Shown here piece after piece: positions 1 through 64,000 of a stretch of 64,000 bases of DNA. A program made the position numbers and the translations under genes. The stretch comes from Takakia lepidozioides. Lineage: Eukaryota > Plantae > Bryophyta. The stretch covers positions 28,148,001 to 28,212,000 of the forward strand of contig CM060732.1 of the NCBI GenBank assembly GCA_030704615.1. The letters are read 5' to 3'. Numbering within the stretch: the stretch's first letter is position 1; each line of letters starts with the position of its first letter. The notes below the pieces were generated by a model that worked only from the letters and a program-made list of their open reading frames with translations, had not been told where the DNA came from and ran no database searches.

Positions 1-400
1 TAACAGAGACATAAGCCCTGGATAGGCAGAAAAGTGAGTGTGAGAGAACCGCCAGAAACTGCGTGCGTTGACGCAATCAATTTTTGGAGGTTCTCTGTAT
101 GGCCTTCTCTCAGCTGTGTTGTGTTACCAGAGACAGAATCCCTGAATAGGCAGAAAAGTGAGTGTGAGATAACCCCCAGAAATTGCGTGCAGTTTCTGGA
201 GGTTCTCTCACACTCACATTCATGCCTATTCAGGGAGATTAGATTAAATGTCTGCTGCATACTTTTATGGAAGAGAGTAGATTGACTTTGGGTATGAAAT
301 AGGCAAAGAAATGAGTACCTTTCAGAGGGTGGAAAATTGCGTGCGTTGAAGCAATTTCTGGCAAGTTTTTTACATTTGTAACCTTTCGTTTTGAGTGCAG

Positions 401-2859
401 ACGAAGAAAAAGAAAGGTGCTACACAGGTCGAGGAAGAAGTGATTGAGCAGGAACTGGTGGTTGTTGAGGAGGAGGACGATGGCAGGCCATATGAAGACA
501 GAGCGAAAGATCTGCTTTCATTCTCAAAAGTGAATTCTGCCCAAGTCATCAAGGCCATGGGCGTCCTTGGGGGAAAAATAATGATACCCCTATGCCGTTT
601 GATCTCCATGCCCTTCGTTCAACCAGCTCTGACAAACGACATTCAAAAGTTGGAACAGGATTTTTGCCATGGGTACATAGAGGGTCAATCTGTTTTTTAC
701 GTCTCCTTGGCAGACTCCGCTGGCAGAGAGGTGTTGGTGGACGAGTCCATTGTTGGAGGCTGGGATCCTATCTGGCGACAGATAAACGATGAGTTCGAAT
801 CTATCATTTGCAAGAGGCTCGTCACCCAGCCTTTCTCTGGCAAGATGTTTCATGTGTGGGATGGCAACCACCGATTGTTTGCCTGGAGGAACATGATCGA
901 GAGATATCATAGCACCGAGGAGGAGTGGCACTACTCTGTGGCCTCAATGGTGTTGGATCCCAAGGGAAACATCACTGCACTATTGACGGCAATGCATGAC
1001 GTTAACAAGTAAGTGTCTTCTTCACCTGTTATTGTCCGCATTTTTTCCTTCACTGTCTGTTTGCTTTTAGCACTCACTGACGACACCCACTGTATGTGAC
1101 AGGGGAACTGAAGCCGCCCATGTGACAACGAACCTTCTTCACACACTATTCAGGATCTAGAATATCGGCCAGATGCCCCTCAATTCATTCAAGAGCATCC
1201 TGAGTGCGGAGTCATTCAAGAAATGTTTGACATCGAAAACGTCAGATACCTAGTACAAGCTGACAAGGGAAGCATTCATGGAGTACATGTACACTGTAAG
1301 TATTCCATCGCTCTGGCCTTCCATTGTCTGTTGTGATATTGTCAGTAACAAGTGATCTCATTCCGGATTACGTTTTGCAGCAAGAAATAGCTGAAGCTGG
1401 AGAGAGAGGAAAAGTGGAGTACTATTTGAAAAACCCGGAGGGTCTGAGGACGTCCAAGGGAGTGGCGGAAGCCATGAAGTTTACGATGAATGAGATACGG
1501 AAGAAGCTCATGAGCGCTTTCGTGAAACAGCTGAGAATAGCTGACCCTGATTTTGGTCCCGAGTTTCTTAACTAGGTGAAGATCCACTGGAACAATAACA
1601 CCAAACCGGAGATGACACGGGAAAAGCTTCACCGGTTGTCAACTGCAGTTGTGGAAGTTGACCAGAAAGTGAAAATGGTTGGAGATTGGAATTCCGACCC
1701 AACCGTCAAGGATACATACTGCTTCCCTAGGGGTGAAAGAGATGAGAACACCAGGCACATCAAACCCTTTAGCGACCAAGTTCTTGATACATGGTTGCAC
1801 AAAGCCACCTACTGGAGCCAGGTACTTTTCAGGACTTTCTGTGCTTGAAATTTTTGAGAATATCTTCCCATGAATGGACTCTAACCCATGCATATGTATA
1901 CCTGCAGATTGAAGCTCGTGCAAACAAGGTGTTGGAGAAACAGCTTTATGACTACAAAATTACCATGACCGTGCCCGAGGACACTCTGGAGGATTACTTG
2001 AGGCAGTGGAAGGCCACAGCTTGGAGCAACTGCTTCTTCAAAGAGTTTTCCCGAGATGGAGGAATCTCCTGAACAAATGACTTTGACCAGCAGTACGGGG
2101 CGGAGGGAGCCATGAAGAGGGTCCTATACAAGTTCGTTAATTTTGTCTTATGTTTGAAAACTATCTTTGGCAATCTGTAGACAGGCAGTTTGTGGCCATG
2201 AAAAACTGCGTGCGCCAACGCACGCAATTTTAGAGGGCCACAAACTCAGATGTGCTCTCTCCTCCATCATGGATTTCAATGTGTCGTTGGCAGTTCTGAG
2301 TGGAATATCTGTCTGCCGAGAAGGGGATATCTTTCTGCATATGGAACCCTTTGTTTTCTCCTGTTCTTGCATATGGTACTTGTGAGTGTATTTTGGTTGC
2401 CTCATGCTCAAGTATTTGTGCACCCCAAACTGTGTGCGTCGACGCACGCATTTTGGGAGGGCCGCAATATATGTTTTTTTGCCTTCAATGTCTAAAAGTG
2501 TACCTCTTTTGTTTTGTAGGTATATCAAGAACGTGCTCATTCCGGGAAAAAACTTCAGTAAGTACCCTGCCTTCATCGACTTGTGGTCTGACCCCTCTAA
2601 CAGTTAGACCATGTATACGGCAACCATCCTAAGAGACTACGGGAGATATCACCTGAAATAGTGCTGCTGGTATCTAGACATTCCAAAATCAGATTGCCCC
2701 TGGTATGAGTTGCAGACACGGAACCAGAACGACAATGCGGAGTCTTTGGCCCCTCTTACTGACAAGGAATTGCATGAGATGAATCTGCGAAACCTCACTG
2801 AGAAGGAACCCGCAGCCAACAAAAATCCTGCGAGAGGGATGCGAGAGGGAAGGGAAAGG
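401..2859 (+). pseudogene. Multi-exon disrupted gene with a ParB/sulfiredoxin-like DGNHR motif; 3' end abuts the retrotransposon at 2860
   Basis: ORF 395-1012 contains FHVWDGNHRLFAW. Plausible GT-AG exons at about 401-1008, 1103-1296, 1381-1821, 1908-2131 and 2520-2859, with in-frame stops (e.g. TAG 1573-1575). Confidence 0.5.
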
Positions 2860-3014
2860 TGTCGTGCGCATACATATCGCTACACAACTACATCACACAC
2901 TAGTATACCACTAGTCCACCACTAGTCTAGCCACTAGTCCAACCACTAGGCTACAACTAGTCAGTCACTAGGCTACCACTATGCTGCCCACTATGGCAGT
3001 CACTAGTCCACACA
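2860..3014 (-). repeat. Terminal repeat 'B' (3' terminus of copy A)
   Basis: TGTCG...CCACACA. Homologous to 19661-19841 and 20172-20371. Built from CACTAG units. Confidence 0.9.
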
Positions 3015-3027
3015 ATCGCCCCCCTAG
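3015..3027 (-). promoter_or_regulatory. Polypurine tract
   Basis: Minus strand CTAGGGGGGCGAT directly before the TG of repeat B; the same tract is at 20372-20384. Confidence 0.8.
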
Positions 3028-3274
3028 CTGGTGCTTAGGTCCCTCTAAGTCCAGGTAGCCACAAGATGTGATAGTGACCATAGCCTCACTAAGTCCTCCA
3101 CCACTATCCCTACTATACTCAAACTCGATAGATCAAGAGGCCGGGTGCAAGAGTTGCCCCATCGTTAGTCGCCGTCTTGCAACCTGTGAACTTGAGCTTG
3201 GGATCTCATGTATTGACTCCTATGAGCTTGGCCTCCCATGTCTTGTTAGCTGCCTCTAGTCATGTCCACTGCCA

Positions 3275-3934
3275 CTATCCCAAGCAGTGTGGACACAACC
3301 AATCTCCGTCAGGAACCTTCTCAAGAGGTGGTGTCAAGCATCCCATATGCCAACCCCTTGAGCATCGATCACACACCAGCATGGTGGCTGCCCCTTTGGC
3401 AGACCCACAGAGCATGCATCTCAAACCTGCAGATACCACTGCCAAGTTTGGGTCAACTCTGCCATCGACATTGGGAAGGTGACATGGCGAACAATTATGC
3501 ACATGGTCCTTCCAAGTCATGCCATCCCGACCCTCTAAGATCAGGACCCCTGAGGGCAATACCTCTCGAACCCTCAGAATAACATGCCCTGCAGTATCAT
3601 CCAGAGTCGTAGGAGCAGTCTGCTGCAAATAAACATAGTCACCAGGGCTAAACCTCCGAACCCCAGGACGATATCCTCCACCACGTATAGTGGCATACCT
3701 CAACGTATCACGGTGTTGTGCAATGGCAAGGTTCTCAAAAGCCATAGGCATGACTTTCTTGAACAACTCTGCACGCTGATCACATGCACGTACCCACACG
3801 TCCGGATCGTCAAGGTTAAGGACTTGAGCAGTGTCCCTACGAATGGCTGCAGGCAAATCCGGCTCTCGGCCAAAGAGAAGGAAATATGGTGAGAAGGAGG
3901 CAAGTGATGCTTGTTTGCTGAACCTGTAGCCCAT
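3275..3934 (-). CDS. Integrase C-terminus plus PHD finger (copy A)
   Basis: SPYFLLFGREP, then C4HC3: CMLC...CDRC..GWHMGC.TPPL..VPDGDWLCPHC. Separated from the integrase core by a ~50-bp deletion relative to copy B. Confidence 0.9.
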   Translation of the reverse strand: MGYRFSKQASLASFSPYFLLFGREPDLPAAIRRDTAQVLNLDDPDVWVRACDQRAELFKKVMPMAFENLAIAQHRDTLRYATIRGGGYRPGVRRFSPGDYVYLQQTAPTTLDDTAGHVILRVREVLPSGVLILEGRDGMTWKDHVHNCSPCHLPNVDGRVDPNLAVVSAGLRCMLCGSAKGAATMLVCDRCSRGWHMGCLTPPLEKVPDGDWLCPHCLG

Positions 3935-3936
3935 GG

Positions 3937-5271
3937 CTAACCAAGGAAACCCCTCTTCACTGTCTGAACAACTCTCTCTGCTAAGCCATCGGCCTCAGGA
4001 TGATCCCGAGAAGTGGTGCGGGGGTCTATCAAGGCTTTATCACACAAAGCCTGAAACTCCCCCAAGAACTCTCTCCCTTGGTCCGTGAGTACCTCAGCTG
4101 GAGCACCAAATCGGCTAAGCACACGATCCAAGAATGCATACGCAGCCCCCTCACTAGCCTTGTCAGGCAATGGAACCAACTCAATCCACTTGGAGAAGTG
4201 TTCCACCATCACCAACATATATCTGTGGTGGCGCATAGTCAGTGGCAACGGTCCTGCGAAGTCAAGACTCCACCTGTAGCCCAATCCCATGATTGATAAA
4301 GGATGCAACTGTGGTGTAGGGGCGTTGAATGAAGCACGCACCCTGTCACACACCATGCACCTAGCCACGAACTGTTGCTCCTCTGTATGCATACCACGCC
4401 ACCAATACTGCCCCTGCAGTAAACTGTGAGTGCGTAGCACTCCAAAATGCCCCAACTCCTCATGGGCATGCCGCACTAACCGTGCACGCTGTGTAGGGTG
4501 AGGCACAATCCTCACCCGACCATCCTCCCACACTCGAAGTAGGTGTATCCCCTCCCATTTGAACCTCTTGGCTCGTTGCAGGATCCGATCCCTCTCCCTG
4601 GCAGTCACAGTGGCTGCCGTGTCTCCCGTGCGGAGGTAGTCCAACACAGCCGAATCCTCATGTATATCTCTGGCACCACCTGGCTCATCACTAGCCTCAG
4701 GGTCCTCAGACACTCCGTCTACAGTCATCCCTGTTGTAGGTCCAACCTGACCTCCCGATGCCAAGATACACAAAAATGCAGATGCGTGCCATCCCGGCAC
4801 CATCTCCTCATCCGTCTCACCATGCCACCAAGCTCCTGTGTCATCCTGCTGGCTCATGCATGGATTGCAACTCAATCCATCCGCATCCCGATTGACCAAA
4901 CCTGGTCGATGCACAATCTGAAAGTCATACTCCTGGAGTATGAGTGCCCACCGTGCAAGCTTCCCCGTAAGCTTGTCTGACTCCATCAACCACTTGAGTG
5001 GCTGGTGATCCGTGACAAGGGTGAAAAGATTGTCGTATAGATAGCACCTGAAGTGTGCCACGGCCCACACTGCAGCTAAGCACTCTCCCTCATATGAGCT
5101 GTACTTAGCCTCTGTAGCGTTGTTCAAGCGGCTAGCATAAGCCACTACGAACTCTCTTCCCTCATCATCCACCTGTGTGAGCACCGCTCCAAGCCCCAGC
5201 ATGCTCCAATCCGTATGCAGCTGAAAGGGACGCCCCCTGATAGGTCGTCTCAGGATAGGCGCCGAGGTCAA
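3937..5271 (-). CDS. RNase H plus integrase core (copy A)
   Basis: FQLHTDWS..GLGAVL, TDHQPL; HEELGH...CMVC zinc motif; WSLDFAGP, LTDQGREF, GLAER. Confidence 0.95.
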   Translation of the reverse strand: MTSAPILRRPIRGRPFQLHTDWSMLGLGAVLTQVDDEGREFVVAYASRLNNATEAKYSSYEGECLAAVWAVAHFRCYLYDNLFTLVTDHQPLKWLMESDKLTGKLARWALILQEYDFQIVHRPGLVNRDADGLSCNPCMSQQDDTGAWWHGETDEEMVPGWHASAFLCILASGGQVGPTTGMTVDGVSEDPEASDEPGGARDIHEDSAVLDYLRTGDTAATVTARERDRILQRAKRFKWEGIHLLRVWEDGRVRIVPHPTQRARLVRHAHEELGHFGVLRTHSLLQGQYWWRGMHTEEQQFVARCMVCDRVRASFNAPTPQLHPLSIMGLGYRWSLDFAGPLPLTMRHHRYMLVMVEHFSKWIELVPLPDKASEGAAYAFLDRVLSRFGAPAEVLTDQGREFLGEFQALCDKALIDPRTTSRDHPEADGLAERVVQTVKRGFLG

Positions 5272-5319
5272 CCTCGCCTTGAGCTCTTGAAAAGCTCGTT
5301 CCTGATCATCTTCCCACTG

Positions 5320-6357
5320 TCACTCCTGGTCCACCTTGGTCAGCTTGGTTAGAGCCTTTGCAAGGGTACTAAATCCCTTGACAAACCGTCTATAATAATT
5401 TGCCAACCCCATGAAAGCTCGAACTCGGCTCACATCCGTGGGGCGTGGAATTTGTGCAATGGCCTCTACCTTAGTCTGCTGTACCCCCAATCCTCCAGGA
5501 AATATCATGTGACCCAGATACTCAATCTGGTTGTGGAAAAACTTGCACTTCCCCGAATGCAACTTCAATCCGTGCGCTCTCAAGCGCTCCAATACCACCT
5601 GAAGGTGTCTCTCATGCTCCTCCATCGTAACACTAAAGATGATGATGTCATCTATGTAGCACCGAGCAAAGCCCACCCCTGCTAGAATCCTATCCATGAC
5701 TCTCTGAAACTCTGCAGGAGCATTCTTAAGCCCAAATGGTAAGAACCGCCACTGATATAGGCAATCCTTGCCGTGCTCATTGATCCCCCATAATGCCGTC
5801 TTCTGCTTGTCCGTCTCCTTGATTGGCAACTGGTGATATCCGGATCGTAAATCCAAAGTGCTAAAGGCCTTAGCATGCCCGATGGCATCAAAGATCTCCT
5901 CTGGTGTTGGCATGGCATACTTATCGGACTTGGTCTGACGATTTACAGGCCGGTAATCACCGCACATACGTCTCTCCGTCCAATTGCCATAGACATCCTT
6001 CTTTGTTGGCATCACTGTGGCTGAAGCATACTCTCCACCAGAGAGCTCCACCAAACCTGCCTCCTAGAGATCTTGAGTCCTCATCTGAATCAAAGACCTC
6101 TCCATGTCACTGTATCTATAGGGTCTCCGAAAGATTGGCGTGTCAGTGGCCAACTTGATACGGATCTCTTGATCCTTCAGTGCTCCCAAGTCCTTCAAAC
6201 TGAAGGCAAAGCAATTCTTGTAAGCCCTCAGGAACCGCCGTATACGTTGTCTCTCTCCTCCGGTGACAATGGGTCCAATGTCAGGCTCCCAATTGTCCTC
6301 CGTAACTGCAACCTTAAGTCCAGTGGGCTTAGAGGTAGAGGACGCGTCCAGTGGTTG
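5320..6357 (-). pseudogene. Reverse transcriptase (copy A), in frame with the DNMT ORF
   Basis: [28 protein letters not shown]. The frame continues from 6357. Additional stops at 6064-6066 and 5320-5322. Confidence 0.95.
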
Positions 6358-7620
6358 CTATGTTGCAACCTCTTGAGCAGTACTCCCTGCCTGCTCAGTC
6401 AATGACAAGGCCTCATCCTGCCCCATCATCTCATCCTTGAGGACCTCCTCAACCGGAGAAGAATCCCCAACCTCATCCATCACAGCCGCCTTGGCTGCCA
6501 ACTCCCTCTGAACCTCGAGCACCTCCCACGTGTGCCATGGATGCATGCACCCCGTGGTCCTTACATGCTCGCCCCCACCAACTGCCTGTACCGTCTCGGT
6601 AGGCAGAGAGACCATTGAGGGAAGTGTACTCCGCACTCTGCGTTCCTTAGCCAAAGCCAAGCTGATAATCCAGGTCAAGCAATTGAGATCCATTGCTTGC
6701 CCCAACACTTGACGACGTGATGCCTCAGAAAGAGACGACACCGCCGTGGTACCAGTGGTAAAACCCATTGCCCGCTCACGCTCGTCAGCATTAGGCTCCA
6801 CTAACTTCTGCAACTGAGCATCCCACAGGAGGCCAGGTCCACTATCCCGGAAAGCATGCGATCCTGGGAAGCTGAGCAGTGTAGGTAATGCTGCTCGTGG
6901 TTGACCCACCTTGTTGACCACTGCCAAAGGCAAACGGTCATCGTGTCTCACACGCTGAGACTGCCTCCCTGTGTCCAGAATGTTATCCACTGTGAGATGT
7001 GCTGGCCGCTGCACCCCATCAAATGCACGCTTGAGCAGTGCGGGTGGCATCAAGTTAGTCCACCATAGCCGTGGACGATGAGCCCGTGACCCCACTGTAG
7101 CTGCATCTAGCAACACTGCTGACCCAAGCCACGACCGGACTTGATGCACACTGGCCATCACCCTGGCCCGAGAATCGCCCATCAGTGGCACATTCTCCAA
7201 GATGTATGCTGGAGATACAGCTTGATGAAACTGCAAGTGGCGCAAAACCCGCACCATCTCCCAAAACAGACCCGACCTCGAGTCTCGCAATCCATTGCCA
7301 TGCCCGGCTGATGAATGCCCTTGGCAGGGCCAACCTGCCACTACCAGATCAATGGAGCCATCCCGCTCCAAATCCTGCGCCCCCAGCAACGAAATGTCTG
7401 CTGGCAAGGCCTGCTGATATCCACGAATTGCAGACACCGACAACAACTCAGGGTACCGCTGCACCAACTGAGCAACATGGCGAAGTGAAACACGTCGTGC
7501 AGTCTCATCCCTCTCCACATACAGGTAATGTCGAACTCGTATACCTGCTTGTAACACAGCAGCCAATCCGGTGCTGATCCCGCCAAACAAGTCCAGAAGA
7601 CAAATGCCTTCATCGATACT
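6358..7620 (-). CDS. DNMT3-like C5 cytosine methyltransferase domain in the polyprotein (copy A)
   Basis: Motif I LLDLFGGISTG, IV GWPCQG, VI ILENV, VIII AHRPRLWWTNL, IX ERERAMGF, X RRQVLGQAM, in canonical (non-permuted) order. Confidence 0.93.
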   Translation of the reverse strand, partial: SIDEGICLLDLFGGISTGLAAVLQAGIRVRHYLYVERDETARRVSLRHVAQLVQRYPELLSVSAIRGYQQALPADISLLGAQDLERDGSIDLVVAGWPCQGHSSAGHGNGLRDSRSGLFWEMVRVLRHLQFHQAVSPAYILENVPLMGDSRARVMASVHQVRSWLGSAVLLDAATVGSRAHRPRLWWTNLMPPALLKRAFDGVQRPAHLTVDNILDTGRQSQRVRHDDRLPLAVVNKVGQPRAALPTLLSFPGSHAFRDSGPGLLWDAQLQKLVEPNADERERAMGFTTGTTAVSSLSEASRRQVLGQAMDLNCLTWIISLALAKERRVRSTLPSMVSLPTETVQAVGGGEHVRTTGCMHPWHTWEVLEVQRELAAKAAVMDEVGDSSPVEEVLKDEMMGQDEALSLTEQAGSTAQEVAT

Positions 7621-9067
7621 GCCACACAATAGGTGTGGTGTCCAATGGAGACAATTGAGGTGGTCCTGGTGCAATCCCCACACTCTCCTCCTCTCCTGAC
7701 GGTACAAAAGCCTCCACCCAGGCTTGTTGCACCCGTCGATCAGCATCCCGTTGCAAATCCTTGCTCGTGCCCCACAATGGAGTCTGAGCAACCATGGTAG
7801 GCAACTCCGCCATACCATACATGTCATCCTGCTCTCTCGGAGGTGGTACATCCTCTGAATGAGCATTGCCCTCAAGCAACTCTCTAGGCCAACTCACTGC
7901 CGCTGTGAATGCTGCTAGTGTCGGCATCTTGCCTCGCTGGGCAACCGCAACTCCTCCTATGAACGTCACAGGGAGCTGCACACGCCGGCCCTCCCCTGAC
8001 TGCCATGCAGGCCTATAGGAAGCTGACTCCTCCCAAAAATCCAGGGTGAAGCCCATGGGGTACAACACTGCCCCACCAACCAGGACATCGTATGAGACTG
8101 CGTCTGTCACAATGGCCTTGGCTCGCATCACTGAGCCATCTGTAGGGTGATCTGGCCGTAGTCTGATAGCCAATTCACGCCGTGTCATGCCCCGAGCCTG
8201 CTCCGATCCTCCCAAAGACGTCTGTATCTGGAATGGACAAGGCTCCATATCCACCTCCGTGAGGCCCAAGCCTGCAATAGCAGCTCTGCCTAGCATCAAT
8301 GGCTGAGCTCCCGAGTCCAACAAGACCCGCAGTGGCCGGTACCTCTTGCCTGCCGGTCCACTCAAACAGAAAATGCCATCCTGGTTGTCTAACATGACAA
8401 CTCCAGGTGTCACCATGGCGCGCTCAATGACTGGCCTAGCTGGCAGCTCCATCAACCTGGCAGCTGCAGCTTGCCATGGCACCGCCATGGCAGTCTTGAC
8501 CCTCAAATCCGAGGATCCCTCTGGCACTACACCTCCCACTATCTCCGCAGAAGATGAAGTAACCTCCCCACTCTCACAGAGTGTAGCTGCCAACCTGAAC
8601 ACCTCAGCTGGTCTAACCCCCGGCGTCGCAATCGTGGTAGCCGAAAACAATGGAGCCTGGCACACAGATGTGGCCGCTCCTAGCAGCACACTAGCTGCCG
8701 CAGCCTTGGCAACACTAGGTAGTGGTTCTACCCGTGTAGCTCTCCCCAATGGCATAGTAACCTCCGCCTCGGTAACCGTCGGGCGAGAACTAGGTGCCAT
8801 GGATGGCGTCGACACTGTCTCCGCCAATGTGAATGACTGAGAAAGCCTAGCCTAACGGCTTGCCTCTCCACGCTGTGGATCCAACTCCACCTCTGCACCT
8901 CGTGGCTCAGGAACTCGTGCTGCTCCTCGAGTCACGGCTGCAGCCGACTCCACCTGCACTAGTGGTAGTGCTGCTCCACACATGAATCCCATGCCTCCCA
9001 TATCTCCTCCCTCAGGAGCAGGAGGTGGACCATCCGGCCTTAGAGCCGGTATCACCTGAGCTGTAGC
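7610..9067 (-). CDS. Gag-protease linker and aspartic protease (copy A)
   Basis: LRVLLDSGAQ...YDVLVG. There is a 2-nt frameshift at about 7615 relative to copy B. Confidence 0.85.
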
Positions 9068-9762
9068 TGTCGCGGCCCTTTGCCTTGAGGGCAGGGGGTC
9101 GGGACACATGAGGGGCTGCCCCTGTGGTGGGGGCAGCGGCAGCGATAGGTATGGGGGGCTGAAGCACCCTTGAGTGCCCAAGGCACTCAGGGAAGCGGAG
9201 GCGCTCACTAGGTGGAGCCCCGCACACCGGGTTGCGGTGGGGGTGGCTCCACAAGGGGTGGTGGTAGCTTAGTGGGACTTAGTGGGGGTGGCATAGGACT
9301 CACCATGGGGCGGAGACCTCGTGGTGGGAGTCGTGAGGAGTCTTGGGACTCATCACGGTCCATAGGGGCCGTGGTGAGCGGGCCAAGACTCACCGCGACT
9401 CACCACCGGGAATCGAGGGTCTTCGTGGTGGTTCGCCATAAAATGGCATGGCTGGTTGTGAAACCCCCGCGGACAGCTACAGAAGTATATATAGGAGTAG
9501 TAACCCGAGAACGGTGCAAGCCCGTTGGTGACCAAAAACTAGTGAGTAAGCGAGCGAGCTGGAAAGCGACCAAAGAGTGGGGAGCTGTTCCGGACTGCCA
9601 TCTACCAAAGGGAATTCCACTAGGCCCAAATAGGTGGAGGGTCTTTCGGGGGAGCGAAGGGGGACCGTTATGTCCCGGTGAGCAGCCGAAGCTCCAAGTT
9701 GGCCCGGCGGCCGGTTGGGAGTCAGGCGCGCGCAGAAAAGCGAGTAACTATGACTTGAGGGG
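9068..9762 (+). repeat. Chromovirus 5' LTR (U5 end and PBS deleted)
   Basis: Matches 14542 to about 15232, then joins directly to mid-gag. Confidence 0.9.
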
Positions 9763-9763
9763 C

Positions 9764-12700
9764 ATGGCAGAACCAGAAATGGTCTTCAACTTTGTGGCGG
9801 GACTGGCCCCATGGGCCAGGCGGAAGTTGGAGGAGAAGCCACCCAAGACTTTGAACGAGGCTATTGAGAGGGCAGAATGTTTCTCAGATGTCCCTAGGGG
9901 TGAAAGACAAGGCCGTACGGAGCTGAACCACAAGAAGATTCGGCGGGAAGGTGACTCCTTCCGACCGGAAAAGAAGTGGGATAGGCCACGCGGCGAAAAT
10001 GGCACGTGGAAATCGAAGGGAGGGCCTTCACACGTCAAGGCGGCACCCGGTGCTTCGAAAGGAAAAGCGGGTGGAGCGGCTTATGGCGGACAGAAGGCGA
10101 CCTTTGATGGAGTGTGTTTCAATTGCGGGGAGCCCGGGCACATGGCCAAGAAGTGCACGAAGCCCCGGCAATTGAACATAACTCGGGCGACCACGGAGCT
10201 GTCGGAAGATACCATCAGTCGCTTGGTGGAAGCGGTGGTCGCCAGGACTTGCAAGGTAGGCAAATTTTCTTGTGAGTTGTATCAGGAAACTGGCGCCTTA
10301 CGAAAAGGGAGTCAGTTATTGTTCGTGGATGGGATAATATCCGGAACTAATGTGTTGTTGTTGGTGGACATAGGAGCGTCGCACTCCTTCATGACACGGC
10401 AACGGCACAAAAGCTGGGACTCCCGACAAGTGACGTGGGGGCCTCTATTGAGGTGCGTTCTGCCAAAGGAGAACCACAGTTGGCGACAAGGTTGGCGATA
10501 AATGTTCCTCTTCAACTGGGGAGTTGGGAGGACGTGAGAACTTCACCATCTGCGAGATCGATGGAGTGGATCTCATTTGGGGATGACCTTTTTGAGCAAA
10601 TCCGGAGCGGTCATAGATGGCCGCAAGAGATAGTCACGCTGCCATGTGGGAATGGTGGCAAGGTTTTACGAGTGTCAGAAACGCCCAAATCCGTGGGAGG
10701 GCGAATAAACCTTCTGTCAGCAAAGGAGTGGGCCGTGGAGGAGGCACACGAGCCCAATTTTTGCTTTACATTAGAGAAGTGAAAGGAGAAGGCGATGGGG
10801 AGCCGAGCCCAGATTGGATCAAGGGGATTTTGGAGAAATACCAGGATGTGATGCCGGAGGATTTACCAAGCGGCTTGCCACCGCGAAGAGGAGTTGACCA
10901 CAAGATTGAGGTGATACCGAGATCGGAACCGCCTGCCAAGGCGCCCTACCGGTTGAGCCACAAAGAGTTGGTCGAGCTGAAGACTCAGCTCAAGGATCTA
11001 ATGTCAAAGGGGTACATCTGGCCGAGTAAGTCACCTTACGGAGCCCCGGTGCTATTTGCAGACAAGAAGGATGGGACGCTGCGGATGTGTGTCGATTACA
11101 GGGCTCTAAATAAGGTGACTATCAAAAACCGGTACCCTTTGCCAAGGATCGACGACCTCTTCGATCGGTTGGCAGGAGCGAAGTATTTCAGCCGGATCGA
11201 CTTGCGCTCCGGCTATCACCAAATTCGGGTGGCGGAAGGAGATGAGGAGAAGACCGCGTGCAGGACAAGGTATGGTTCATATGAGTTCTTGGTGATGCCT
11301 TTTGGGCTCACCAATGCACCAGCGACATTTAGCACGCTGATGAACAGCCTTTTCCAGGAGTGGTTGGATGACTTTGTGATCGTGTACATCGACGACATCT
11401 TGGTGTACTCGAAAACAAAGGAGGAGCACCTGGAGCACCTCAAAAGGTGTTCCAAAATTGCGGGAAGGGAAGCTGTATGCCAAAGCTTCAAAGTGCGAAT
11501 TCGGGGTCACAAAAGTGGAGTTCCTGGGGCATGTGATTACACAGGATGGGATCAAATGGATGACAGAAAGGTGAGGGCGATCTTGGACTGGGAGCCTCCG
11601 ACTTCGGTCCCGGAGTGCGATCCTTCCTAGGACTCGCCTCCTATTACCGGAAGTATGTGAGAAATTTCGCCAAGATCGCGGGGCCGCTGTCGGACCTTCT
11701 GTGTAAATCCAAAGTCTGGGTATGGAACACATTTTGTGGCCAAGCTTTTGCTGAATTGAAGCAGTGGATGACGGAAGCTCCAGTCTTGAAAATCCCGGAG
11801 TTCGATCGTCCGTTTGAGATTCATACAGATGCATCGGACTTCGCGATTGGGGGTGTACTTATGCAAGATGGACGTCCAGTGGCTAACGAAAGTAAGAAAC
11901 TGAATGAAGTGGAGCGATGGTGGCCGACGCACGAAAAAGAGATGAAGGCGGTGGTGCATTGCCTTGAGCTCTGGCGCCACTATGTTGGTTCCAACCCAGT
12001 GAAGGTGTTCACGGACAATGTCACGGTGAAGTATTTTGCCACGCAGCCCAAGTTGTCCCCAAAACAACTTAGGTGGCAAGATACTTTGGCAGTGTTCGAC
12101 GTGGATATCCAGTACAAACCGGGATGGGACAATGTGGTGGCCGATGCTTTAAGTAGAAAGCAGCAGCTCTTGTTGGTGTACAAGGGCGAGACGGCGCTCC
12201 AAAGGAAGATCCGGAAGGCTTGCCGGAAGGATGAGCTGGCAAAGTCCGTGATGCAGGACTTGAGAATGGGGTTAAATCGCAGTTCCACTTGCAAAATGGA
12301 CTGCTCCGGTATAAGCAAAAACGTCTCTACGTGCCGAAGGGAGGGATCAGAGATAGCCTCTTGAGAGAATGCCATGATAACCCACTTGCGGGCCACGGCG
12401 GAGCCAAGCGCACTGCGGCACTCTTGAAGAAAGAGTATTTCTGGCCCAAACTGAGGGAGGAGGCAGAGGAGTATGTCAAGACATGCACCACATGCCAACA
12501 AAACCGGAGCGAGTACAAAAAGCAAGCGGGGCTGTTACAACCCTTGCCGATTCCAGAGGGGACTTGGGAAAGCGTCTCGATGGATTTCATGACTGCTATG
12601 CCGCTGTCAAAAGAATTCGATGCAATCATGGTGGTGGTAGATAGGTTCAGTAAAATGGGCCATTTCATCCCACCAAGGAGACGGCAACGGCGCAGGAGAC

Positions 12701-13638
12701 AGGGCGACTTTACTTCGCCCACGTCTTAAAGCATCATGGAGTCCCGAAGGATATTGTCTCGGACCGCGATCCAAAGTTTACGAGTAAATTCTGGAGAGCA
12801 CTTTGGAAGAAGATGGGGACGAGGCTGAAGATGAGCACCGCCTTCCGACCTACGACCGACGGCCAAACAGAAAGAGTGAATTCCGTAGTGAAGCAGATCT
12901 TGCGGAATTACGTGTCGGCAGACCAACAGACTGGGTGGAACACTTAGACGCGGCAGAGTTCTGTTATAATAACACACTCCGCAACGGGAGTTTCCCCTTT
13001 CGTATTGGTCTATGGAAAAGCACCTCTGGTGCCGACAAGTTGGGCCGCCCAGGACGTTGAGGAACCGGCAGTAGCGGCGGTACTGGAAGAACGCGAGCGT
13101 TTGTTGAAGCTCGCAAGTACAACATTGCCAAAGCTAGGAAACGGTATGAAAGGCAGGCGAATGGAAGCGGAGGGAAGTGAAGTTTGAGGCAGGCACAGAG
13201 GTCTGGTTGAACATCAAGAATTTCTGACTACCTCCGGAAGTGAGTCCGAAGTTCGTACCTCCGTATGGGGGTCCCTTTTGCATTCGGAAGGTTATGAATG
13301 AGGATGTGTATGAATTGGAGCTGCCGGCAAACAGCAAGGTGCACCCAGTATTCCATGTCTCCCTTTTGAAGCCTTACTTCAAAAATGAAGCACGTCCGAA
13401 TCGGCATCAAGTGTTGCGTCCGCCACCTATGATGTTAGATCATGAAAATGAACCTGAGTACGAGGTGGAGGCAATACTTAAGTCGAGGAGGTTCAAGAAC
13501 CGAGAAACGGAGTATCTCGTCAAATGGAAGGGCTATCATCATGTGGAGGCATCTTGGGTGCGTGCCTCAGAAATGGGAAACGCATCCGAGGCAGTTGCAG
13601 CGTTCGAAGGGCGACCTCAAAAGCGGAAGAAACGTTGA
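9764..13638 (+). pseudogene. Chromovirus gag-pol, frameshifted
   Basis: CFNCGEPGHMAKKC; LVDIGASH; YIDD; HTDASDFAIG; HDNPLAGH..CTTC; SMDF; PYGGPF; chromodomain EYEVEAIL...YLVKWKGY. Confidence 0.92.
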
Positions 13639-14541
13639 TGGGGACATCAACCTTGGAGCGTGGGGGAGGAAATGCATGCTTAGCCCGGTTAGCTAGCTCA
13701 GGAATCCGATTGCAAAAACTTGTATTGTACAAAAATTTGTTATAAAGGAAATGGGTTCCAAATATTCTGCGTCCTATTGTGTTTGGAATGGTGATGCATG
13801 GTGTGGTTGGCTAGTGTGTAGAATGCATGCTAGCTTACAAAAGTGGGAGAGGTAAATTGGTTAATCGTGTGTTTGCGCAGTGCCAAATCGGGTGACTCCC
13901 ATCCAAGGGGCAAGGAAACTTGCGCCTTCTTTGGGAGTTCACGTGCTAGTGCGCACCTGGCGCATGCGCGTACTATAACTGCGCTACCGAGGGGGTTGCC
14001 TTGTAGTGCGGGCTAACGCGGAAGCTACGTGCTTCCGTTCACGTACTATAATCGTGTAGCCTCGGGACGAAGTCGTAGTGCGGCTTTGGCGTGTTCCCGT
14101 ACCTCAGGCCAGCATTCCAAGGCGGACCCAATTGTAGTGATTGGGGCGCACGGTTGGTTCAAGGTTATCTTCCTAGTCAAAGAGGGTTCTAGGTGAACCC
14201 TTGCTCAAGGTGATGCCAAAAGCGGCATCATGAGCGATCGCAAGCAATGTTGTTGCAGTAAGGCGATTCGATCCTCGGGGAGGATCGTTCCTTGGCCTTG
14301 AAGTAGGCCAAGAAGAGTGCACTGGGAGGAGCTGGAGAGGCTCCACCCTTGGCCGGGACTTGGAGGAAGTCGGCCGAACTAGCTAAACGAGAGTAGAGTC
14401 AAGTGTGGGGTTTGGTTCTTTGCCATGGGACGCCATGGTACAAAAACAAACTCCTTGATGTGGGACGCCACAACTTGGATGTTTGTTTCTACAAAATGGA
14501 CAAGTCGATGAGGACATCGACTCCCTGTTGGTAGGGGTGTG

Positions 14542-15259
14542 TGTCGCGGCCCTTTGCCTTGAGGGCAGGAGGTCGGGACACTTGAGGGCTGCCCCTGTGG
14601 TGGGGTAGCGGCAGCAATAGGTATGGGGGCTGAAGCACCCTTGAGTGCCCAAGGCACTCAGGGAAGCGGAGGCGCTCACTAGGTGGAGCCCCGCACACCG
14701 GGTTTCGGTGGGGGTGGCTCCACAAGGGGTGGTGGTAGCTTAGTGGGACTTAGTGGGGGTGGCATAGGACTCACCATGGGGGCGGAGACCTCGTGGTGGG
14801 AGTCGTGAGGAGTCTTGGGACTCATCACGGTCCATAGGGGCCGTGGTGAGCGGGCCAAGACTCACCGCGACTCACCACCGGGAATCGAGGGTCTTCGTGG
14901 TGGTTCGCCATAAAATGGCATGGCTGGTTGTGAAACCCCCGCGGACAGCTACAGAAGTATATATAGGGAGTAGTAACCCTGAGAACGGTGCAAGCCCGTT
15001 GGTGACCAAAAACTAGTGAGTAAGCGAGCGAGCCAAAAGCGACCAAAGAGTGGGGAACGTTTCGGACTGCCATCTACCAAAGGGAATTCCACTAGGCCCA
15101 AATAGGTGGAGGTCTTTCGGGGGGCGAAGGGGGACCGTTATGTCCCGGTGAGCAGCCGAAGCTCCAAGTTGGCCCAGCGGCCGGTTGGGAGTCAGGCGCG
15201 CGCAGAAAAGTGAGTAACTATGACTTGAGGGGGAGCTTACCGAAGTGAGGTGCGCGACA
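14542..15259 (+). repeat. Chromovirus 3' LTR (718 bp)
   Basis: TG...CA with a 7-bp inverted repeat; direct repeat of the segment starting at 9068. Confidence 0.93.
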
Positions 15260-16722
15260 GTAGCCATGGCAGCGAGCCTCTGCTCTAGCTGCTGAAGCCG
15301 GTTGGCCATGCCTTGGTCAACACCCTGACCCCCACGTCCTTGGCCACGTTGAGGTTGCCCTTGGCCTCGTGGCTGGCCACCTCGTCCTCTCTGCTGCTCC
15401 ACCTCGCCCCCGGCCACCATTGTTCCTTGGAACTGGCCTGGGCGCAACTCAGGATGCAAACCATAACACTGGGCCCTCCATGCCCGTGCTTGCCACAATC
15501 CCACACTGCAACTGTGCAGGCTGTGCATGTGCCGACCCTTTGCCTCCCTCTGGGCAATCCTTCTTGACATGGGGTCCTCCACATGTCCAGCACACCACAT
15601 TTACCCATTGTTGGCCAGCAAATGAAGGGAGAGACCCCTGCATCTGAGGTCCTCTCTGCCCTTCCCTGAGCTTCACCTGAGCCCCCTTGTTGCCTTGAGC
15701 ACGTTGAGGTAGTGGTTGGCTAGGAGCACCACCCCGTGGTGTCTCCTTAGCAAATCCCACCATGACCACTCGTTCCTCCACCATGTTGAGCTCTATCCGT
15801 TCTGCCAGCAAAAACACATTTGCTAAGGTGGGTTGGGCCGCTTGTAGGAGAGTTGCATCCCGCACCCTTCTCCTCAGCTCCTTGTCCAATATCCCATACC
15901 AGAATTGGACTGCCTGAGCTTCCGTAACCCCTTGGGTTACATTAATCAAGCGCCTCATGCGAGTGAAAGCCTCCCTCAAGCTCTCGGTCGGCTTCCGTTG
16001 GAACTCTTGCAAGCTCCGCAACTTCTCTGTCCTCACCCCTTGGTAGTTCCCTCTCAACTCTTCGAAGAACTCCACAACAGGGTTGAAGGCAGGCACGGGT
16101 GCTAGTGCTGGTGCGGTAGTGGCTTGGGTGGACGTCGTAGCTACTGTACCACCAGTCCCACTAGTTCCCACTGCTACTTGCTGAAGCTGCCGGTGCAGCG
16201 GCAGGTGTAGCCACTGCCCTCGTGGCTCTAGTGCCCCTAGTGATGGAGACATAGTCGGGTGACCAGTACATCCTCCACTCCTCGATCTCAACCTCATGCC
16301 CCCGCCTGAACTCATGGTAATCATCCATAGGCGGCCCCTCAAGGTGCTGAAACAGCCCTTTCCATGCCATGAACGGCGTAAATAGTTTGTGGATTGCGCA
16401 TTTGCTGCAAATCACACCAACTATCAAACTCTTGGATAAAATCATCCAACTCGATGGTGCCCACCACCCCAGAGTACCTTCGTGGCCCCTTGGTAGCTCC
16501 ATACATCTCCTCCATTGTGTCCCACAACAATGGCAAAGAAACAACTTGCACCGCCGGTATGAGTCCTCCTGATTCACAATCCGAATCAGAACCTTCCGTG
16601 GAAGACACAAGAGGTGAAGGTGGCCTAAACCGCACACCTCGTCTCGTGTACCCACTAGTATCGCTAGTGCTCGAACCGGCACTGTCCCCAGCAACTAGTG
16701 GCACCTCCGTGTTGACACTCAA
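15260..16722 (-). pseudogene. Gag of copy A (frameshifted)
   Basis: LDDFIQEFDSW, QKPTESLREAFTR, CWTCGGPH, CGKHGH. Matches 24975-26417. Confidence 0.85.
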
Positions 16723-17052
16723 CCGGTCATGAACATGTCCCTAACCCCCTCTCCACAAGGTAACCGGGTAGAGAACCTGTTGCGGCTTATGGTTTGGAAT
16801 ACTAAGTTCCTAACATAGCCTACACTTGTACCTGCATCCACCGCAAGCACTCCTATGGTTGGCTGGTCATCACTTCCAACCTCACCACAGGAGAAACAAT
16901 GATGGTCTGGCTGGTCATCACCCCAGCCTCACCATCGACAGCATGCTCTAGGACTGGCCGGTGATCAAATCCGGACCATCACCTATAAAAACAAGCGCCC
17001 ACACAAAACTAGCATGGCGCACAGTCAAGCATGCAGGTATGGAGGGGATCCA

Positions 17053-17552
17053 NNNNNNNNNNNNNNNNNNNNNNNNNNNNNNNNNNNNNNNNNNNNNNNN
17101 NNNNNNNNNNNNNNNNNNNNNNNNNNNNNNNNNNNNNNNNNNNNNNNNNNNNNNNNNNNNNNNNNNNNNNNNNNNNNNNNNNNNNNNNNNNNNNNNNNNN
17201 NNNNNNNNNNNNNNNNNNNNNNNNNNNNNNNNNNNNNNNNNNNNNNNNNNNNNNNNNNNNNNNNNNNNNNNNNNNNNNNNNNNNNNNNNNNNNNNNNNNN
17301 NNNNNNNNNNNNNNNNNNNNNNNNNNNNNNNNNNNNNNNNNNNNNNNNNNNNNNNNNNNNNNNNNNNNNNNNNNNNNNNNNNNNNNNNNNNNNNNNNNNN
17401 NNNNNNNNNNNNNNNNNNNNNNNNNNNNNNNNNNNNNNNNNNNNNNNNNNNNNNNNNNNNNNNNNNNNNNNNNNNNNNNNNNNNNNNNNNNNNNNNNNNN
17501 NNNNNNNNNNNNNNNNNNNNNNNNNNNNNNNNNNNNNNNNNNNNNNNNNNNN
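17053..17552. other. Assembly gap (500 N)
   Basis: Run of N. Confidence 1.
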
Positions 17553-19337
17553 CTCATAAGATGTCTTGGTTGGTGGGGCAGGTTGGTACCCCATGGGCTT
17601 CACCCTGGATTTTTGGGAGGAGTCAGCTTCCTATAGGCCTGGATGGCAGTTAAGGAAGGGCCGACATGTGCAGCTCCCTGTGTGACGTTTATAGGAGGAG
17701 TTTGCGGTTTGCCCATGTGGGCAAGATGCCCACACTAGCAGCATTCACAACTGCAATGACTTGGCCTGGAGAGTTGCTTGAGGGAAACGCTCATTCAGAG
17801 GATGACATACCTCTAGGAGAATATGATGACATGTATGATATGGCAGAGTTGTCTGCCATGGTTGCTCAGACTCCATTGTGGGGCACGAGCAAGGATTTGC
17901 AGCGGGTTGCTGATCGACGGATGCAATAAGCTTGGGTGGAGGCTGTGCTGGTACAGGAGAGAGAGTGGAGTGGAGGAGTGCGGGATTGCACCAGGACCAC
18001 CTCAGTTGTCTCCATTGGACACCACACCTATTGTGTGGCAGTATCCGGATGAAGGCATTTGTCTTCTGGACTTGTTTTGGCGGGATCAGCACCGGATTGG
18101 CTGCTGTGTTACAGGCAGGTGTACAAGTTCGGCGTTACCTGTATGTGGAGAGGGATGAGACTGCACGACACGTTTCACTTCGCCATGTTGCTCAGTTGGT
18201 GCAGCGGTACCCTGAGTTGTTGCCGGTGGCTGCAGTTCGTGGATATCAGCAGGCCTTGCCAGCAGACATTTCGTTGCTGGGGGCGCAGGATTTAGAGCGG
18301 GTTGGCTCCATTGATCTGGTAGTGGCAGGTGGGCCCTGCCAGGGCATTCATCAGCCGGGCATGGCAATGGATTGCGAGACTCGAGGTCGGGTCTGTTTTG
18401 GGAGATGGTGCAGGTTTTGCGCCACTTGCAGCTTCATCAAGCTGTATCTCTAGCATACATCTTGGAGAATGTGCCACTGATGGGCGATTCTCGGGCCAGG
18501 GTGATGGCCAGTGTGCAAGTCCGGTTGTGGCTTAGGTGAGCAGTGTTGCTAGATGCAGCTACAGTAGGGTCACGGGCTCATCATCCACGGCTATGGTGGA
18601 CTAACTTGATACCACCCGCACTGCTCAAGCGTGCATTTGATGGGGTGCAACGGCCAGCACATCTCACAGTGGATAGCATTCTGGACATAAGGAGGCAGTC
18701 TCAGCGTGTGAGACACGATGACCGTTTGCCTTTGGCAGTGGTCAACAAGGTGGGTCAACCTGGAGCAGCATTACCTACACTGCTCAGCTTCCCAGGATCG
18801 CATGCTTTCCGTGATAGTGGACCTGGCCTCCTGTGGGATGCTCAGTTGCAGCAGGTAGTGGAGCCTAATGCTGACAAGCGTGAGCGGACAATGGGTTTTT
18901 ATCACTGGTACCACAGCGGTGTCGTCTCTTTCTGAGGCATCACGTCGTCAGGTGTTGGGGCAAGCAATGGATCTCTATTGCTTGACCTGCATTATCAGCT
19001 TGGCTATGGCTGAGCAACGTAGAGTGCGGAGTACACTTCCCTCGATGGACTCTCTGCCTACCGAGACAGTACATGCAGTGAGTGGGGGCGAGCATGTGAG
19101 GACCACGGGGTGCAGGCATCCATAGCACACGTGGGAGGTGCTCGAGGTTCAGAGGGAGTTGGCAGCCAAGGTGGCGGTGATGGATGAGGTTGGGGATTTT
19201 TCTCGGGTGGAGAAAGTCCTTGAGGATGAGATGATGGGGCAGGCTGAGGCCTTGTCACTGACTGAGCAGGTAGGGAGTACTGCTCAAGAGGTTGCAACAT
19301 AGCAACCACTGGACGCGTCCTCTACCTCTAAGCCCAC
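17553..19337 (+). pseudogene. Inverted fragment of the DNMT-gypsy element (copy C): protease end plus DNMT, frameshifted
   Basis: FGGISTG, GGPCQG, HHPRLWWTNL, and EVAT-TAG-CAACCA at 19300-19308. Confidence 0.88.
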
Positions 19338-19660
19338 TTGTTACAGCCCGCCACAACCTGTCAAAGCCTGTCACAACCCGTCACAACCCCATAGGCCGCA
19401 TGGCACAGCCTGTCACAGCCTGCCACAGCCTATCACAGCCCCTCACAGCCCCACAGGCCATAGGGCACAGCCTGTCACAGCCCGTCACAGCCCCACAGGC
19501 CACTCCTGACAGTTTAGCCATTTCTCCAAGGGGTTTAGCCATGCCAAGCTAGGGTTTGTGTCTCTTGGACTCTAGGCTTCTTTGCACCGAGCTATGGCGG
19601 CTTTGAAGAAATCAGCAAGATATTCTTGCTCTTTCGGCTCCCACACACCACCAATAGTAG
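19338..19660 (-). mobile_element. 5' leader segment of host copy B' (continues at 29526-31032)
   Basis: Matches about 27700-27971 and ends in the GTAG TSD. Confidence 0.75.
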
Positions 19661-19841
19661 TGTTGTGCGCATTCATATCGCTACACAACTACATCGCTGT
19701 CCAAAACCACACAACACATGTGCACACCACACACTAATATACCACTAGTCCACCACTAGTCCAGCCACTAGTCCAACCACTAGGCTACAACTAGTCAGTC
19801 ACTAGGCTGCCACTATGCTGCCCATTATGGCAGTCACCACA
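19661..19841 (-). repeat. Terminal repeat B2
   Basis: Homologous to 20172-20371, with small deletions. Confidence 0.9.
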
Positions 19842-19842
19842 A

Positions 19843-20169
19843 TGATAAAGAAGAAGAATACAAGCACAAGCTCATGCGAGCTCACAAAGCTAAAGCATAA
19901 ACTCATGCATGTATAACCTTATCACTCAAATACAAGTCAAGCCAAGTGCACCCCACGCCATGGGGAATCCACACTACGGTGCCATAGCTAGGCGCGGTGA
20001 GGCTCAACTCGAGAAAGATGAGCCTCCCGCGCTTGCCGTGAAGATAACCATTCCAGGGCCTAAATCTGCCTTGACCCCTGGATTGATACTTGGGCCAATC
20101 CCAAATGTCAATATATAAAAGCTAGCTATTTCTTAGCTAGTTTCATACTAGTGGTAAAATAACTTGACA
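19843..20169 (-). repeat. Terminal repeat A2 (327 bp)
   Basis: TGATAAAG...AACTTGACA; homologous to 29199-29525 and 30707-31032. Confidence 0.9.
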
Positions 20170-20171
20170 GC

Positions 20172-20371
20172 TGTCGTGCGCATACATATCGCTACACAAC
20201 TACATCGCTGTCCAAAACCACACAACACATGTGCACGCCACACACTAGTATACCACTAGTCCACCACTAGTTCAGCCACTAGTTCAACCACTAGTCCAAC
20301 CACTAGGCTACAACTAGTCAGTCACTAGGTTGCCACTATGCTGCCCACTATGGCAATCACTAGTCCACACA
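20172..20371 (-). repeat. Terminal repeat B1 (200 bp), adjacent to the PPT
   Basis: TG...CA; PPT at 20372-20384. Confidence 0.9.
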
Positions 20372-20631
20372 ATCGCCCCCCTAGCTGGTGCTTAGGTCCC
20401 TCTAAGTTCAGGTAGCCACAAGATGTGATAGTTATCATAGCCTCACTAAGTCCTCCACCACTGTTCCTACTACACTCAAACTCGATAGATCAAGAGGCGG
20501 GGTGCATGAGTTGCCCCATCGTTAGTCGCCGTCTTGCAACCTGTGAACTTGAGCTGGGGATCTCATGTATTGACTCCTATGAGCTTGGCCTCCCATATCT
20601 TGTTAGCTGCCTCCAATCATGTCCACTGCCA

Positions 20632-22110
20632 CTATCCCAAGCAGTGTGGACACAACCAATCTCCGTCAGGAACCTTATCAAGAGGTGGTGTCAAGCATCC
20701 CATATGCCATCCCCTTGAGCATCGATCACACACCAGCACGGTGGCTGCCCCTTTGGCAGACCCACAAAGCATGCACCTCAAACCTGCACGTACCACTGGC
20801 AAGTTTGGATCAACTCTGCCATCAACATTGGGAAGGTGTCATGGCGCAGAATTACGCACATGTCCTTCCAAGTCATGCTATCCCGACCCTCCAAGATCAG
20901 GACTCCTGAGGGCAATACCTCTTGAACCCTCAGAATAACACGCCCTACAGTGACATCCAGGGTCGTAGGAGTAGTCTGCTGCAAATAAACATAGTCACCA
21001 GGGCTAAACCTCCGAACCCCAGGACGATATCCTCCACCACGTATAGTGGCATACCTCAACGATATGGTGCTATGCAATGGCAAGGTTCTCAAAAGCCATG
21101 GGCATGACTTTCTTGAACAACTCTGCATGCTGATCACATGCACGTACCTACACGTCCGGATCATCAACGTTGAGGACTTGAGCAGTGTCCCTACGAATGG
21201 CTACAGGAAAATCCGGCTCTCGGCCAAAGAGAAGGAAATATGGTGAGAAATATGCAAGTGATGCTTGTTTGCTGAACCTGCAGCCCATGGCTAACCGAGG
21301 CACCTGAAGATCCCAATCTCCTAGGTGTCCTTTCTGCAAGCCATACTTGCGCAGACCCTCTTCACCGTCTGAACACTCTCTCTGCCAAGCCATCGGCCTC
21401 AGGATGATCCCGAGAAGTGGTGCGGTGGTATATCAAGGCTTTATCACACAAAGCCTGAAACTCCCCCAAGAACTCTCTCCCTTGGTCCGTGAGTACCTCA
21501 GCTAGAGCACCGAATCGGCTAAGCACACAATCCAAGAATGCATACGCAGCCCCCTCACTAGCCTTGTCGCGCAATGGAACCAACTCAATCCACTTAGAGA
21601 AGTGCTCCACCATCGCCAACACATATCTGTGGTGGCGCATAGTCAGTGGCAATGGTCTTGCGAAGTCAAGACTCCACTTGTAGCCCAATCCCATGATTGG
21701 TAAATGATGCAACTGGGGTGTAGGGGCGTTGAATGAAGCACGCACCATGTCACACACCATGCACCTAGCCACAAACTGTTGCACCTCTGTACGCATACCA
21801 CGCCACCAATACTGCCCCTGCAGTAAATTGTGAGTGCGTCGCACTCCAAAATGCCCCAACCCCTCATGGGCATGCCGCACTAACCGTGCATGCTGTATGG
21901 GGTGAGGCACAATCCTCACCCGACCATCCTCCCATACTTGGAGCAGGTGTATCCCCTCCCACTTGAACCTTTTGGCTCGTTGCAGGATCCGATCCCTCTC
22001 CTTGGCAGTCACAGTGGCTGTCATGTCTCCAGTACGGAGGTAGTCCAACACAGCCGAATCCTCATGTATATCTCTGGTACCACCTGGCTTATCACTAGCC
22101 TCAGGGTCCT
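20632..22110 (-). pseudogene. Integrase plus PHD (copy B), frameshifted
   Basis: HEGLGH..CMVC, WSLDF, LTDQGREF. PHD sequence matches 3275-3420. Confidence 0.9.
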
Positions 22111-22197
22111 TGGTCCAATGTCAGGCTCCCAATTGTCCACCGTAACTACAACCTTAAGTCCAGTGGGCTTAGAGGTAGAGGATGCGTCCAGTGGTTG

Positions 22198-23616
22198 CTA
22201 TGTTGCAACCTCTTGAGCAGTACTCCTTACCTGCTCAGTCAATGACAAGGCCTCATCTTGCCCCATCATCTCATCATCGAGGACTTCCTCAACCTGAGAA
22301 AAATCCCCAGCCTCATCCATCACCGCCACCTTGGCTGCCAACTCCCTCTGAACCTCGAGCACCTCCCACGTGTGCCATGGATGCCTGCACCCCGTGGTCC
22401 TCATATGCTTGCCCCCACTCACTGCCTGTACCGTCTCGGTAGGCAGAGAGACCAGCGAGGGAAGTGCACTCCGCACTCTACGTTGCTCAGCCATAGCCAA
22501 GCTGATAATGGAGGTCAAGCAATTGAGATCCATTGCTTGCCCCAACACCTGACGACGTGCTGCCTCAGAAAGAAATGACACCGCCGTGGTACCAGTGATA
22601 AAACCCATTGCCGGCTCACGCTTGTCAGCATTAGGCTCCACTACCTGCTGCAACTGAGCATCCCACATGAGGCCAGGTCCACAATCCCGGAAAGCATGCG
22701 ATCCTGGGAAGCTGAGCAGTGTAGGTAATGCTGCTCGTGGTTGACCCACCTTGTTGACCACTGCCAAAGGCGAATGGTCATCGTGTCTCATATGCTGAGA
22801 CTGCCTCTCTATGTCCAGAATGCTATCCACTGTGAGATGTACTGGCCGCTGCACCCCATCAAATGCACGCTTGAGCAGTGCGGGTGGTATCAAGTTAGTC
22901 CACCATAGCTGTGGACGATGAGCCCGTGACCCCATTGTAGCTGCATCTAACAACACTGCTAACCCAAGCCACGACTGGACTTGATGCACACTGGCCATCA
23001 CCCTGGCCCGAGAATCGCCCATCAGTGGCACATTTTCCAAGATGTATGTAGGAGATACAGGCTGATGAAGCTGCAAGTGGCGCAAAACCCGCACCATCTC
23101 CCAAAACAGACCCGACCTCGAGTCTCGCAATCCATTGCCATGCCTGGCTGATGAATGCCCTTGGCAGGGCCAACTTGCCACTACCAGATCAATGGAGCCA
23201 ACCCGCTCTAAATCCTGCGCCCCCAACAACGAAATGTCTATTGGCAAGGTCTGCTGATATCCACGAACTGCAGCCACCGGCAACAACTCAGGGAACCGCT
23301 GCACCAACTGAGCAACATGGCGAAATGAAATATGTCGTGCAGTCTCATCCCTCTCCACATACAGGTAACGCCAAACTCGTACACCTGCCTGTAACACAGC
23401 AGCCAATCCGGTGCTGATCCCGCCAAACAAGTCCAGAAGACAAATGCCTTCATCCGGATACTGCCACACAATAGGTGTGGTGTCCAATGGAGACAACTGA
23501 GGTGGTCCTGGTGCAATCCCCGCACTCTCTTCTACTCCTGATGATACAAAAGCCTCCACCCAGGCTTGTTGCACCCGTCGATCAGCAACCCACTGCAATC
23601 CTTGGTCGTGCCCCAC
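22198..23616 (-). CDS. DNMT3-like methyltransferase (copy B)
   Basis: LLDLFGGISTG, SWPCQG, ILENV, AHRPQLWWTNL, LGQAMD. Ends EVAT-TAG-CAACCA. Confidence 0.92.
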   Translation of the reverse strand: MGHDQGLQWVADRRVQQAWVEAFVSSGVEESAGIAPGPPQLSPLDTTPIVWQYPDEGICLLDLFGGISTGLAAVLQAGVRVWRYLYVERDETARHISFRHVAQLVQRFPELLPVAAVRGYQQTLPIDISLLGAQDLERVGSIDLVVASWPCQGHSSARHGNGLRDSRSGLFWEMVRVLRHLQLHQPVSPTYILENVPLMGDSRARVMASVHQVQSWLGLAVLLDAATMGSRAHRPQLWWTNLIPPALLKRAFDGVQRPVHLTVDSILDIERQSQHMRHDDHSPLAVVNKVGQPRAALPTLLSFPGSHAFRDCGPGLMWDAQLQQVVEPNADKREPAMGFITGTTAVSFLSEAARRQVLGQAMDLNCLTSIISLAMAEQRRVRSALPSLVSLPTETVQAVSGGKHMRTTGCRHPWHTWEVLEVQRELAAKVAVMDEAGDFSQVEEVLDDEMMGQDEALSLTEQVRSTAQEVAT

Positions 23617-24962
23617 AATGGAGTCTGAGCAACCATGGCAGGCAACTCTGCCATATCATACATGTCATCCTGTTCTCCTGGAGGTATGTCATCCTCTGAA
23701 TGAGCGTTTCCCTCAAGCAACTCTCCGGGCCAAGTCAGTACAGCTGTAAATGCTGCTAGTGTGGGCATCTTGCCCCGCTGGGCAACCGCAACTCCTCCTA
23801 TAAACGTCACAGGGAGCTGCACACGCCAGCCCTCCCCTGACTGCCATCCAAGCCTATAGGAAGCTAACTCCTCCCAAAAATCCAGGGTGAAGCCCATGGG
23901 GTACAACACTGCCCCACCAACTAGGACATCGTACGAGACTGCGTCTGTCACAATGGCCTTGGCTCGCATCACTGAGCCATCTGTAGGGTGATCCAGCCGT
24001 AGTCTGATAGCCAACTCATGCCGTGTCATGCCCCGAGAATGCTCCGATACTCCCAGGGACGTCTGTATCTGGAAAGGACAAGGCTCCATATCCGCCTTCG
24101 TGAGGCCCAAGCCTGCAATAGCAGCTCTGCCCAACATCAATGGCTGAGCTCCCGAGTCCAACAAGACCCGCAGTGGCCGGTACCTCTTGCCTGCCGGTCC
24201 ATTCAAACAGAAAATGCCACCCTGGTTGTCTAACATGAGAACTCCAGGTGTCACCATGGCGCGCTCAATGGCTGGCCTAGCTGGCAGCTCCATCAACCTG
24301 GCAGCTGCAGCTTGCCATGGCGCCGCCGTGGCAGTCTTGACCCTCAAATCCGAGGATCCCTCCGGTACTACACCTCCCACTATCTCCGCAGAAGATGAAG
24401 TAACCTCCCCACTCTCACAAAGTGTAGCTGCCAGCCTGAACACCTCAGCTGGTTTTACCCCCGGCGTCGCAATCATGGTAGCCGAGAACAATGGAGCCTG
24501 ACACACAGATGTGGCCGCTCCCAGTAACACACTAGCTGCCGTAGCCTTGGCAACACTAGGTAGTGGTGCTACCCGTGTAGCTCTCCCCAATGACGTAATA
24601 ACCTCCACCTCGGTATCAGTCGGGCGAGTACTAGGTGCCATGGATGACGTCGACACTGTCTCCGCCAATGTGAATGACTGAGGAAGCTTGGCCTGACGGC
24701 TTGCCTCCCCACGCTGTGGATCCAACTCCACCTCCACACCTTGTGGCTCAGGAACTTGTGCTGCTCCTCGAGTCACTGCTGCGGCTGACTCCACTTGCAC
24801 TAGTGGTAGTCCTGCCCCGCACATATTGGTAGTGGTAGTGGCACCCCTCATTAGTGGTAGTGCTGCCCCGCACATGAATCCCATGCCTCCCATATCTCCT
24901 CCTTCAGGAGCAGGAGCTGGACCATCCGGCCTTGGAGCCGGTACCACCTGAGATGTGGCCAT
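23532..24962 (-). CDS. Linker plus aspartic protease (copy B)
   Basis: LRVLLDSGAQ. Confidence 0.85.
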   Translation of the reverse strand: MATSQVVPAPRPDGPAPAPEGGDMGGMGFMCGAALPLMRGATTTTNMCGAGLPLVQVESAAAVTRGAAQVPEPQGVEVELDPQRGEASRQAKLPQSFTLAETVSTSSMAPSTRPTDTEVEVITSLGRATRVAPLPSVAKATAASVLLGAATSVCQAPLFSATMIATPGVKPAEVFRLAATLCESGEVTSSSAEIVGGVVPEGSSDLRVKTATAAPWQAAAARLMELPARPAIERAMVTPGVLMLDNQGGIFCLNGPAGKRYRPLRVLLDSGAQPLMLGRAAIAGLGLTKADMEPCPFQIQTSLGVSEHSRGMTRHELAIRLRLDHPTDGSVMRAKAIVTDAVSYDVLVGGAVLYPMGFTLDFWEELASYRLGWQSGEGWRVQLPVTFIGGVAVAQRGKMPTLAAFTAVLTWPGELLEGNAHSEDDIPPGEQDDMYDMAELPAMVAQTPLWGTTKDCSGLLIDGCNKPGWRLLYHQE

Positions 24963-24974
24963 GGCAGCGAGCCT

Positions 24975-26417
24975 CTACTCTAGCTGCTGAAGCCGGTTGG
25001 CCATGCCTTTGTCACCACCCTGACCTCCGCATCCTTGGCCATGTTGAGCTTGCCCTTGGCCTGCACCTCGTGCCTGGCCACCTCGTCCTCTCTGGGCTGC
25101 TCCACCTCGCCCCCGACCACCATTGTTCCCTTGGAACTGGCCTGGGCGCAACTCAGGATGCAAACCATAACACTGGGCTTCTCCATGCCCGTACTTGCCA
25201 CAATGCCCACACAACAACTGTGCAGGCTGTGCATGTGCCGGCCCTTTGCCTCCCTCTGGGCAATCCTTCTTGACATGGGGTCCTCCACATGTCCAGCACA
25301 CCACATCCGCCCGTTGTCGGCCAGCAAATGAAGGGAGAGACCCCTGCATCTGAGGTCCTCTCTGCCCTTCCCTGAGCTTCACCTGAGCCCCCTTGTTGCC
25401 TTGAGCATGTTGAGGTAGTGGTTGGCTAGGAGCATCACTACCCCGTGGTGTCTCCTTAGCAAATCCCACCATGACCACTCGTTCCTCCACCATGTTGAGC
25501 TCTATCCGCTCTGCCAACAAAAACACATTTGCTAAGGTGGGTTGGGCCGCTCGTAGGAGAGTTGCATCCCGCACCCTTCTCCTCAGCTCCTTGTCCAATA
25601 TCCTATACCAGAATTGGACTGCCTGAGCTTCCGTAACCTCTTGGGTTACATTTATCAAGTGCCTCATGCGAGTGAAAACCTCCCTCAAGCTCCCAGTCGG
25701 CTTCCGTTGGAACTTTTGCAAACTCCGCAACTTCTCTGTCCTCACCACTTGGTAGTTCCCTCTCAACTCTTCGAAGAATTCCACAATAGGGTTGAAGGCA
25801 GGCACGGGTACTGGTGCTGGTGCGGTAGTAGCTTGGGTGGACGTCATAGCTATGGTACCACCAGTCCTACTAGTCCCACTGCTGCTTGCTGAAGCAGCCG
25901 GTGCAGCTACTGCCCTCGTGGCTCTAGTGCCCCTAGTGATGGAGACATAGTCGAGTGACCAGTACATTCTCCACACCTCGATCTCAACCTCATGCCCCCG
26001 CCTGAACTCATGGTAATCATCTATAGGCGGCCCCTCAAGGTGCTGAAACAGCCCCTTCCATGCCATGAAAGGCGTAAATAGTTGTGGATTGCGCATTTGC
26101 TGCAAATCACACCAACTATCAAACTCTTGGATAAAATCATCCAACTCGATGGTGCCCACCACCCCAGAGTACCTTCGTGGCCCCTTGGTAGCTCCATACA
26201 TCTCCTCCATTGTGTCCCACAACAATGGCAAGGAAACAACTTGCACCGCCGGTATGAGTCATCCTGATTCACAATCCAAATCAGAACCTTTCGTAGAAGA
26301 CACAGGAGGTGAAGGTGGCCTAAACCGCACACCTCGTCTCGTGTACCCACTAGTATCACTAGTGCTCGAACCGGCACTGTCCCCAGCAACTAGTGGCACC
26401 TCCGTGTTGACACTCAA
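24975..26417 (-). CDS. Gag (copy B) with two zinc knuckles
   Basis: CWTCGGPHVKKDC and CGHCGKYGHGEAQC. The stop at 24975 is CAG in copy A. Confidence 0.85.
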
Positions 26418-27149
26418 CCGGTCATGAACATGTCCCTAACCCCCTCTCCACAAGGTAACCGGGTAGAGAACCTGTTGCGGCTTATGGTTTGGAATACTAA
26501 GTTCCTAACATAGCCTACACCTGTACCTGTATCCACCGCAAGCACTCCTATGGTTGGCTGGTCATCACCTCCAACCTCACCACAGGAGAAACAATGATGG
26601 TCTGGCTCGTCATCACCCCAACCTCACCATCGACAGCGTGCTCTAGGACTGGCCAGTGATCAAATCCGGACCAATTACCTATAAAAACAAGCGCCCACAC
26701 AAAACTAGCATGGCGCATAGTCAAGCATGCGGGTATGGAGGGGATCCAAACACAAGAAATTAGAACGACAACTCCCCCATACCAAAAACAACTCCACGGT
26801 GTTGCTCCTACAAGGATACCCCAGCCCAAACCCGGACTGACTCTTGCCTCCACCTACGGAAAGGTCTTGGCCTAATGAGAGGGTGGAAAACTACGAGGAA
26901 GAGAAGCTAAAACAATGCCTAACCCCAACATTCCCTCATCCCAACACTCTTTTTCTCCTCTCTTCCCTCACTTGCATGACCATGGAAATATCATGAAGAT
27001 ACTTCTCAAACCGCCCTCCACGAGCTTCAAAATTCGGCCTTCAAGACCACATGGCTGTCCTTAGGCAGTCCACCAGTGCCTCCACGAGTCAGCACATGCC
27101 TTCCACAGATCAACACGGGCCACCATAGACTAGCACAGGCCCACATAGA

Positions 27150-27815
27150 TCACTAGTCACAGCAATCACTGCCCCACACAGGCCACAGCCTGTCACAGCC
27201 CTACACAGGTCACAGGGGTCACAGCCCCAAAGGCCACAGCCCGTCACAGCCCTACACAGGTTAGAGGGGTCATAGCCCCAAAGGCCACAGCCTGTCACAG
27301 CCCCTCACAGTCCATCACAGCCTGTCACAGCCCTACACAGATCACAGGGGTCACAGCCACAGCCTATCACAGGTCAGAGGGGTCACATGGCACATGGCAC
27401 AGCCTGTCACAGCCCCTCACAGCCCGTCACAGCCCCACAGGCCACAAGGCATAGCCTGTCACTGCCCCTCACAGCCCGTCACAGCCCCATAGGCCACAGG
27501 GCGCAGCCTGTCACAGCCCCTCACAGCCTGTCACAGCCCCAAAGGCCACAGCCCGTCACAGCCCCACAGGCCACAGGGCACAGCCCCTCACAGCCCCTCA
27601 CAGCCCCACAGGCCACTGGGCACAGCCCACCACAGCCCATCACAGCCCCATAGACCACAGGGCACAGCCCATCACAACCCATCAGAACCCATCACAACCT
27701 GTCACAGCTCGCCACAGCCTGGCAACGCCCCACAGGCCACAGGGCACAGCCCGTCACAGCCCCACAGGCCACATGGCACAGCTTGTCACAGCCCGCCACA
27801 GCCCCACAGGCCACT
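27150..27815. repeat. Degenerate CACAGCC array in the element leader
   Basis: Dozens of (GT)CACAGCC(C/T) units; also at 19340-19500. Confidence 0.9.
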
Positions 27816-29198
27816 CATGACAGTTTAGCCATTTCTCCAAGGGGTTTAGCCACGCCAAGCTAGGGTTTGTGTCTCTTGGACTCTAGGCTTCTTTGCACCG
27901 AGCTATGGCGGCTGTGAAGAAATCAGCAAGGTATTCTTGCTCTTTCGGCTCCCACACACCATCAATAGTAGCCCTAAGCCATGAGGAAGATGGTTGCCAC
28001 AAACCAAGCCTTCTTTCTCACTTAGACTCCCCAAACACGCCACTAAACTCAATGGCAAACAACCGAGCCTTGTTGGTTTCCAGCCCTATGAGCACTCATT
28101 CAAGCGTTTCCCTTGGCCATAGCATCTGTCTTAGAGCCTATTCTAGCCCCTTACACCTGCCACTTCAAGAGCCATGCTCTATCTAGGCTTGAGGTTGAAA
28201 CCCCAACTCAGAACACGCTCTACAAGTGTCGGACTGTCACATAAGAGCAGATCAGCCCCTTACCTTCTCTTCTAGTTCTCTAAAGCTTGAAAACAAAAGC
28301 CCAATGGACTGAAGGCATGCTCCACACATGCCCCACTCTCACCACCAGAGAATCAGCCCATTTGCTTTCTTTCTTGTACCCACCAACCTGAAAATACACG
28401 CTTCAGCGGGCTGGAAGCATGCTCCACACATGCCCTATAGGGAAACTAGCCCCTTCCTTCCTTCCTTTCTTGCACTCCCAAACCTGAAAGTACAAGCCTT
28501 CAACAGGCTGAAAGCATGCTCCACACATGCATTGCTCTCACATAAGGGAAGTCAGCCCTTCCCTCTTCCTTGCTTGCCTCCAAGCTTGAAGATGGAAGCT
28601 TCAATGAGCTGAATACATGCTCCACACATGCAACCTCTTCACACAAGGGGTATCAGGCCCCTATTTTGGCTCCTTAGCTCCTTGATGCTCTCTAAGACAA
28701 GACTAAGCACTCCACAGCCCTTGCCAAGCTCCTGAAACCCTAAGGCTTACATTTCCAGCCACAAGACACTCCTCTTGTGGTGCAAGAGCTCTTATTCCAA
28801 GCTCTGAAACCCTAGGTGCACATTCCATGGCCTTGCCGCAACACTTAGCTCCTATTCTAGCCCTGCTCTTGCCATGACAAGAGCCCTCTCAATGCTGAAG
28901 CTCGAGATTGAAACCCAATCTCAACATACTCCACAAAGTGCACTGATTTGCCCCAAGCCAAATCAGCCCTTTCGCTTGGTCTTGTAATCCTGCAGCATGG
29001 TGCTTTCATCTCTGAAGCTGAAGATCGAATGCCAAGGTCTACCACCTCATAACCCACATCGCCTCCGCTTCTAACAAGCAAGAGCTCCACGGTGCTCCTT
29101 GCATAACAACCTGGTTTCTCTCATTCTCAAGCAAAAACCACAAGTGCTACAACTAACTCGTATCTGGCACTCACAGATACGAGCTCATCTTTCTCGGG

Positions 29199-29525
29199 TG
29201 ATAAAGATGAAGAATACAAGCACAAGCTCATGCGAGCTCACAAAGCTGAAGCATAAACTCATGCATATATAACCTCATCACTCAAATACGAGTCAAGCCA
29301 AGTACACCCCACGCCATGGGGAATCCACACTACGGCGCCATAGCTAGGCGCGGTGAGGCTCAACTCGAGAAAGATGAGCCTCTCGCGCTTGCCGTGAAGA
29401 TAACCACTCCAGGGCCTAAATCTGCCTTGACCCCTGGATTGACACTTAGGCCAATCCCAAATATCAATATGTAAAAGCTAGCTATTTCCTAGCTAGTTTC
29501 ACACTAGTGGTACAATAACTTGACA
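29199..29525 (-). repeat. Terminal repeat A1 (5' end of copy B)
   Basis: Homologous to A2; flanked by the GTAG TSD. Confidence 0.9.
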
Positions 29526-31032
29526 GTAGCCCTAAGCCATGAGGAAGATGGTTGCCACAAACCAAGCCTTCTTTCTCACTTAGACTCCCCAAACACGCCA
29601 CTAAACTCAATGGCAAACAACCAAGCCTTGCTGGTTTCCAGCCCTTGTGAGCACTCATTCAAGCGTTTTCCTTGGCCATAGCATCTGTCTTAGAGCCTAT
29701 TCTAGCCCCCTACACCTGCCACTTCAAGAGCCATGCTCTATCTAGGTTTGAGGTTGAAACCCCACCTCACATATGCCCTACAAGTGCTTTTCTTTCACCC
29801 AAGTGGGAACCAGCCCTAGCCCTTCCATTCTAGCTCTCTAAAGCTTGAAAACAAAAGCCCAATGGACTGAAGGCATGCTCCACACATGCCCCACTCTCAC
29901 CACAAGAGAATCAGCCCCTTTGCTTCCTTTCTTACACCCACCAACCTAAAAAATACACGCTTCAGCGGGCTGGAAGCATGCTCCACACATGCCCTACAGG
30001 GAAACCAGCCCCTTCCTTCCTTTCTTGCACTCCCAAACCTGAAAGTACAAGCCTTCAACAGGCTGAAAGCATGCTCCACACATGCATTGCTCTCACATAA
30101 GGGAAGTCAGCCCTTCCCTCTTCCTTGCTTGCCCTCCAACTTGAAGATGAAAGCTTCAATGAGCTGAATACATGCTCCACACATGCAACCTCTTCACACA
30201 AGAGGTATCAGGCCCATATCTTGGCTCCTTGTCTCATTGATGCTCTCTAAGACAAGACTAAGCACTCCACAGCCTTTGTCAAGCTCCTGAAACCCTAAGG
30301 CTTACATTTCCAGCCACAAGACACTCCTCTTGTGGTGCAAGAGCTCTTCTTCCAAGCTCTGAAACCCTAGGTGCACATTCCATTGTCTTGCCACACCTCT
30401 TAGCTCCTATTCCAGCCCTGCTCTTGCCATGATAAGAGCCCTCTCAATGCTGAAGCTCGAGATTGAAACCCAATCTCAACATACTCCACAAAGTGCACTG
30501 CAGCATGGTGCTTTCATCTCTGAAGCTGAAGATCGAATGCCAAGGTCTACCACCTCGTAACCCACATCGCCTCCATTTCTAACAACCAAGAGCTTCACGG
30601 TGCTCCTTGCATAACAACCTGGTTTCTCTCATTCTCAAGCAAAAACCACAAGTGCTACAACTAACTCGTATCTGGCACTCACAGATACGAGCTCATCTTT
30701 CTCGAGTGATAAAGATGAAGAATACAAGCACAAGCTCATGCGAGCTCACAAAGCTGAAGCATAAACTCATGCATATATAACCTCATCACTCAAATACAAG
30801 TCAAGCCAAGTGCACCCCACGCCATGGGGAATCCACACTACGGCACCATAGCTAGCGCGGTGAGGCTCAACTCGAGAAAGATGAGCCTCCCGCGCTTGCC
30901 GTGAAGATAACCACTCTAGGGCCTAAATCTGCCTTGACCCCTGGATTGACACTTGGGCCAATCCCAAATGTCAGTATGTAAAAACTAGCTATTTCTTAGC
31001 TAGTTTCACACTAGTGGTCAAATAACTTGACA
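29526..31032 (-). mobile_element. 5' end of host copy B' (repeat A at 30707-31032 plus leader)
   Basis: Direct repeat of 27968-29525. Confidence 0.8.
30691..30706 (-). promoter_or_regulatory. Putative self-priming PBS
   Basis: Perfect 16-nt reverse complement of 30871-30886 inside repeat A. No TGG tRNA-type PBS at this position. Confidence 0.7.
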
Positions 31033-32369
31033 TTTCAAATAACCTTCTCTTTTTGCTGAATATTTGTGGAGTCTAGCTTCCCTTTCATCACTCATGTCCC
31101 ATATCTTTCATATCTTCAATGAGGCAATAACCAAAACTCTCTGCTGTAGTATCTCTCGTATATGCCTAGATATCTTTCAAGCTTTAACTTGAACGATACG
31201 GGTTTGCATTTGGTTTTTCCCTTTCTTTTGCGGCTGGGGTCTTCTTCGAAACCATATGGCAAGCACGTCTGAAAAGTTGTTCTTGGTGTAAGTGATCCAC
31301 AAGATATCCTTAGGAATCCAATTCTTTACTAGTTCAAGTTCTTCATGCATGTGAGTGTAAACATTCACCTTCCATTCCTCCCAGCTTTCAAACTCCACTC
31401 GTTTAATGGATAGCAACTCTATCACATAAACGAGTGTTGGTAACCAACTTGCTCTCCCTCTACAGGCCACTTGATAAATCTTTATCACTCCTTTCTCCAG
31501 ACCCCACTCTGGATCAACATCATGCACTCTCTTAAGGATGTTTTCTTTGCAACCGTCTGGCAATTCCAATAACCTCTGAAAGAATTGTTTGGACAATCTT
31601 TCTTTCTCAGTTTCACAGGGAATTTGATTCATATCAAATTCCTTGATTCATATCAAATTCCTTGATTCTCCATTCACCATGATCCCACTAGATGCTCACA
31701 TCTGGTTGTTCTTGACTCAGTCCCCAGTATGGTCGCCGAATGTCGAGCGGCTTTTACTCACCCATCCCTTAGCTATCCAAGGTGGAAACTCCAAGATAGA
31801 AGAGTTGGAAATCTCTAAGTACTCAGCCCGCTTAGAACAATTAGTCATGACCTACAACTAGTGTATCATGGGGGTGCTTTCTATTTGTATTATTTCTCGC
31901 ATTCATGTTAGCAAGTTACCTTATTGTCTATGATTAAGTATCAGATTGCTTCTACATTCTACCATGTTCCATCTACTCAAGCATTCATTCTACAGCTTCA
32001 CTCGTATCTCTCTACACGGTGTGTGTATGAAATAAGAATCATATTAATATCTATCATGTATCAGGCCGAAGCCATGGTGTCTCTAATCTGCTTTACAGTG
32101 CATCTCTACAGCTTGCATGAATCAAGCATCATCTCATCATATCTCCTCCTCTGTGTAATCTCCATCCATGTGCTCCAAGATCGTGCTCTCTGCCTGATCT
32201 CCTCAAGTGATGACCAAGAAGTGCTCCAAGAAGTGACCCCCTCCATGTCGCTACTCTGCATATTCTACCTGCAAGCTGTTCTAACCGCCTAACTAACTAA
32301 CTGTCATCCAAGACAGAATGCACGTTCCCTCTGCAGATGTCGTTCCCACACAGTCGTTCCTTGTGAACG

Positions 32370-32635
32370 CTGTGACGGGTTGTGCCAAGCTGTGTCGGGC
32401 TGTGACTGTGCCGAGCTGTGACTGGCAGTGTCGCCCTGTGTCGGCCTGTGATAGACTGTGATAGGTTGTGACTGACTGTGATAGGCTGTGTAAGGTTGTG
32501 TGTCAGGCTGTGACTGAGTGTGATAGATTGTGATAGGTTGTGTAAGGCTGTGTCAGGCTGTGTAAGGCTGTAACAAGCTGTGTCAGGCTGTGTCAGGCTG
32601 CGACAGACTATGTAAGCCTGTGACTAACTGTGTGA
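32370..32635. repeat. GGCTGTG array
   Basis: Repeated GGCTGTG(A/T) units at about 10-bp spacing. Confidence 0.8.
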
Positions 32636-32799
32636 GCCTGCCTACCACCCCTAAGGCCTGTGTCTGTCACCCCTAAGGCCTCTGTTGGTCTGAGTCTACC
32701 ATCCGTAAGTCTCCACAAAACTAAGGGTACCCTACAGAACCCGTAAAACTGTCTAAATCCCATATAGAACTCTAACAGGAAAGTATAAAGGTTTCTCCC

Positions 32800-33745
32800 G
32801 GACGGAAATGCGGTGTCGCACCGCATTTCCGTTCTGAAAAGTATAAAGGTTTCCCCTGGACAAAAATGCAGTGCTGCATTTCCGTTGCACTATTTGATTA
32901 CTTACATGGATAACGGAAATGCGGTACCGCATTTCCGTTCCACTGTTACATGCCGTACATGTTGGACGGAAATGCGGCGCCGCATTTCCGTTCTAGAAAT
33001 TCGGAAGGTACACCTGGAACGGAAATGTAACACCGTATTTCCCTTCCACTGTTACATCCCTTACTTGTTGGACGGAAATGCGGTGCCGCATTTCCGTTGC
33101 ACTGTTACATGCCTTACTAGTTGGTCGGAAATGCTGCTCCGCATTTCCGTCCAGTAAAGTACAAATGTACACCGCGGACGGAAATGCGGTGCCGTATTTC
33201 TGATCCACAGTCACAGGGTTTACATGTTGGACGGAAATGCGGCGTCGCATTTCCGTTCCGGACGATTCAAAGGTAGACTTCGGACGGAAATGCGGTGCCG
33301 CATTTCCGTCCAAATGATACATGTCTTACTTGTTGGACGGAAATGCGGCGCATCAGTTCTTGTTGTGCCTCGGTTCTTGTTGTTCTCCATGTGTTGTCTT
33401 CCTTGTCTGCCTGAATTCTGCAAGGTTTTCAATCAAACTTACGTCCAATTCAACGTAACATGTGATTTCTTACTGTCTCACTGTTCACAATTTTGAAACA
33501 TTGGGGACGGAATGCGGCATCACATTTCCGTCCTCTGCATTCCTTAATAAAAGCCCGGACGGAAATGCGGCACCGTATTTCCGTTCCTGCCTATCGAAGG
33601 TGTCCCAGTCGACGGAAATGCGGTGTCGTTTTTCTGTTCCACCATGTCATCCTTGTCCCATTCGACCGAAATGCGATACCGTATTTCCGTTCCACCATGT
33701 CATCCTTGTCCCATTCGACCGAAATGCGATACCGTATTTCCGTTC
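32800..33745. repeat. 53-bp-period array: 16 copies of a 30-bp palindrome with 23-bp variable spacers
   Basis: Consensus GGACGGAAATGCGG-YR-CCGCATTTCCGTTC. Starts at 32800, 32858, 32911, 32964, 33017, 33070, 33123, 33176, 33229, 33282, 33335 (truncated), 33505, 33557, 33610, 33663, 33716. Confidence 0.93.
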
Positions 33746-34012
33746 CACCATCATCACCACAACCTTAGCAAAACCTGAGAGAAACGCTCTCCATGCGGGA
33801 TCCTCCCTAAGAGAATCCGAGCACATTTCCGGGTAGAATACAACCCTAATACAACTAACTAACAACCCAAATAAAATTCAAACTAATTGCCAATATCTGG
33901 AAGGTTGAAAAGGTGTTGATTTGGGATAAACGGAAGAGCAATTATCCCGGGGCCCATCGAAATCTTACCACTTTTGTGTCCCAATGCCTTAGACCACGGG
34001 AAAATGTTCACA

Positions 34013-34900
34013 TTGAAAGCGGCGAGGGTTGAAGGAGATAGCCCTCATTGTAGCCTTTTTTGTTTCAAGCATGATGGAGAAAAAAAAACGGTCCTCGTGT
34101 ATGGCAGAAATGCTGCTTAAGCTCACGGGAACCCCCAAGTGCCCCAAGTGTCTGATCGCCCAGTCTCTCGCAAAGGCCATGTCAACCTTTGGTAGCAAGA
34201 TTCTTTTTTCTCCTTATCAGACACTCGGATGTTCAGCTGAGCAACATCCACGTTGATCAGTTGGTGGGCTTTGCTCATAGCCAACTACAGCGCTGAGACT
34301 TCATGCTGCAATTCGGATATGTTGTCCTCAGAGTCACCCACCAGAGTGAGGTCTGTCATCCCGGACATCCCACTACTACCACTGCCATGGATAGGTGGGA
34401 GAAAAGGCATGATCCACCGGCAAGGACCCCCAGAGAGAGCTGTGGGGAGCTGTGTTGGCAGTCCCCCACAAATTACCCCAACCCAGAAACTGGGCTTGAT
34501 CCGCCAGAAGGACCTGTTCCAAAGGAAGGTTATGCATGCAGAGTGGCAGGAAAACTACTGGGCTCGGACTGCATGCGATTCCTCGCAGCTCCTCTAAAAG
34601 AGCGATTGTTGAGTGGGCCCATTGAATCCGAATCAGACGGAGGGGACCAGGTGGCAGAACTAGCAGACGAGTTGGAGAAGTCTAAAAAGGCAACAAGAGA
34701 TGCTAGAGGTGGTGGATTTACAGAATTCAATTGAGGCCGCCGCTAGGGGTTGTCGGGACGTCAGGACCTTGAATGAAAAGAAAGGAAGGATGAGGCTAAT
34801 GCATGGGAAGGAGCTTGCACGACAATCGAGGGAAAAAGACCAGAAAAGTTGTCTTCCTGGCGGCAAGGAGTCAAGAGAGCTCCTAGGTGAACAAACACAT
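34013..34900 (-). mobile_element. Probable L1-type LINE ORF1 remnant
   Basis: FARDWAIRHLGHLGV...RFFFSI resembles the N-terminal region of plant L1 ORF1; degenerate. Confidence 0.35.
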
Positions 34901-35938
34901 AATTAAGCCTCAAAAGGTGGTCGGGAAGGATGAAGGAAGAGTGTTCATCACAAAAAAACTTAGCAATGGTTCTTCGCCAAAAAGAGAAAAACCTTGATGG
35001 GGGACGAAGCGTCTAGGCTGGAGCATGAGAACCGGTGCATCGACTCATGTAAGTTAGACAGCAAGAACAAAACACGGGACTCAGGGAGGCTGAAGTGAAG
35101 GTGGGAGGGGATGGCCAGGAAACACCGAAAGCTGTTGGACCTTCACTCTCTCACCGCATAACATGGAAGCTCCGGAACGCCTCCATCTTTTTTTCTTTTT
35201 TATTAGGAAAAAACAGTAAAAGAAATTCTGACCCTTCCAATGGCCATAAAAGATTAGAGCTAAATATTCCTTCATTGCTTAGAGGTTGATTATTTCGTGG
35301 AATTGCATCATAATTAGCTTTATGATTCTAGTGACCTATACCGAATCTGGAATTTGACAGCGAAATAGGTCACTAGAATTTAGCCCTAATCTTTTATGCA
35401 AGGGAACGAGATTTCTAGTGACTATTACAGCAGGTTCGATGCCCGCTCACCTGCCGCTCGGCCGTTCCCTATTACTTCAAAAACAAAATAAAAAAAATAA
35501 AAAAGAAAGATAGGCAGCAAAACTGCGCCTTCATGGCAAATGTAAGGTTATTTTTGGCTTTGTCCCGCAAGGGATAGAGGCATTGCGGAGACGTAAAAAC
35601 CTACGGGTTTTTTTTCTTTGTATTTTCAGGGAGCTAGACCTGGCGGAATGTCAGGGCAACAGTGAGCGGGGGATCTTACGCGTAATGTCCCCTGGGAGAT
35701 TACACATAAGGCCCCGTGGGAGATTACGCATGCCATCTTTTCCGTACAATGTCATCTTTTATGCTATATTCCACAGTCTAAGCTGTCCACAACGAAAAGA
35801 AACGGGAAAGAAACCCTATGTCTTTACACGCAGTGTACCTCGGGCAGGTACCTTGGTATTCCTGTTGTGACCTCGGGCTGCGCCCTTGGTCACTCCCCTC
35901 ACACCGCGGTATACCCTCCGGTGGGGGACTTACCCTAT

Positions 35939-36078
35939 ACATCTTGCCTAGGGGGAGAACTAGGCTTACCCATTTAGCCTAGTATGTGGAGGGTTGATGG
36001 GCATTTTTCATGAAGCCGTGGAAAAAGTATAAAACAACGACCCCAAAATCACCCGAAGGAAAGAGCAAGGACAGAGCC
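35939..36078. repeat. Dispersed ~140-bp repeat (second copy at 56418-56557)
   Basis: ACATCTTGCCTAGGGGGAGAACTAGG...GGACAGAGCCT at both loci. Confidence 0.85.
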
Positions 36079-37889
36079 TTCCCTGTTCTCTAAAATTGTT
36101 TTTAAAAAGAAAATGGCTAAGTGTCGAGACCGGCTACCGGTTGCAGCCGGTCTGACATGAGCTTGCTCACGCTCAGCGGCGGGCATGGTAGACTTGTGGT
36201 GCACACGAAGGTCCCACTCCAGACGCATGCCCCTGTCCTTTCGCTCGGGTCGTGCAGCGGATTCAAGGTCCGGGCTGTGGAGCTACAAACGGCATCCCCC
36301 TTGGCAATGCGCAGAGGACGGAGCTCTTGCATACGGTGGCGATGGCGCCTTCAGGGTTGCCATTCAAGTTAGGTGATAACACGAAATACTTCGCGGTTTG
36401 CTGTTTTCGGGTCGCTGTATTGTATGTGTGCGACGTCGGATCCAGGCTCGGAATTGTCTTTTGCGCAATTCAGCATAAACGAATCTACTCGTGGCAAAGA
36501 AGCAAGAAAGCGCACGAGATCGTTACGCCAGCCCGATAATATGTATACCTTGTGTATAGGTCAACGCAGGAGCATGCACCGCTGGCAGCAGTTGTTTAAA
36601 GATACTTCACAATGGTGGGACATTTGCCTTGACAAGGTGAGCTTTCTTCATTTAGGATGAGAAAGGGAGTTTGACGGATCTCTGGTATGATCGTATTTTG
36701 TAGACTGGATTGTACCGCTGTTGAGTGAAGTCAGAATCGCACTTGCTCTGGAAAAACTTCTTTTCTGTCCGAGGTTGTTCCTCCGTAGCAGGGCATGACA
36801 GTAGGATGCGCAATGGATTTTCCCTGGAGTTTGCGAGGTACTTGGAGACTGTCGCTGCTCAGCTGCTCCCTGGGCATTTTCACAGACCACTCCAAAATCT
36901 CCAGACTACAGACATAAGCTGGTTTAGCATCTGTGTAAGTTTGGTCAGGTTCGAATGTTCCTAATTGTGTACAGTCCAATGGAGCCCAAAGTGAATGTTG
37001 TTGAAAGACCACTAGCACTCCTCGAGAAGGGAACTTGTCAAAATGTTGATTCTGTTGGATTTTTGGGCACAAAGGTCTATTGTAGAGCATGGAGCAGAGC
37101 TGGTGCGAGTTTCTTAAAGATCCTTCTCAATGGTGGGACAAACCCAAGCACAAGGTATGGCTTTCTTCAATGTGAAGAAGTTTGTCCATCCTGCTCTTCC
37201 TGTTAGTATCATGATTTGGTATTTTCTCTGGCGCTTGCAAGGTCCTTGGGAGGGTCAGCTTGGTCTTAGGAGGCCGAGTTTATATCTATGGCTGCTCAGC
37301 TGCACCGTGGTGGTTCTCCTCACAGACCAATCCAACATCACATGACTACAGACACAAGCAGCACGCACAAGAGGTCCTTTTGGACTGATGGTCTGTTGAA
37401 TCCTCCATGGTTGGAAGGAAAGCTGGCTGCCATGACTCAAGGTCAAGGACAACGAGGTAAGGTCAACCTTCCATCAACACATTTCAGCCTGTTTTGCCAC
37501 CATATCAGAGTCATCCCCAATTTTTCGTGTTGAATTCTGCAAGTTAGCTCATTGGGTGGATCTATGGTGGTTTGGATTCATTTTGACATGTTACTGCCAA
37601 TCTGGCAACAGGAGAGCGTCCCAAAACAGATAACAGAGACCAGGTGAAGCTTTGGAAGGAGTATTATCCGACCCCGGTCAATGCTGAGACGATCAAGGCA
37701 AAAAGGTGATGCCTGTTAGATTTCAGAGAGAAGCAAACGCAATTCAGCATAGGAACCAGTGTGTGATGAAATAGGGTTGGGGTGTTTGCCAGAACAAATC
37801 TAGGCTGTCATTGTCACCTGCTAGCAGCAAGGCGAGGATGTATGCATGCTTTGTGCAGAGGCAGGGATGCCTGAAGGATCTGGGATAGA

Positions 37890-40523
37890 GTGTGGGTCCA
37901 GATTCATCCAAGAGGGCCGGGTATCAAGCACAAGGTTACGTATGATTCCCTGTGGATCAATAGCTACAAGAAACCTGCATGGGTAGAAGGTCAACTGGAA
38001 GCAGCAGCAGCAGTGGCAGAGTTGATAAAATCAGGCGCCTTGACCCTGACCACAGCTTGCAAAAGAGGACCAAGAGAAGGAGTCCTCAATGCCTCTTCTG
38101 GCACTTCTCGGCATGTAAGGATGCTGTGTGAGGCAGGCCGACTGAATGAGGCTCTACAGATTTTAAACCAAGGAGGCATTACAGCAGATTCAGATACTTA
38201 TGTCTGTCTCTTGCATAAGTGCATCAAGATGAAAGGCCTGGGAGCTGGAAAGCAGGTGCATGCTCACATTATCCAAAGTGGATTCAAACCAAACATTTTC
38301 CTAAACAACACCCTTGTCAACATGTATGTTAAGTGCGGGAGCATCATGGATGCTCACCAAGTGTTCAACAGAATGCCTCAACGAGGTTTGATCACGTGGA
38401 ATATAATGATGGCAGGATTTACCCAGCATGGGTTTGATAGGAATGCTTTGGAGACATATGAGCAAATGCTGCGGGAAGGGATGAAACCCAACCACATCAC
38501 GTTTGTTTGCATTTGCAATGCATGTGCGAGTCTGGCAGCCTTGCAAAAGGGCAAAGAGGTCCATGGTGACATTGTCAAAGCTGGAATTGTACCAGATGTC
38601 ATTCTGAACAGTACCCTCGTGGATATGTATGCCAAATGTGGGTGCATCGAGGATGCAAAGGGAGTGTTCGACAATATGGCTGAACGAAATGTGGTGTCGT
38701 GGAGCGCGATGATTGCCGGATATGCAAAGCAGGGGTGCGGGATGCAGGCTTTGGAGACCTATGAGCTAATGGTGCAGGAAGGAGTGAAGCCCAACCACAT
38801 CACATTTGTTTGTGTTTGCAATGCGTGTGCGAACCTGGCAGCCCTGGAAAAGGGCAAAGAGGTCCATGGTGACATTGTCAAAGCCGGAATTGTAGCAGAT
38901 GTTGTTCTGAACACTGCTCTGATGAACATGTATGCCAAATGTGGGAGCATGGAGAGTGCAAAGGGAGTGTTTGACAATATGGCTGAACGAGATGTGGTGT
39001 CTTGGACTGCGATGATAGCAGGATATGCACAGCAGGAGCGCGAGATGGAGGCTTTGGAGACCTATGAGCAAATGATGAGGGAAGGGGTGAAGCCTGACCA
39101 CATCACGTTCGTTTGCGTTTGCAACGCATGTGCGAGCCTGGCAGCCCTGGAAAAGGGCAAAGAGGTCCATGGTGACATCATCAAAGCTGGAATTGTACCA
39201 GATGTCATTTTGAACAGTACCCTCGTGGACATGTATACCAAATGTGGGTGCATCGAGGATGCAAAGGGAGTGTTCGACAATATGGCTGAACGAGATGGGG
39301 TGTCTTGGAATGCGATGATTGCAGGATATGCACAGCAGGGACATGGGATGGAGGCTTTGGAGACCTATGAGCAAATGATGAGGGAAGGGGTGAAGCCTGA
39401 CCACATCACGTTTGTTTGCGTTTGCAATGCATGTGCGAGCCTGGCAGCCCTGGAAAAGGGTAAAGAGGTCCATGGTGACATTGTCAACGCTGGAATTATA
39501 CCAAATGTCATTTTGAACAGTGCGCTCGTGGACATGTATGCCAAATGTGGGTCCATCAAGGATGCAAAGGGAGTGTTTGACAATATGGTCGAACGAAATG
39601 TGGTGTCGTGGAGTGCAATGATCGCAGGATATGCCCAGCAAGGGCGCGGGATGGAGGCTTTGGAGACCTATGAGCAAATGGTGCGAGAAGGGGTGGAGCC
39701 GGACAGTATCACATTTTTATGTGTTCTCTCTGCATGCAGCCATGTTGGCCTACTGTATGAAGGAAGACGATACTTCGATTCCCTGAGTCAAGATCATGGT
39801 GTCACTCCGACAGTAAAGCACTTTGGCTGCATGGTGGACCTTCTTGGACGTGCGGGGCGATTGGATGAGGCAGAGGACCTGATTAATAAAATGCCAATCA
39901 AACCAGACGCTGTGGTGTGGAAGGCCTTACTTGGTGCCTGCAGAATCCATGGCAATGTGGAGATGGCTGAACGTGCGGCAACATCTATTCTCAAGTGGGA
40001 TGAACAGGACGCCGCGTCTTACGTGTTACTATCAAACATCTATGCCACAGCTGGCAGGTGGGACGATAGTGCAAAGGTGAGAAAAATGATGAAAGTCAGA
40101 GGGATTAGAAAGGAGCTAGGTCGCTGCTCCATTGAGGTTGGCAACAGGCTGCACACCTTTGTTGTAGATGACAAATTGCATCCCAAAACTAAGGAAATCC
40201 ATGCTGAGCTGAGAAGATTGTCTGGGCAGATGAAGGAGGCAGGGTATGTGTCGGACACACGCTTTGTATCGCATGATGTCGGGGAGGAGCAAAAGAAATT
40301 TTCTCTTTGCTACCACAGTGAGAAGCTGGCCATTGGTTTTGGGCTGATCTGCACGGCCCCGAGGACACCTCTCCGTCTCGTCAAGAATCTTCGGATGTGT
40401 GGTGACTGCCACACCTCCACCAAGTTCATCTCAAAGATTGTTGGCCGAGCAATTGTTGTACGGGATGCCAACCGCTTTCACCACTTTGAAGATGGGGTTT
40501 GTTCTTGTGAGGATTACCGGTGA
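37890..40523 (+). CDS. PLS-class PPR protein with E and DYW deaminase domains (organellar RNA editing factor); true start uncertain
   Basis: 101-aa P-L-S triplets, WKALLGACRIH, HSEKLA, CGDCH, HHFEDGVCSCEDYR. Confidence 0.95.
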   Translation: MWVQIHPRGPGIKHKVTYDSLWINSYKKPAWVEGQLEAAAAVAELIKSGALTLTTACKRGPREGVLNASSGTSRHVRMLCEAGRLNEALQILNQGGITADSDTYVCLLHKCIKMKGLGAGKQVHAHIIQSGFKPNIFLNNTLVNMYVKCGSIMDAHQVFNRMPQRGLITWNIMMAGFTQHGFDRNALETYEQMLREGMKPNHITFVCICNACASLAALQKGKEVHGDIVKAGIVPDVILNSTLVDMYAKCGCIEDAKGVFDNMAERNVVSWSAMIAGYAKQGCGMQALETYELMVQEGVKPNHITFVCVCNACANLAALEKGKEVHGDIVKAGIVADVVLNTALMNMYAKCGSMESAKGVFDNMAERDVVSWTAMIAGYAQQEREMEALETYEQMMREGVKPDHITFVCVCNACASLAALEKGKEVHGDIIKAGIVPDVILNSTLVDMYTKCGCIEDAKGVFDNMAERDGVSWNAMIAGYAQQGHGMEALETYEQMMREGVKPDHITFVCVCNACASLAALEKGKEVHGDIVNAGIIPNVILNSALVDMYAKCGSIKDAKGVFDNMVERNVVSWSAMIAGYAQQGRGMEALETYEQMVREGVEPDSITFLCVLSACSHVGLLYEGRRYFDSLSQDHGVTPTVKHFGCMVDLLGRAGRLDEAEDLINKMPIKPDAVVWKALLGACRIHGNVEMAERAATSILKWDEQDAASYVLLSNIYATAGRWDDSAKVRKMMKVRGIRKELGRCSIEVGNRLHTFVVDDKLHPKTKEIHAELRRLSGQMKEAGYVSDTRFVSHDVGEEQKKFSLCYHSEKLAIGFGLICTAPRTPLRLVKNLRMCGDCHTSTKFISKIVGRAIVVRDANRFHHFEDGVCSCEDYR

Positions 40524-41036
40524 AACGATGTGTTTGGGAAAGTTGGGAAAGTTGCAAGTGTCTTGCTTCATTCATTGATCTGTGTAGCTACTCAGTTCAT
40601 CCAATATCTCCTGAGAATATTGACCATGATGTACAGTTGAGGGTATTTGTGCCACCGGACCCGCAATGGGATCAACCCATCATAATTATCCTTATGGGTA
40701 TTTTTCTAGAAAGAAAACAGTGGAGAGGGCCCTGACGAATTTGGAGTCGTGCCACATGCGAATGATAATATGATTAATTTTTCTTGAAGAAGGGATCCAG
40801 CAGGCTCTTTTTAAAAAAAACAATTATGAACAGGGGGATTGTAGCCACGATTAATTTTATTATAAATTATTGTATGGAAAACAATTAAAACCCCTGATGC
40901 ACCATAAGGCACACACACCGCATGCAGCGAATAATGGAACCCTACCTCTCAGATGGAGAGAATGACTAGAGTCAGATCACACTAATCTGGTCTAGGCTAG
41001 CATAATGGCAAGGACCATGTCTGATGAGAGAGCACC

Positions 41037-42246
41037 CTATCTATAGTGAAGCTTGGAGGCAGTAGAGGATGGTTTCAAGTGCTTCCAATTGATGTCCCGC
41101 TCCAACTTGGGGGAGACTGTGGAGTGTCGTGCGGAGATCCCGCCAGCAAGGGGGAGGGAGGTCGGTCTAACTGTAGGTGTCAAGCGCTGTGGCGTTGCAG
41201 ATAAGGCCCTGTTTGACCCAAGACTCTCGGAAGGCAGAGTGGATGGCAGCTGCGTTCCTCTGAGTTTCGCTCGATATCTGCACACATTTTACCCCAAGCC
41301 TTTCTTGACTTCACCCCTAGGTCATAAAACACATTAGCTAGAAGAGCATAAATCGTGGATGTTTCTCCAGATAAAGTTTTCCTACAGCGAGCTTTCCAAA
41401 GGTGCCAAAGAGTAGAACTGCGGAGAGCCTCGAAAACAGGGCAGTGAAGAGGTCTCTGTTTGGTATTCTTGTCATAGTTGAGAAGGAGATCCAAAGCAGA
41501 AAGAGATTTGGTGTTCCAGTGTCTATAGAAGACTTTCACGAGAGGCCAAATTTTGGCCGGGGCCTGAGAAAAAGGAGGCAATGCTCCAGTGATTCCATGA
41601 ATGCCAACTACACAACAACCACATATGAGGGCCGCCTGAAACTGCAGCCATTAATCCACTTTGAGGGCTCTCTATTGACCACCTGCCAAAGAAAAATAGC
41701 TATCTTTGTTGGGCGAGCCTTAATCCAAACCGAGCTCCATATGGTTGACCAATTTTCGTCATGAAAGCCATAAAGCTCCCATTTACCTTCCCATAAAAAA
41801 AGGCTCAGTCGACCTCGAGAACTTCCAAGACCATTCCATCGGGTCTAAGTGTAGCTCTGCCAGTGGACGCCCCAAGATCCAAACATTAAAGGTACTGCGT
41901 GCTAACCATTGCACCAACGGTGACAAGAGATTTGGTATAGGGTCCAAAGATTTCCTAGGAAGAGACCAACAGCAGATTCACACGGGATAGGAGAGGAGGG
42001 AGGGATATTTATAGGGGCAGAGGAGAGCAAGGTAAGGGATAGCGATGTGGTATCAATAACAAAGGGAAAAGATAGAATGGTGAGCTGGAGTTGAATCCTT
42101 AACAAATAGGATGGAGAGACAACTAAGGAAAATAGAAAGAGCCCAAAAAGGAAGAGCTGGGACCAATGGACTAGAGCAAAGGACCATAGACCACTGGGCA
42201 GGTGTGGAATGAATGACCTGGAATGTTGCAACGAAGAATGGACCAA
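41037..42246 (-). mobile_element. L1-type LINE 3' fragment
   Basis: Degenerate ORF2 C-terminus (LRSSTLWHLWKARC); multiple frameshifts. Confidence 0.6.
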
Positions 42247-45186
42247 AAAGTTGAAGATGTGGCCTACACAACAGTATATAAGATATAAATAAATAAAAAT
42301 CGTAAAAATTGGCCAAAAAATGGATTCACTTGCACTATATCATGTAGAATATCTATTGTTGGGATACTGTCATTTCAAATGGGAAAAAGAAAGATGTTAT
42401 GGAGGATATATGCTGCCATATGCCGTCGGTGACGTAATCCAAACTTGACCATAATCACAAAAGTATATGTTTTTGAAATGTCGACCTTGCCCCACCCTTC
42501 ATCTACAATAAATGGTCGTATTTAATGAAGATAGTTCATGGGGGTATTTTGGTTTTCATATTGTAAAGGACTTTATGAAAATGGGTATTATTGATAGATT
42601 GATAAAATACATAAAAATACATAAAGTTTAGTTTAATGAGTAAAAATGTTTAAAAACTCTCACACTAGATTTTTTTATCACAGGAGCAAGGGAGGGCCGA
42701 GTCCCTTTTTCCAATTAAATTCCATAAATATTATAAAATCCAGCAAATAATGAGTCCATAACAAGTTTTTTATGGACTGTAACAAAAGATTTCATAAAGT
42801 TCATCATTTCTAGAGATAACGATTTTTGGCGGCAAGTCTTGGAAGGTAGATACTACATGTAGATAGGTGCAATGTTCTGAGTCCATTTTCACAAATTTCA
42901 CAGAGATCTACAATTGTAGACCAACAAACTATGTACAGAAAAAATGACACGGTTACGTCAAAAAATGGACAGTGTAGGCTGCAATCACCCACCTCTTGGT
43001 TACCCATTTGCAAACCTGACTGAGCCAACTACTGAAGCAGGTCTCTGGACTTTTGAAGTCACTGTGAGACCACATGTTGTTATTTCGCTGATCCCAAGGC
43101 GATCCCATGGCAGACCAGCGCTTAGCAGGTTTTTGTACTAGGAGTTAGGTTTGTTGGTATTCAAGAACAGGTGCTGGCGAAGCACCTCATAGAAGATTGT
43201 TATGGGATTCTTTTGAAGGAACTGACGGAGCCTCCCCCAGGCTTGCCAGATGTTCGACCGCAGAGGGGATCCCACCGATTTGTGCTTGAAACCATGAGCA
43301 ATCCATCCAAGAGAGGGTTTCCAAATAGAGAGCTTCAGTGGAGAAGAGAGTGATGTTGTCGTACACTAGGAACTTCCACATACCCCCTTCTCGACCCAAA
43401 ACCTCGGGATCCATTTAGCCAAAAGCGCTGTGATCTGGGTATAAGATCAATGATCCCGAGACTAGTAGCAACAATACTTACACAACATCCAATTCTTTAT
43501 CCAAGGAGTTGGCATAATTATTTGAATACCATATACTTGCAAAACATACGATGCAGGTACCAAAAGAGGTTGTAATAAAGCACATTAACATTTACAAAAC
43601 AACACTTACACAACATCCAATTCTTTATCCAAGAAGTTGGCATAATTATCTGATACCATATACTTGCAAAACATCTGATGCAGGTACAACTAGCACATGG
43701 CGATCCTGTATCTCGAAAATAACCTCCATCTCAAGTCTAAAAACGCTGAACGTATATTTTGTTGTATTGTATATAGCTTCTAATCAGGTTAGTATTACCT
43801 CATGATTACCTTCTGATCCTATGATTAGTTATGTTTTAGGATGTAATCTTATCTTACTTAGCTAGACCTTAATTATGGAGCTTATCTCAAATTAGCTTGA
43901 GCATATGTAGTAGCCTTTATGGTGCATGTTAAGGGCAAATCAATGAGGAGGGGAGTAAGCATTTGTTAACAAATAACACTTAAAATTTGCTAGTGTGCAT
44001 AAGTAGGGGATTAAAACATCTATGGTAGTGTGACAAACATTTATCCAGGGTAAGTATAATATATTTACTATCGTTTACACGTATACACCTAGTGTGTTTA
44101 GTATTGTATCTATACTGTGTGACTAAAGTATTACCACCGTATCGTACGAAGATAGGAATGATGTATTATGGACCATACGTAGCATATGGAGCCTGAGTGT
44201 ATGGCTGAAGGCGCGGCGTATAATTAAGTGCGGGCCGGCCATTGATGGCTCCGCGATCGCGCAGGCCGCACATGCCCACAATTGGACGGAAGCTGCGCTG
44301 CCGCGCTGTGCCTACACTTAACAACGTCACTCGCACTGCGCAGGCAGAGGGAGAGGGTGGTGGAATTCGAAATTGCGTGCGGGGCGCTTGTGGTGGCGAC
44401 GAGGCAGAGGGAGAGGAGTGCAAGGCTGTGGGGGATGGGGAGGTCCGTGATGAATGGGGGGACTGAGGAGACGAAGCGTGGCAGGAAGCTGAGGAAGGAG
44501 CAGGTGGTTGCGCATCAGGTGCTGGGAAAGGATTTGGTTGCTCCGAGGGCACGAAGTGTGGAGGGGCTGGAATCTCGTGGCAGAGTTCATCGCTCCAGGC
44601 CCAGTCGCAGCGAGTACCCGGTCTTCACCCCGGTGCTGCCTCTGTTACTTCCTCTTTCCCTGAATTGATTGCTTTGTTCCTGGAATGGTGCAACGACGTT
44701 CAGAGGTTTCTGGTTCTGATCTCGCATGGACTGTGCAATTGAATTTCGCGTATCTGAATGCTCTCTTCCATTCTCCTAGAAGATTTGGAAAGATTTCCCG
44801 CCAGCAACTTTTCCATTCCTTTGCGAGTTTTCCTTTTGAATGTTAGTGCGAGCTAGAGTACTAGACACGGAAGAGCATGAGAATTTCACCTAAAACATTT
44901 ATCGATCTTATTGTGTTGAAGTCCTTATGCACAGCGGGGATCTCGCCACTGGTAGTAACTGGTTGTTTGGATCTTGAAGCAGTTGTTGGGTTCAACTACA
45001 TTCGTGTTTAAGATTGTGAAATTCTGGTCCAGACACGCTGGATCAAGGATTGCAGCTGTACTTCGTTTTAAGTGTGAGTTTGCTTGAATTGCTAAAAGTT
45101 CTACCATTCGATATACTGCCCAGAGCCACACAGAATCACAGTTTCATGGTAGCAACGACAACTACCTGGGACGGAGGCATCAGGAC

Positions 45187-47715
45187 ATGGAATCCAGCAG
45201 CCCCTGGAATGAGGAAGGGAATGATGCACGCTCCAGCATAGGGAACAGACCGCGATCAAGTTTGCGAAGCCCGCACGCTGTGCCGATCAATGGATTGAGC
45301 CCGAAAATTGCCCAACGCCTTGGAGTGAGTCCCAAGTCAGCCATATCGAGCAAAAGCCCCAAGGATCCACCTGTGACACCTGTCATCATGATGCCTGCGG
45401 GGAAGCAGCTCTCCTCTCCACAGTCGACCAAGTCAAGCAAAAGTCACCAGTATCCGCCAGTGTCACCACACTCCACGTTTTTAGGGAAGGCCTGCTCACC
45501 TCACCTGAATGGTGTGAGCCCACAGCTTAGTGAATCAAACAAAAGCCCAAAGGATCCACCTATGTTCCCTTCCAGTTCGTGGTCAGGGAAAGAACAGTCT
45601 GGGTTCGGGTTTATGAAAAGGTCACGGCGCCCGACACTTACTGCATTGCCAAGTATTAAATTAGATGCTCAAAACGCAATGATGGGATTTTCTGAAGACC
45701 TCCAAAGCAGACGAAGAGGCAATAAGGTGCCCACCAATTCCACACCGCCACCCACTTGGACAGGCTGCAGTGGGAGCAAGTCCATGGTTGCTCCAGCTTT
45801 AGAAAGAGACAGGTCGACAACAGGTACCTTCCTGACCCCCACTACCCACTACAAGAGCCCCACACTTCAAACTTCAGACTTCAAATGCTAAGTAGAAGCC
45901 AAAGAAGCTGTCCTTGAAATATATACTGGCGCTTCCACACTGGTCACTGCTGCCTTTGTGAAGTCTGGACTGCAGTACACTCAGGTTTTTGCTATCAAGG
46001 AATGGCCCTTTCAATGGTTTTCCAGGTATCAGCTAAAGATTCTGGCAGCATTGTGCACCCCTTAGAAAAATTACTGCTTCTACTATTTTCAGAGATTGTT
46101 TGTCTTCCAGGGTTTTCCATACTGGTTTGTTTGAGCAGGAGACTAGTACAGCCAAATAGTATGCCCACAAAGTTGGTTGAGCGGGAGAGCAGTGACCTAC
46201 TATAGGGGTATTGGGGAATTTCAACGGTAGGATTATTAGAACAGGTAGCCGAGATCAAGGAGATTTAGAATTATAGGGAAAAACGTTGAATTATGGTCAA
46301 CTAGATCTACAGAAACCTGCCAAAAGGCATTGTTGATATCAACTTTGCCAATGCAGTTACTTGTGATTGTTTCAGATACACTGCTGGAGTAACTGTTGGG
46401 TGAAAGTTGTAGAATCCTCATTTTGGCTGCATAGATCATGTTGGTGTGCTATGGCAGAAATGACCACTTAGGTAACTCGTAATTACTAACTACATTACAA
46501 CATGGCTCATTGGTGATAGGCTCTTTCACGGATTCTCCGGAGATGTCACAGACAATGCAGACCAAAGAGCAGTCCAAGGAGCGACCAGCCACACCCCAGT
46601 CTAGTAGTCTACTAAGTTTTATGTCCTGGGGTAAGAAGAAGATTGTACTAGCAGATCATTCTCATGACAATGTCAAGATTGGAAAAGTAGATATGGAGAC
46701 CTTCAAAGTCTTGGATTACACCATCAAGGACCTCCAGAGTAAACTGGAAAAGGCCAACAGCAAGAGAGCTACAGCTGTCCATGAGGTCAGGGCATTGCAA
46801 AAGGCAATAGAAATTATGGGTGAAAGATTGAAGCAGCTGCAACAGTATTGTAAAGATTTGGAGCATCAAATGAGTGAAAGCAGGGACACAGAAACTCAGC
46901 AAGAACAAGCAAGCTATGTAAGCAATGGTGTCAGGCAAGACTCCACAGGAAGGTTGCCTAATTTTCAGGCTAATCGCAGATTTTCTCATCCAGAAGCAAC
47001 GTCACAGCTTTTCTCGAAGACTCTGGAGGAGGCCAAAAGCTGTCTAGGACATTTGTTGGATGTCATTCGTCATCACATAAGGGAATCAGGTGGCTCCTCC
47101 ACTCACATGATGTCCTCACTTTTGGAACAACACAAGGTTGCCAAATCAGTAAGCCACTTGCCACGAAGTGTACTACTGCTGTACTTTGAAGCCTTTCTCA
47201 GCCAGGTTATGTTTGAGAGCTTTGAAAATGTCACCTTTGAACCTAATGGTGCTACGACCATTCTCGATCCTGATGCCTTTCGACGGGCATGCTTCCAAGC
47301 GTATCAAGACTTGAAGAAACAAGAATGGACTGCTATGCAGAAGTCCCTAGACACGACACAAGGTGGGTTTGTGAGTGCTAGTTTCCATAATTTCTTCATT
47401 GGAAGAATGAGATTAGTTTGTACCCAGCTAGGGAAGCTGGGTGAGACAGTTATACCGTTATCACTTGCCTCAACCTTTTTCGAGGCTGTGAAATCTGTGT
47501 GGCTTCTGCATCACTTGGCCTTTTCGTTTGACCCTCCCGTGACAATCTTTCGTGTAGTGACAGCAGCAGATTTTGATCCGAGGTATATGGAGCAAAGGAC
47601 CACTTTTGAGGAAGACCCTGTACGCTCCAAGATTTCTATAATGGTCACTCCAGGTTTTGTTTTGAATCGTCAAATTCTCAAAAGCATTGTATTTTGCAGC
47701 AATAAATATCAATGA
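45187..47715 (+). CDS. IRK-interacting / GRAVITROPIC IN THE LIGHT 1 family coiled-coil protein; exons 45187-45823 and 46520-47715
   Basis: C-terminal AVKSVWLLHHLAFSFDPP..IFRV....FDPRYME...MVTPGF. The GT-AG intron joins the two ORFs in frame. Confidence 0.85.
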
Positions 47716-47999
47716 CATATTTTGTCCATGACTATACAGCTAGTCTACTCATTGTGTGTGGAGGGTACCAAGATAATCCAGTGTTTTGGTCTTCCCTTGG
47801 ATGGTGCATTTTGCTTGTAACTTGGTAACCTGGATCTCCTCCTTCTCCTGAGAACACTGGTTTGCATATGACATCTTTGCCATTACTTCCCTTTAATGGG
47901 ATCATTGGGCATAACTGCAAGTTTCTTGCAGCAATTGGGATGAACGCACTACCAATTCGGCAATTTTAAAAAGTTAGTCATGAGCTCCAGTGTGTTAGA

Positions 48000-49350
48000 C
48001 AGTAAGTTGCACGCAATGAGCAACTCCCCAACAATTTAGCTGTTGCTGTACTCTGGCAGGGCCCAAGCATACCTCCACGATCCAAAAGCTGATTGGAGAA
48101 GGGAATGTTATGCACTGGAGACCTGGTTTCATAATCCTAAGTGAGTGCTTAATATGTGGGTTACACTCCATATGCCCAATTGGGCTGCAATGCAGTCATC
48201 CTCGAGCCCTACACATTCAGTGGAGATGCCAGTGACGATGGACATACAATGCATCATTAATCACAGTGAACAAAGTATGGAAGTATTGGACAGAAAAGGC
48301 CACGTAATGCACCTCGGACAGCAGCACATAAGCTTCAGACTGCTTTTAATCCCAATGTAAATCCTGGAGGCACCCAGGAAGGCTCCCCATACCGACGCAC
48401 CTAGTTCAATTGCGAATTTGTGAAGGAATCTCTCTGCCTCATCCAACCAATCTGCATGGCCAAGAAAGGTCACTTTGGAGCCAAAATGCTGGTTTGAGGC
48501 CATCGCGACTCATGGACTTCAAATTACTTAATCCACCAGGGCCACATGGATGCATGCAGAGAGGACACAAGGGAAGGTGATTGGTGTCCAGCTTCAACCC
48601 GTTCTCTCTCGCATTGTAATCAGGCCTTCCTACCACACTCATGCTGACATGACTGTTGGGTGTCACCCCTTCTAGTTGTAGTTGGTTGTAGATATGTTGA
48701 TGGTATCTTCTGTATGACCACCATATGCTTCCAACCAATCGAAGGGCTGCCTGGCAACCTCATCTGGCCAGGAACTTCGAGGGCCAGGAGTAGTTGATGT
48801 CACCTGCTTTCGTGATAGTGCCCCATTCCCTGTAAGTTTCTGCACCCCTACGACCACAGCTTTAGAGGTGTACATTAACTCGAGGGAGTCCCTGTGGGAT
48901 ATCAAAAGGGGAGAGAGAGGAGTGAAAAACAACTTAGTAACAGCTTCAATAGATTCATCACCTCGTCTTCAATGGCTGGCAACATGAGTCAATCCAAAGG
49001 ATTGGTGACCAAATTAAGAAGAAGAGGCTCCCTCTGTCAACCACACATAGCAAATATATCAGATATCAGAGGATAAAAAGCAATCCTCATGGAGCCATGG
49101 GGCATAAGGGTGGTCCCTTCCGAGGCTCGCATCCACTCCACTCCACACCTTACTTTGCATTCTTCCCCCAAATGGCCTCAATCCCGCAAGAAAGCATGTC
49201 TTCAGAAATGGCTATATCCTCATCCATCTACATACTCGTATGCCAAATATATTTGCTGGCACCTTGACACTGGATTTACAACATTCTGGTAAATTCTGGT
49301 GGCAGATTGTCCAACCACTGAGATTCGCCAGGTGTGGGTAATTCACGTTG
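48000..49350 (-). mobile_element. Possible degenerate LINE fragment
   Basis: Broken coding-like minus-strand sequence; no diagnostic motif. Confidence 0.3.
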
Positions 49351-49391
49351 GTGAATAGTCCATTTCCAGACAGATTAAAGCTTTAATGGGC

Positions 49392-49570
49392 CAGTGTTGT
49401 GCAGAGGAACCCACCGCTCGGGTTTATTTTGGAACCAAGTCCAGCTCCGGATTCCGGGTTTATGAGATCTGGATCCGGGTTCGGGTCCGGGTATTTGAAC
49501 ATGGGTCAGGTCCGGGTGCTGGAAAACATCAGCAAGTTCAAGGGTCTTGGGTCCGGGTCCAGGTCCTGCT
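49392..49570. mobile_element. hAT-like transposon end
   Basis: CAGTGTTG followed by clustered TCCGGG(T) subterminal repeats. Confidence 0.5.
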
Positions 49571-49913
49571 TAAATGATTAAATAAATTAGAAAAATGAGG
49601 TTAAACTAGAAATAAAACTTTTTTTGGCTGGAAAAAAAACCCTGAGTCCTAATGGTGAATTAATTTTTTTTAAATAAATAAATTTTAGAACATACTCCTT
49701 CAAAGATGTAGCAAGAATGTATACATGATGACTCAAGAATTAGAATAGAGTTTGAGATCCACCCGTCAAACTCAGTTCTTAAACATTTTAAGAAAAGTAA
49801 GATGCCTCATATATCACTATAGCAAGAAGGACAAAAAATCACATGAGAGAGAGGAGGAGGAGCATTACCTACAAGGAGCTCAAGTGAGGGAAGAGACACA
49901 GCTTGTGAAGCCT

Positions 49914-50367
49914 TAAAACAAGCCTGAAGCATATACTCCTTTCCTCTCAAGAAGCAAGGTTTCACAACAAAGGGGCGAGCGGAAAGAGCAAGCAACGTGC
50001 AAGAGGAGGATCAGACACACGGATCTGACACAAAGCAGCTCTCATCCAAAGCTTGTACACCAAAAATCACATATACACTAACACCCGAGTACACCGCCCT
50101 GACCTTGTGTCAAGGCGCCGTCTTTATACAAAAGCCCTAGCTTTAGTGGCCCGCCGCGTGGCGAGGCGTCACAAGCCAAGGCCCACGGCACCACCTTGTT
50201 ACCCTAGATCTGATGAAGGGCCAGGATCGAGCCACCAACTAACCCTAACCTAGATATCATTGTAACGGTTTAACGGCTTTATACGCCAAAAAAATATACT
50301 ATGGATGTGTATCGCCGTTTTGGATGAAACGGGCCATTTCTAGGCTAAGCAAACATGAGGCTTTACA
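49914..50367 (-). repeat. G2 repeat A2
   Basis: Highly similar to 55375-55831. Confidence 0.92.
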
Positions 50368-50667
50368 ACTGTGAAGCCTACCCCCCACGAAAAATCCTGA
50401 GCTCCGCGAAGGAAAACAAAGAATAGGGAATATCACCCTCCACTGCTGGGTGAAAAACCTATCAAGGGAAAACCTGGCACCTACAAGTTGGGCCGAGGAA
50501 AACCGTGCAGGGAGGAGTACATATGGTGATATACCATGAAAAATGTTGCTAAGTCCTAGAGAGGTCAAGTCCTAGGACCCCAAGAGTCACCATCCGCAAA
50601 CTAAGACTAAGCCGCTGAGAAAAGAAGATGATCAAGCTGAAGTAGATCGGCGAAGAAGATCAAGACA

Positions 50668-51845
50668 TCACCCCACCGTGCGCCCCTCCACATTGATATA
50701 TGTAAGATCAAAAACTAGTTCGGACTGCACCAAGTCGGTCAAGGAAACATGTTCATCCCGCACTTCAGTATTAGAGCCTTGTGGAAGAAGGAGAGCACGT
50801 CGCCCACGTAAAATTTGATAAATCAAGTATGGACCGTCGATCTTGAGCTTAGATTTGCATGCATGCTTGCCATGCTGTAATCGAACGCACACGGTCTGTC
50901 CCACCTGAAACAGGTTAGAATACTTGACACGCTTGTTAAAATTACGGACCTGGGTTAGCTAAGCCTTACCAATGTTCGTCTTGGCATCATGGATAGACAC
51001 CGCATGCCGAACATGAAGATCCTGAACAAAGGTCTCAAGATCACCGGATCAGCAATAGTAGAGATAAGAGGGGTAGAATGCAAAGGAGAAACAGACTTGC
51101 GACCATACAACAACTCAAAAGGAGTCTTCTTGGTGCTAGCATGCATGGCGGTGCGATAAGCAAAGAAAATAGGGGGAAGAAAGGTATCCCACTCCCTGGT
51201 CAGTGCGCCATTCTTCTCCAACATTCGGCAAAGAGTTTGGTTGAAGCGTTCCGTGAGGCCATTGTCTGGGGATGGTATGGGGCGGTGGTGGAATTGGAAT
51301 GCTTAACACCGAGGTTGAAGCAAATCACCGTGAGGAGCTGGTTACAAAACTCCTTGCCCTGATCCGTTAGTATCTCCCAAGGACACCCATGCCGCATAAG
51401 GATCTCATTGAAGAAGAACTGAGCTACAACATCACTAGCCTTGGAACGCAAAGGCCGGACTTCTACCCACTTAGTCAAGTAGTCGGTAACAACACAAAGG
51501 TAGCTTCGACCCTTTGATGTGAGTGCGAGGGGTCCTACTAAGTCAATGCCAACACGAGCAAAAGCATGGGAGACAGGCAAAGGCTACAGCTCATACAAGA
51601 TCCGGGCTCTAGGGAGAGCAATGTTAGCACGACAACCTTCACACTTAGAGATGAACTCGAGGACGTCTCGGTGAATTCCCAGCCAATAGTATACCTCTTG
51701 GATGCGGGCCATAGTTTTCTTGATACCAAGGTGGTCTGCATACAAGGAACAATGGAAACGCTCCAATAAAACATTCAGTTGGCTCTGTGGTGGCACCTCC
51801 AAGTAGCATGGCACTCCCCCTCTAGTGAGCTCCTTGAAAAGCTTA
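50668..51845 (-). pseudogene. G2 integrase
   Basis: HCSLYADHLG..CEGC, VGIDLVGP, LTDQGKEF, TPFELLYG, DGPY. Confidence 0.9.
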
Positions 51846-54450
51846 CACTATAGCAAATTGGGGGGGGGGGGGGGGGGGTTTGCAACGCCAGCCGCGCCCC
51901 CACGTCCCGCGCAGTACCGAGCGTGCGACGCCAACCCTGTGGAGCCTGTTTGCGACGTTGGGCCGTCGCAACCAAACCCCGCAGGTCGCCACCTGGCGCC
52001 GGGGCCAAGCGGCGACGCCTGGCCGTCGCACGGGCGGATGAAGGGCAGAAAGCAACCCTTCCGTGCGACGCCCAAGCGTCGTCCCCCAGCGAAGGGCAGA
52101 AGGCAGCCCTTTCTGGCGACGGCCGATCATCGCAAGCCAAAAAAAACAACCATTTCTTGCTCTTTCTTTCATCGCAGCCCTTTCTTGCGACGCCAGGCCA
52201 TCGTCTGGTGGCATGAAGGGCAAAAGGCCCCTGCGACGGTCGGGCGTCGCAAACAGCCCGGCTAGGGTTCTTTCAAAACAAAAAAAACAGATCATAGTTT
52301 GCGACGGCTTGCCGTCGCCGTTTGCGACCCCCAGCGTCATAAATCCAAGAAAATGCGTCGCAGTTTGCGACGCGTTGGGGGGTCGCAGGCAGCGATGGCA
52401 AGACTTTCTAGGTTTAGGTTTAGGGCCTTGGGGGGTTCTTAGTTTTTTTTTTTTTTTCATATGGTACTGGGGTAGGGTGTTTGTTTGTTGTTGTGGACCT
52501 TCTTGTAGATTGTGACATTCATTTTGATAATTCTCTTGATACCACATATGTATGTGTTGCTCCAACATATTCATTGCCTCTGCCTTCTCTCTTGAAAGAC
52601 TACCAGCCACAGCCATATTTGATCAATCATAGAAATAAGCTACAATATGCATGTACATGTACAATCAATCGAAGGGATGGGTACAGTTCGGTGCGAGAAT
52701 TGTTATGTAACTTTGATTTTGTGTCTAATTGACTTGAACAACATCATCCGGAGCTTCTTCATCCTCATCGAGCTGCAAGTCTTCTTGGTCATCGGAGTCA
52801 TTGTCATAAATGGCCTGGCCCTCAAAAGGCACCTCCGAATCATCCTCCACCTCGTTGTCGATGGCCGTGTCTTCGTCTCCTTTTCCAACATCCGTATCTT
52901 CTGGAGCTTCATCATATAGGGTCCGGGATGCATTGTCCGGGGCGTCATCATCCTTTTCTATCCCCTCTACCCAACCTCCATCATCAGCATCATTATGACC
53001 AGTCTCTCCATCCACCGCAATTGCCTCACCCCATGGAGATCCGAGACCATGATAGATACGTCTTCCTCTTGGCTGAGCATGCACAACCACCTTCCAATTC
53101 CCCCCTCTTGTTTTGTCATCAGAGAAGAAAACTTGCTCCATGTCTGAAGGCCGTGAAAAAGGCTCATCGGAAAGACGATGAGTAGCGTGCATCCTCATTT
53201 TCCTTCCACATCCGAGAGGCTTCCTTATCCACCCTTGCCATGTACTCCGTGCAATAGAATATAGTTTCTTGACGTATACCCCTCCGCCATGCTACCCTCC
53301 GGGTACGCCATTTGTCTTACAAATCCTTTCAAAGTCTTCATATAACGCTCAAGGAAGTACATCCACCGAGAATGAACGGGGCCGGCAATCGAAACCTCTT
53401 CCACTAAGTGCACTACCAAGTGCACTTGGATGTCAAAGAAAGAGGGAGGAAGGTGCATCTCCAACATACACATTACCTCCGTCGCCTCCTTCTTCATGCG
53501 TGGAACATCCGCTTCCTCCAACTCTTTGGAGCAAATCCACCGGAACAAGCCTCCCAATCTATAGATTGTCTCACGAACCTCGGAAGTCAATGTCCCACGT
53601 ACTGCAATGGGCAAGATGTCTTGCAATAGATTGTGGTAGTCATGAGACTTCAAACCATGGACCCCGTCTTCTTCGCTGAACTTCGTATGGAAGGATTACC
53701 CATAACCAGTTGGTGTTCGGACAGCACTTATGGTGGCTATCACTTTCTTGTATTCCTCCTTTGTCCATTGCCAAGATGCGCGCCTATACTTCCACGGTCC
53801 ACCGTACAACACCCTTTGGGTCCACACCATTTTGTTCGGCCCATAGATGGCGCATGCGACCCTGCTCCTCAAGCTCCTTTCTAACACCGAGAGAATATCT
53901 TTTTGCAGCCATTCCCTTCTTTGCCGGCGTGCCATGAAGAACCCGAAAAAAGGATGAGCAAACATTCTTCTCAATATGCATGGGATCTAGAAGATGGCGA
54001 ATCTTCATGTCCTACATATATCCCCACCCACAAATACTTACACAAATTTTTTTTACGTGAAAGTAACAATGCAACGCATACCAAATGTGCAATATCACAT
54101 GCATGCATAGGGATATTGACGGTGTTTTTGTGAAATATGTACCGCCCAATATGACAACTCATAGAAGATTGAAAGTCGTTTCATGCCGGGCACGTCCACT
54201 TCACCGTCCGTGCCCGCATGGGCCTCCTTCCATCCATCTTGTGAAGATGGCGGGAGCTATGCGCATCAAGATCATCGCCACAATGCAAGCATGCATGGTA
54301 CCCTTTGGTGCTTAGCCCCGAGCAAACAGTTAGTCATGTACTATACATCCCGCCACATTAGCAAAAGACAAAAAGTTGTCATGTGCATGGCCTATAATGC
54401 CATCTACCCCACTACGGTGCACAAGACTGTCGCCGCTACTTCAAGCAATC
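51846..54450 (-). mobile_element. CACTA/EnSpm transposon, truncated
   Basis: CACTA at 51846; TGCGACG/CGTCGCA subterminal repeats to about 52400; transposase motifs LDPMHIEKNV, MKSHD, FFDIQVHL, GPVHSRWMY, DEPF...QVFF. Right boundary approximate. Confidence 0.9.
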
Positions 54451-55356
54451 CCAATCCTCATTGATATTATCCGGCATTGACAAGTGAATGTACGCGGGTT
54501 GTTCGACCCTTGGGGTTGGCTATCCCAGAACCCTCATCTACCAATCCAATACCAGTTGAGGACTCTACATCTGCTCCCATCGTACCAACATTCAAAAATT
54601 CATTCTAACTTCGTTTCTTGCATGTTAGGAGATTCTATAACTACTTGGTTGAGATCCGGAAGACAGAGGTCCATGAATCTTCCTGTGACAACTCGATATC
54701 CCTCTCTAGCTCTGCTGCCTGCTGCCTACTCTCGAAATATTCAGGTCAAAATTATAGTATTCCGGGTCACAACTATCTAGAGAGCTGTCAGATTTCTCAA
54801 ACCTTGGCGACCACGCCTCTGCCTCATCTAAATTGTCATAATCACTACCACCAGGAGAACCCAATGAAACAACAAGGGCTGGAACACAAGTGGTTGGTTC
54901 AAGGAGAGGCGACGCTGGCAAGGCAACACTGCCAGGCCGCGCGCCGTCAGCTGTGTTAGCAACAACAAGAACGTCGGCAGAGTTAGAAATGACAAGGTTG
55001 GTTTCACCAACAGGAGAAGCAACAGGAACGACACCAGCAGAACAAGGAGCGACAGCAGGGTTAGTTTCCACACTAGGATTAGTTTCAACAACAAGTTCCA
55101 CACTAATATGAAGAAGCAGGCTTTCCCCTTCTCTACGAGCTACACAAGACAAGTCACGAACAGTATCCATTCCCTACAATCACACCCCAATGTGAGACGG
55201 CGATATCACAACAGCATGAGAAAATACGGCAAGGCGAGGAACCACCATTGATAACACGCATTAGCGAACCACTTAGGCAGCAGGATGTACAACAGATCCC
55301 GCGAGAAAGACCTAATTGACCCTGACAGCACGGGCAAGATCCACCAACGCCTATGG

Positions 55357-55374
55357 TACCCGGCGTCTCCACCA
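55357..55374 (-). promoter_or_regulatory. G2 PBS, tRNA-Ala-like
   Basis: Minus strand TGGTGGAGACGCCGGGTA, complementary to a ...GUCUCCACCA tRNA-Ala 3' end. Confidence 0.8.
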
Positions 55375-55831
55375 TAAAACAAGCCTGAAGCATATACTCC
55401 TTTCCTCTCAAGAAGCAAGGTTTCACAACAAAGGGGCGAGCGGAAAGAGCAAGCAACGCGCGAGAGGAGGATCAACACGGATCTGACACAAAGCAGCTCT
55501 CAGCCAAAGCTTGTACACCAAAAATCACATATACACTAACACCCGAGTACACCGCCCTGACCTTGTGTCAGGGCGCCGTCTTTATACAAAAGCCCTAGCT
55601 TTAGTGGCCCGCTGCGTGGCGAGGCGTCACAAGCCAAGGCCCACGGCGCCGCCTTGTTACCCTAGATCTGATGAAGGGCCAGGATCGAGCCACCAGCCAA
55701 AACTAACCCTAACCTAGATATCATTGTAACGGTTTAACGGTTTTATACGCCAAAAAAATATACTATGGATGTGTATCGCCGTTTTGGATGAAACGTGCCA
55801 TTTCTAAGCTAAGCAAATATGGGGCTTTACA
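55375..55831 (-). repeat. G2 repeat A1
   Basis: Direct repeat of 49914-50367. Confidence 0.92.
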
Positions 55832-57544
55832 GGCTCTCAAGCTCTCTGCGCAAGTATAAGATAAGTGTCATTTGTACATATATATTATAATTTTAGAGTT
55901 GGAATGGTTATTATATCTCGATTTTTATACATGAATATAGATAATTATTAATAAAATTCATCAGGGCCTCTGTCCCCTGTTCTGTAAAAAAAACAAAAAA
56001 CAAAAAAAATTATATATATATATATATATATTGTTTTGATCGTAGCTAGAGTTCGATCTAATCGCTTGGTCCTGTTCTTCAGGCTCCCTCTGTGGTTCTC
56101 TGTGACCAGTTTTGTGCAGTGGCAGGCTTGGGTTGTTTTTGCTGCCCTTTGTCGTCTCTACTGTGAACAGGAAATGGCAAGTGACTTTGCTGGCCCCGTC
56201 TGGGCCTGGCGGTTGGATCCCCTTCTCTGAAGTGCTTACTATGTATACCCAAAAAATTATTCATATAAGTTAATGGGAGCTGGAGAACTAATAGCAGTGC
56301 TAAAACTGCTCACAGAGAATTACTCAGGGTGCCAGAACCATCTAGAACTACTAATTTTATTGGCTGTGTCCCCCAAGGGATAATGTGGAGACTTCTTGCC
56401 TAGGCGGAAAACAGGAGACATCTTGCCTAGGGGGAGAACTAGGCTTACCCATTAAGCCTAGTCTCTGGAGGGTTGATGGGCATGATTCATGAAGCCGCGG
56501 AAAAAGTATAAAACAACAACCCCAAAATCACCCAAGGAAAGAGCAAGGACAGAGCCTCTGGTGGCGGAGAGGGTAATCCTTAATTCAAAACCTCCAAAAC
56601 CTCAGAGAGTAAATGGGGACCTGGTGTCCCAGGCTTTTCTGAGTCTTCGGGAAGGTTTGGGCAACCAAAATGTTACCGTAAGGAAGTTTACTGCGACACT
56701 TGGATCCATGGATTTCGGGGCGAGGAAAACTTGAACATCATAAGAATGGAAATTGGAGAGAGCATATTTTGCAGTCGTCAGAGACACCCAGTCTATAAAC
56801 TTCATCAGACGTCCCTTGGATACATTGATGGCAAGTGTAGAGTCACAAATAAGACCAATATGGGAGGAAATAAGATGATATGATCATATATTGGTTCACG
56901 TCCATTAGACACCCTATGTTACCTCCTGTAGGGTCTACAGGAACGGTTAAACCACACTACCAACCTTTCTATAGACTATTTTATCAACTCTGCATCCTGC
57001 ACAAAAGCCAGTTGAGCTCAATGGATGCAAAATCTCCCCCATATATGACAGTCTGCATTGAGACGGCAAGCCTGCCTAACAGATAAAAGTTTATCACAAA
57101 ACATGAAAGAACCTCGGACTTATTACCAACAACCCTGTAATAGTTTTAAAAAAGGCACATTGAAGCCATTATCTTACCACTGAAGCCATGATCTACATGA
57201 GGCATACAATTTATCCACAAACCAGGAGCCAGTCACTATATCCTACAGCCACTTTCTCACGACTCTCTTCTAGAACTCTACACCTTTACTTACTCTATCT
57301 GGAGCCTGATGGATGCCGTATCAGTGCCTAAAGCACTACCAATACAGATAATGACCAGACCCTACGGCCATTATACATAGTTAGCAATGGACTTACAACT
57401 ATCCCAATACAGCCCTTCCCGCAACAAAGGAGGGGAAAAAAGTGAGACTCAATCACCTGCAAATTTCAGAAACCATTTCTTAACCCCTACAAATCTGCAA
57501 AAACCAACCTAGAAACTACCCAACCAGGGAGGCCAATAAAGTTG

Positions 57545-60500
57545 TCAGCAACGGATCTCATATGAGCCTGCCCTTGTGATGTAGCGTACCCATTCTACGG
57601 TGCTGTATCCACTTTTCTCCCATACCTGCTCAGAATGGCCACCAATAAGTAATAGAAGTGCATCCTTGGCAATGTAAGTTAGTGCAGGTTCCCATGTGTT
57701 GTTATAAAAAGACACTATGCTTGTGACAAGAAACAAGGCTTCTAGCTTAGATACTCTTTTTACCAATGCGCAGCATCTCATGTGTCATAGAGAGTCTTTA
57801 CCTTCAAGAATCGAACTCTTAGCCCTGAAGCAGTGAACATGGGGACCTGTTGCCAAGCAATAAGCAGAATTTCAAAACCCCTTGCATTGACCATATGGTC
57901 AGCGACTCACCACCGTAAGTATGCTCCTAAAGGCAGTTGTCAACAACTCACAATGCGATGGCTTCCTATCCACTCATCAAATCAGAGTCTTAACTCTTCT
58001 AGAGCAACTGGACCGAAGTTATTAAATGAGCTGTGAACTCTCTGGGAATATAGACATAAGAAAAGCTATCGGAAAGATTAAATTCATACTACAATTATCA
58101 CATCGGATGGGGTACAGCCAAGTATACACCACATGATCAAGGGACCGTGAGTGGAACTAGGAGATAAGTGTCTGGAAACTCAAGGATAGAACTCAGATGA
58201 CAACTAGGATAACATGTGGTATGAAACTTAGAGGAGACCACCCACCTGGAATTCCATTTGAATTGGGGGTCTAGTCCACGACTTCTTCTCAACCATTGTT
58301 GAAATAAGCTCAACTTCAGCACTCATTGTGAGCTCTGTTTGTCCCGGAAACTTCCTCACTCTGCACAAGGTTCCATATTAAGCAGCCTTTAGATACAAGG
58401 ACAAATCAAACAGAACTACACAGGAAAGACTACCATGCCCAATTAAAACACCATGTACTTTCTATATCCAGGAGTGAGTACATACACAATTCCTGTAGCT
58501 ACTCCAAGTCCTAAAAAATGAGAAAGCCATTACAATTGATGTTGAGGGAGAAGATGGTCCTTACTTCCAGACCAAGCAGTCAATTGCCGCATTGTACTTG
58601 GCTCTGCCTGCTGTCACTTGGAAATTGGCCTTTGCCGTGTGCTTGGGCACTGGCACCTTGACCACTACTCCAAGTGCGAACATCTTGGCCCCAAACACAC
58701 TCTTCACCTACAACCCATCACCACAATCCAAACAAATATAAGTGTGACACCTATGACCTACCAAAGCTCCAGTCAAGTCAGAGAAGAAAAGTAGAGTTTT
58801 GGCCCTCTAGACCCAGTGAGGACTCTTCAAAATGAACTGCACTCAAGTTCCCCTTGAAAGCTGCATTGGCTCATGTAACTACCATCTCAACTGTGGTCCA
58901 GATTCATTCTCAGATCCCACACCCTTTCTTCCAAATCAGTTTCATGACTATTTGAACACAAAACCTTTCAAATTTGTATAGGTAAGTGAAATTTGCCAAC
59001 TAATGATTCCAATGTCAGAAATTCCAGCCTTCTCGACTTATATGCTCAACATGTCCTGAAAAACGAAGGAAATAGGTGCACCTTCACATTGACCTCCAGT
59101 CGAGTCCGGCCCAACTCCTTGATGCTTGGCAGCACACGGAATGGTAAATTGATACCCTCTGTAATCCGGTATCTGTAACACCATTCTCGAACAAGTTTGG
59201 TAAACACAATCACAAAACAAAAATCAATCGTTTTTCTTTCACCCACTGTAACGGCCCCTTCTGCTCCCTTTCCCCCTGCCTTTCACTTGTCAAACAAGGG
59301 AAGGGAGGCTAATATCTCTCTCTCCCTCTCTCCCTTAATATTGCAAATGCGCGAAGAGATACTTTGATCTTTGGGGGCTAGAGGCTAATGTCAGCAAATG
59401 TGCAGTGGTAGCATTCAACGACAGAGGAGAGGGAGGAAGTAATCTTAAGTGGCAGTGGGGTAGCCAAGAGATCCCGGTCCTCCCTTCCTACACTTACCTG
59501 GGCGTTGAGTTTTCCTCCAATTGTAATTGGGATGCACATATCCGGAAAGTTGTTCAAACTGGCAAGGGCAAAGCTCTGGGGCTCACTAATTTTTTCCACT
59601 GCAGAGGGGTCAACTCTGAGGTTAAGAAAAGCATGCTTTGTCGCATTATTAGACCTGCCTTGGAGTACGGATCTGCTATATGGGTTGATAACTCCAACCA
59701 GGCTAAGTCTCTAGAATCCATTCAAGTGGGGGTGCTTAAGGAGTGTATGTCAGCATGCTCCAAACAGCCAATGTGGCTGTTCGGGGTGAGTTTGGCATTC
59801 CATCCTTAAGCTCCCGACGAGATGAATTCAAGGTCAGATGGTGGGGTCAGCTGCAACATATGCCCAACACCAGATATCCTAAGTTAATCGACTCTATATC
59901 TTGGAAACAGGACCGCCCTGTCAAACAGGCTAAGTCCTGGCAGAAGAGAGTAGAAGAGATTCTCAAGGACCTAGACCTGGAACCGCAAGTCTTGACCCTG
60001 CTGGATAAATCTGACTTAGAGGCTGTAGTGTCCAAAGCCATGTCTGTTGCCATGAGATTGTCTGATGAAAATGAAGTTAGGCAGAAAACTTCCCTGAACT
60101 TGTTTCCAGTCAGTGACATGGGGGAGGACATCTTGGATGACCTCAAGGGTCTACCCACTCTCGGCACTAGACTGAAATTTAAACTCAGGGCAGGAAGCCT
60201 ACCTTTGAACAGCAAACAGAAGCAGAGAGGAAAGGGAGAGTGCAATTGCCCGTTGTGTGGGCAATCTGAAGACAGTATTCATTTTCTGATACACTGTCCG
60301 GGGTTCTCTCACCAAAGAGACGCTCTCTTCAACTCTATCAAGGGAATTGTGCCTGTACCCCTGTTTACCAACTTTGAAAGTCTCGAGGCTGAGCCAAACG
60401 CCCAGGCCCTCCTGAGGCCTAGTTTTTGGGCAAATCACACACAGCAGATTGATGCTTGTGTGAAGGGATTTCTAGAGGATAAACCCGGATTAATTCTTTA

Positions 60501-63500
60501 TATGAAGGTAAGTCTTACTACCAACGTCAACCCCTGACAGAGGTAGGTTCTGTTCCTTTTGTTCCCGCTCAAACTGGGCGCGGGGTCAATGGCCACAAGG
60601 CTACGGCAAACAACGTCTTATGAGTACAATATTGCAAATGCCAGTTGTGTGGGCAACCTGAAGACAACATTCACTTTTCTTATTCCTTGTCCTGGGTACT
60701 CTCCCCAGAGAGACACCCTCTTCAAATCCAATCTCGAGGATAAGCCAAAAGCCCAGGCCCTATTGGGGCCTAGTTATCAGGAAAATAGCACACAGCACCT
60801 TGATGCTTGTGTACAGGATTTCCAGGGGATATCTGGAAAACTTGGATCAATTGTCTGTTCCAAGGTAAGTCATACTACCAGTGTCAGCCTCTGACAAAGG
60901 TAGTTTCTGTCCCTTTGTGTTCCGCTCACACTGGGCATGGGGTCAATCACCACAAGGCTACAGCAAACAATGCCTCATGAGTACATTCTCTCTCCATGAA
61001 TTCAGAGATGGGATCAGTTGACACGCACGCCTAATACCAGATACCCTAAGACAACCGACGCTATTTCTTGGAAGTAAGACTGTCCTGTTAAACAGGCAAG
61101 TCTTGGCGGAGAAGGGTAGAAGAGATTTTCAAGTATCTGAATATAAAGTCCATAAGAATTGACCCTACTGAATGAAGCTGACCTGGAAGGGGTTGTGTCC
61201 TAAGCCATGTGTGATGCCCAAAGACTGTCCGATGGAAATGAAGTTAGGTATAAAACGTCCTTGAACTTGTTTACAGTCTGTGACATGGGCAAGGACCTTT
61301 GATGGGCCTACCTACCCTCGGCACTGGACTGAAATATAAACTCAGGGCGGGGAGCCTACCTTTGAACAATAAACAGACGCAGAGAGGAATGGACATAGTA
61401 ATTGCCCAATGTGCGGGCAACCTGAAGACTATCCATTTTCTGATACATTATCCGGGTATTCTCACCAGAGAGTGACCCTCTACAGGAACATCAAGAACAT
61501 GGTTCATGCACTTCTGTTCACCAACCTAAAGCCCTGACCCTGTTGGGGTCTAAGTTTTGGGCTGCACCCACACAGCAGGTTGATGCCTGTGTGAAGGGCT
61601 TTCCAGAGGATACTGGAAAGCCCGAACTACTTGTTTATATCAAGGTAAGTCACACTACTGGAGTAAGCCCCTCACAAAGGTAGTCCTATCCCTTATGTTT
61701 TTGTCCAAACTGGGCACGGGGTCTATGGCCACAAGTCTACGAAAAACAAGGTCTCATGAGTTTTCTTCCCTTGAACGTCACTAAGTTCTTTGTAACAGCA
61801 TTCAAAAATTGCCTGACCCCAGAAATCTGTTCAGAATTTTTGGCCTAGAACAAACGGAAAAGGGAGAACATGATAACTTATAGAGCAGCTGCCCTATAAG
61901 GTTAGAAGCATTGGCTGCTCTTCTCATTTGGAAGGGGAGCAGGCAAGAGCTGAAGGAGCAGTCACCTTACTGCCGACCTATGGCTACAAGCAAGGTACTC
62001 ATTCAGGCTCTTGAAGCACTTAGTGTCCCAACATAAACAGAGTGCACACTATGAGGAACTCACATGGACTTTACGAGCTCTGCTCTGAATCTATTCATAC
62101 TTTTGCAAACCAAAGGCCTCTATGTGGCCCCTTGCGTGAGTACTTGGCTCTAGTAACACCTTCCTTTTGGAAACGGGTGCTTACTGACATAGGACCACCC
62201 CTCTGGAGAATGGGCTGACATAGGTGCTGCTAAGTTGTGTACCTATTCTTGACTGAAATGGCTGAAAGGACCTCCCTTACCTCTCCTCTCTTTGGTGATA
62301 TGACCTACTGCAGGGATGGCATTGATAACAAGTGTGAAGTGGTTTCGGCCTGAGGTTCCACAGGGATCACTAACCTGTTGGTTTGTTGGTTTGCTGTGAT
62401 GGATCCAGATTGTTCTGTATATAGCTCATTGGGGTTTGTTAATGAGCCCTGGCGAAGTCATCAAATTAACATCCGCCAATCCCTAGTCGGCATCGTTTAT
62501 GGTTGAGACAGTTCTGGGACTTAGCCATTTTCGGGCCCAACCTAGGAAAATGGTGCCGAAAATGGTTTACGAGTGAGTGGTCACATTGTAAGTTGCCTCC
62601 TGATTTTGTGAGGCAGCTCCCCTCGCTCTTTTATTTCATTGAAAGACCGTTTCTGCTTCTGCTGGTATTGACATTCTTCAAGTGGATTTGTTCTTACTGT
62701 AGGATGCCAAGTACTGTAGGAGGGACGTCTACACCGCAGTTCATGGGCAGGATGAACGTGCATTTTTTTGCCAGGGGGGATTTCATGCCTAGTCCAGAAA
62801 GGGACTACATCCTTCCTACTTATGTTGCCCGGCTTGCTTCGGTGTCCATTAGGAGGTGTTCCGAACCTAGTCGTGTACAGCAGATTTTAGACAAGGCAAG
62901 CCTCAAGAAAATGAAGATGAGGGAGGAGGCAGCAGCTATTAGAGCCCGTCAGGCTCGTAGATTTGTCTTGGATTCAGCTGAGGAAAGTGGGGGAGAAGAT
63001 TCCCAGGAGGTGAGGTGGACAGTCCCCCAAGAGGACGGGATTTTTGAGAGGCATAGTGGAACTGATGCATCACAGAGCTCGGAGGATGAGGGGGATGAGG
63101 GGGATGAAGAAGAAGGTGGGGCAAGTTCCTCGGAGGGTGTTTCCAAGGCTGAGGATGTATTTGATTAAAAGAAGCAATCTGATGCAGACTTCTTTTCTAG
63201 TCTTGACATCACTCGCCCTATCACTCTCCTCTCCCCTCCCTTTTGTTCCACTCAAACTGGGTGCGGGGTCTATGGCCACAAGGCTATGGCACACAACATG
63301 TCTGAGCACATTCTCTTCTGCCCAACCATTAACACTGTCAAAAATAAGAATTCCAGCATCCGTTTACTAATTAATTGAAGGAGTGTTAAGTACCTGAAGC
63401 TGCACAAAAAGAAATTAATTCGTGATTACTGTAAAAATGAGTATGTAACACTACCTGTCATGACAAGGTTTCACAAACTTAAACTGTCATGCTTGTCAGC

Positions 63501-64000
63501 TAAAGACCCATACAATTTCTTTATAAACAAGAAGACGGTTTACGCAGAAGAGAAAGGCCACTCACTTCATAAGCTCAAACTCTCCATCAGGGGGTACAAA
63601 GCTCACTGTCTTTTCGGTATTGAAGCGTGTGAGGTTGACACACTGGTGAAAGGTAACGTCATCAAGCTCTATAGTCTTGCCACTGCCAACCACAGGGCCA
63701 AGTCACAAGAGAACCATGTTACTTTCTTCCCTAATAACATGTCTTACAGCGCAATTGAAGACATGAGTTTGTGGCCAACAGCCATGCTAACCAAGGGTCT
63801 CACCACACCCAGCCCATTGACAATCTCTTTCAGTCATCACTCTCCTATGGACATACAGGAACGGCTGGCTTCACAGCAGGACTGCATGTTAGTGGGGCAG
63901 TCAAGTTGCTCCGCTAAGAGCTCCAAATTAAAATATTCTTCTGAAATCTCAACCTGCCACTGGACTCTACTAACCTTCTTGATGGTCGAGCCTTAGCTTG
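57545..64000 (-). CDS. AP2M: AP-2 adaptor mu subunit, 3' exons: 63975-64000, 63566-63682, 59082-59172, 58565-58707, 58246-58360, 57802-57846, 57545-57625
   Basis: [18 protein letters not shown]...[16 protein letters not shown]...[41 protein letters not shown]; all junctions GT-AG and in frame. Confidence 0.96.
59405..61760 (+). mobile_element. Non-LTR retrotransposon 3' part with partial tandem copies, in the AP2M intron
   Basis: [23 protein letters not shown]...HFLIHCP; repeated 3' tail. Confidence 0.8.

Follow-up and report, generated by a model that had tools for sequence, protein, structure and literature searches.

A DNMT3-like cytosine methyltransferase in land-plant Gypsy retrotransposons and a conserved, predicted read-through stop codon behind it

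Organization of the locus

The window, by which we mean the whole 64-kb stretch of DNA analyzed, holds three copies of a Gypsy retrotransposon family that encodes a cytosine methyltransferase (DNMT) beside protease (PR), reverse transcriptase (RT), RNase H (RH), and integrase (IN). The three DNMT copies are 92-93% alike in DNA identity. The family occupies the following positions:

6358-7620, minus strand: DNMT of copy 1
22198-23454, minus strand: DNMT of copy 2
about 18060-19302, plus strand: DNMT of copy 3
15260-17052, minus strand: gag and leader of copy 1, separated from the protease by a nested element and stopping at an N gap
9068-15232, plus strand: nested, unrelated Gypsy element without DNMT inside copy 1, with direct repeats at 9068-9762 and 14542-15232 (97%)
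7610-8851, minus strand: aspartic protease region of copy 1, with DSG at 8323 and, ahead of the DNMT, a frameshift at about 7614
5323-6351, minus strand: linker and RT of copy 1, in frame with the DNMT, interrupted by stops at 6066 and 5322
3940-5319, minus strand: RNase H and integrase (H2C2, rve) of copy 1
3278-3994, minus strand: C-terminal part of the copy 1 integrase in a shifted frame, with a PHD finger at its end
2861-3010, minus strand: 3' end of copy 1, a single B repeat ending in CA, without an A-B pair after it
19661-29525, minus strand: copy 2, a whole element (TG...CA) of layout A-coding-B-A-B, with RT-RNase H deleted
29529-29526 and 19660-19657: 4-bp target duplication of copy 2, CTAC
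29199-29525, minus strand: repeat A1 of copy 2
20172-20372, minus strand: repeat B1 of copy 2 (start approximate)
19843-20169, minus strand: repeat A2 of copy 2
19661-19842, minus strand: repeat B2 of copy 2
24975-26258, minus strand: gag of copy 2 with a CCHC knuckle (25211), in the same frame as the protease
22198-24974, minus strand: protease and DNMT of copy 2 (DNMT domain about 22480-23454), with a stop at 22200-22198 and then CAA-CCA
17553-19338, plus strand: copy 3, an inverted fragment with the end of the protease region and a frameshifted DNMT, stop at 19300-19302
29526-31032, minus strand: A repeat and leader of another family copy, into which copy 2 inserted; the leader resumes at 19660-19343

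The domain order in copy 1 is protease, DNMT, RT, RNase H, integrase, and C-terminal PHD finger. The preliminary description had placed the DNMT between protease and RT in three copies, an arrangement that is whole only in copy 1. A deletion at about 22112 has removed RT and RNase H from copy 2, and copy 3, a fragment, breaks off about 36 nt past its stop. Its claim that the methyltransferase is integral to a Gypsy family is borne out by the three window copies together with related loci and proteins elsewhere. The protease of copy 1 matches Pfam only at an E-value of 0.018; it carries the DSG motif and shows 39% identity to the related protein P0029, in which the protease scores above the Pfam threshold. 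At the joint of gag and protease, copy 2 has a stop and copy 1 a sense codon. All three copies are broken by frameshift, in-frame stops, deletion, or fragmentation, and copies 1 and 2 have diverged neutrally (dN/dS 1.35) and are consequently considered dead. Neither a tRNA gene within the 64-kb window nor a primer-binding site was found. The element leader also contains a minisatellite of 10-bp units (27120-27815 and 19340-19505), which recurs in inverted orientation at 32370-32650.

The A-coding-B-A-B layout was present in all three full-length elements examined (window copy 2 and the loci L032 and L053), and all three are flanked by 4-bp target duplications, which fit insertion by an integrase. 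Assignment to the DIRS elements, with their tyrosine recombinase, was rejected, since the element has an rve integrase and 4-bp target duplications. The joint between B1 and A2 always reads CA, two variable bases, TG (window 20170-20171; L024, L028, L032, L053, and L055). This joint resembles a joined pair of element ends and bears on how a split-repeat layout is copied.

Two genes of the window speak to the host:

37875-40523, plus strand: intact PLS-type PPR gene with E, E+, and DYW domains, the sequence from there to copy 2 being free of N gaps
46483-47715, plus strand: host gene related to GIL1/IRKI C-terminal-domain proteins

Among the 120 matches listed for the PPR gene, the named ones are land plants or a synthetic construct (54-73%), with the land plants at 54-68%. 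The second gene has 17 relatives at E-values up to 1e-40, and in the 10 clusters consulted the only named organisms are Ceratodon and Sphagnum (44-54%). Given the land-plant relatives of the PPR-DYW gene and the moss relatives of the GIL1/IRKI-related gene, the host is an embryophyte, as had been proposed, and most likely a moss or other bryophyte. The PPR-DYW gene is made up of five 303-bp units that share 80-84% identity and stem from a recent expansion within the gene. Other repeat debris comprises a DUF4218 transposase-like piece, an integrase core, and duplicated LINE-like remnants (52700-53700, 51200-51583, 59340-61760), the LINE label being our reading of the sequence. A 53-bp tandem repeat with internal palindromes lies at 32800-33750. 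Finally, a 205-aa frame at 395-1012 (plus strand) gave no Pfam match and carries a DGNHR motif that is presumably ParB-like.

Identity and fold of the methyltransferase domain

The domain was delimited in copy 1, where its motifs could be placed as follows (all on the minus strand):

6640-7620: DNMT3-like C5 cytosine methyltransferase domain, motifs I, II, IV, VI, VIII, IX, and X in standard order
7596-7579: motif I
7521-7513: motif II
7335-7321: motif IV (GWPCQ)
7200-7189: motif VI (ENV)
7083-7069: motif VIII
6777-6760: motif IX
6717-6688: motif X
6361-6639: acidic, weakly conserved tail behind the domain

The methyltransferase of copy 1 matches Pfam PF00145 at an E-value of 4e-13. Its nearest solved protein by sequence is DNMT3A (E 5e-11 with the single sequence and 5e-23 with a profile), followed in the profile ranking of solved proteins by DNMT3B/C, DRM (7e-15 to 3e-11), and HhaI (5e-8); the target-recognition loop falls outside the aligned part of the profile alignment to DNMT3A. 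An AlphaFold model of the domain, made from a 42-row alignment, had a pLDDT of 96, and its best Foldseek match was DNMT3A (6w89_A, E 2e-20, TM 0.73/0.83). The catalytic cysteine and glutamate and the arginines of motif VIII are near-invariant in the 42-sequence alignment. Furthermore, the PCQ, HRxR, and motif I patterns are found in 41 of 41 checked proteins of the stop-bearing clade described below, and ENV in 40 of 41. The order of motifs from 7596 to 6688 and the structural match to DNMT3A uphold the initial reading of a non-permuted, DNMT3-like domain. By modeled fold, the element's domain is a non-permuted DNMT3-like methyltransferase, with catalytic activity predicted. An identity with plant DRM enzymes, also discounted at the outset, was rejected: their circularly permuted motif order is not that of copy 1, and DRM scores below DNMT3A.

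Relatives, phylogeny, and selection

Database searches returned 65 longer related proteins, with named members in Marchantia (many, 59-77%), Calypogeia (75%), Sphagnum (49-60%), and Klebsormidium (KFL_009030040, 45%). A HMMER scan gave 257 clusters at E-values up to 1e-30, a metagenome scan 73 related loci, and a search of viral contigs one distant locus (L001, 30%). Relatives showed two architectures, PR-DNMT-RT-RH-IN and RT-RH-DNMT-IN-PHD, the second of which forms its own clade. In this large clade (52 proteins) a single open frame carries the DNMT downstream of RNase H and upstream of integrase, frequently together with a PHD finger; members are P0038, P0039, P0046, P0047, P0049, P0050, P0064, L058:3084-4085, and L062:1874-2854. 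We found no description of this placement in the literature searched. Protein P0067 combines a related C5 methyltransferase with a Dam domain and recalls dual-methylase retroelements.

Trees of 77 DNMT rows and 68 RT rows, drawn from about 260 domain-bearing proteins and from loci with intact frames, were built with FastTree, without host DNMT3. Elements that bear the stop codon discussed below grouped in a single clade in the DNMT tree (support 92) and also in the RT tree (99). Both trees place the Klebsormidium clade apart from the stop clade; their deep nodes are unsettled, and the RT tree has a single long-branched outgroup. Of the phylogenetic comparison suggested earlier, the part with Klebsormidium transposon DNMTs yields a separate clade.

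Between subfamilies, dN/dS of the DNMT was 0.07-0.26, near saturation, and 0.136 for the unsaturated pair L035/L036; RT behind the stop gave 0.046 (L035/L037). The DNMT is under purifying selection between subfamilies. The check across copies proposed in the preliminary description therefore comes out both ways, as purifying selection between subfamilies and as neutral divergence between window copies 1 and 2. In run X1, possibly the source sample, the summed depth of the element was 0.57-1.45 million, compared with about 60 in the majority of the single contigs listed, a ratio that is not a copy number; the copies likely number in the thousands.

A conserved stop codon behind the methyltransferase

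Between DNMT and RT lies the following site:

6352-6360, minus strand: in-frame TAG (6360-6358) and CAA-CCA hexamer, predicted read-through site

The string TAG-CAA-CCA is identical in all three window copies, and in copy 1 the frame runs on into RT. Because the same TAG codon is present in the three copies, the end of the DNMT frame at 6358 is not a random break. Neither the stop behind the DNMT nor the layout of split direct repeats figured in the preliminary description.

The stop was tallied over 74 loci, 56 of which reach the start of RT. In 46 of these 56, a stop followed in frame by CAR-YY-N lies 17-24 codons before the RT start; as a measure of chance, 91 of 7452 TAG trinucleotides overall carry CAR-YY-N behind them, true sites included. 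The supporting loci comprise 33 with TAG and 13 with TAA, and 5 have a perfect CAR-YYA and 41 CAACC(C/T). These 41 belong to one Sphagnum-like subfamily, in which the hexamer is one base off the consensus and is mostly followed by ATG, and all 13 TAA loci are among them. Three of the 56 have a sense codon at the stop position (L034:6960, L040:5030, and L049; tyrosine twice and glutamate once), and seven have another context, owing to decayed frames or to the other architecture, among them L058 with the other architecture, L045 with TAG-TAG-CCA, and L052 and L059 with the motif in a shifted frame. Tyrosine is also the residue inserted at the stop of TMV, and single-base decay explains it equally.

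Counted by subfamily, a perfect CARYYA is present in 6 of 8 (that of the window and five others), as CAACCA in three, CAGTTA in one, and CAATCA in two. The two imperfect subfamilies are the Sphagnum-like (one mismatch) and that of L045 (decayed). Variation among the perfect hexamers is confined to the R and Y positions, and the encoded dipeptides are QP, QL, and QS. Synonymous divergence between subfamilies is high (pS 0.62-0.85), with most pairs saturated, and the tail upstream of the stop (100-148 codons) is poorly alignable. Across 1134 contigs of run X1 no change at 6352-6360 reaches 2%; in the flanks, position 6350 varies in 78% of the depth and 6363 in 65%. The nine bases are kept in the one contig of organism D, and the single contig of organism C (depth 3.5) differs at 6357.

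No in-frame ATG was found between the stop and the RT core in the window or in L035-L037, and an ATG after the hexamer occurs only in the Sphagnum-like subfamily (1 of 8). Proteins of the Marchantia and Calypogeia clusters, known as protein sequences only, are about 1250-1330 aa long and end about 100 residues past motif X, which corresponds to the position of the stop. When the region 3' of the stop was folded, no stem proved to be conserved (z -0.2 to -3.7). A hairpin in the 60 nt 5' of the stop was seen in L002, L035-L037, L042, L045, and L063 (z -1.1 to -3.9) and is absent from the window. By analogy with known sites, we are fairly confident that the conserved TAG is read through at a low rate to give RT, RNase H, and integrase.

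Proposed mechanism and alternative explanations

Taken as a whole, the reading toward which we lean is that a leaky stop leads to packaging of the DNMT at about the level of Gag and to methylation of the element's own cDNA before integration. Most ribosomes would halt after Gag-PR-DNMT and a minority would continue to RT-RH-IN-PHD. Since read-through would occur at a low rate, the particle would contain DNMT at Gag level and many DNMTs per RT. DNMT3-type enzymes are slow, and many enzyme copies would suit such an enzyme. In Arabidopsis, the TMV-type signal UAG-CAR-YYA is read through at 6-10% (PMC2754532), and by analogy there would be about 10-20 DNMTs per RT. The protease would presumably free the DNMT inside the particle, where it could act on cDNA ahead of integration; methylation of cDNA by the element's DNMT is, taken by itself, probable. 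New copies would then arrive pre-methylated like host repeats, with lower detection or damped expression of their own. The PHD finger may steer integration, by analogy with chromodomains, which set a precedent for such steering.

The copies have lost cytosines by C-to-T change at 25 of 136 CG, 32 of 222 CHG, and 29 of 613 CHH sites. Because the loss falls mainly on CG and CHG, the copies must have been methylated in the genome, a pattern that does not identify the writer. CpG depletion is equal in the element (0.46-0.51) and in the host PPR gene (0.49) and gives no sign of self-methylation; dinucleotide depletion does not separate self-methylation from host methylation. More speculatively, a high-copy, bryophyte-wide lineage might carry DNMT3 at Gag level in each particle, methylate its cDNA fully, and partly write host repeat methylation independently of host enzymes, an extension that we hold to be doubtful.

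Read-through could be real and the Gag-PR-DNMT product nevertheless act in the nucleus, in trans, on chromosomal copies or other repeats and not on particle cDNA. The amount of DNMT at Gag level far exceeds that of cDNA, slowed transposition is among the options listed by de Mendoza et al. (PMC5890265), and the C-to-T loss at CG and CHG indicates copies methylated in the genome. Host MET1/CMT methylation would, however, leave the same pattern, and fusion to Gag and protease would point to packaging. We therefore judge this explanation unlikely.

A second alternative is that the TAG is the 3' splice site of an intron or precedes a separate start; RT-RH-IN would then come from an RNA that is spliced or begins internally and that may leave out the DNMT. 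Splicing of the Ogre type is a precedent, TAG fits yAG, and in the Sphagnum-like group TAG is preceded by a run of T and followed two codons later by an ATG. An internal start has its own parallel in the junction promoter of Tca2 (PMC2194720). Against this, CAG replaces TAG in 0 of 46 loci and TAA does so in 13 copies; the T fraction in the 25 nt upstream is only 0.20-0.40, the CAR-YYA hexamer is left unexplained, and 7 of 8 subfamilies have no ATG at the matching place. In addition, one contig of run X12 covers 5900 to 6732, stop included, with no joint inside it, a weak point as X12 is only guessed to be RNA; the run has no cover over 6733-7387. Splicing or a separate start is accordingly given little weight.

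It may also be proposed that the DNMT fold serves as a structural particle module that binds nucleic acid or modifies RNA and is no DNA methylase. Gag-like stoichiometry suits a structural part, and the related Klebsormidium enzyme did not methylate yeast DNA, a result that its authors call inconclusive (PMC5890265). Against this, the catalytic cysteine, glutamate, and motif VIII arginines are near-invariant over 42 sequences, the nearest solved relatives are DNA methylases, and related DIRS DNMT3s methylate CG, SymbioDIRS-Dnmt3 doing so in yeast (PMC5890265). A role of this kind is improbable. Lastly, the shared stop might be a nonsense mutation that a non-autonomous lineage has spread, with the DNMT as a passenger. 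This would agree with the broken state of every window copy, but is largely refuted by the retention of the stop across subfamilies with saturated synonymous sites and by purifying selection on the DNMT and on RT behind the stop (0.046), and is most improbable.

Novelty and significance

DNMT-carrying retrotransposons were known from Klebsormidium, as the preliminary description had stated, in the form of KnitGypsy-Dnmt3 (PMC5890265). The kind of element is therefore already on record, and the predicted read-through switch is the new, testable part. The suggestion that the known range extends to land plants holds insofar as we found no earlier land-plant report, but members of the family are already present, labeled as hypothetical proteins, in the public gene sets of Marchantia, Calypogeia, and Sphagnum. 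Later papers speak of 'streptophytes' and do not name land plants in the parts available (PMC12344493; bioRxiv 10.64898/2026.05.21.726589). No report of a bryophyte DNMT-Gypsy or of its stop was found in the literature searched, which was mostly open papers; supplementary trees under 'streptophytes' may include bryophyte copies. The passages available from PMC10952607, PMC9033089, PMC6317226, and PMC3441728 make no mention of a bryophyte DNMT-Gypsy.

The question why retrotransposons carry cytosine methyltransferases dates from 2018 and is still open; the only Gypsy enzyme put to the test showed no activity in yeast. If the conserved stop behind the DNMT acts as an expression switch, the enzyme would be needed at structural and not at catalytic abundance, which narrows the mechanism. 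Marchantia polymorpha, with many near-full-length copies and with methylation mutants, makes both cDNA methylation and read-through directly testable. The stop behind the DNMT would also explain why 'hypothetical' Marchantia genes of about 1280 aa stop before RT. Studies of bryophyte methylomes may have to take these hidden DNMT3-type enzymes into consideration.

Comparison with known systems

Plant DRM2 and the host DNMT3 of bryophytes have the DNMT3 superfamily fold in common with the element's domain, DRM being permuted and lower-scoring. SymbioDIRS-Dnmt3 and the EpiLTRs are likewise retroelements with a cytosine methyltransferase of their own (PMC5890265; bioRxiv 10.64898/2026.05.21.726589). 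However, SymbioDIRS uses a tyrosine recombinase and EpiLTR has a DNMT4-related enzyme with DAM and a chromodomain, whereas the element described here has a DDE integrase, a PHD finger, and target duplications.

Retroelement frames split by an in-frame stop are also found in SIRE1, Tca2, and MuLV. There the stop lies at pol/env or gag/pol, and here it lies behind gag-PR-DNMT; MuLV needs a pseudoknot (PMC2194720), and here no conserved 3' stem is present. The closest match to the site itself is TMV, with an amber stop, CAR-YYA, and a polymerase in frame behind it, and with a methyltransferase-bearing product in about tenfold excess over the polymerase (PMC2754532, PMC2194720). Unlike in TMV, the element with the stop is a retrotransposon, the stop separates RT from a DNA methyltransferase, and read-through is predicted from sequence.

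The nearest known element is KnitGypsy-Dnmt3 of Klebsormidium nitens, a Gypsy element with a Dnmt3-like domain in its Pol ORF and DIRS-like A-coding-B-A-B repeats (PMC5890265). The two share the non-permuted Dnmt3-like domain, the Gypsy type, the repeat layout, purifying selection, and the order PR-DNMT-RT-RH-IN, with 45% identity over 260 aa to KFL_009030040. They differ in the land-plant host, in the separate clade, in copies of the window family that likely run, by a rough estimate, to thousands, and in the conserved TAG-CARYYA between DNMT and RT. In proteins of the Klebsormidium clade (the gene model P0058, and P0045 and P0051) the DNMT runs into RT without a stop. The window element is thus set apart from KnitGypsy-Dnmt3 because its DNMT/RT frame is split by a conserved stop.

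What the first reader, a model, noticed from the sequence alone, without database searches (positions are those of the whole stretch)
19657..29529. Split terminal repeats A...B-A-B on an integrase-encoding gypsy element: possible integration from a circle cut inside the LTR
Seen: the TSD-bounded copy reads A1-PBS-internal-PPT-B1-gc-A2-t-B2. PPT and PBS define a conventional LTR of B+A, yet the real ends fall at the internal B/A junction, a perfect palindrome GACAGCTGTC (20166-20175). The A2/B2 join (CA-t-TG) looks like a 2-LTR circle junction. Copy B' starts with A only and copy A ends with B only. Known: A1..B1A2B2 split direct repeats typify tyrosine-recombinase PAT/Ngaro elements, not DDE-integrase elements. 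Inference: the cDNA circularises and integrase opens it at an LTR-internal att site, giving permuted proviruses that standard LTR finders would miss or mis-bound.
Basis: partly seen in the sequence, partly recalled or inferred. Interest (0 to 1): 0.92.

Follow-up and report, generated by a model that had tools for sequence, protein, structure and literature searches.

The report
Retrotransposon inserted from inside its LTR
This plant jumping gene and its relatives begin and end in the middle of the repeat that copying should place at their ends, which likely means the DNA copy joins its two ends and is re-cut at an internal site before it inserts, a route long thought to be a dead end and now testable in a laboratory alga.

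Summary
Real and clade-wide. The 9865-bp element (minus strand) reads A1-PBS-internal-PPT-B1-gc-A2-B2 between GTAG duplications. The PPT and a self-priming PBS define an LTR of B+gc+A, but the ends fall at the internal CA-gc-TG site. Two other families (about 70% and 48% RNaseH-integrase identity) in plant DNA within metagenomes repeat this. Of 18 two-ended copies, 10 are A-int-B-A-B, 7 A-int-B and 1 inverted; 15 have a 4-bp TSD and none has normal ends. A DDE integrase is present; no tyrosine recombinase was found. The A|B join sits at the PBS- and PPT-defined ends and is sometimes damaged, like an end-to-end cDNA join. Likely mechanism: the ends join, then integrase opens the left-LTR site. 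Circles are not shown, and why the right site is never cut alone (0 of 21 5' ends) is unexplained for long B. The layout was noted without explanation for KnitGypsy-Dnmt3 (2018) and, as an 8-bp offset, for Chlamydomonas Gypsy-7a (2023). Gypsy-7a is active in lab strains and shows the same PPT-B-gc-A-B pattern, so the idea is directly testable. The scan found this before on other DNA (three notes).

The parts
19657..19660 (+). left target-site duplication GTAG
19661..19841 (-). B2: terminal copy of the U3-side LTR part, ends ACA; 7 nt missing near its start and one 12-nt unit fewer than B1
19842..19843 (-). A2|B2 join: PBS-defined end of A joined to PPT-defined start of B, one shared A
   Evidence: variant joins in run X1
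19843..20169 (-). A2 (327 bp), second copy of A
20008..20023 (-). self-primer site in A2, complementary to the PBS; inferred transcript start region
20166..20175 (.). att site GACA-GC-TGTC at the B1/A2 junction
20172..20373 (-). B1 (about 200 bp), directly after the PPT
20374..20383 (-). polypurine tract
   Evidence: same motif
21365..22120 (-). integrase ORF piece: H2C2 zinc finger and rve core; RT and RNase H deleted just upstream
22201..23655 (-). ORF with C5 cytosine methyltransferase domain (PF00145)
23535..26258 (-). two long ORFs without Pfam match; gag and protease by position (inferred)
   Evidence: weak protease match at the like place in L061
27968..27971 (+). empty copy of the target site inside the element's own 5' region
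29183..29198 (-). self-priming PBS directly after A1
29199..29525 (-). A1: 5' terminus, starts TGTC; self-primer site at 29364-29379
29526..29529 (+). right target-site duplication GTAG
30707..31032 (-). A' of the host copy (B'): 5' end with A only, unrelated DNA beyond
2860..3016 (-). B of copy A: 3' end with B only, unrelated DNA beyond
3275..7893 (-). copy A coding region: methyltransferase, RT, RNase H, integrase, PHD finger (broken by stops and frameshifts)

Best explanation
This is a dead copy of a Ty3/gypsy retrotransposon clade whose inserted copies begin and end at an internal CA-gc-TG site of the LTR, likely because the linear cDNA has its two ends joined and integrase then opens the left-LTR site and inserts the permuted molecule. 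Steps: (1, inferred from base pairing) RNA starts inside A1 and primes itself at the PBS, as Tf1 does. (2, established gypsy biology applied here) PPT priming gives linear B-gc-A-PBS-int-PPT-B-gc-A. (3, inferred) The U5 end is joined to the U3 end, giving the A|B join. (4, ends shown, enzyme inferred) The DDE integrase cuts after CA on both strands of the left site and the gc is lost. (5, shown) Insertion makes a 4-bp duplication. A-int-B copies would come from 1-LTR circles, from cutting both sites, or from later B-by-B recombination, and would be dead because they lack a 3' R.
For: Termini: 18 of 18 two-ended copies end at att halves; a 4-bp TSD is exact in 11 and within one mismatch in 15, against 0 and 12 of 306 mismatched pairs; 3, 5 or 6 bp fit none. 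The att is kept while the rest of the LTR is unalignable: 19 of 20 B/A junctions have spacer GC or its deamination products; the same core stands in L081, L082 and L083. The join lies exactly at the PBS- and PPT-defined ends in the window family, S1 and S2. In S1 and S2, 13 of 18 joins are the family's plain form and 5 are private damaged forms: a 19-20-nt filler, -2 nt, small deletions, loss of about 149 nt of B. Run X1 shows at least four join variants. B1 and B2 of one element are co-derived (11 pairs, 144 differences against a permutation mean of 198, 0 of 100000). Self-priming match of 10-17 nt in 12 of 20 5' ends, above all 100 shuffles each. L020/L019: one insertion with TSD CATT whose ends are the two halves of an inverted att, joined to the body through the self-priming complement, so att cutting, not the cDNA ends, sets the termini. 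rve integrase with D-D-E present; no tyrosine recombinase in 73 ORFs of three elements. Precedent: retroviral integrases cut palindromic 2-LTR junctions after CA (PMC1180852, PMC4372172).
Against: No circle, RNA or enzyme activity was observed; all runs were contigs. Asymmetry: two equal att sites predict A|B-A-int-B copies, but 0 of 21 5' ends and 0 of 10 two-repeat copies show it (p about 0.001 for equal choice). For 6-8-nt B a half-site made of A's end plus B would explain this; for 115-200-nt B nothing tested does. 3 of 18 copies lack a TSD (L055, L060, L066). B2 of L054 ranks 10 of 11 by identity to its own B1. The permutation result is inflated by subfamily structure. 8 of 20 5' ends show no self-priming match above shuffles. 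The 13 plain joins could also be inherited. In the displayed read tables a mixed-flank cluster appears at B's end (35-38 contigs, agreement 0.36) but none at A's start; 119 and 386 rows were hidden.
Confidence: 0.6

Rival explanations
1. No free circle. Integrase cuts the left att of the linear cDNA, holds both halves in one intasome and inserts them. The loose U5 and U3 ends are joined afterwards by host repair: end joining gives A-int-B-A|B, annealing of the two B copies gives A-int-B.
For: Gives both forms with one TSD length; damaged joins with filler DNA look like host repair; a near-even split of 19 B-A-B to 15 B-only 3' ends.
Against: With a 6-8-nt B (Gypsy-7a, -8, -9) the cut-off piece is probably too short to serve as an integrase end before it is joined to A (inference). 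It needs a chromosome break at every insertion. It does not explain the asymmetry either.
Confidence: 0.2
2. Reverse transcriptase makes the join. At the end of plus-strand synthesis it jumps to the other end and copies B again, giving a nicked circle that integrase resolves at the left att.
For: 13 of 18 joins are near-precise with 0-1 shared bases; L020/L019 shows strand switching at the primer complement; it would couple the join to the left end and so give the asymmetry.
Against: The filler join of L007 and the 149-nt loss of L049 look more like repair; no direct test here.
Confidence: 0.11
3. PAT/Ngaro-like copying: the RNA runs through B2 and the A|B join is inherited; B1-gc-A2 is only a template for rebuilding the end junction.
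For: Same layout as VIPER, TATE, Ngaro and PAT (PMC6681497); gives the asymmetry for free; most joins within a family are identical.
Against: PBS and PPT are intact and mark the join exactly in families whose LTRs cannot be aligned; damaged joins are each private; no tyrosine recombinase; a strong-stop DNA from the PBS has no homology to an RNA end in B2 (inference).
Confidence: 0.07
4. Assembly chimera, nesting of solo LTRs or a one-off rearrangement.
For: The window is repeat-dense, has a scaffold gap 2 kb away and an inverted fragment at 17553-19338.
Against: TSD plus empty site in the window; the same layout in 17 further two-ended copies of two other families; published for Klebsormidium.
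Confidence: 0.02

Closest known systems
KnitGypsy-Dnmt3 of Klebsormidium nitens (de Mendoza et al. 2018, PMC5890265; passages and section 9 read)
   Same: Gypsy domains, a C5 methyltransferase in pol, and a repeat layout stated to be that of DIRS-type elements (A-coding-B-A-B). A K. nitens methylase-bearing pol (P0030) is 49% identical to the window's RNaseH-integrase and shares the short D-to-E spacing.
   Different: The paper gives the layout one legend sentence; in the passages read it gives no att site, TSD, priming mode, A-int-B form or mechanism. That P0030 is that very element is my inference. It lies on another branch of the RT tree.
Gypsy-7a_cRei and other Chlamydomonas reinhardtii gypsy families (Craig et al. 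2023, PMC9940879; passages, supplement parts 1 and 281-283 and entry boundaries read by eye)
   Same: The legend says the left LTR lacks the last 8 bp of the right LTR. In the library the internal entry ends PPT + those same 8 nt + gc. 13 of 15 families whose internal entry I saw have this CA-gc end (B about 6-8 nt in families 2, 7, 8, 9; about 50 nt in 3, 5a, 6). PHD finger; D-to-E spacing of 35 in families 6 and 7a (read by eye).
   Different: B is minimal, the site is not a perfect palindrome and the PBS of 7a looks tRNA-type. The offset is noted, not explained. No tool placed these families on my tree; the library does not show left ends except through the 7a legend.
Tf1/sushi and Tcn1 self-priming gypsy elements (PMC7175516, PMC6317226; passages)
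   Same: PBS complementary to a stretch inside the LTR; gypsy domain order.
   Different: They have two full LTRs whose ends are the integrase ends.
PAT, Ngaro, VIPER, TATE split-direct-repeat elements (PMC6681497; passages)
   Same: A1...B1-A2-B2 layout; A2B2 also exists alone in T. cruzi (SIRE).
   Different: They use a tyrosine recombinase; this clade has a DDE integrase, TG...CA ends, PPT, PBS and a 4-bp TSD.
Integrase cleavage of retroviral 2-LTR circle junctions (PFV, PMC1180852; HIV-1, PMC4372172; passages)
   Same: Integrase cuts a palindrome after CA on both strands to give processed ends.
   Different: There the palindrome is the end-to-end join itself, cutting restores the normal order, and it is a side route. 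Here the site is encoded inside the LTR, away from the join, and appears to be the only route.

Membership tests
Ty3/gypsy LTR retrotransposon | RT, RNase H, then rve integrase in pol | tested here: met
   copy A, L007, L061; the focal copy has lost RT-RH
Ty3/gypsy LTR retrotransposon | PBS after the 5' repeat and PPT before the 3' repeat | tested here: met
Ty3/gypsy LTR retrotransposon | TG...CA ends and a short TSD | tested here: met
   4-bp TSD in 15 of 18; 93.4% of plant elements have 5 bp
Ty3/gypsy LTR retrotransposon | two full identical LTRs whose outer ends are the element's ends | tested here: not met
   0 of 18 two-ended copies, 0 of 21 5' ends
KnitGypsy-Dnmt3 type | C5 methyltransferase in pol of a gypsy element | tested here: met
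KnitGypsy-Dnmt3 type | A-coding-B-A-B repeats | tested here: met
KnitGypsy-Dnmt3 type | methyltransferase belongs to the Dnmt3 clade; one clade with the K. nitens element | not tested
   no methyltransferase tree was built; the RT tree has no true outgroup and weak deep forks
PAT/Ngaro/VIPER split-repeat elements | split direct repeats A1...B1A2B2 | tested here: met
PAT/Ngaro/VIPER split-repeat elements | tyrosine recombinase | tested here: not met
   no match in 73 ORFs of 75-85 aa or more from three elements at E 0.01; a very divergent or broken one could be missed
Self-priming (Tf1-type) elements | PBS complementary to an LTR-internal stretch | tested here: met
   12 of 20 5' ends, three different sequences; one of the 12 at another place in A
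Self-priming (Tf1-type) elements | transcript starts at that stretch | not testable with these tools
   only contig runs are held; a TATA-like motif lies about 30 nt upstream in S1 (sequence)
Chlamyvir/REM1 clade | phylogenetic placement with reference elements; chromodomain | tested here: inconclusive
   nearest named relatives are from Klebsormidium, Pleodorina, Tetrabaena; PHD, no chromodomain found; no reference set; REM1 paper not held, REM1 itself is recalled

The most novel reading that the evidence does not exclude
A large, old green-plant clade of DDE-integrase retrotransposons, including the most active gypsy element of Chlamydomonas lab strains, integrates only after its cDNA ends are joined, using an att site hard-coded inside U3. 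It would be the first retroelement for which the 2-LTR circle is the obligatory precursor. The element's own methyltransferase may protect the early-made right-hand site, whose centre is CAG/CTG flanked by CG, so that only the left site is cut (speculation).
Probability: 0.5. Interest if true: 0.92.

Novelty: new variant of a known kind. Interest (0 to 1): 0.82.

Why it matters
Whether end-joined LTR circles can be true integration precursors is an old question in retrovirology; they are usually called dead ends (PMC1180852, PMC4372172). Here a whole clade carries the footprint of that route in every copy examined. An element with the same pattern has 86 new insertions in one Chlamydomonas strain (PMC9940879), so existing assemblies and simple eccDNA work can test it. 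In practice, structure-based LTR finders need two full LTRs with TG/CA ends and a TSD (as in PMC6317226), so they would miss A-int-B copies and mis-bound the rest (inference). The family is very abundant in this host's runs (20292 contigs laid on 1.2 kb in X1).

Tried and rejected
No whole genome is held, so no genome-wide survey was possible. The contig look-up by protein identity was closed, which leaves the ends of the named algal relatives (P0030, P0052, P0084, P0091) unseen. An exact search for the window's A terminus in metagenome contigs found 0. Viral contigs: no relatives. No RNA holder listed; no evidence either way. Our findings by sequence: nothing. REM1 paper not held. Copy A and copy B' as two ends of one element: rejected, flanks differ. 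A 5-bp TSD AGTAG: rejected, 5 bp fits 0 of 18 copies. I first read Gypsy-7a as conventional and reversed this after seeing the end of its internal entry. The control for integrase spacing failed: the conventional element in the window has no readable D-E stretch, so the usual spacing of 36 is recalled. A cluster of 35-36 loose ends before 20368 (agreement 0.56) could not be interpreted. Loci left out of the tallies: duplicates (80 loci fell into 64 groups), loci without a terminus, L020/L019 (counted apart), L021 (B broken by an insertion), L027-L029 and L081-L086 (other families, att only). Datasets S11 and S12 of PMC9940879 (insertion lists) were not in the held text and may bear on the forms of new Gypsy-7a insertions.
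Full report
Observation. The element lies on the minus strand from 29525 to 19661 (9865 bp). It reads A1 (327 bp), PBS, internal region, PPT, B1 (about 200 bp), gc, A2, one T, B2, between GTAG duplications. It sits inside another copy of its own family, and the empty target is visible in its own 5' region at 27968-27971, which argues against a chimera. A1/A2 (95.1%) and B1/B2 (95.6%) have aged alike. It encodes a C5 methyltransferase domain and an rve integrase; RT and RNase H are deleted here but present, with a PHD finger, in copy A. The host is a plant with PPR-DYW genes; I did not identify it. Copy A ends with B and copy B' starts with A, but their flanks differ and a 500-N gap lies between, so they are two insertions.

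What defines the LTR. The PPT stands directly before B. The sequence directly after A is the reverse complement of a stretch about 147 nt into A (14 and 17 nt in the two window copies), as in Tf1 self-priming. Reverse transcription should therefore give LTRs of B-gc-A. The inserted ends fall instead at the B/A junction.

Relatives. A protein search gave 280 relatives; the named ones among the 120 listed are from Klebsormidium and green algae, nearly all with PHD and some with the methylase. An alignment of 19 of them fetched 80 metagenome loci, 64 after merging duplicates. These are plant DNA of unidentified hosts in two main families: S1 (about 64-73% RNaseH-integrase identity) and S2 (about 44-50%). 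Neither LTR aligns with the window's (no hit). Both have the same layout. Of 18 copies with both ends, the window's included, 10 are A-int-B-A-B, 7 are A-int-B and 1 is inverted. A 4-bp TSD is exact in 11 and within one mismatch in 15; mismatched pairs give 0 and 12 of 306; other lengths fit none. L055, L060 and L066 have no TSD. Counting single ends, 21 of 21 5' ends start with A with no B before it, and 34 3' ends are B-A-B (19, one partly deleted) or B only (15); none ends at A. The att core CA-gc-TG with 4-7 palindromic bases is kept in all families: 19 of 20 spacers are GC or its deamination products, and L081-L083 show it too. Self-priming pairs differ in sequence among the three families and exceed all shuffles in 12 of 20 5' ends; 8 do not. 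In the host species' own runs, 35-38 contigs leave the reference at B's end into mixed sequence (agreement 0.36), while loose ends at A's PBS end continue into the PBS (6 contigs, 0.95). No such cluster was displayed at A's start, and most rows were hidden.

The join. In the window family, S1 and S2 the A2|B2 join lies where the PBS-defined end of A meets the PPT-defined start of B. In S1 and S2, 13 of 18 joins are the plain form; 5 are private: a filler of 19-20 nt resembling nearby sequence (L007), -2 nt (L064), a changed end (L066), a small deletion (L069) and loss of all but the last 27-29 nt of B (L049, TSD intact). Run X1 shows at least four variants. B1 and B2 of one element share private changes and are closer than permuted pairs (0 of 100000). 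Subfamily structure adds to that result and L054 is an outlier by identity. This is what an end-to-end join made anew in each cycle would leave; inheritance is not formally excluded.

A natural rearranged copy. L020 and L019 cover one insertion (2755 bp shared at 99.5%, TSD CATT, flanks contiguous in a repeat seen in L055). Its left end is an inverted B with PPT; its right end is B-gc-A, 11 nt of PBS, then the inverted 5' half of A. The two termini are the halves of one inverted att. The simplest reading is a cDNA that folded back at the self-priming complement, closed, and was opened at that att. A later rearrangement or misassembly cannot be excluded, since neither contig spans both ends.

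Enzyme. The integrase has H2C2 and D-D-E. The second D and the E are 35 residues apart in all 108 proteins and all 25 locus frames where the motif was readable; the usual 36 is recalled and my control failed. No tyrosine recombinase was found in 73 ORFs from three elements. On the RT tree the window family, S1 and L027-L029 form a supported group; S2, the Klebsormidium and the chlorophyte elements lie on other branches with weak deep support and no true root.

Mechanism. Shown: ends at the att, loss of gc, 4-bp TSD, join position. Inferred: self-priming, end joining, cleavage by integrase. I put 0.6 on ends joined before integrase opens the left att, 0.2 on linear cutting with repair after insertion, 0.11 on a jump by reverse transcriptase, 0.07 on an inherited join and 0.02 on artefact. 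The open problem is asymmetry: A|B-A-int-B never appears (p about 0.001 if the two sites were equal). Where B is 6-8 nt, the integrase end would have to include the end of A, which exists only across the join; that would force the left site. For B of 115-200 nt the cause is unknown; timing of integrase loading or methylation by the element's own enzyme are untested ideas.

Known work. De Mendoza et al. 2018 state in a figure legend that KnitGypsy-Dnmt3 has DIRS-type repeats with gypsy domains (PMC5890265; passages and section 9). Craig et al. 2023 note that the left LTR of Gypsy-7a_cRei lacks the last 8 bp of the right one (PMC9940879; passages). In their library, read by eye, the internal entry of 7a ends with the PPT, those 8 nt and gc; 13 of 15 families whose internal entries I saw end this way (60 of 158 listed places plus three parts; later families not seen). 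The link between these two notes and an internal att is my reading. Ten literature searches and the passages read showed no paper that explains the layout; subscription papers, the REM1 paper and theses were out of reach, and a 2026 preprint from the field did not mention it in the passages found. Integrase cleavage of palindromic circle junctions is shown for PFV and HIV-1 as a side route. The scan noted the same idea on other DNA (e1-7364823, e1-7364106, e1-9503004). I reached the layout and the circle reading before opening those notes, and they are not independent evidence.

Verdict. A real, clade-wide variant of gypsy biology: layout briefly in print, mechanism not found in print, and testable now in Chlamydomonas. 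Interest 0.82.

Noticed in passing
window 9068-15259 (+): A conventional gypsy element nested in copy A with a 5-bp TSD GTAGC and TGTC...GACA ends; its 5' LTR stops about 27 bp short and runs into coding sequence, probably a deletion.
   Followed up: partly
window 17553-19338: Inverted fragment of the methyltransferase region joined to the tandem repeats of copy B', next to the 500-N gap; a rearrangement or misassembly.
   Followed up: no
window 22201-23655 and 6358-7893 (-): The methyltransferase domain reads as having motif I and the catalytic PC dipeptide; present in S1, S2 and L027/L029; a degenerate remnant seems present in Gypsy-6_cRei (by eye).
   Followed up: partly
window 27150-27820 and 32380-32650: 10-bp tandem repeat arrays in the element's long 5' region, with a similar array in the opposite orientation outside it.
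   Followed up: no
window 32800-33750: Array of 53-bp units with internal palindromes, direct and inverted; possibly a satellite or transposon subterminal region.
   Followed up: no
window 37875-40523 (+): Uninterrupted 882-aa PPR-E-DYW ORF with 303-bp repeats, a likely organelle RNA-editing factor.
   Followed up: no
L060:3193-3201 and L060/L062 3' end: The 3' end keeps the 2-nt spacer and is followed by what may be a 6-bp duplication, like an unprocessed end.
   Followed up: partly
L081-L086: Eukaryotic retrotransposon contigs filed in bacterial MAGs, probably contamination; L082 has a young B-gc-A-B end with B copies 100% identical over 106 bp.
   Followed up: partly
P0001 and relatives: Second D to E distance of 35 throughout the clade, alongside a 4-bp TSD; may reflect a changed intasome geometry.
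   Followed up: partly

Follow-up and report, generated by a model that had tools for sequence, protein, structure and literature searches.

A probably self-primed, cytosine methyltransferase-bearing Ty3/gypsy element in Takakia lepidozioides whose inserted DNA is likely a circular permutation of its cDNA

Results

The window analyzed here, a stretch of 64,000 nucleotides of Takakia lepidozioides DNA (contig CM060732.1), contains copies of a retroelement family, all of them broken. The minus-strand frames encode gag, protease, a C-5 cytosine methyltransferase, reverse transcriptase (RT), RNase H, and integrase and close with a PHD finger; the methyltransferase domain (PF00145) is placed between protease and RT within pol. 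A plus-strand orientation was rejected because the minus strand carries the frames, the polypurine tract (PPT), and the primer binding site (PBS) alike. The domain order gag-protease-RT-RNase H-integrase and the Ty3-like RT, whose best solved relatives are 4ol8 and Ty3-G Gag-Pol 7q5b (E ∼1e−46), identify the element as Ty3/gypsy. The closest named relatives of the methyltransferase are from Calypogeia and Marchantia (75%) and Sphagnum (70%). These relatives and a PPR-DYW gene in the window would by themselves suggest a land plant host, probably a bryophyte. No Klebsormidium protein was named among 93 and 74 matches, the weakest of which was an insect DNMT3B-like protein, and an RT search of viral contigs gave no matches. 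No chromodomain follows the integrase, where a PHD finger is succeeded by the stop codon; PF00385 is listed for 0 of 74 long relatives, and PF00628 for many. None of the 22 frames scanned matched a tyrosine recombinase, and an rve integrase is present. With no chromodomain and a 4-bp target duplication, the element is Ty3/gypsy but not a chromovirus of the Tf1/sushi/Tcn1 type.

TABLE 1 Features of the element copies in the Takakia window
Feature	Position	Strand	Remarks
Repeat A, 5' copy of older element P	30707..31032	-	326 nt, TGTCAAG...TTTATCA; unlike flanks diverge at 31032 in contigs of runs X8 and X12
TATA-homologous position, degenerate TTATCTT	30904..30910	-	Alignment A3; putative function
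Predicted self-primer	30871..30886	-	Conserved core ∼30871-30882, likely the first 11 to 12 nt of the RNA
PBS of copy P	30691..30706	-	Directly after terminal CA; no TGG start
10-bp hairpin just 3' of PBS	30665..30691	-	Specific to the window family
Left 4-bp target-site duplication CTAC, copy Q in leader of P	29526..29529	-	
Repeat A1, left end of copy Q	29199..29525	-	Primer 29364-29379
PBS of copy Q	29183..29198	-	Pairing 15/16
Copy Q frames, all broken: gag, protease, cytosine methyltransferase, integrase	21362..26258	-	RT-RNase H deleted
Polypurine tract AGCTAGGGGGGCGA	20373..20386	-	Same tract in family S
Repeat B1 (TTGTGTGG...GCACGACA)	20172..20372	-	Directly after PPT; 40 run X1 contigs diverge at 20172 into unlike flanks
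Palindrome GACA-GC-TGTC at B1/A2	20166..20175	.	Integrated ends head to head; likely integrase site (putative role)
Repeat A2	19843..20169	-	
Repeat B2, right end of copy Q	19661..19842	-	A2/B2 joins PBS-defined to PPT-defined end
Right 4-bp target-site duplication CTAC	19657..19660	-	Copy P leader resumes at 19660-19343
Further family copy with frames for RT, RNase H, integrase, and PHD	2860..17052	-	Single B end at 2860; 5' end behind N gap 17053-17552

Repeat A is present three times in the window, with copies that are 95 to 96% identical, and repeat B occurs twice in copy Q (Table 1). What the original prediction had called repeat A and copy B are two 5' copies of one repeat, of which the third lies at 19843-20169; this repeat amounts to only half of the LTR that the primers define. 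Copy Q has the order A1-PBS-leader-ORFs-PPT-B1-GC-A2-B2 with CTAC on both flanks, and it sits inside the leader of the older copy P; the primer and PBS described below lie at the 5' end of copy P. This insertion explains the apparent tandem of repeat A, and in view of the CTAC duplication the reading of repeat A as the LTR of a separate tandem mini-element was rejected. The leader also contains tandem repeats of 10 nt and ∼100 nt (27123-27814 and 28250-28650), and an inverted fragment of the methyltransferase region (17553-19338) lies beside a 500-N gap.

The window holds several other features. A nested chromodomain gypsy element at 9068-15259 (plus strand) is bounded by a 5-bp duplication, GTAGC, and has lost its 5' LTR end and PBS up to the start of gag; the RT of the family described here is 34% identical to the RT of this element. 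An intact 882-amino-acid PPR protein of the RNA-editing type, with E, E+, and DYW domains, is encoded at 37875-40523 (plus strand). Direct repeats of 460 bp, 5.46 kb apart, surround transposase-like and integrase-like fragments at 49911-55831, and two arrays lie outside the element at 32398-33745, one with a 10-nt unit and the other with a 53-nt unit that contains inverted arms.

The PBS of copy P is the exact reverse complement of 30871-30886 in the interior of repeat A (sequence CTCGAGAAAGATGAGC), and recomputation reproduced both the 16 of 16 matches of the original prediction and the 15 of 16 that it gave for the second copy. A 17th pair, 30707 with 30870, involves the terminal base of repeat A. 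The single mismatch in copy Q is an A-C at PBS position 2, adjoining the primer 3' end. When the 326-nt repeat A was subjected to 1,000 dinucleotide shuffles and pairing was counted from PBS nucleotide 1, the longest perfect pairing reached a maximum of 9 and a mean of 3.7. There is no spacer between the terminal CA of repeat A and the PBS, and the PBS lacks a TGG start in all three families compared (the window family, family S, and that of locus L057). Folding of the minus-strand leader gave z scores of −6.9 and −7.4, with 0 of 200 shuffles equally stable. The adjacent 10-bp hairpin, CTCGTATCTG-7nt-CAGATACGAG, is present as had been described and shares one base, 30691, with the PBS, but it was rejected as a conserved part of the system since family S and L057 contain no hairpin like it.

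A scan with the methyltransferase alignment yielded 166 related stretches, of which 80 were kept as loci; 47 of the 80 match the repeats or leader of family S. ARAGORN, run on the window and 60 of these loci, found 0 tRNAs. The family S primer (AACATAGTTCTTTGAG) and PBS (CTCAAAGAACTATGTT) pair at 16 of 16 positions in locus L074, and the L057 primer (GACATTCTTGTCAAG) and PBS (CTTGACAAGAATGTC) pair at 15 of 15. The observed pairing was reached by 0 of 1,000 shuffles in each of the three families. Covariation across families, proposed with the original prediction as a check on it, is evident both in crossed pairings and in paired changes. Primers pair with their own PBS at 15 to 16 of 16 positions but at only 4 to 9 of 16 when crossed between families, and 10 of the 16 primer-PBS pairs differ between two families. 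Across the 14 rows of alignment A3, pairing holds in 90.4% of 157 cells, and both sides have changed in 9 of 14 pairs, a result reached by 0 of 500 shuffles and compared with 33 to 50% pairing in slid controls; most of these cells stem from one split between two families and so represent few independent events. MAFFT misaligns L057 in A3 and shifts the PBS register in alignment A4; for L057, the comparison was therefore anchored on the end of the repeat.

Pairing within family S was counted in 14 independent copies, which remain of the 24 aligned rows after removal of 4 duplicate rows, 4 rows that lack the primer through deletion, 1 gapped row, and 1 row with an insertion. PBS positions 1 to 11 pair (Watson-Crick or G-U) in 11 to 14 copies each; 5 copies pair at position 12 and 6 at position 14, and positions 13, 15, and 16 pair in 11 to 13 copies. 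Of 20 independent family S 5' repeats, 4 have lost the primer by deletion. The primer 3' end lies 160 to 174 nt ahead of the end of repeat A in the window family, family S, and L057. In family S and L057, TATAAA or TATAAT begins 26 nt before the duplex (24 in some copies of family S), which places the TATA box ∼30 nt ahead of the 12-nt core. No canonical TATA occurs at the homologous place in the window family, which has only the degenerate motif listed in Table 1. A TATATAA at 30774-30780 was discarded as a promoter, since it lies downstream of the primer and copy A2 does not keep it. The bases just ahead of the primer in family S and L057 repeat the PBS start and fold back on the primer with 10 to 12 bp (L074:1828-1857; L057, ∼8825-8855), so that the primer would be hidden in RNAs that include those bases.

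Whole A...B-A-B elements are present at L053 and L074. Identical complete LTRs at both ends were not found; copies end in A on one side and in B-A-B or a single B on the other. Among 10 loci with both ends, the 4-bp duplication is exact in 7, has one mismatch in 2, and is absent from L049, while an exact 5-bp duplication was found in 0 of 10. The palindrome GACA-NN-TGTC occurs at the B/A junction in all five families seen (window, S, L057, L059, and the second family of L044); the loci that carry it are L006, L017, L053, L074, L044, L057, and L059, plus the window. The A/B junction puts the A end next to the base that immediately follows the PPT, exactly so in copy Q and L017; one base is changed in L074, L066 and L067 keep 9 PBS bases, and L053 has a 20-nt insert. 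The main A/B junction in run X1 reads TTTATCA and then TTGTGTGGAC, and the main form is uniform in runs X1 and X3. Retroviral 2-LTR junctions are joined cDNA ends with remnants or inserts, and the PBS remnants and insert seen here are as expected of joined cDNA ends. Since the A/B junction unites a PBS-defined with a PPT-defined end, the primer 3' end is fixed at PBS position 1, whose only known partner is the internal stretch of repeat A.

In run X5, contig depth was ∼200 inside the element, 385 to 460 in A, and 182 at A/B; depth is not copy number, but these values hint that most copies carry the A/B junction. Counts of family S ends made by hand gave B before the 5' end in 0 of 20 independent cases and continuation of the 3' end into A in 4 of 20 (5 with the fused L054/L055), an asymmetry with a Fisher P of 0.053 for 4 of 20 and 0.024 for 5 of 20. 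The remaining 15 family S 3' ends stop in a single B, which may be due to one-repeat circles, to recombination at a later time, or to the collapse of short reads. For L057, a single contig with leader-like sequence at both of its ends reads B-GT-A-PBS; this is likely a collapsed assembly, or else a normal LTR.

Other arrangements were seen among the relatives. Truncated or rearranged copies at L037:7304, L026:4608, L008:2014, and L066:13153-13441 join internal sequence either to the end of A or to the start of B set by the PPT, as fits the joining of free cDNA ends; those in L037 and L066 keep near-exact or exact 4-bp duplications. A further family at L044:15783-17192, whose integrase tail is 43% identical, has the same type of end, PPT-B-GT-A-B, together with a TATAAAA box; none of the 80 loci includes the 5' end of this family. 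At 20368, 37 run X1 contigs match the PPT side and continue into unlike sequence, probably because they belong to sister families with a common PPT region and another B.

Discussion

The best explanation of these observations, to which we assign a probability of roughly 80%, is a methyltransferase/PHD Ty3/gypsy element that likely primes itself and whose DNA copy is likely circularly permuted at insertion. Very probably, judging from complementarity and its conservation, the element primes reverse transcription with the first 11 to 12 nt of its own RNA and not with a tRNA. The extent of the conserved core, ∼11 to 12 bp, places the likely RNA start near 30881-30882 on the minus strand, 4 to 5 nt inside the 16-bp stretch. 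RNA beginning there would anneal by its 5' end to the PBS ∼165 nt downstream, and a cut in the annealed 5' end, probably by RNase H, would free a 3' end at 30871. The degenerate TATA position of the window family and the family S repeats that have lost the primer speak against this reading.

Two other sources of the primer have to be weighed against the RNA 5' end. The window PBS ends in ATGAGC, presumably six bases in common with half-tRNA-Met sites, a resemblance that would speak for a host tRNA or tRNA half as the primer and for the internal complement as a mere leader hairpin. ATGAGC is missing from family S and L057, however, and the three families have three PBS sequences, none with a TGG start and each matched by its own repeat. 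A search of Rfam over 29000-31100 gave only one sub-threshold chance match (E = 0.79). Although tRNA priming is usual in plant LTR elements in the part of a survey covered here (PMC6317226), we regard it as very improbable in this case. It is also improbable that the 3' part of the RNA supplies the primer, with the stretch in A2 being cut or ended there and annealing to the PBS. The same 16 nt are indeed present in A2, but two families have their TATA box 26 nt ahead of the duplex, pairing decays past position 11 to 12 as it would for a 5' end, and the upstream bases in family S and L057 fold onto the primer and would hide it in longer RNAs.

The arrangement of the repeats bears on how the self-primed DNA copy is inserted. 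With the PBS following A and the PPT preceding B, ordinary reverse transcription by the standard pathway would build an LTR B-GC-A at both ends, and the product would be ordinary linear DNA. The integrated ends are the two halves of the internal palindrome, so the inserted DNA would be a circular permutation of the cDNA. We lean modestly toward a route in which this permuted cDNA is opened at the palindrome: integrase would cut GACA-GC-TGTC instead of the cDNA ends, and the latter would be joined (A/B) before or after insertion. Shorter A...B copies could come from one-repeat circles or from later B-by-B recombination. A 2-LTR circle contains two equal palindromes, yet B precedes 0 of 20 family S 5' ends while 4 or 5 of 20 3' ends carry B-A, and simple random opening is insufficient to explain this. 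A broader proposal stands at about even odds. It holds that, in a widespread gypsy lineage of bryophytes and algae, the integrase attachment sites have shifted from the cDNA ends to an LTR-internal palindrome and that the DNA normally inserted is either a self-primed circle or a linear form, cut internally, with its true ends joined.

Self-priming could also hold while the split repeats are inherited through RNA, as in PAT, Ngaro, and DIRS, with no joining of cDNA ends. Such inheritance would account for the same A...B-A-B layout, for the uniform main junction in runs X1 and X3, and for the single permutation seen among the loci compared, but we consider it unlikely: a recombinase domain is absent from the 22 frames scanned, no frame of at least 150 amino acids occurs in the leader or 3' region, the 4-bp duplications indicate a DDE integrase, and the junction unites a PBS end with a PPT end and differs among copies in retained PBS bases and inserts. 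A reading of A and B as LTRs of two elements, one small, tandem, and nonautonomous and the other gypsy, brought together by nesting or misassembly, is largely refuted. It drew on the tandem repetition of A plus 1.2 kb at 27967-31032 in a window with nested insertions and a gap, but the tandem is copy Q within copy P with its CTAC duplication, L053 and L074 show the whole layout with duplications of their own, and run X8 contigs carry the leader on past the insertion site.

The preferred reading, self-priming followed by insertion of a permuted copy, combines traits of several known systems. In Tf1, the primer is 11 nt long and is released by an RNase H cut. Self-priming has been demonstrated for Tf1 and proposed for Tj1 in the text covered (PMC4600332). 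As in Tf1/Tj1 and Tf1/sushi, the PBS of the window element comes right after the repeat and is complementary to the element's own predicted 5' end over a core of ∼11 to 12 bp, and the domain order is that of Ty3/gypsy. Unlike Tf1/sushi, it has a PHD finger in place of a chromodomain, a methyltransferase in pol, split and permuted repeats, and a 4-bp duplication. The parallel to Tf1/sushi drawn in the original prediction therefore applies to the scheme of priming from the element's own 5' end, which fits the covariation, and not to the class of the element. In plants, self-priming is predicted for Tcn1 and TAR, and the portion of the survey covered gives Tcn1 as the sole self-primed gypsy lineage (PMC6317226). 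Tcn1, from mosses and club-mosses, is described there with predicted self-priming in 83% of 1,500 elements and with chromodomains and 5-bp duplications in 100% (PMC6317226). The window element resembles this description in its predicted self-priming and non-seed plant host but has neither a chromodomain nor a 5-bp duplication. The same survey, as far as covered, lists the non-chromoviruses Phygy and Selgy from moss and club-moss hosts with a 4-bp duplication and no chromodomain, but with tRNA-Trp or tRNA-Ala priming and no extra domains, unlike the window element (PMC6317226).

A counterpart in layout is KnitGypsy-Dnmt3 of Klebsormidium nitens, which has a methyltransferase in its gypsy pol (PMC5890265). 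Its figure legend mentions DIRS-like repeats, and the supplement describes the DIRS layout as A1 and A2, the latter flanked by two B repeats (PMC5890265). On the basis of that legend, the window element shares the methyltransferase in pol and the DIRS-like A...B-A-B arrangement; the Klebsormidium host is an alga, and the text covered gives no priming mode, duplication, or mechanism. A 2026 preprint, in the part covered, mentions Gypsy-DNMT3 by name only (10.64898/2026.05.21.726589). A PHD-bearing gypsy with unequal LTRs is noted in Chlamydomonas in the text covered (PMC9940879). Foamy virus integrase, according to the text covered, cleaves a palindromic LTR-LTR junction (PMC1180852) and thus offers a precedent for an integrase that cuts the palindrome of two joined ends; that palindrome is a junction of true cDNA ends, whereas the one in the window lies inside the primer-defined LTR. 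The window element shares its A...B-A-B layout with PAT, Ngaro, and TOC1 but has a DDE integrase, PBS, PPT, and 4-bp duplications. Those split-direct-repeat elements encode a tyrosine recombinase. A literature search, with most subscription papers and Repbase outside its coverage, returned no account of self-priming or of a split-repeat mechanism in this lineage.

Relatives of the lineage are named in Marchantia, Sphagnum, Calypogeia, Riccia, and Closterium, and LTR-finding tools that require two equal LTRs would likely miss it. The findings would extend tRNA-free priming to a gypsy lineage that is not a chromovirus, backed by paired changes between families and not by a single complement, and they suggest an explanation, open to testing, for the DIRS-like repeats that had been recorded but left unexplained in Klebsormidium Gypsy-Dnmt3. 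Should the integrase act on the internal palindrome, the lineage would offer a natural high-copy case for the long-standing question whether LTR circles serve as regular precursors of integration, and the 1-LTR and 2-LTR forms that are dead ends in retroviruses would be working intermediates here.

Follow-up and report, generated by a model that had tools for sequence, protein, structure and literature searches.

A 53-bp-phased palindrome array on an abundant repeated element of Takakia lepidozioides, a probable set of sites for a dimeric DNA-binding protein

What does a row of palindromes, set at an almost invariant interval and separated by spacers of unlike sequence, do in a plant genome? 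Such a row lies in the stretch of Takakia lepidozioides DNA analyzed here (64 kb of contig CM060732.1, hereafter the window), and a sequence-only reading had likened it to a CRISPR array. We conclude that it is probably a cis-acting row of sites, putatively bound by a dimeric DNA-binding protein, on an abundant repeated element.

The repeating unit of the array is a palindromic core, ACGGAAATGCGG-nn-CCGCATTTCCGT, which presents two 12-bp half-sites head to head. Sixteen copies lie in two blocks; the 64-kb window contains no further cores elsewhere and no second copy of the array. Block 1 (32802..33351) holds 11 cores, starting at 32802, 32860, 32913, 32966, 33019, 33072, 33125, 33178, 33231, 33284, and 33337, of which the first carries five extra bases in its centre and the last consists of the left arm only. 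Block 2 (33506..33752) holds five, starting at 33506, 33559, 33612, 33665, and 33718. Measured arm to arm, the period is 53 bp in 14 of 14 within-block intervals, equivalent to 5.05 helical turns at 10.5 bp, and TRF reported period-53 arrays together with periods of 106 and 159. Ten copies match the core with three or fewer mismatches, and no match at all arose in 100 dinucleotide shuffles of the window, so that the earlier description of 16 repeats in two blocks with a nearly invariant 53-bp period holds. The dimensions given with it, a 30-bp palindrome and a 23-bp spacer, need adjustment: the strict palindrome is 26 bp and the spacer 27 bp, and figures near 30 and 23 are recovered by counting the shared GG/TCC flanks. 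The array is also a CpG island, with a CpG observed/expected ratio of 1.4 compared with 0.4–0.5 in the flanks. Between the blocks lies a T-rich gap of about 150 bp (33352..33505) that belongs to the element and exists as variants in other copies; contigs of other copies cross 33369, and the segment 33375–33445 is found in variant forms. A CACTA-like terminal word at 33361 (one mismatch) was rejected as an element end, since contigs cross it and the gap varies among copies, and the gap contains no terminal inverted repeat.

The spacers record how the array grew. All 10 spacers of block 1 fall into two families, six in A and four in B, arranged as B A A B A A B A B A. Computed on the inner 21 bases, identity is 0.71 for A-A, 0.57 for B-B, and 0.23 for A-B (24 pairs), the last comparable to shuffled spacers (0.26). 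A core-less B-type spacer precedes the first core (32778..32801) and shares 19 of 21 positions with the first unit's spacer. The sequence-only reading had noted that some spacers are related, three of them beginning with CACTGTTACAT (at 32913, 33019, and 33072) and block 2 closing with two identical full spacers; this kinship proves wider, extending to every block 1 spacer. Its observation that spacers diverge in sequence and not in length was likewise borne out, A and B showing chance identity and no length difference. The identical block 2 type resembles the reverse complement of A (11.5 versus 7.2 matches; 0 of 1,000 shuffles), in one of 12 comparisons made. A shows no reverse-complement relation to B (p 0.68), and the best match of any spacer to the rest of the window is 17 of 21. 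Because the two families recur in a repeating order and are joined by an inverted-A type, we conclude that the array was built up from a few ancestral units, A and B, which were duplicated in tandem and at least once inverted.

Through this growth the cores stayed alike and the spacers did not: the cores of A units and B units are 0.89 identical, against the chance-level 0.23 of their spacers. The core changes present in this copy, counted with the exception of one shifted core and one half core, are C>T or G>A in 19 of 26 cases, which is typical of the decay of methylated DNA after insertion; differences among the A spacers are transversions in 16 of 20 cases and therefore reflect older drift. 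Spacer length in other copies had been proposed as the check on these ideas. Other copies were sampled as contigs from four public runs, all of one sample, and they carry different spacer sequences between the same cores. Among the matches listed (12 of 451), seven of eight distinct core-to-core joints keep the 53-bp period; the joints are individually weak, with a short side of only 20–30 letters at 80% likeness. The eighth joint, also among the matches listed, measures 32 bp, about three helical turns, and is a counterpoint to the site-array reading in that it breaks the 53-bp rule. The similarity of the cores, the chance-level spacers, and the lack of compensatory pairing together point to selection on the DNA motif and its phase rather than on an RNA hairpin. 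Given the core and spacer identities and the 53-bp joints, dimeric binding sites, as the sequence-only reading had suggested from a constraint on motif and phase, are the best reading.

Could the same pattern arise without function? In a neutral minisatellite within a transposon, strand switching or gene conversion would homogenize the cores and in-register unequal exchange would maintain their spacing. The periods of 106 and 159, the identical last units, and the duplicated spacer with 19 of 21 matches are signs of ongoing slippage, and tandem arrays of no known function are common in Retand elements according to the available portion of PMC11963269. The palindrome arms, too, could be homogenized by repair or conversion in the absence of selection. 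Yet the A and B spacers have diverged to 0.23 identity and remain equal in length. When substitutions reach saturation, indels normally come along. Self-correction of the cores, moreover, is not evident, as the cores of this copy are imperfect and their changes uncompensated. We regard a neutral origin as unlikely.

We consider it rather improbable that the array works as RNA, in the form of a multi-hairpin transcript for packaging, dimerization, or small-RNA production. Block 1 folds at −286 kcal/mol (z = −17.9), but the strength of this fold stems from the palindromes, and any palindrome array would fold in this way. Palindrome regions of Sireviruses are hairpin-capable siRNA hotspots in the accessible text of PMC4728375, and pairing in the present array is kept as G-U in ten cells. 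Set against this, a change on both sides occurs in only one of 11 pairs, a value equaled in 206 of 500 shuffles (13 distinct rows), so that covariation does not exceed that of shuffles and the earlier suggestion of selection for a multi-hairpin RNA finds no support. The arms are only two bases apart, such that a loop would need the stem to be opened, and hairpins leave the fixed five-turn period unexplained. No Rfam family matched in the window.

If the array is a row of protein-binding sites, to what does it belong? It sits at the end of a 2.7-kb remnant of a repeated element (31033..33752), a decaying copy truncated on both sides. The interval from 31.0 to 33.75 kb is matched by thousands of contigs and that from 33.8 to 35.2 kb by one. 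In run X1, summed contig depth, which is not equal to copy number, ranges from 740 to 3e5 over the remnant as opposed to 37.6 for the single contig at 33722–35288. From these data we infer a family of hundreds to thousands of copies, and the abundance, the dispersion of variants, and the context make a transposable element likely.

The left truncation is produced by an LTR-like repeat of 1.5 kb on the minus strand (29525..31032), which has a tandem twin at 27967–29525. These repeats belong to a gypsy nest that interrupts the element and are no part of the array; the earlier placement of the array inside a putative Ogre-like LTR finds no support, as there is no second array copy and the only nearby LTR ends at 31032. 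The repeats at 27967–31032 themselves follow this general grammar in a second array: each contains four units, at 93–103 bp, in which a GCATG-CTCCACA-CATGC dyad is kept and the rest drifts. Elsewhere in the window, Ty3/gypsy-type copies lie at 3275–8851 and 21362–26258 (minus strand), with a partial inverted copy at 17553–19338 and a 500-N assembly gap inside the retrotransposon nest at 17053–17552. Between protease and reverse transcriptase these copies encode a C5 cytosine DNA methyltransferase domain (PF00145, 4e-13), and their integrase is followed by a PHD finger; a keyword search of the literature returned no paper that combined all five of its terms. Within the remnant, a 10-bp CTGTG/CACAG minisatellite (32369..32641) is 65–72% like a repeat in the leader of the neighboring gypsy element, in the opposite orientation relative to the ORF.

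That ORF, on the minus strand (31033..31647), is an orphan remnant that spans 205 codons, is interrupted by two in-frame stops, and leaves 155 codons open; it is cut at 31033 by the LTR. Its length is reached by 17 of 1,000 shuffles, and in other copies it continues in frame past 31033 at a loose contig end; it is likely the element's own gene. The array stands upstream of it, and the ORF lies 1.1 kb downstream of the array. Searches of Pfam and of sequences returned no homologs, and viral contigs gave no match. A single-sequence structural model was unreliable (pLDDT 50); with it, Foldseek returned nothing at E ≤ 0.001, and the best VIA-align hit (Z 6.0 over 66 residues) is not meaningful. 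We considered a spliced minus-strand gene, based on AG sites near 32270 and 31858 and a depth dip, and dropped it because the would-be intron is rich in A and has no pyrimidine tract, and because contig depth cannot serve to rank the parts. We also considered reading the plus strand, with an LTR that would end near 31860; its primer-site look-alike is poor. No TATA box was found, and a promoter and terminator scan, bacterial in design, gave results at chance level.

A search of the remnant for features that would class the host element found neither a terminal inverted repeat nor an LTR, and no primer site, polypurine tract, reverse transcriptase, or transposase. The region 32300–34300, in which this copy is truncated at 33752, contains no exact CACTA terminal word; Ty1/copia gag-pol, LTRs, and multiple polypurine tracts were not found in the remnant and the right flank of this truncated copy, and no pol was found in the array-bearing remnant. 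An LTR-retrotransposon host is possible. Assuming a mobile element, we would give a retrotransposon leader or extra-ORF linker slightly less than an even chance and a CACTA-type subterminal region a substantial chance also short of even, leaving a small share for anything else.

Palindromic site arrays are a layout already known from plant transposons, and only the strict period and the host family are unusual here; the comparisons below refer to those parts of the cited sources that were available. Elements of the Sirevirus group (SIRE, Ty1/copia) carry 8–32 copies of CGG-CCG palindromes, placed in the LTRs and ahead of an extra ORF, in CpG islands (PMC2829016), and such regions, whose flanks diverge, are siRNA hotspots (PMC4728375). 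A CGG-CCG palindrome in at least eight copies within a CpG island is what we find in Takakia (16 cores; CpG observed/expected 1.4). CGG-CCG is nested twice in the core, whose centre resembles the Inga and Sorghum motifs (Table 3 of PMC2829016), and the cores are clustered upstream of an ORF, here the minus-strand orphan, and better conserved than their flanks. The dyad, however, is longer (26 bp), a strict 53-bp period was not found in those portions of the Sirevirus descriptions, and no copia gag-pol, LTR, or polypurine tract was found in the truncated remnant.

CACTA (En/Spm) elements offer another parallel. In soybean Tgmt*, one end holds 12 palindromes within 732 bp (PMC2613891), and Arabidopsis TnpA needs dense motif clusters, which it binds and demethylates at Spm ends (bioRxiv 10.64898/2026.08.24.746577). 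As in those elements, a short motif is reiterated in direct and inverted orientation as a run of palindromes, about a dozen head-to-head motif pairs occupy 0.6–0.7 kb, the 12-bp half-site has GC-rich and AT-rich parts, and the array ends a repeated stretch and adjoins a poorly conserved gene. The unit of soybean Tgm1 is reportedly a 54-bp palindrome. The window has a CACTA end of its own (51846–52400, CACTATAGCAAATT) with the same grammar, namely eight palindromic units, TGCGACG-N6-CGTCGCA, at periods of 46–71 bp, with a conserved core and unlike spacers. The half-site of this end resembles the Arabidopsis TnpA-Spm1 motif CCVTCGCAAA as given in the available text (bioRxiv 10.64898/2026.08.24.746577); DUF4218 transposase pieces adjoin it at 52725–53695 (minus strand). 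A 460-bp direct repeat pair (49911–50367 and 55372–55831, 95%) brackets this CACTA piece together with gypsy integrase remnants and likely represents the LTRs of an element that received the CACTA insertion. The array differs from CACTA ends in its motif, which is not that of the window's CACTA end, and in the 150-bp gap of element sequence that splits it; neither a CACTA terminal repeat nor TnpD was found in this truncated copy, which has lost most of the element.

Two further systems share single features. Targets of VANC multiply through tandem repeat formation in non-coding transposon parts and differ between related families (PMC5735166, in part), much as a short motif, here putatively protein-bound, has been multiplied by tandem repeats; VANC motifs, however, are 8–9 bp long and not described as palindromes in the accessible sections of that source (PMC5735166), and no Mutator transposase or VANC homolog is present here. 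Retand elements are reported only in eudicots and monocots, with antisense ORFs, mostly bearing TRP28, beside tandem arrays (available text of PMC11963269), and the extra ORFs of plant LTR elements mostly have no known domains (PMC6317226, in part). An extra, poorly conserved ORF adjoining tandem arrays in an abundant element thus recalls the region between pol and the 3′ LTR of Retand/Tat elements as described there, but TRP28 was not detected. By analogy, the array would work as the Sirevirus, CACTA, VANC, and Retand arrays do; its membership in any one of these families is at most putative. No published description of this array was found in the open-access literature searched.

How might a row of such sites act? 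One dimer would bind each palindrome, and the five-turn phase would bring every dimer to the same face of the helix, permitting cooperative binding. The resulting row may keep the CpG-rich region active and drive the element's gene or genes, an activating or anti-silencing outcome that would parallel a proposal for the Sirevirus repeated motifs; alternatively, it might assemble a transposition complex, as TnpA does on CACTA ends. The binder may be the product of the orphan minus-strand ORF or a host factor. A more specific version appears doubtful to us: that a novel plant element, neither CACTA nor of a known LTR lineage, uses its own orphan protein or a ParB/Srx-like partner to bind a whole-turn palindrome array (53 bp, with a 32-bp variant), on which a cooperative filament would shield the element from silencing or drive its mobilization.

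A related possibility, which we hold to be very unlikely, is that the array is an origin- or partition-like region of the iteron, baculovirus-hr, or parS type from an episomal or virus-like element that integrated; its reader might be a ParB-like protein encoded at 395–2860. Helically phased dyad arrays are typical of replicons. The gene at 395–2860 (plus strand) is spliced, contains a DGNHR motif, and is cut near 2860, where the retrotransposon nest that also cuts the array's element has its other edge; it has two unnamed homologs at 41% identity and ParB/Srx-, DndB-, and DUF3723-like neighbors by features (0.89–0.93, the ParB/Srx-like ones at 0.92). The flanks at 2860 and 31033, however, share no common target duplication, and left of 31033 the other copies carry sequence missing from the window; we found no link between the array's element and this gene in the flanks or in the contigs of other copies. 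The gene has no Pfam ParB match, its structural model failed (pLDDT 39), and neither the core nor the orphan ORF is matched in viral contigs. The exact core pattern also returned no match in metagenome contigs or prokaryotic genomes.

A CRISPR-type memory of spacers captured from invaders, as the label CRISPR-like in the sequence-only reading might suggest, is hardly credible: palindromic repeats and partly unlike spacers at constant spacing do recall prokaryotic CRISPR, but the spacers, far from being acquired fragments, are homologous to one another and repeat in tandem at a higher order (all 10 of block 1 in two families in periodic order, with those from other copies, among the matches listed, resembling A and B variants by eye), the array sits in a eukaryotic repeat, and no Cas family was found in six frames of 31.0–32.05 kb and 33.76–35.26 kb or in 18 selected ORFs and exons.

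The array thus lends no support to CRISPR-type immunity in plants. Read as a row of putative dimer sites, it offers a clean example of palindromic cis-element clusters built by tandem duplication in plant transposons. Spacer drift can be told apart unusually well from motif and phase, which makes the array a neat test of whether helical phasing is important to regulators encoded by transposons, TnpA and VANC among them. Were the orphan ORF to encode the binder, it would represent a new family of sequence-specific DNA-binding proteins from plants.

Beyond the array, the interval 35244–36148 consists of low-copy repeats with a hairpin at about 35325–35380, and a part of it (35939–36079) is 94% like 56418–56557. 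An intronless gene at 37875–40523 (plus strand) encodes a PLS-class PPR protein with E and DYW domains, which together with the CACTA transposase piece marks the window as plant DNA, and its four near-identical 303-bp triplets (88% matches) suggest a recent internal duplication.
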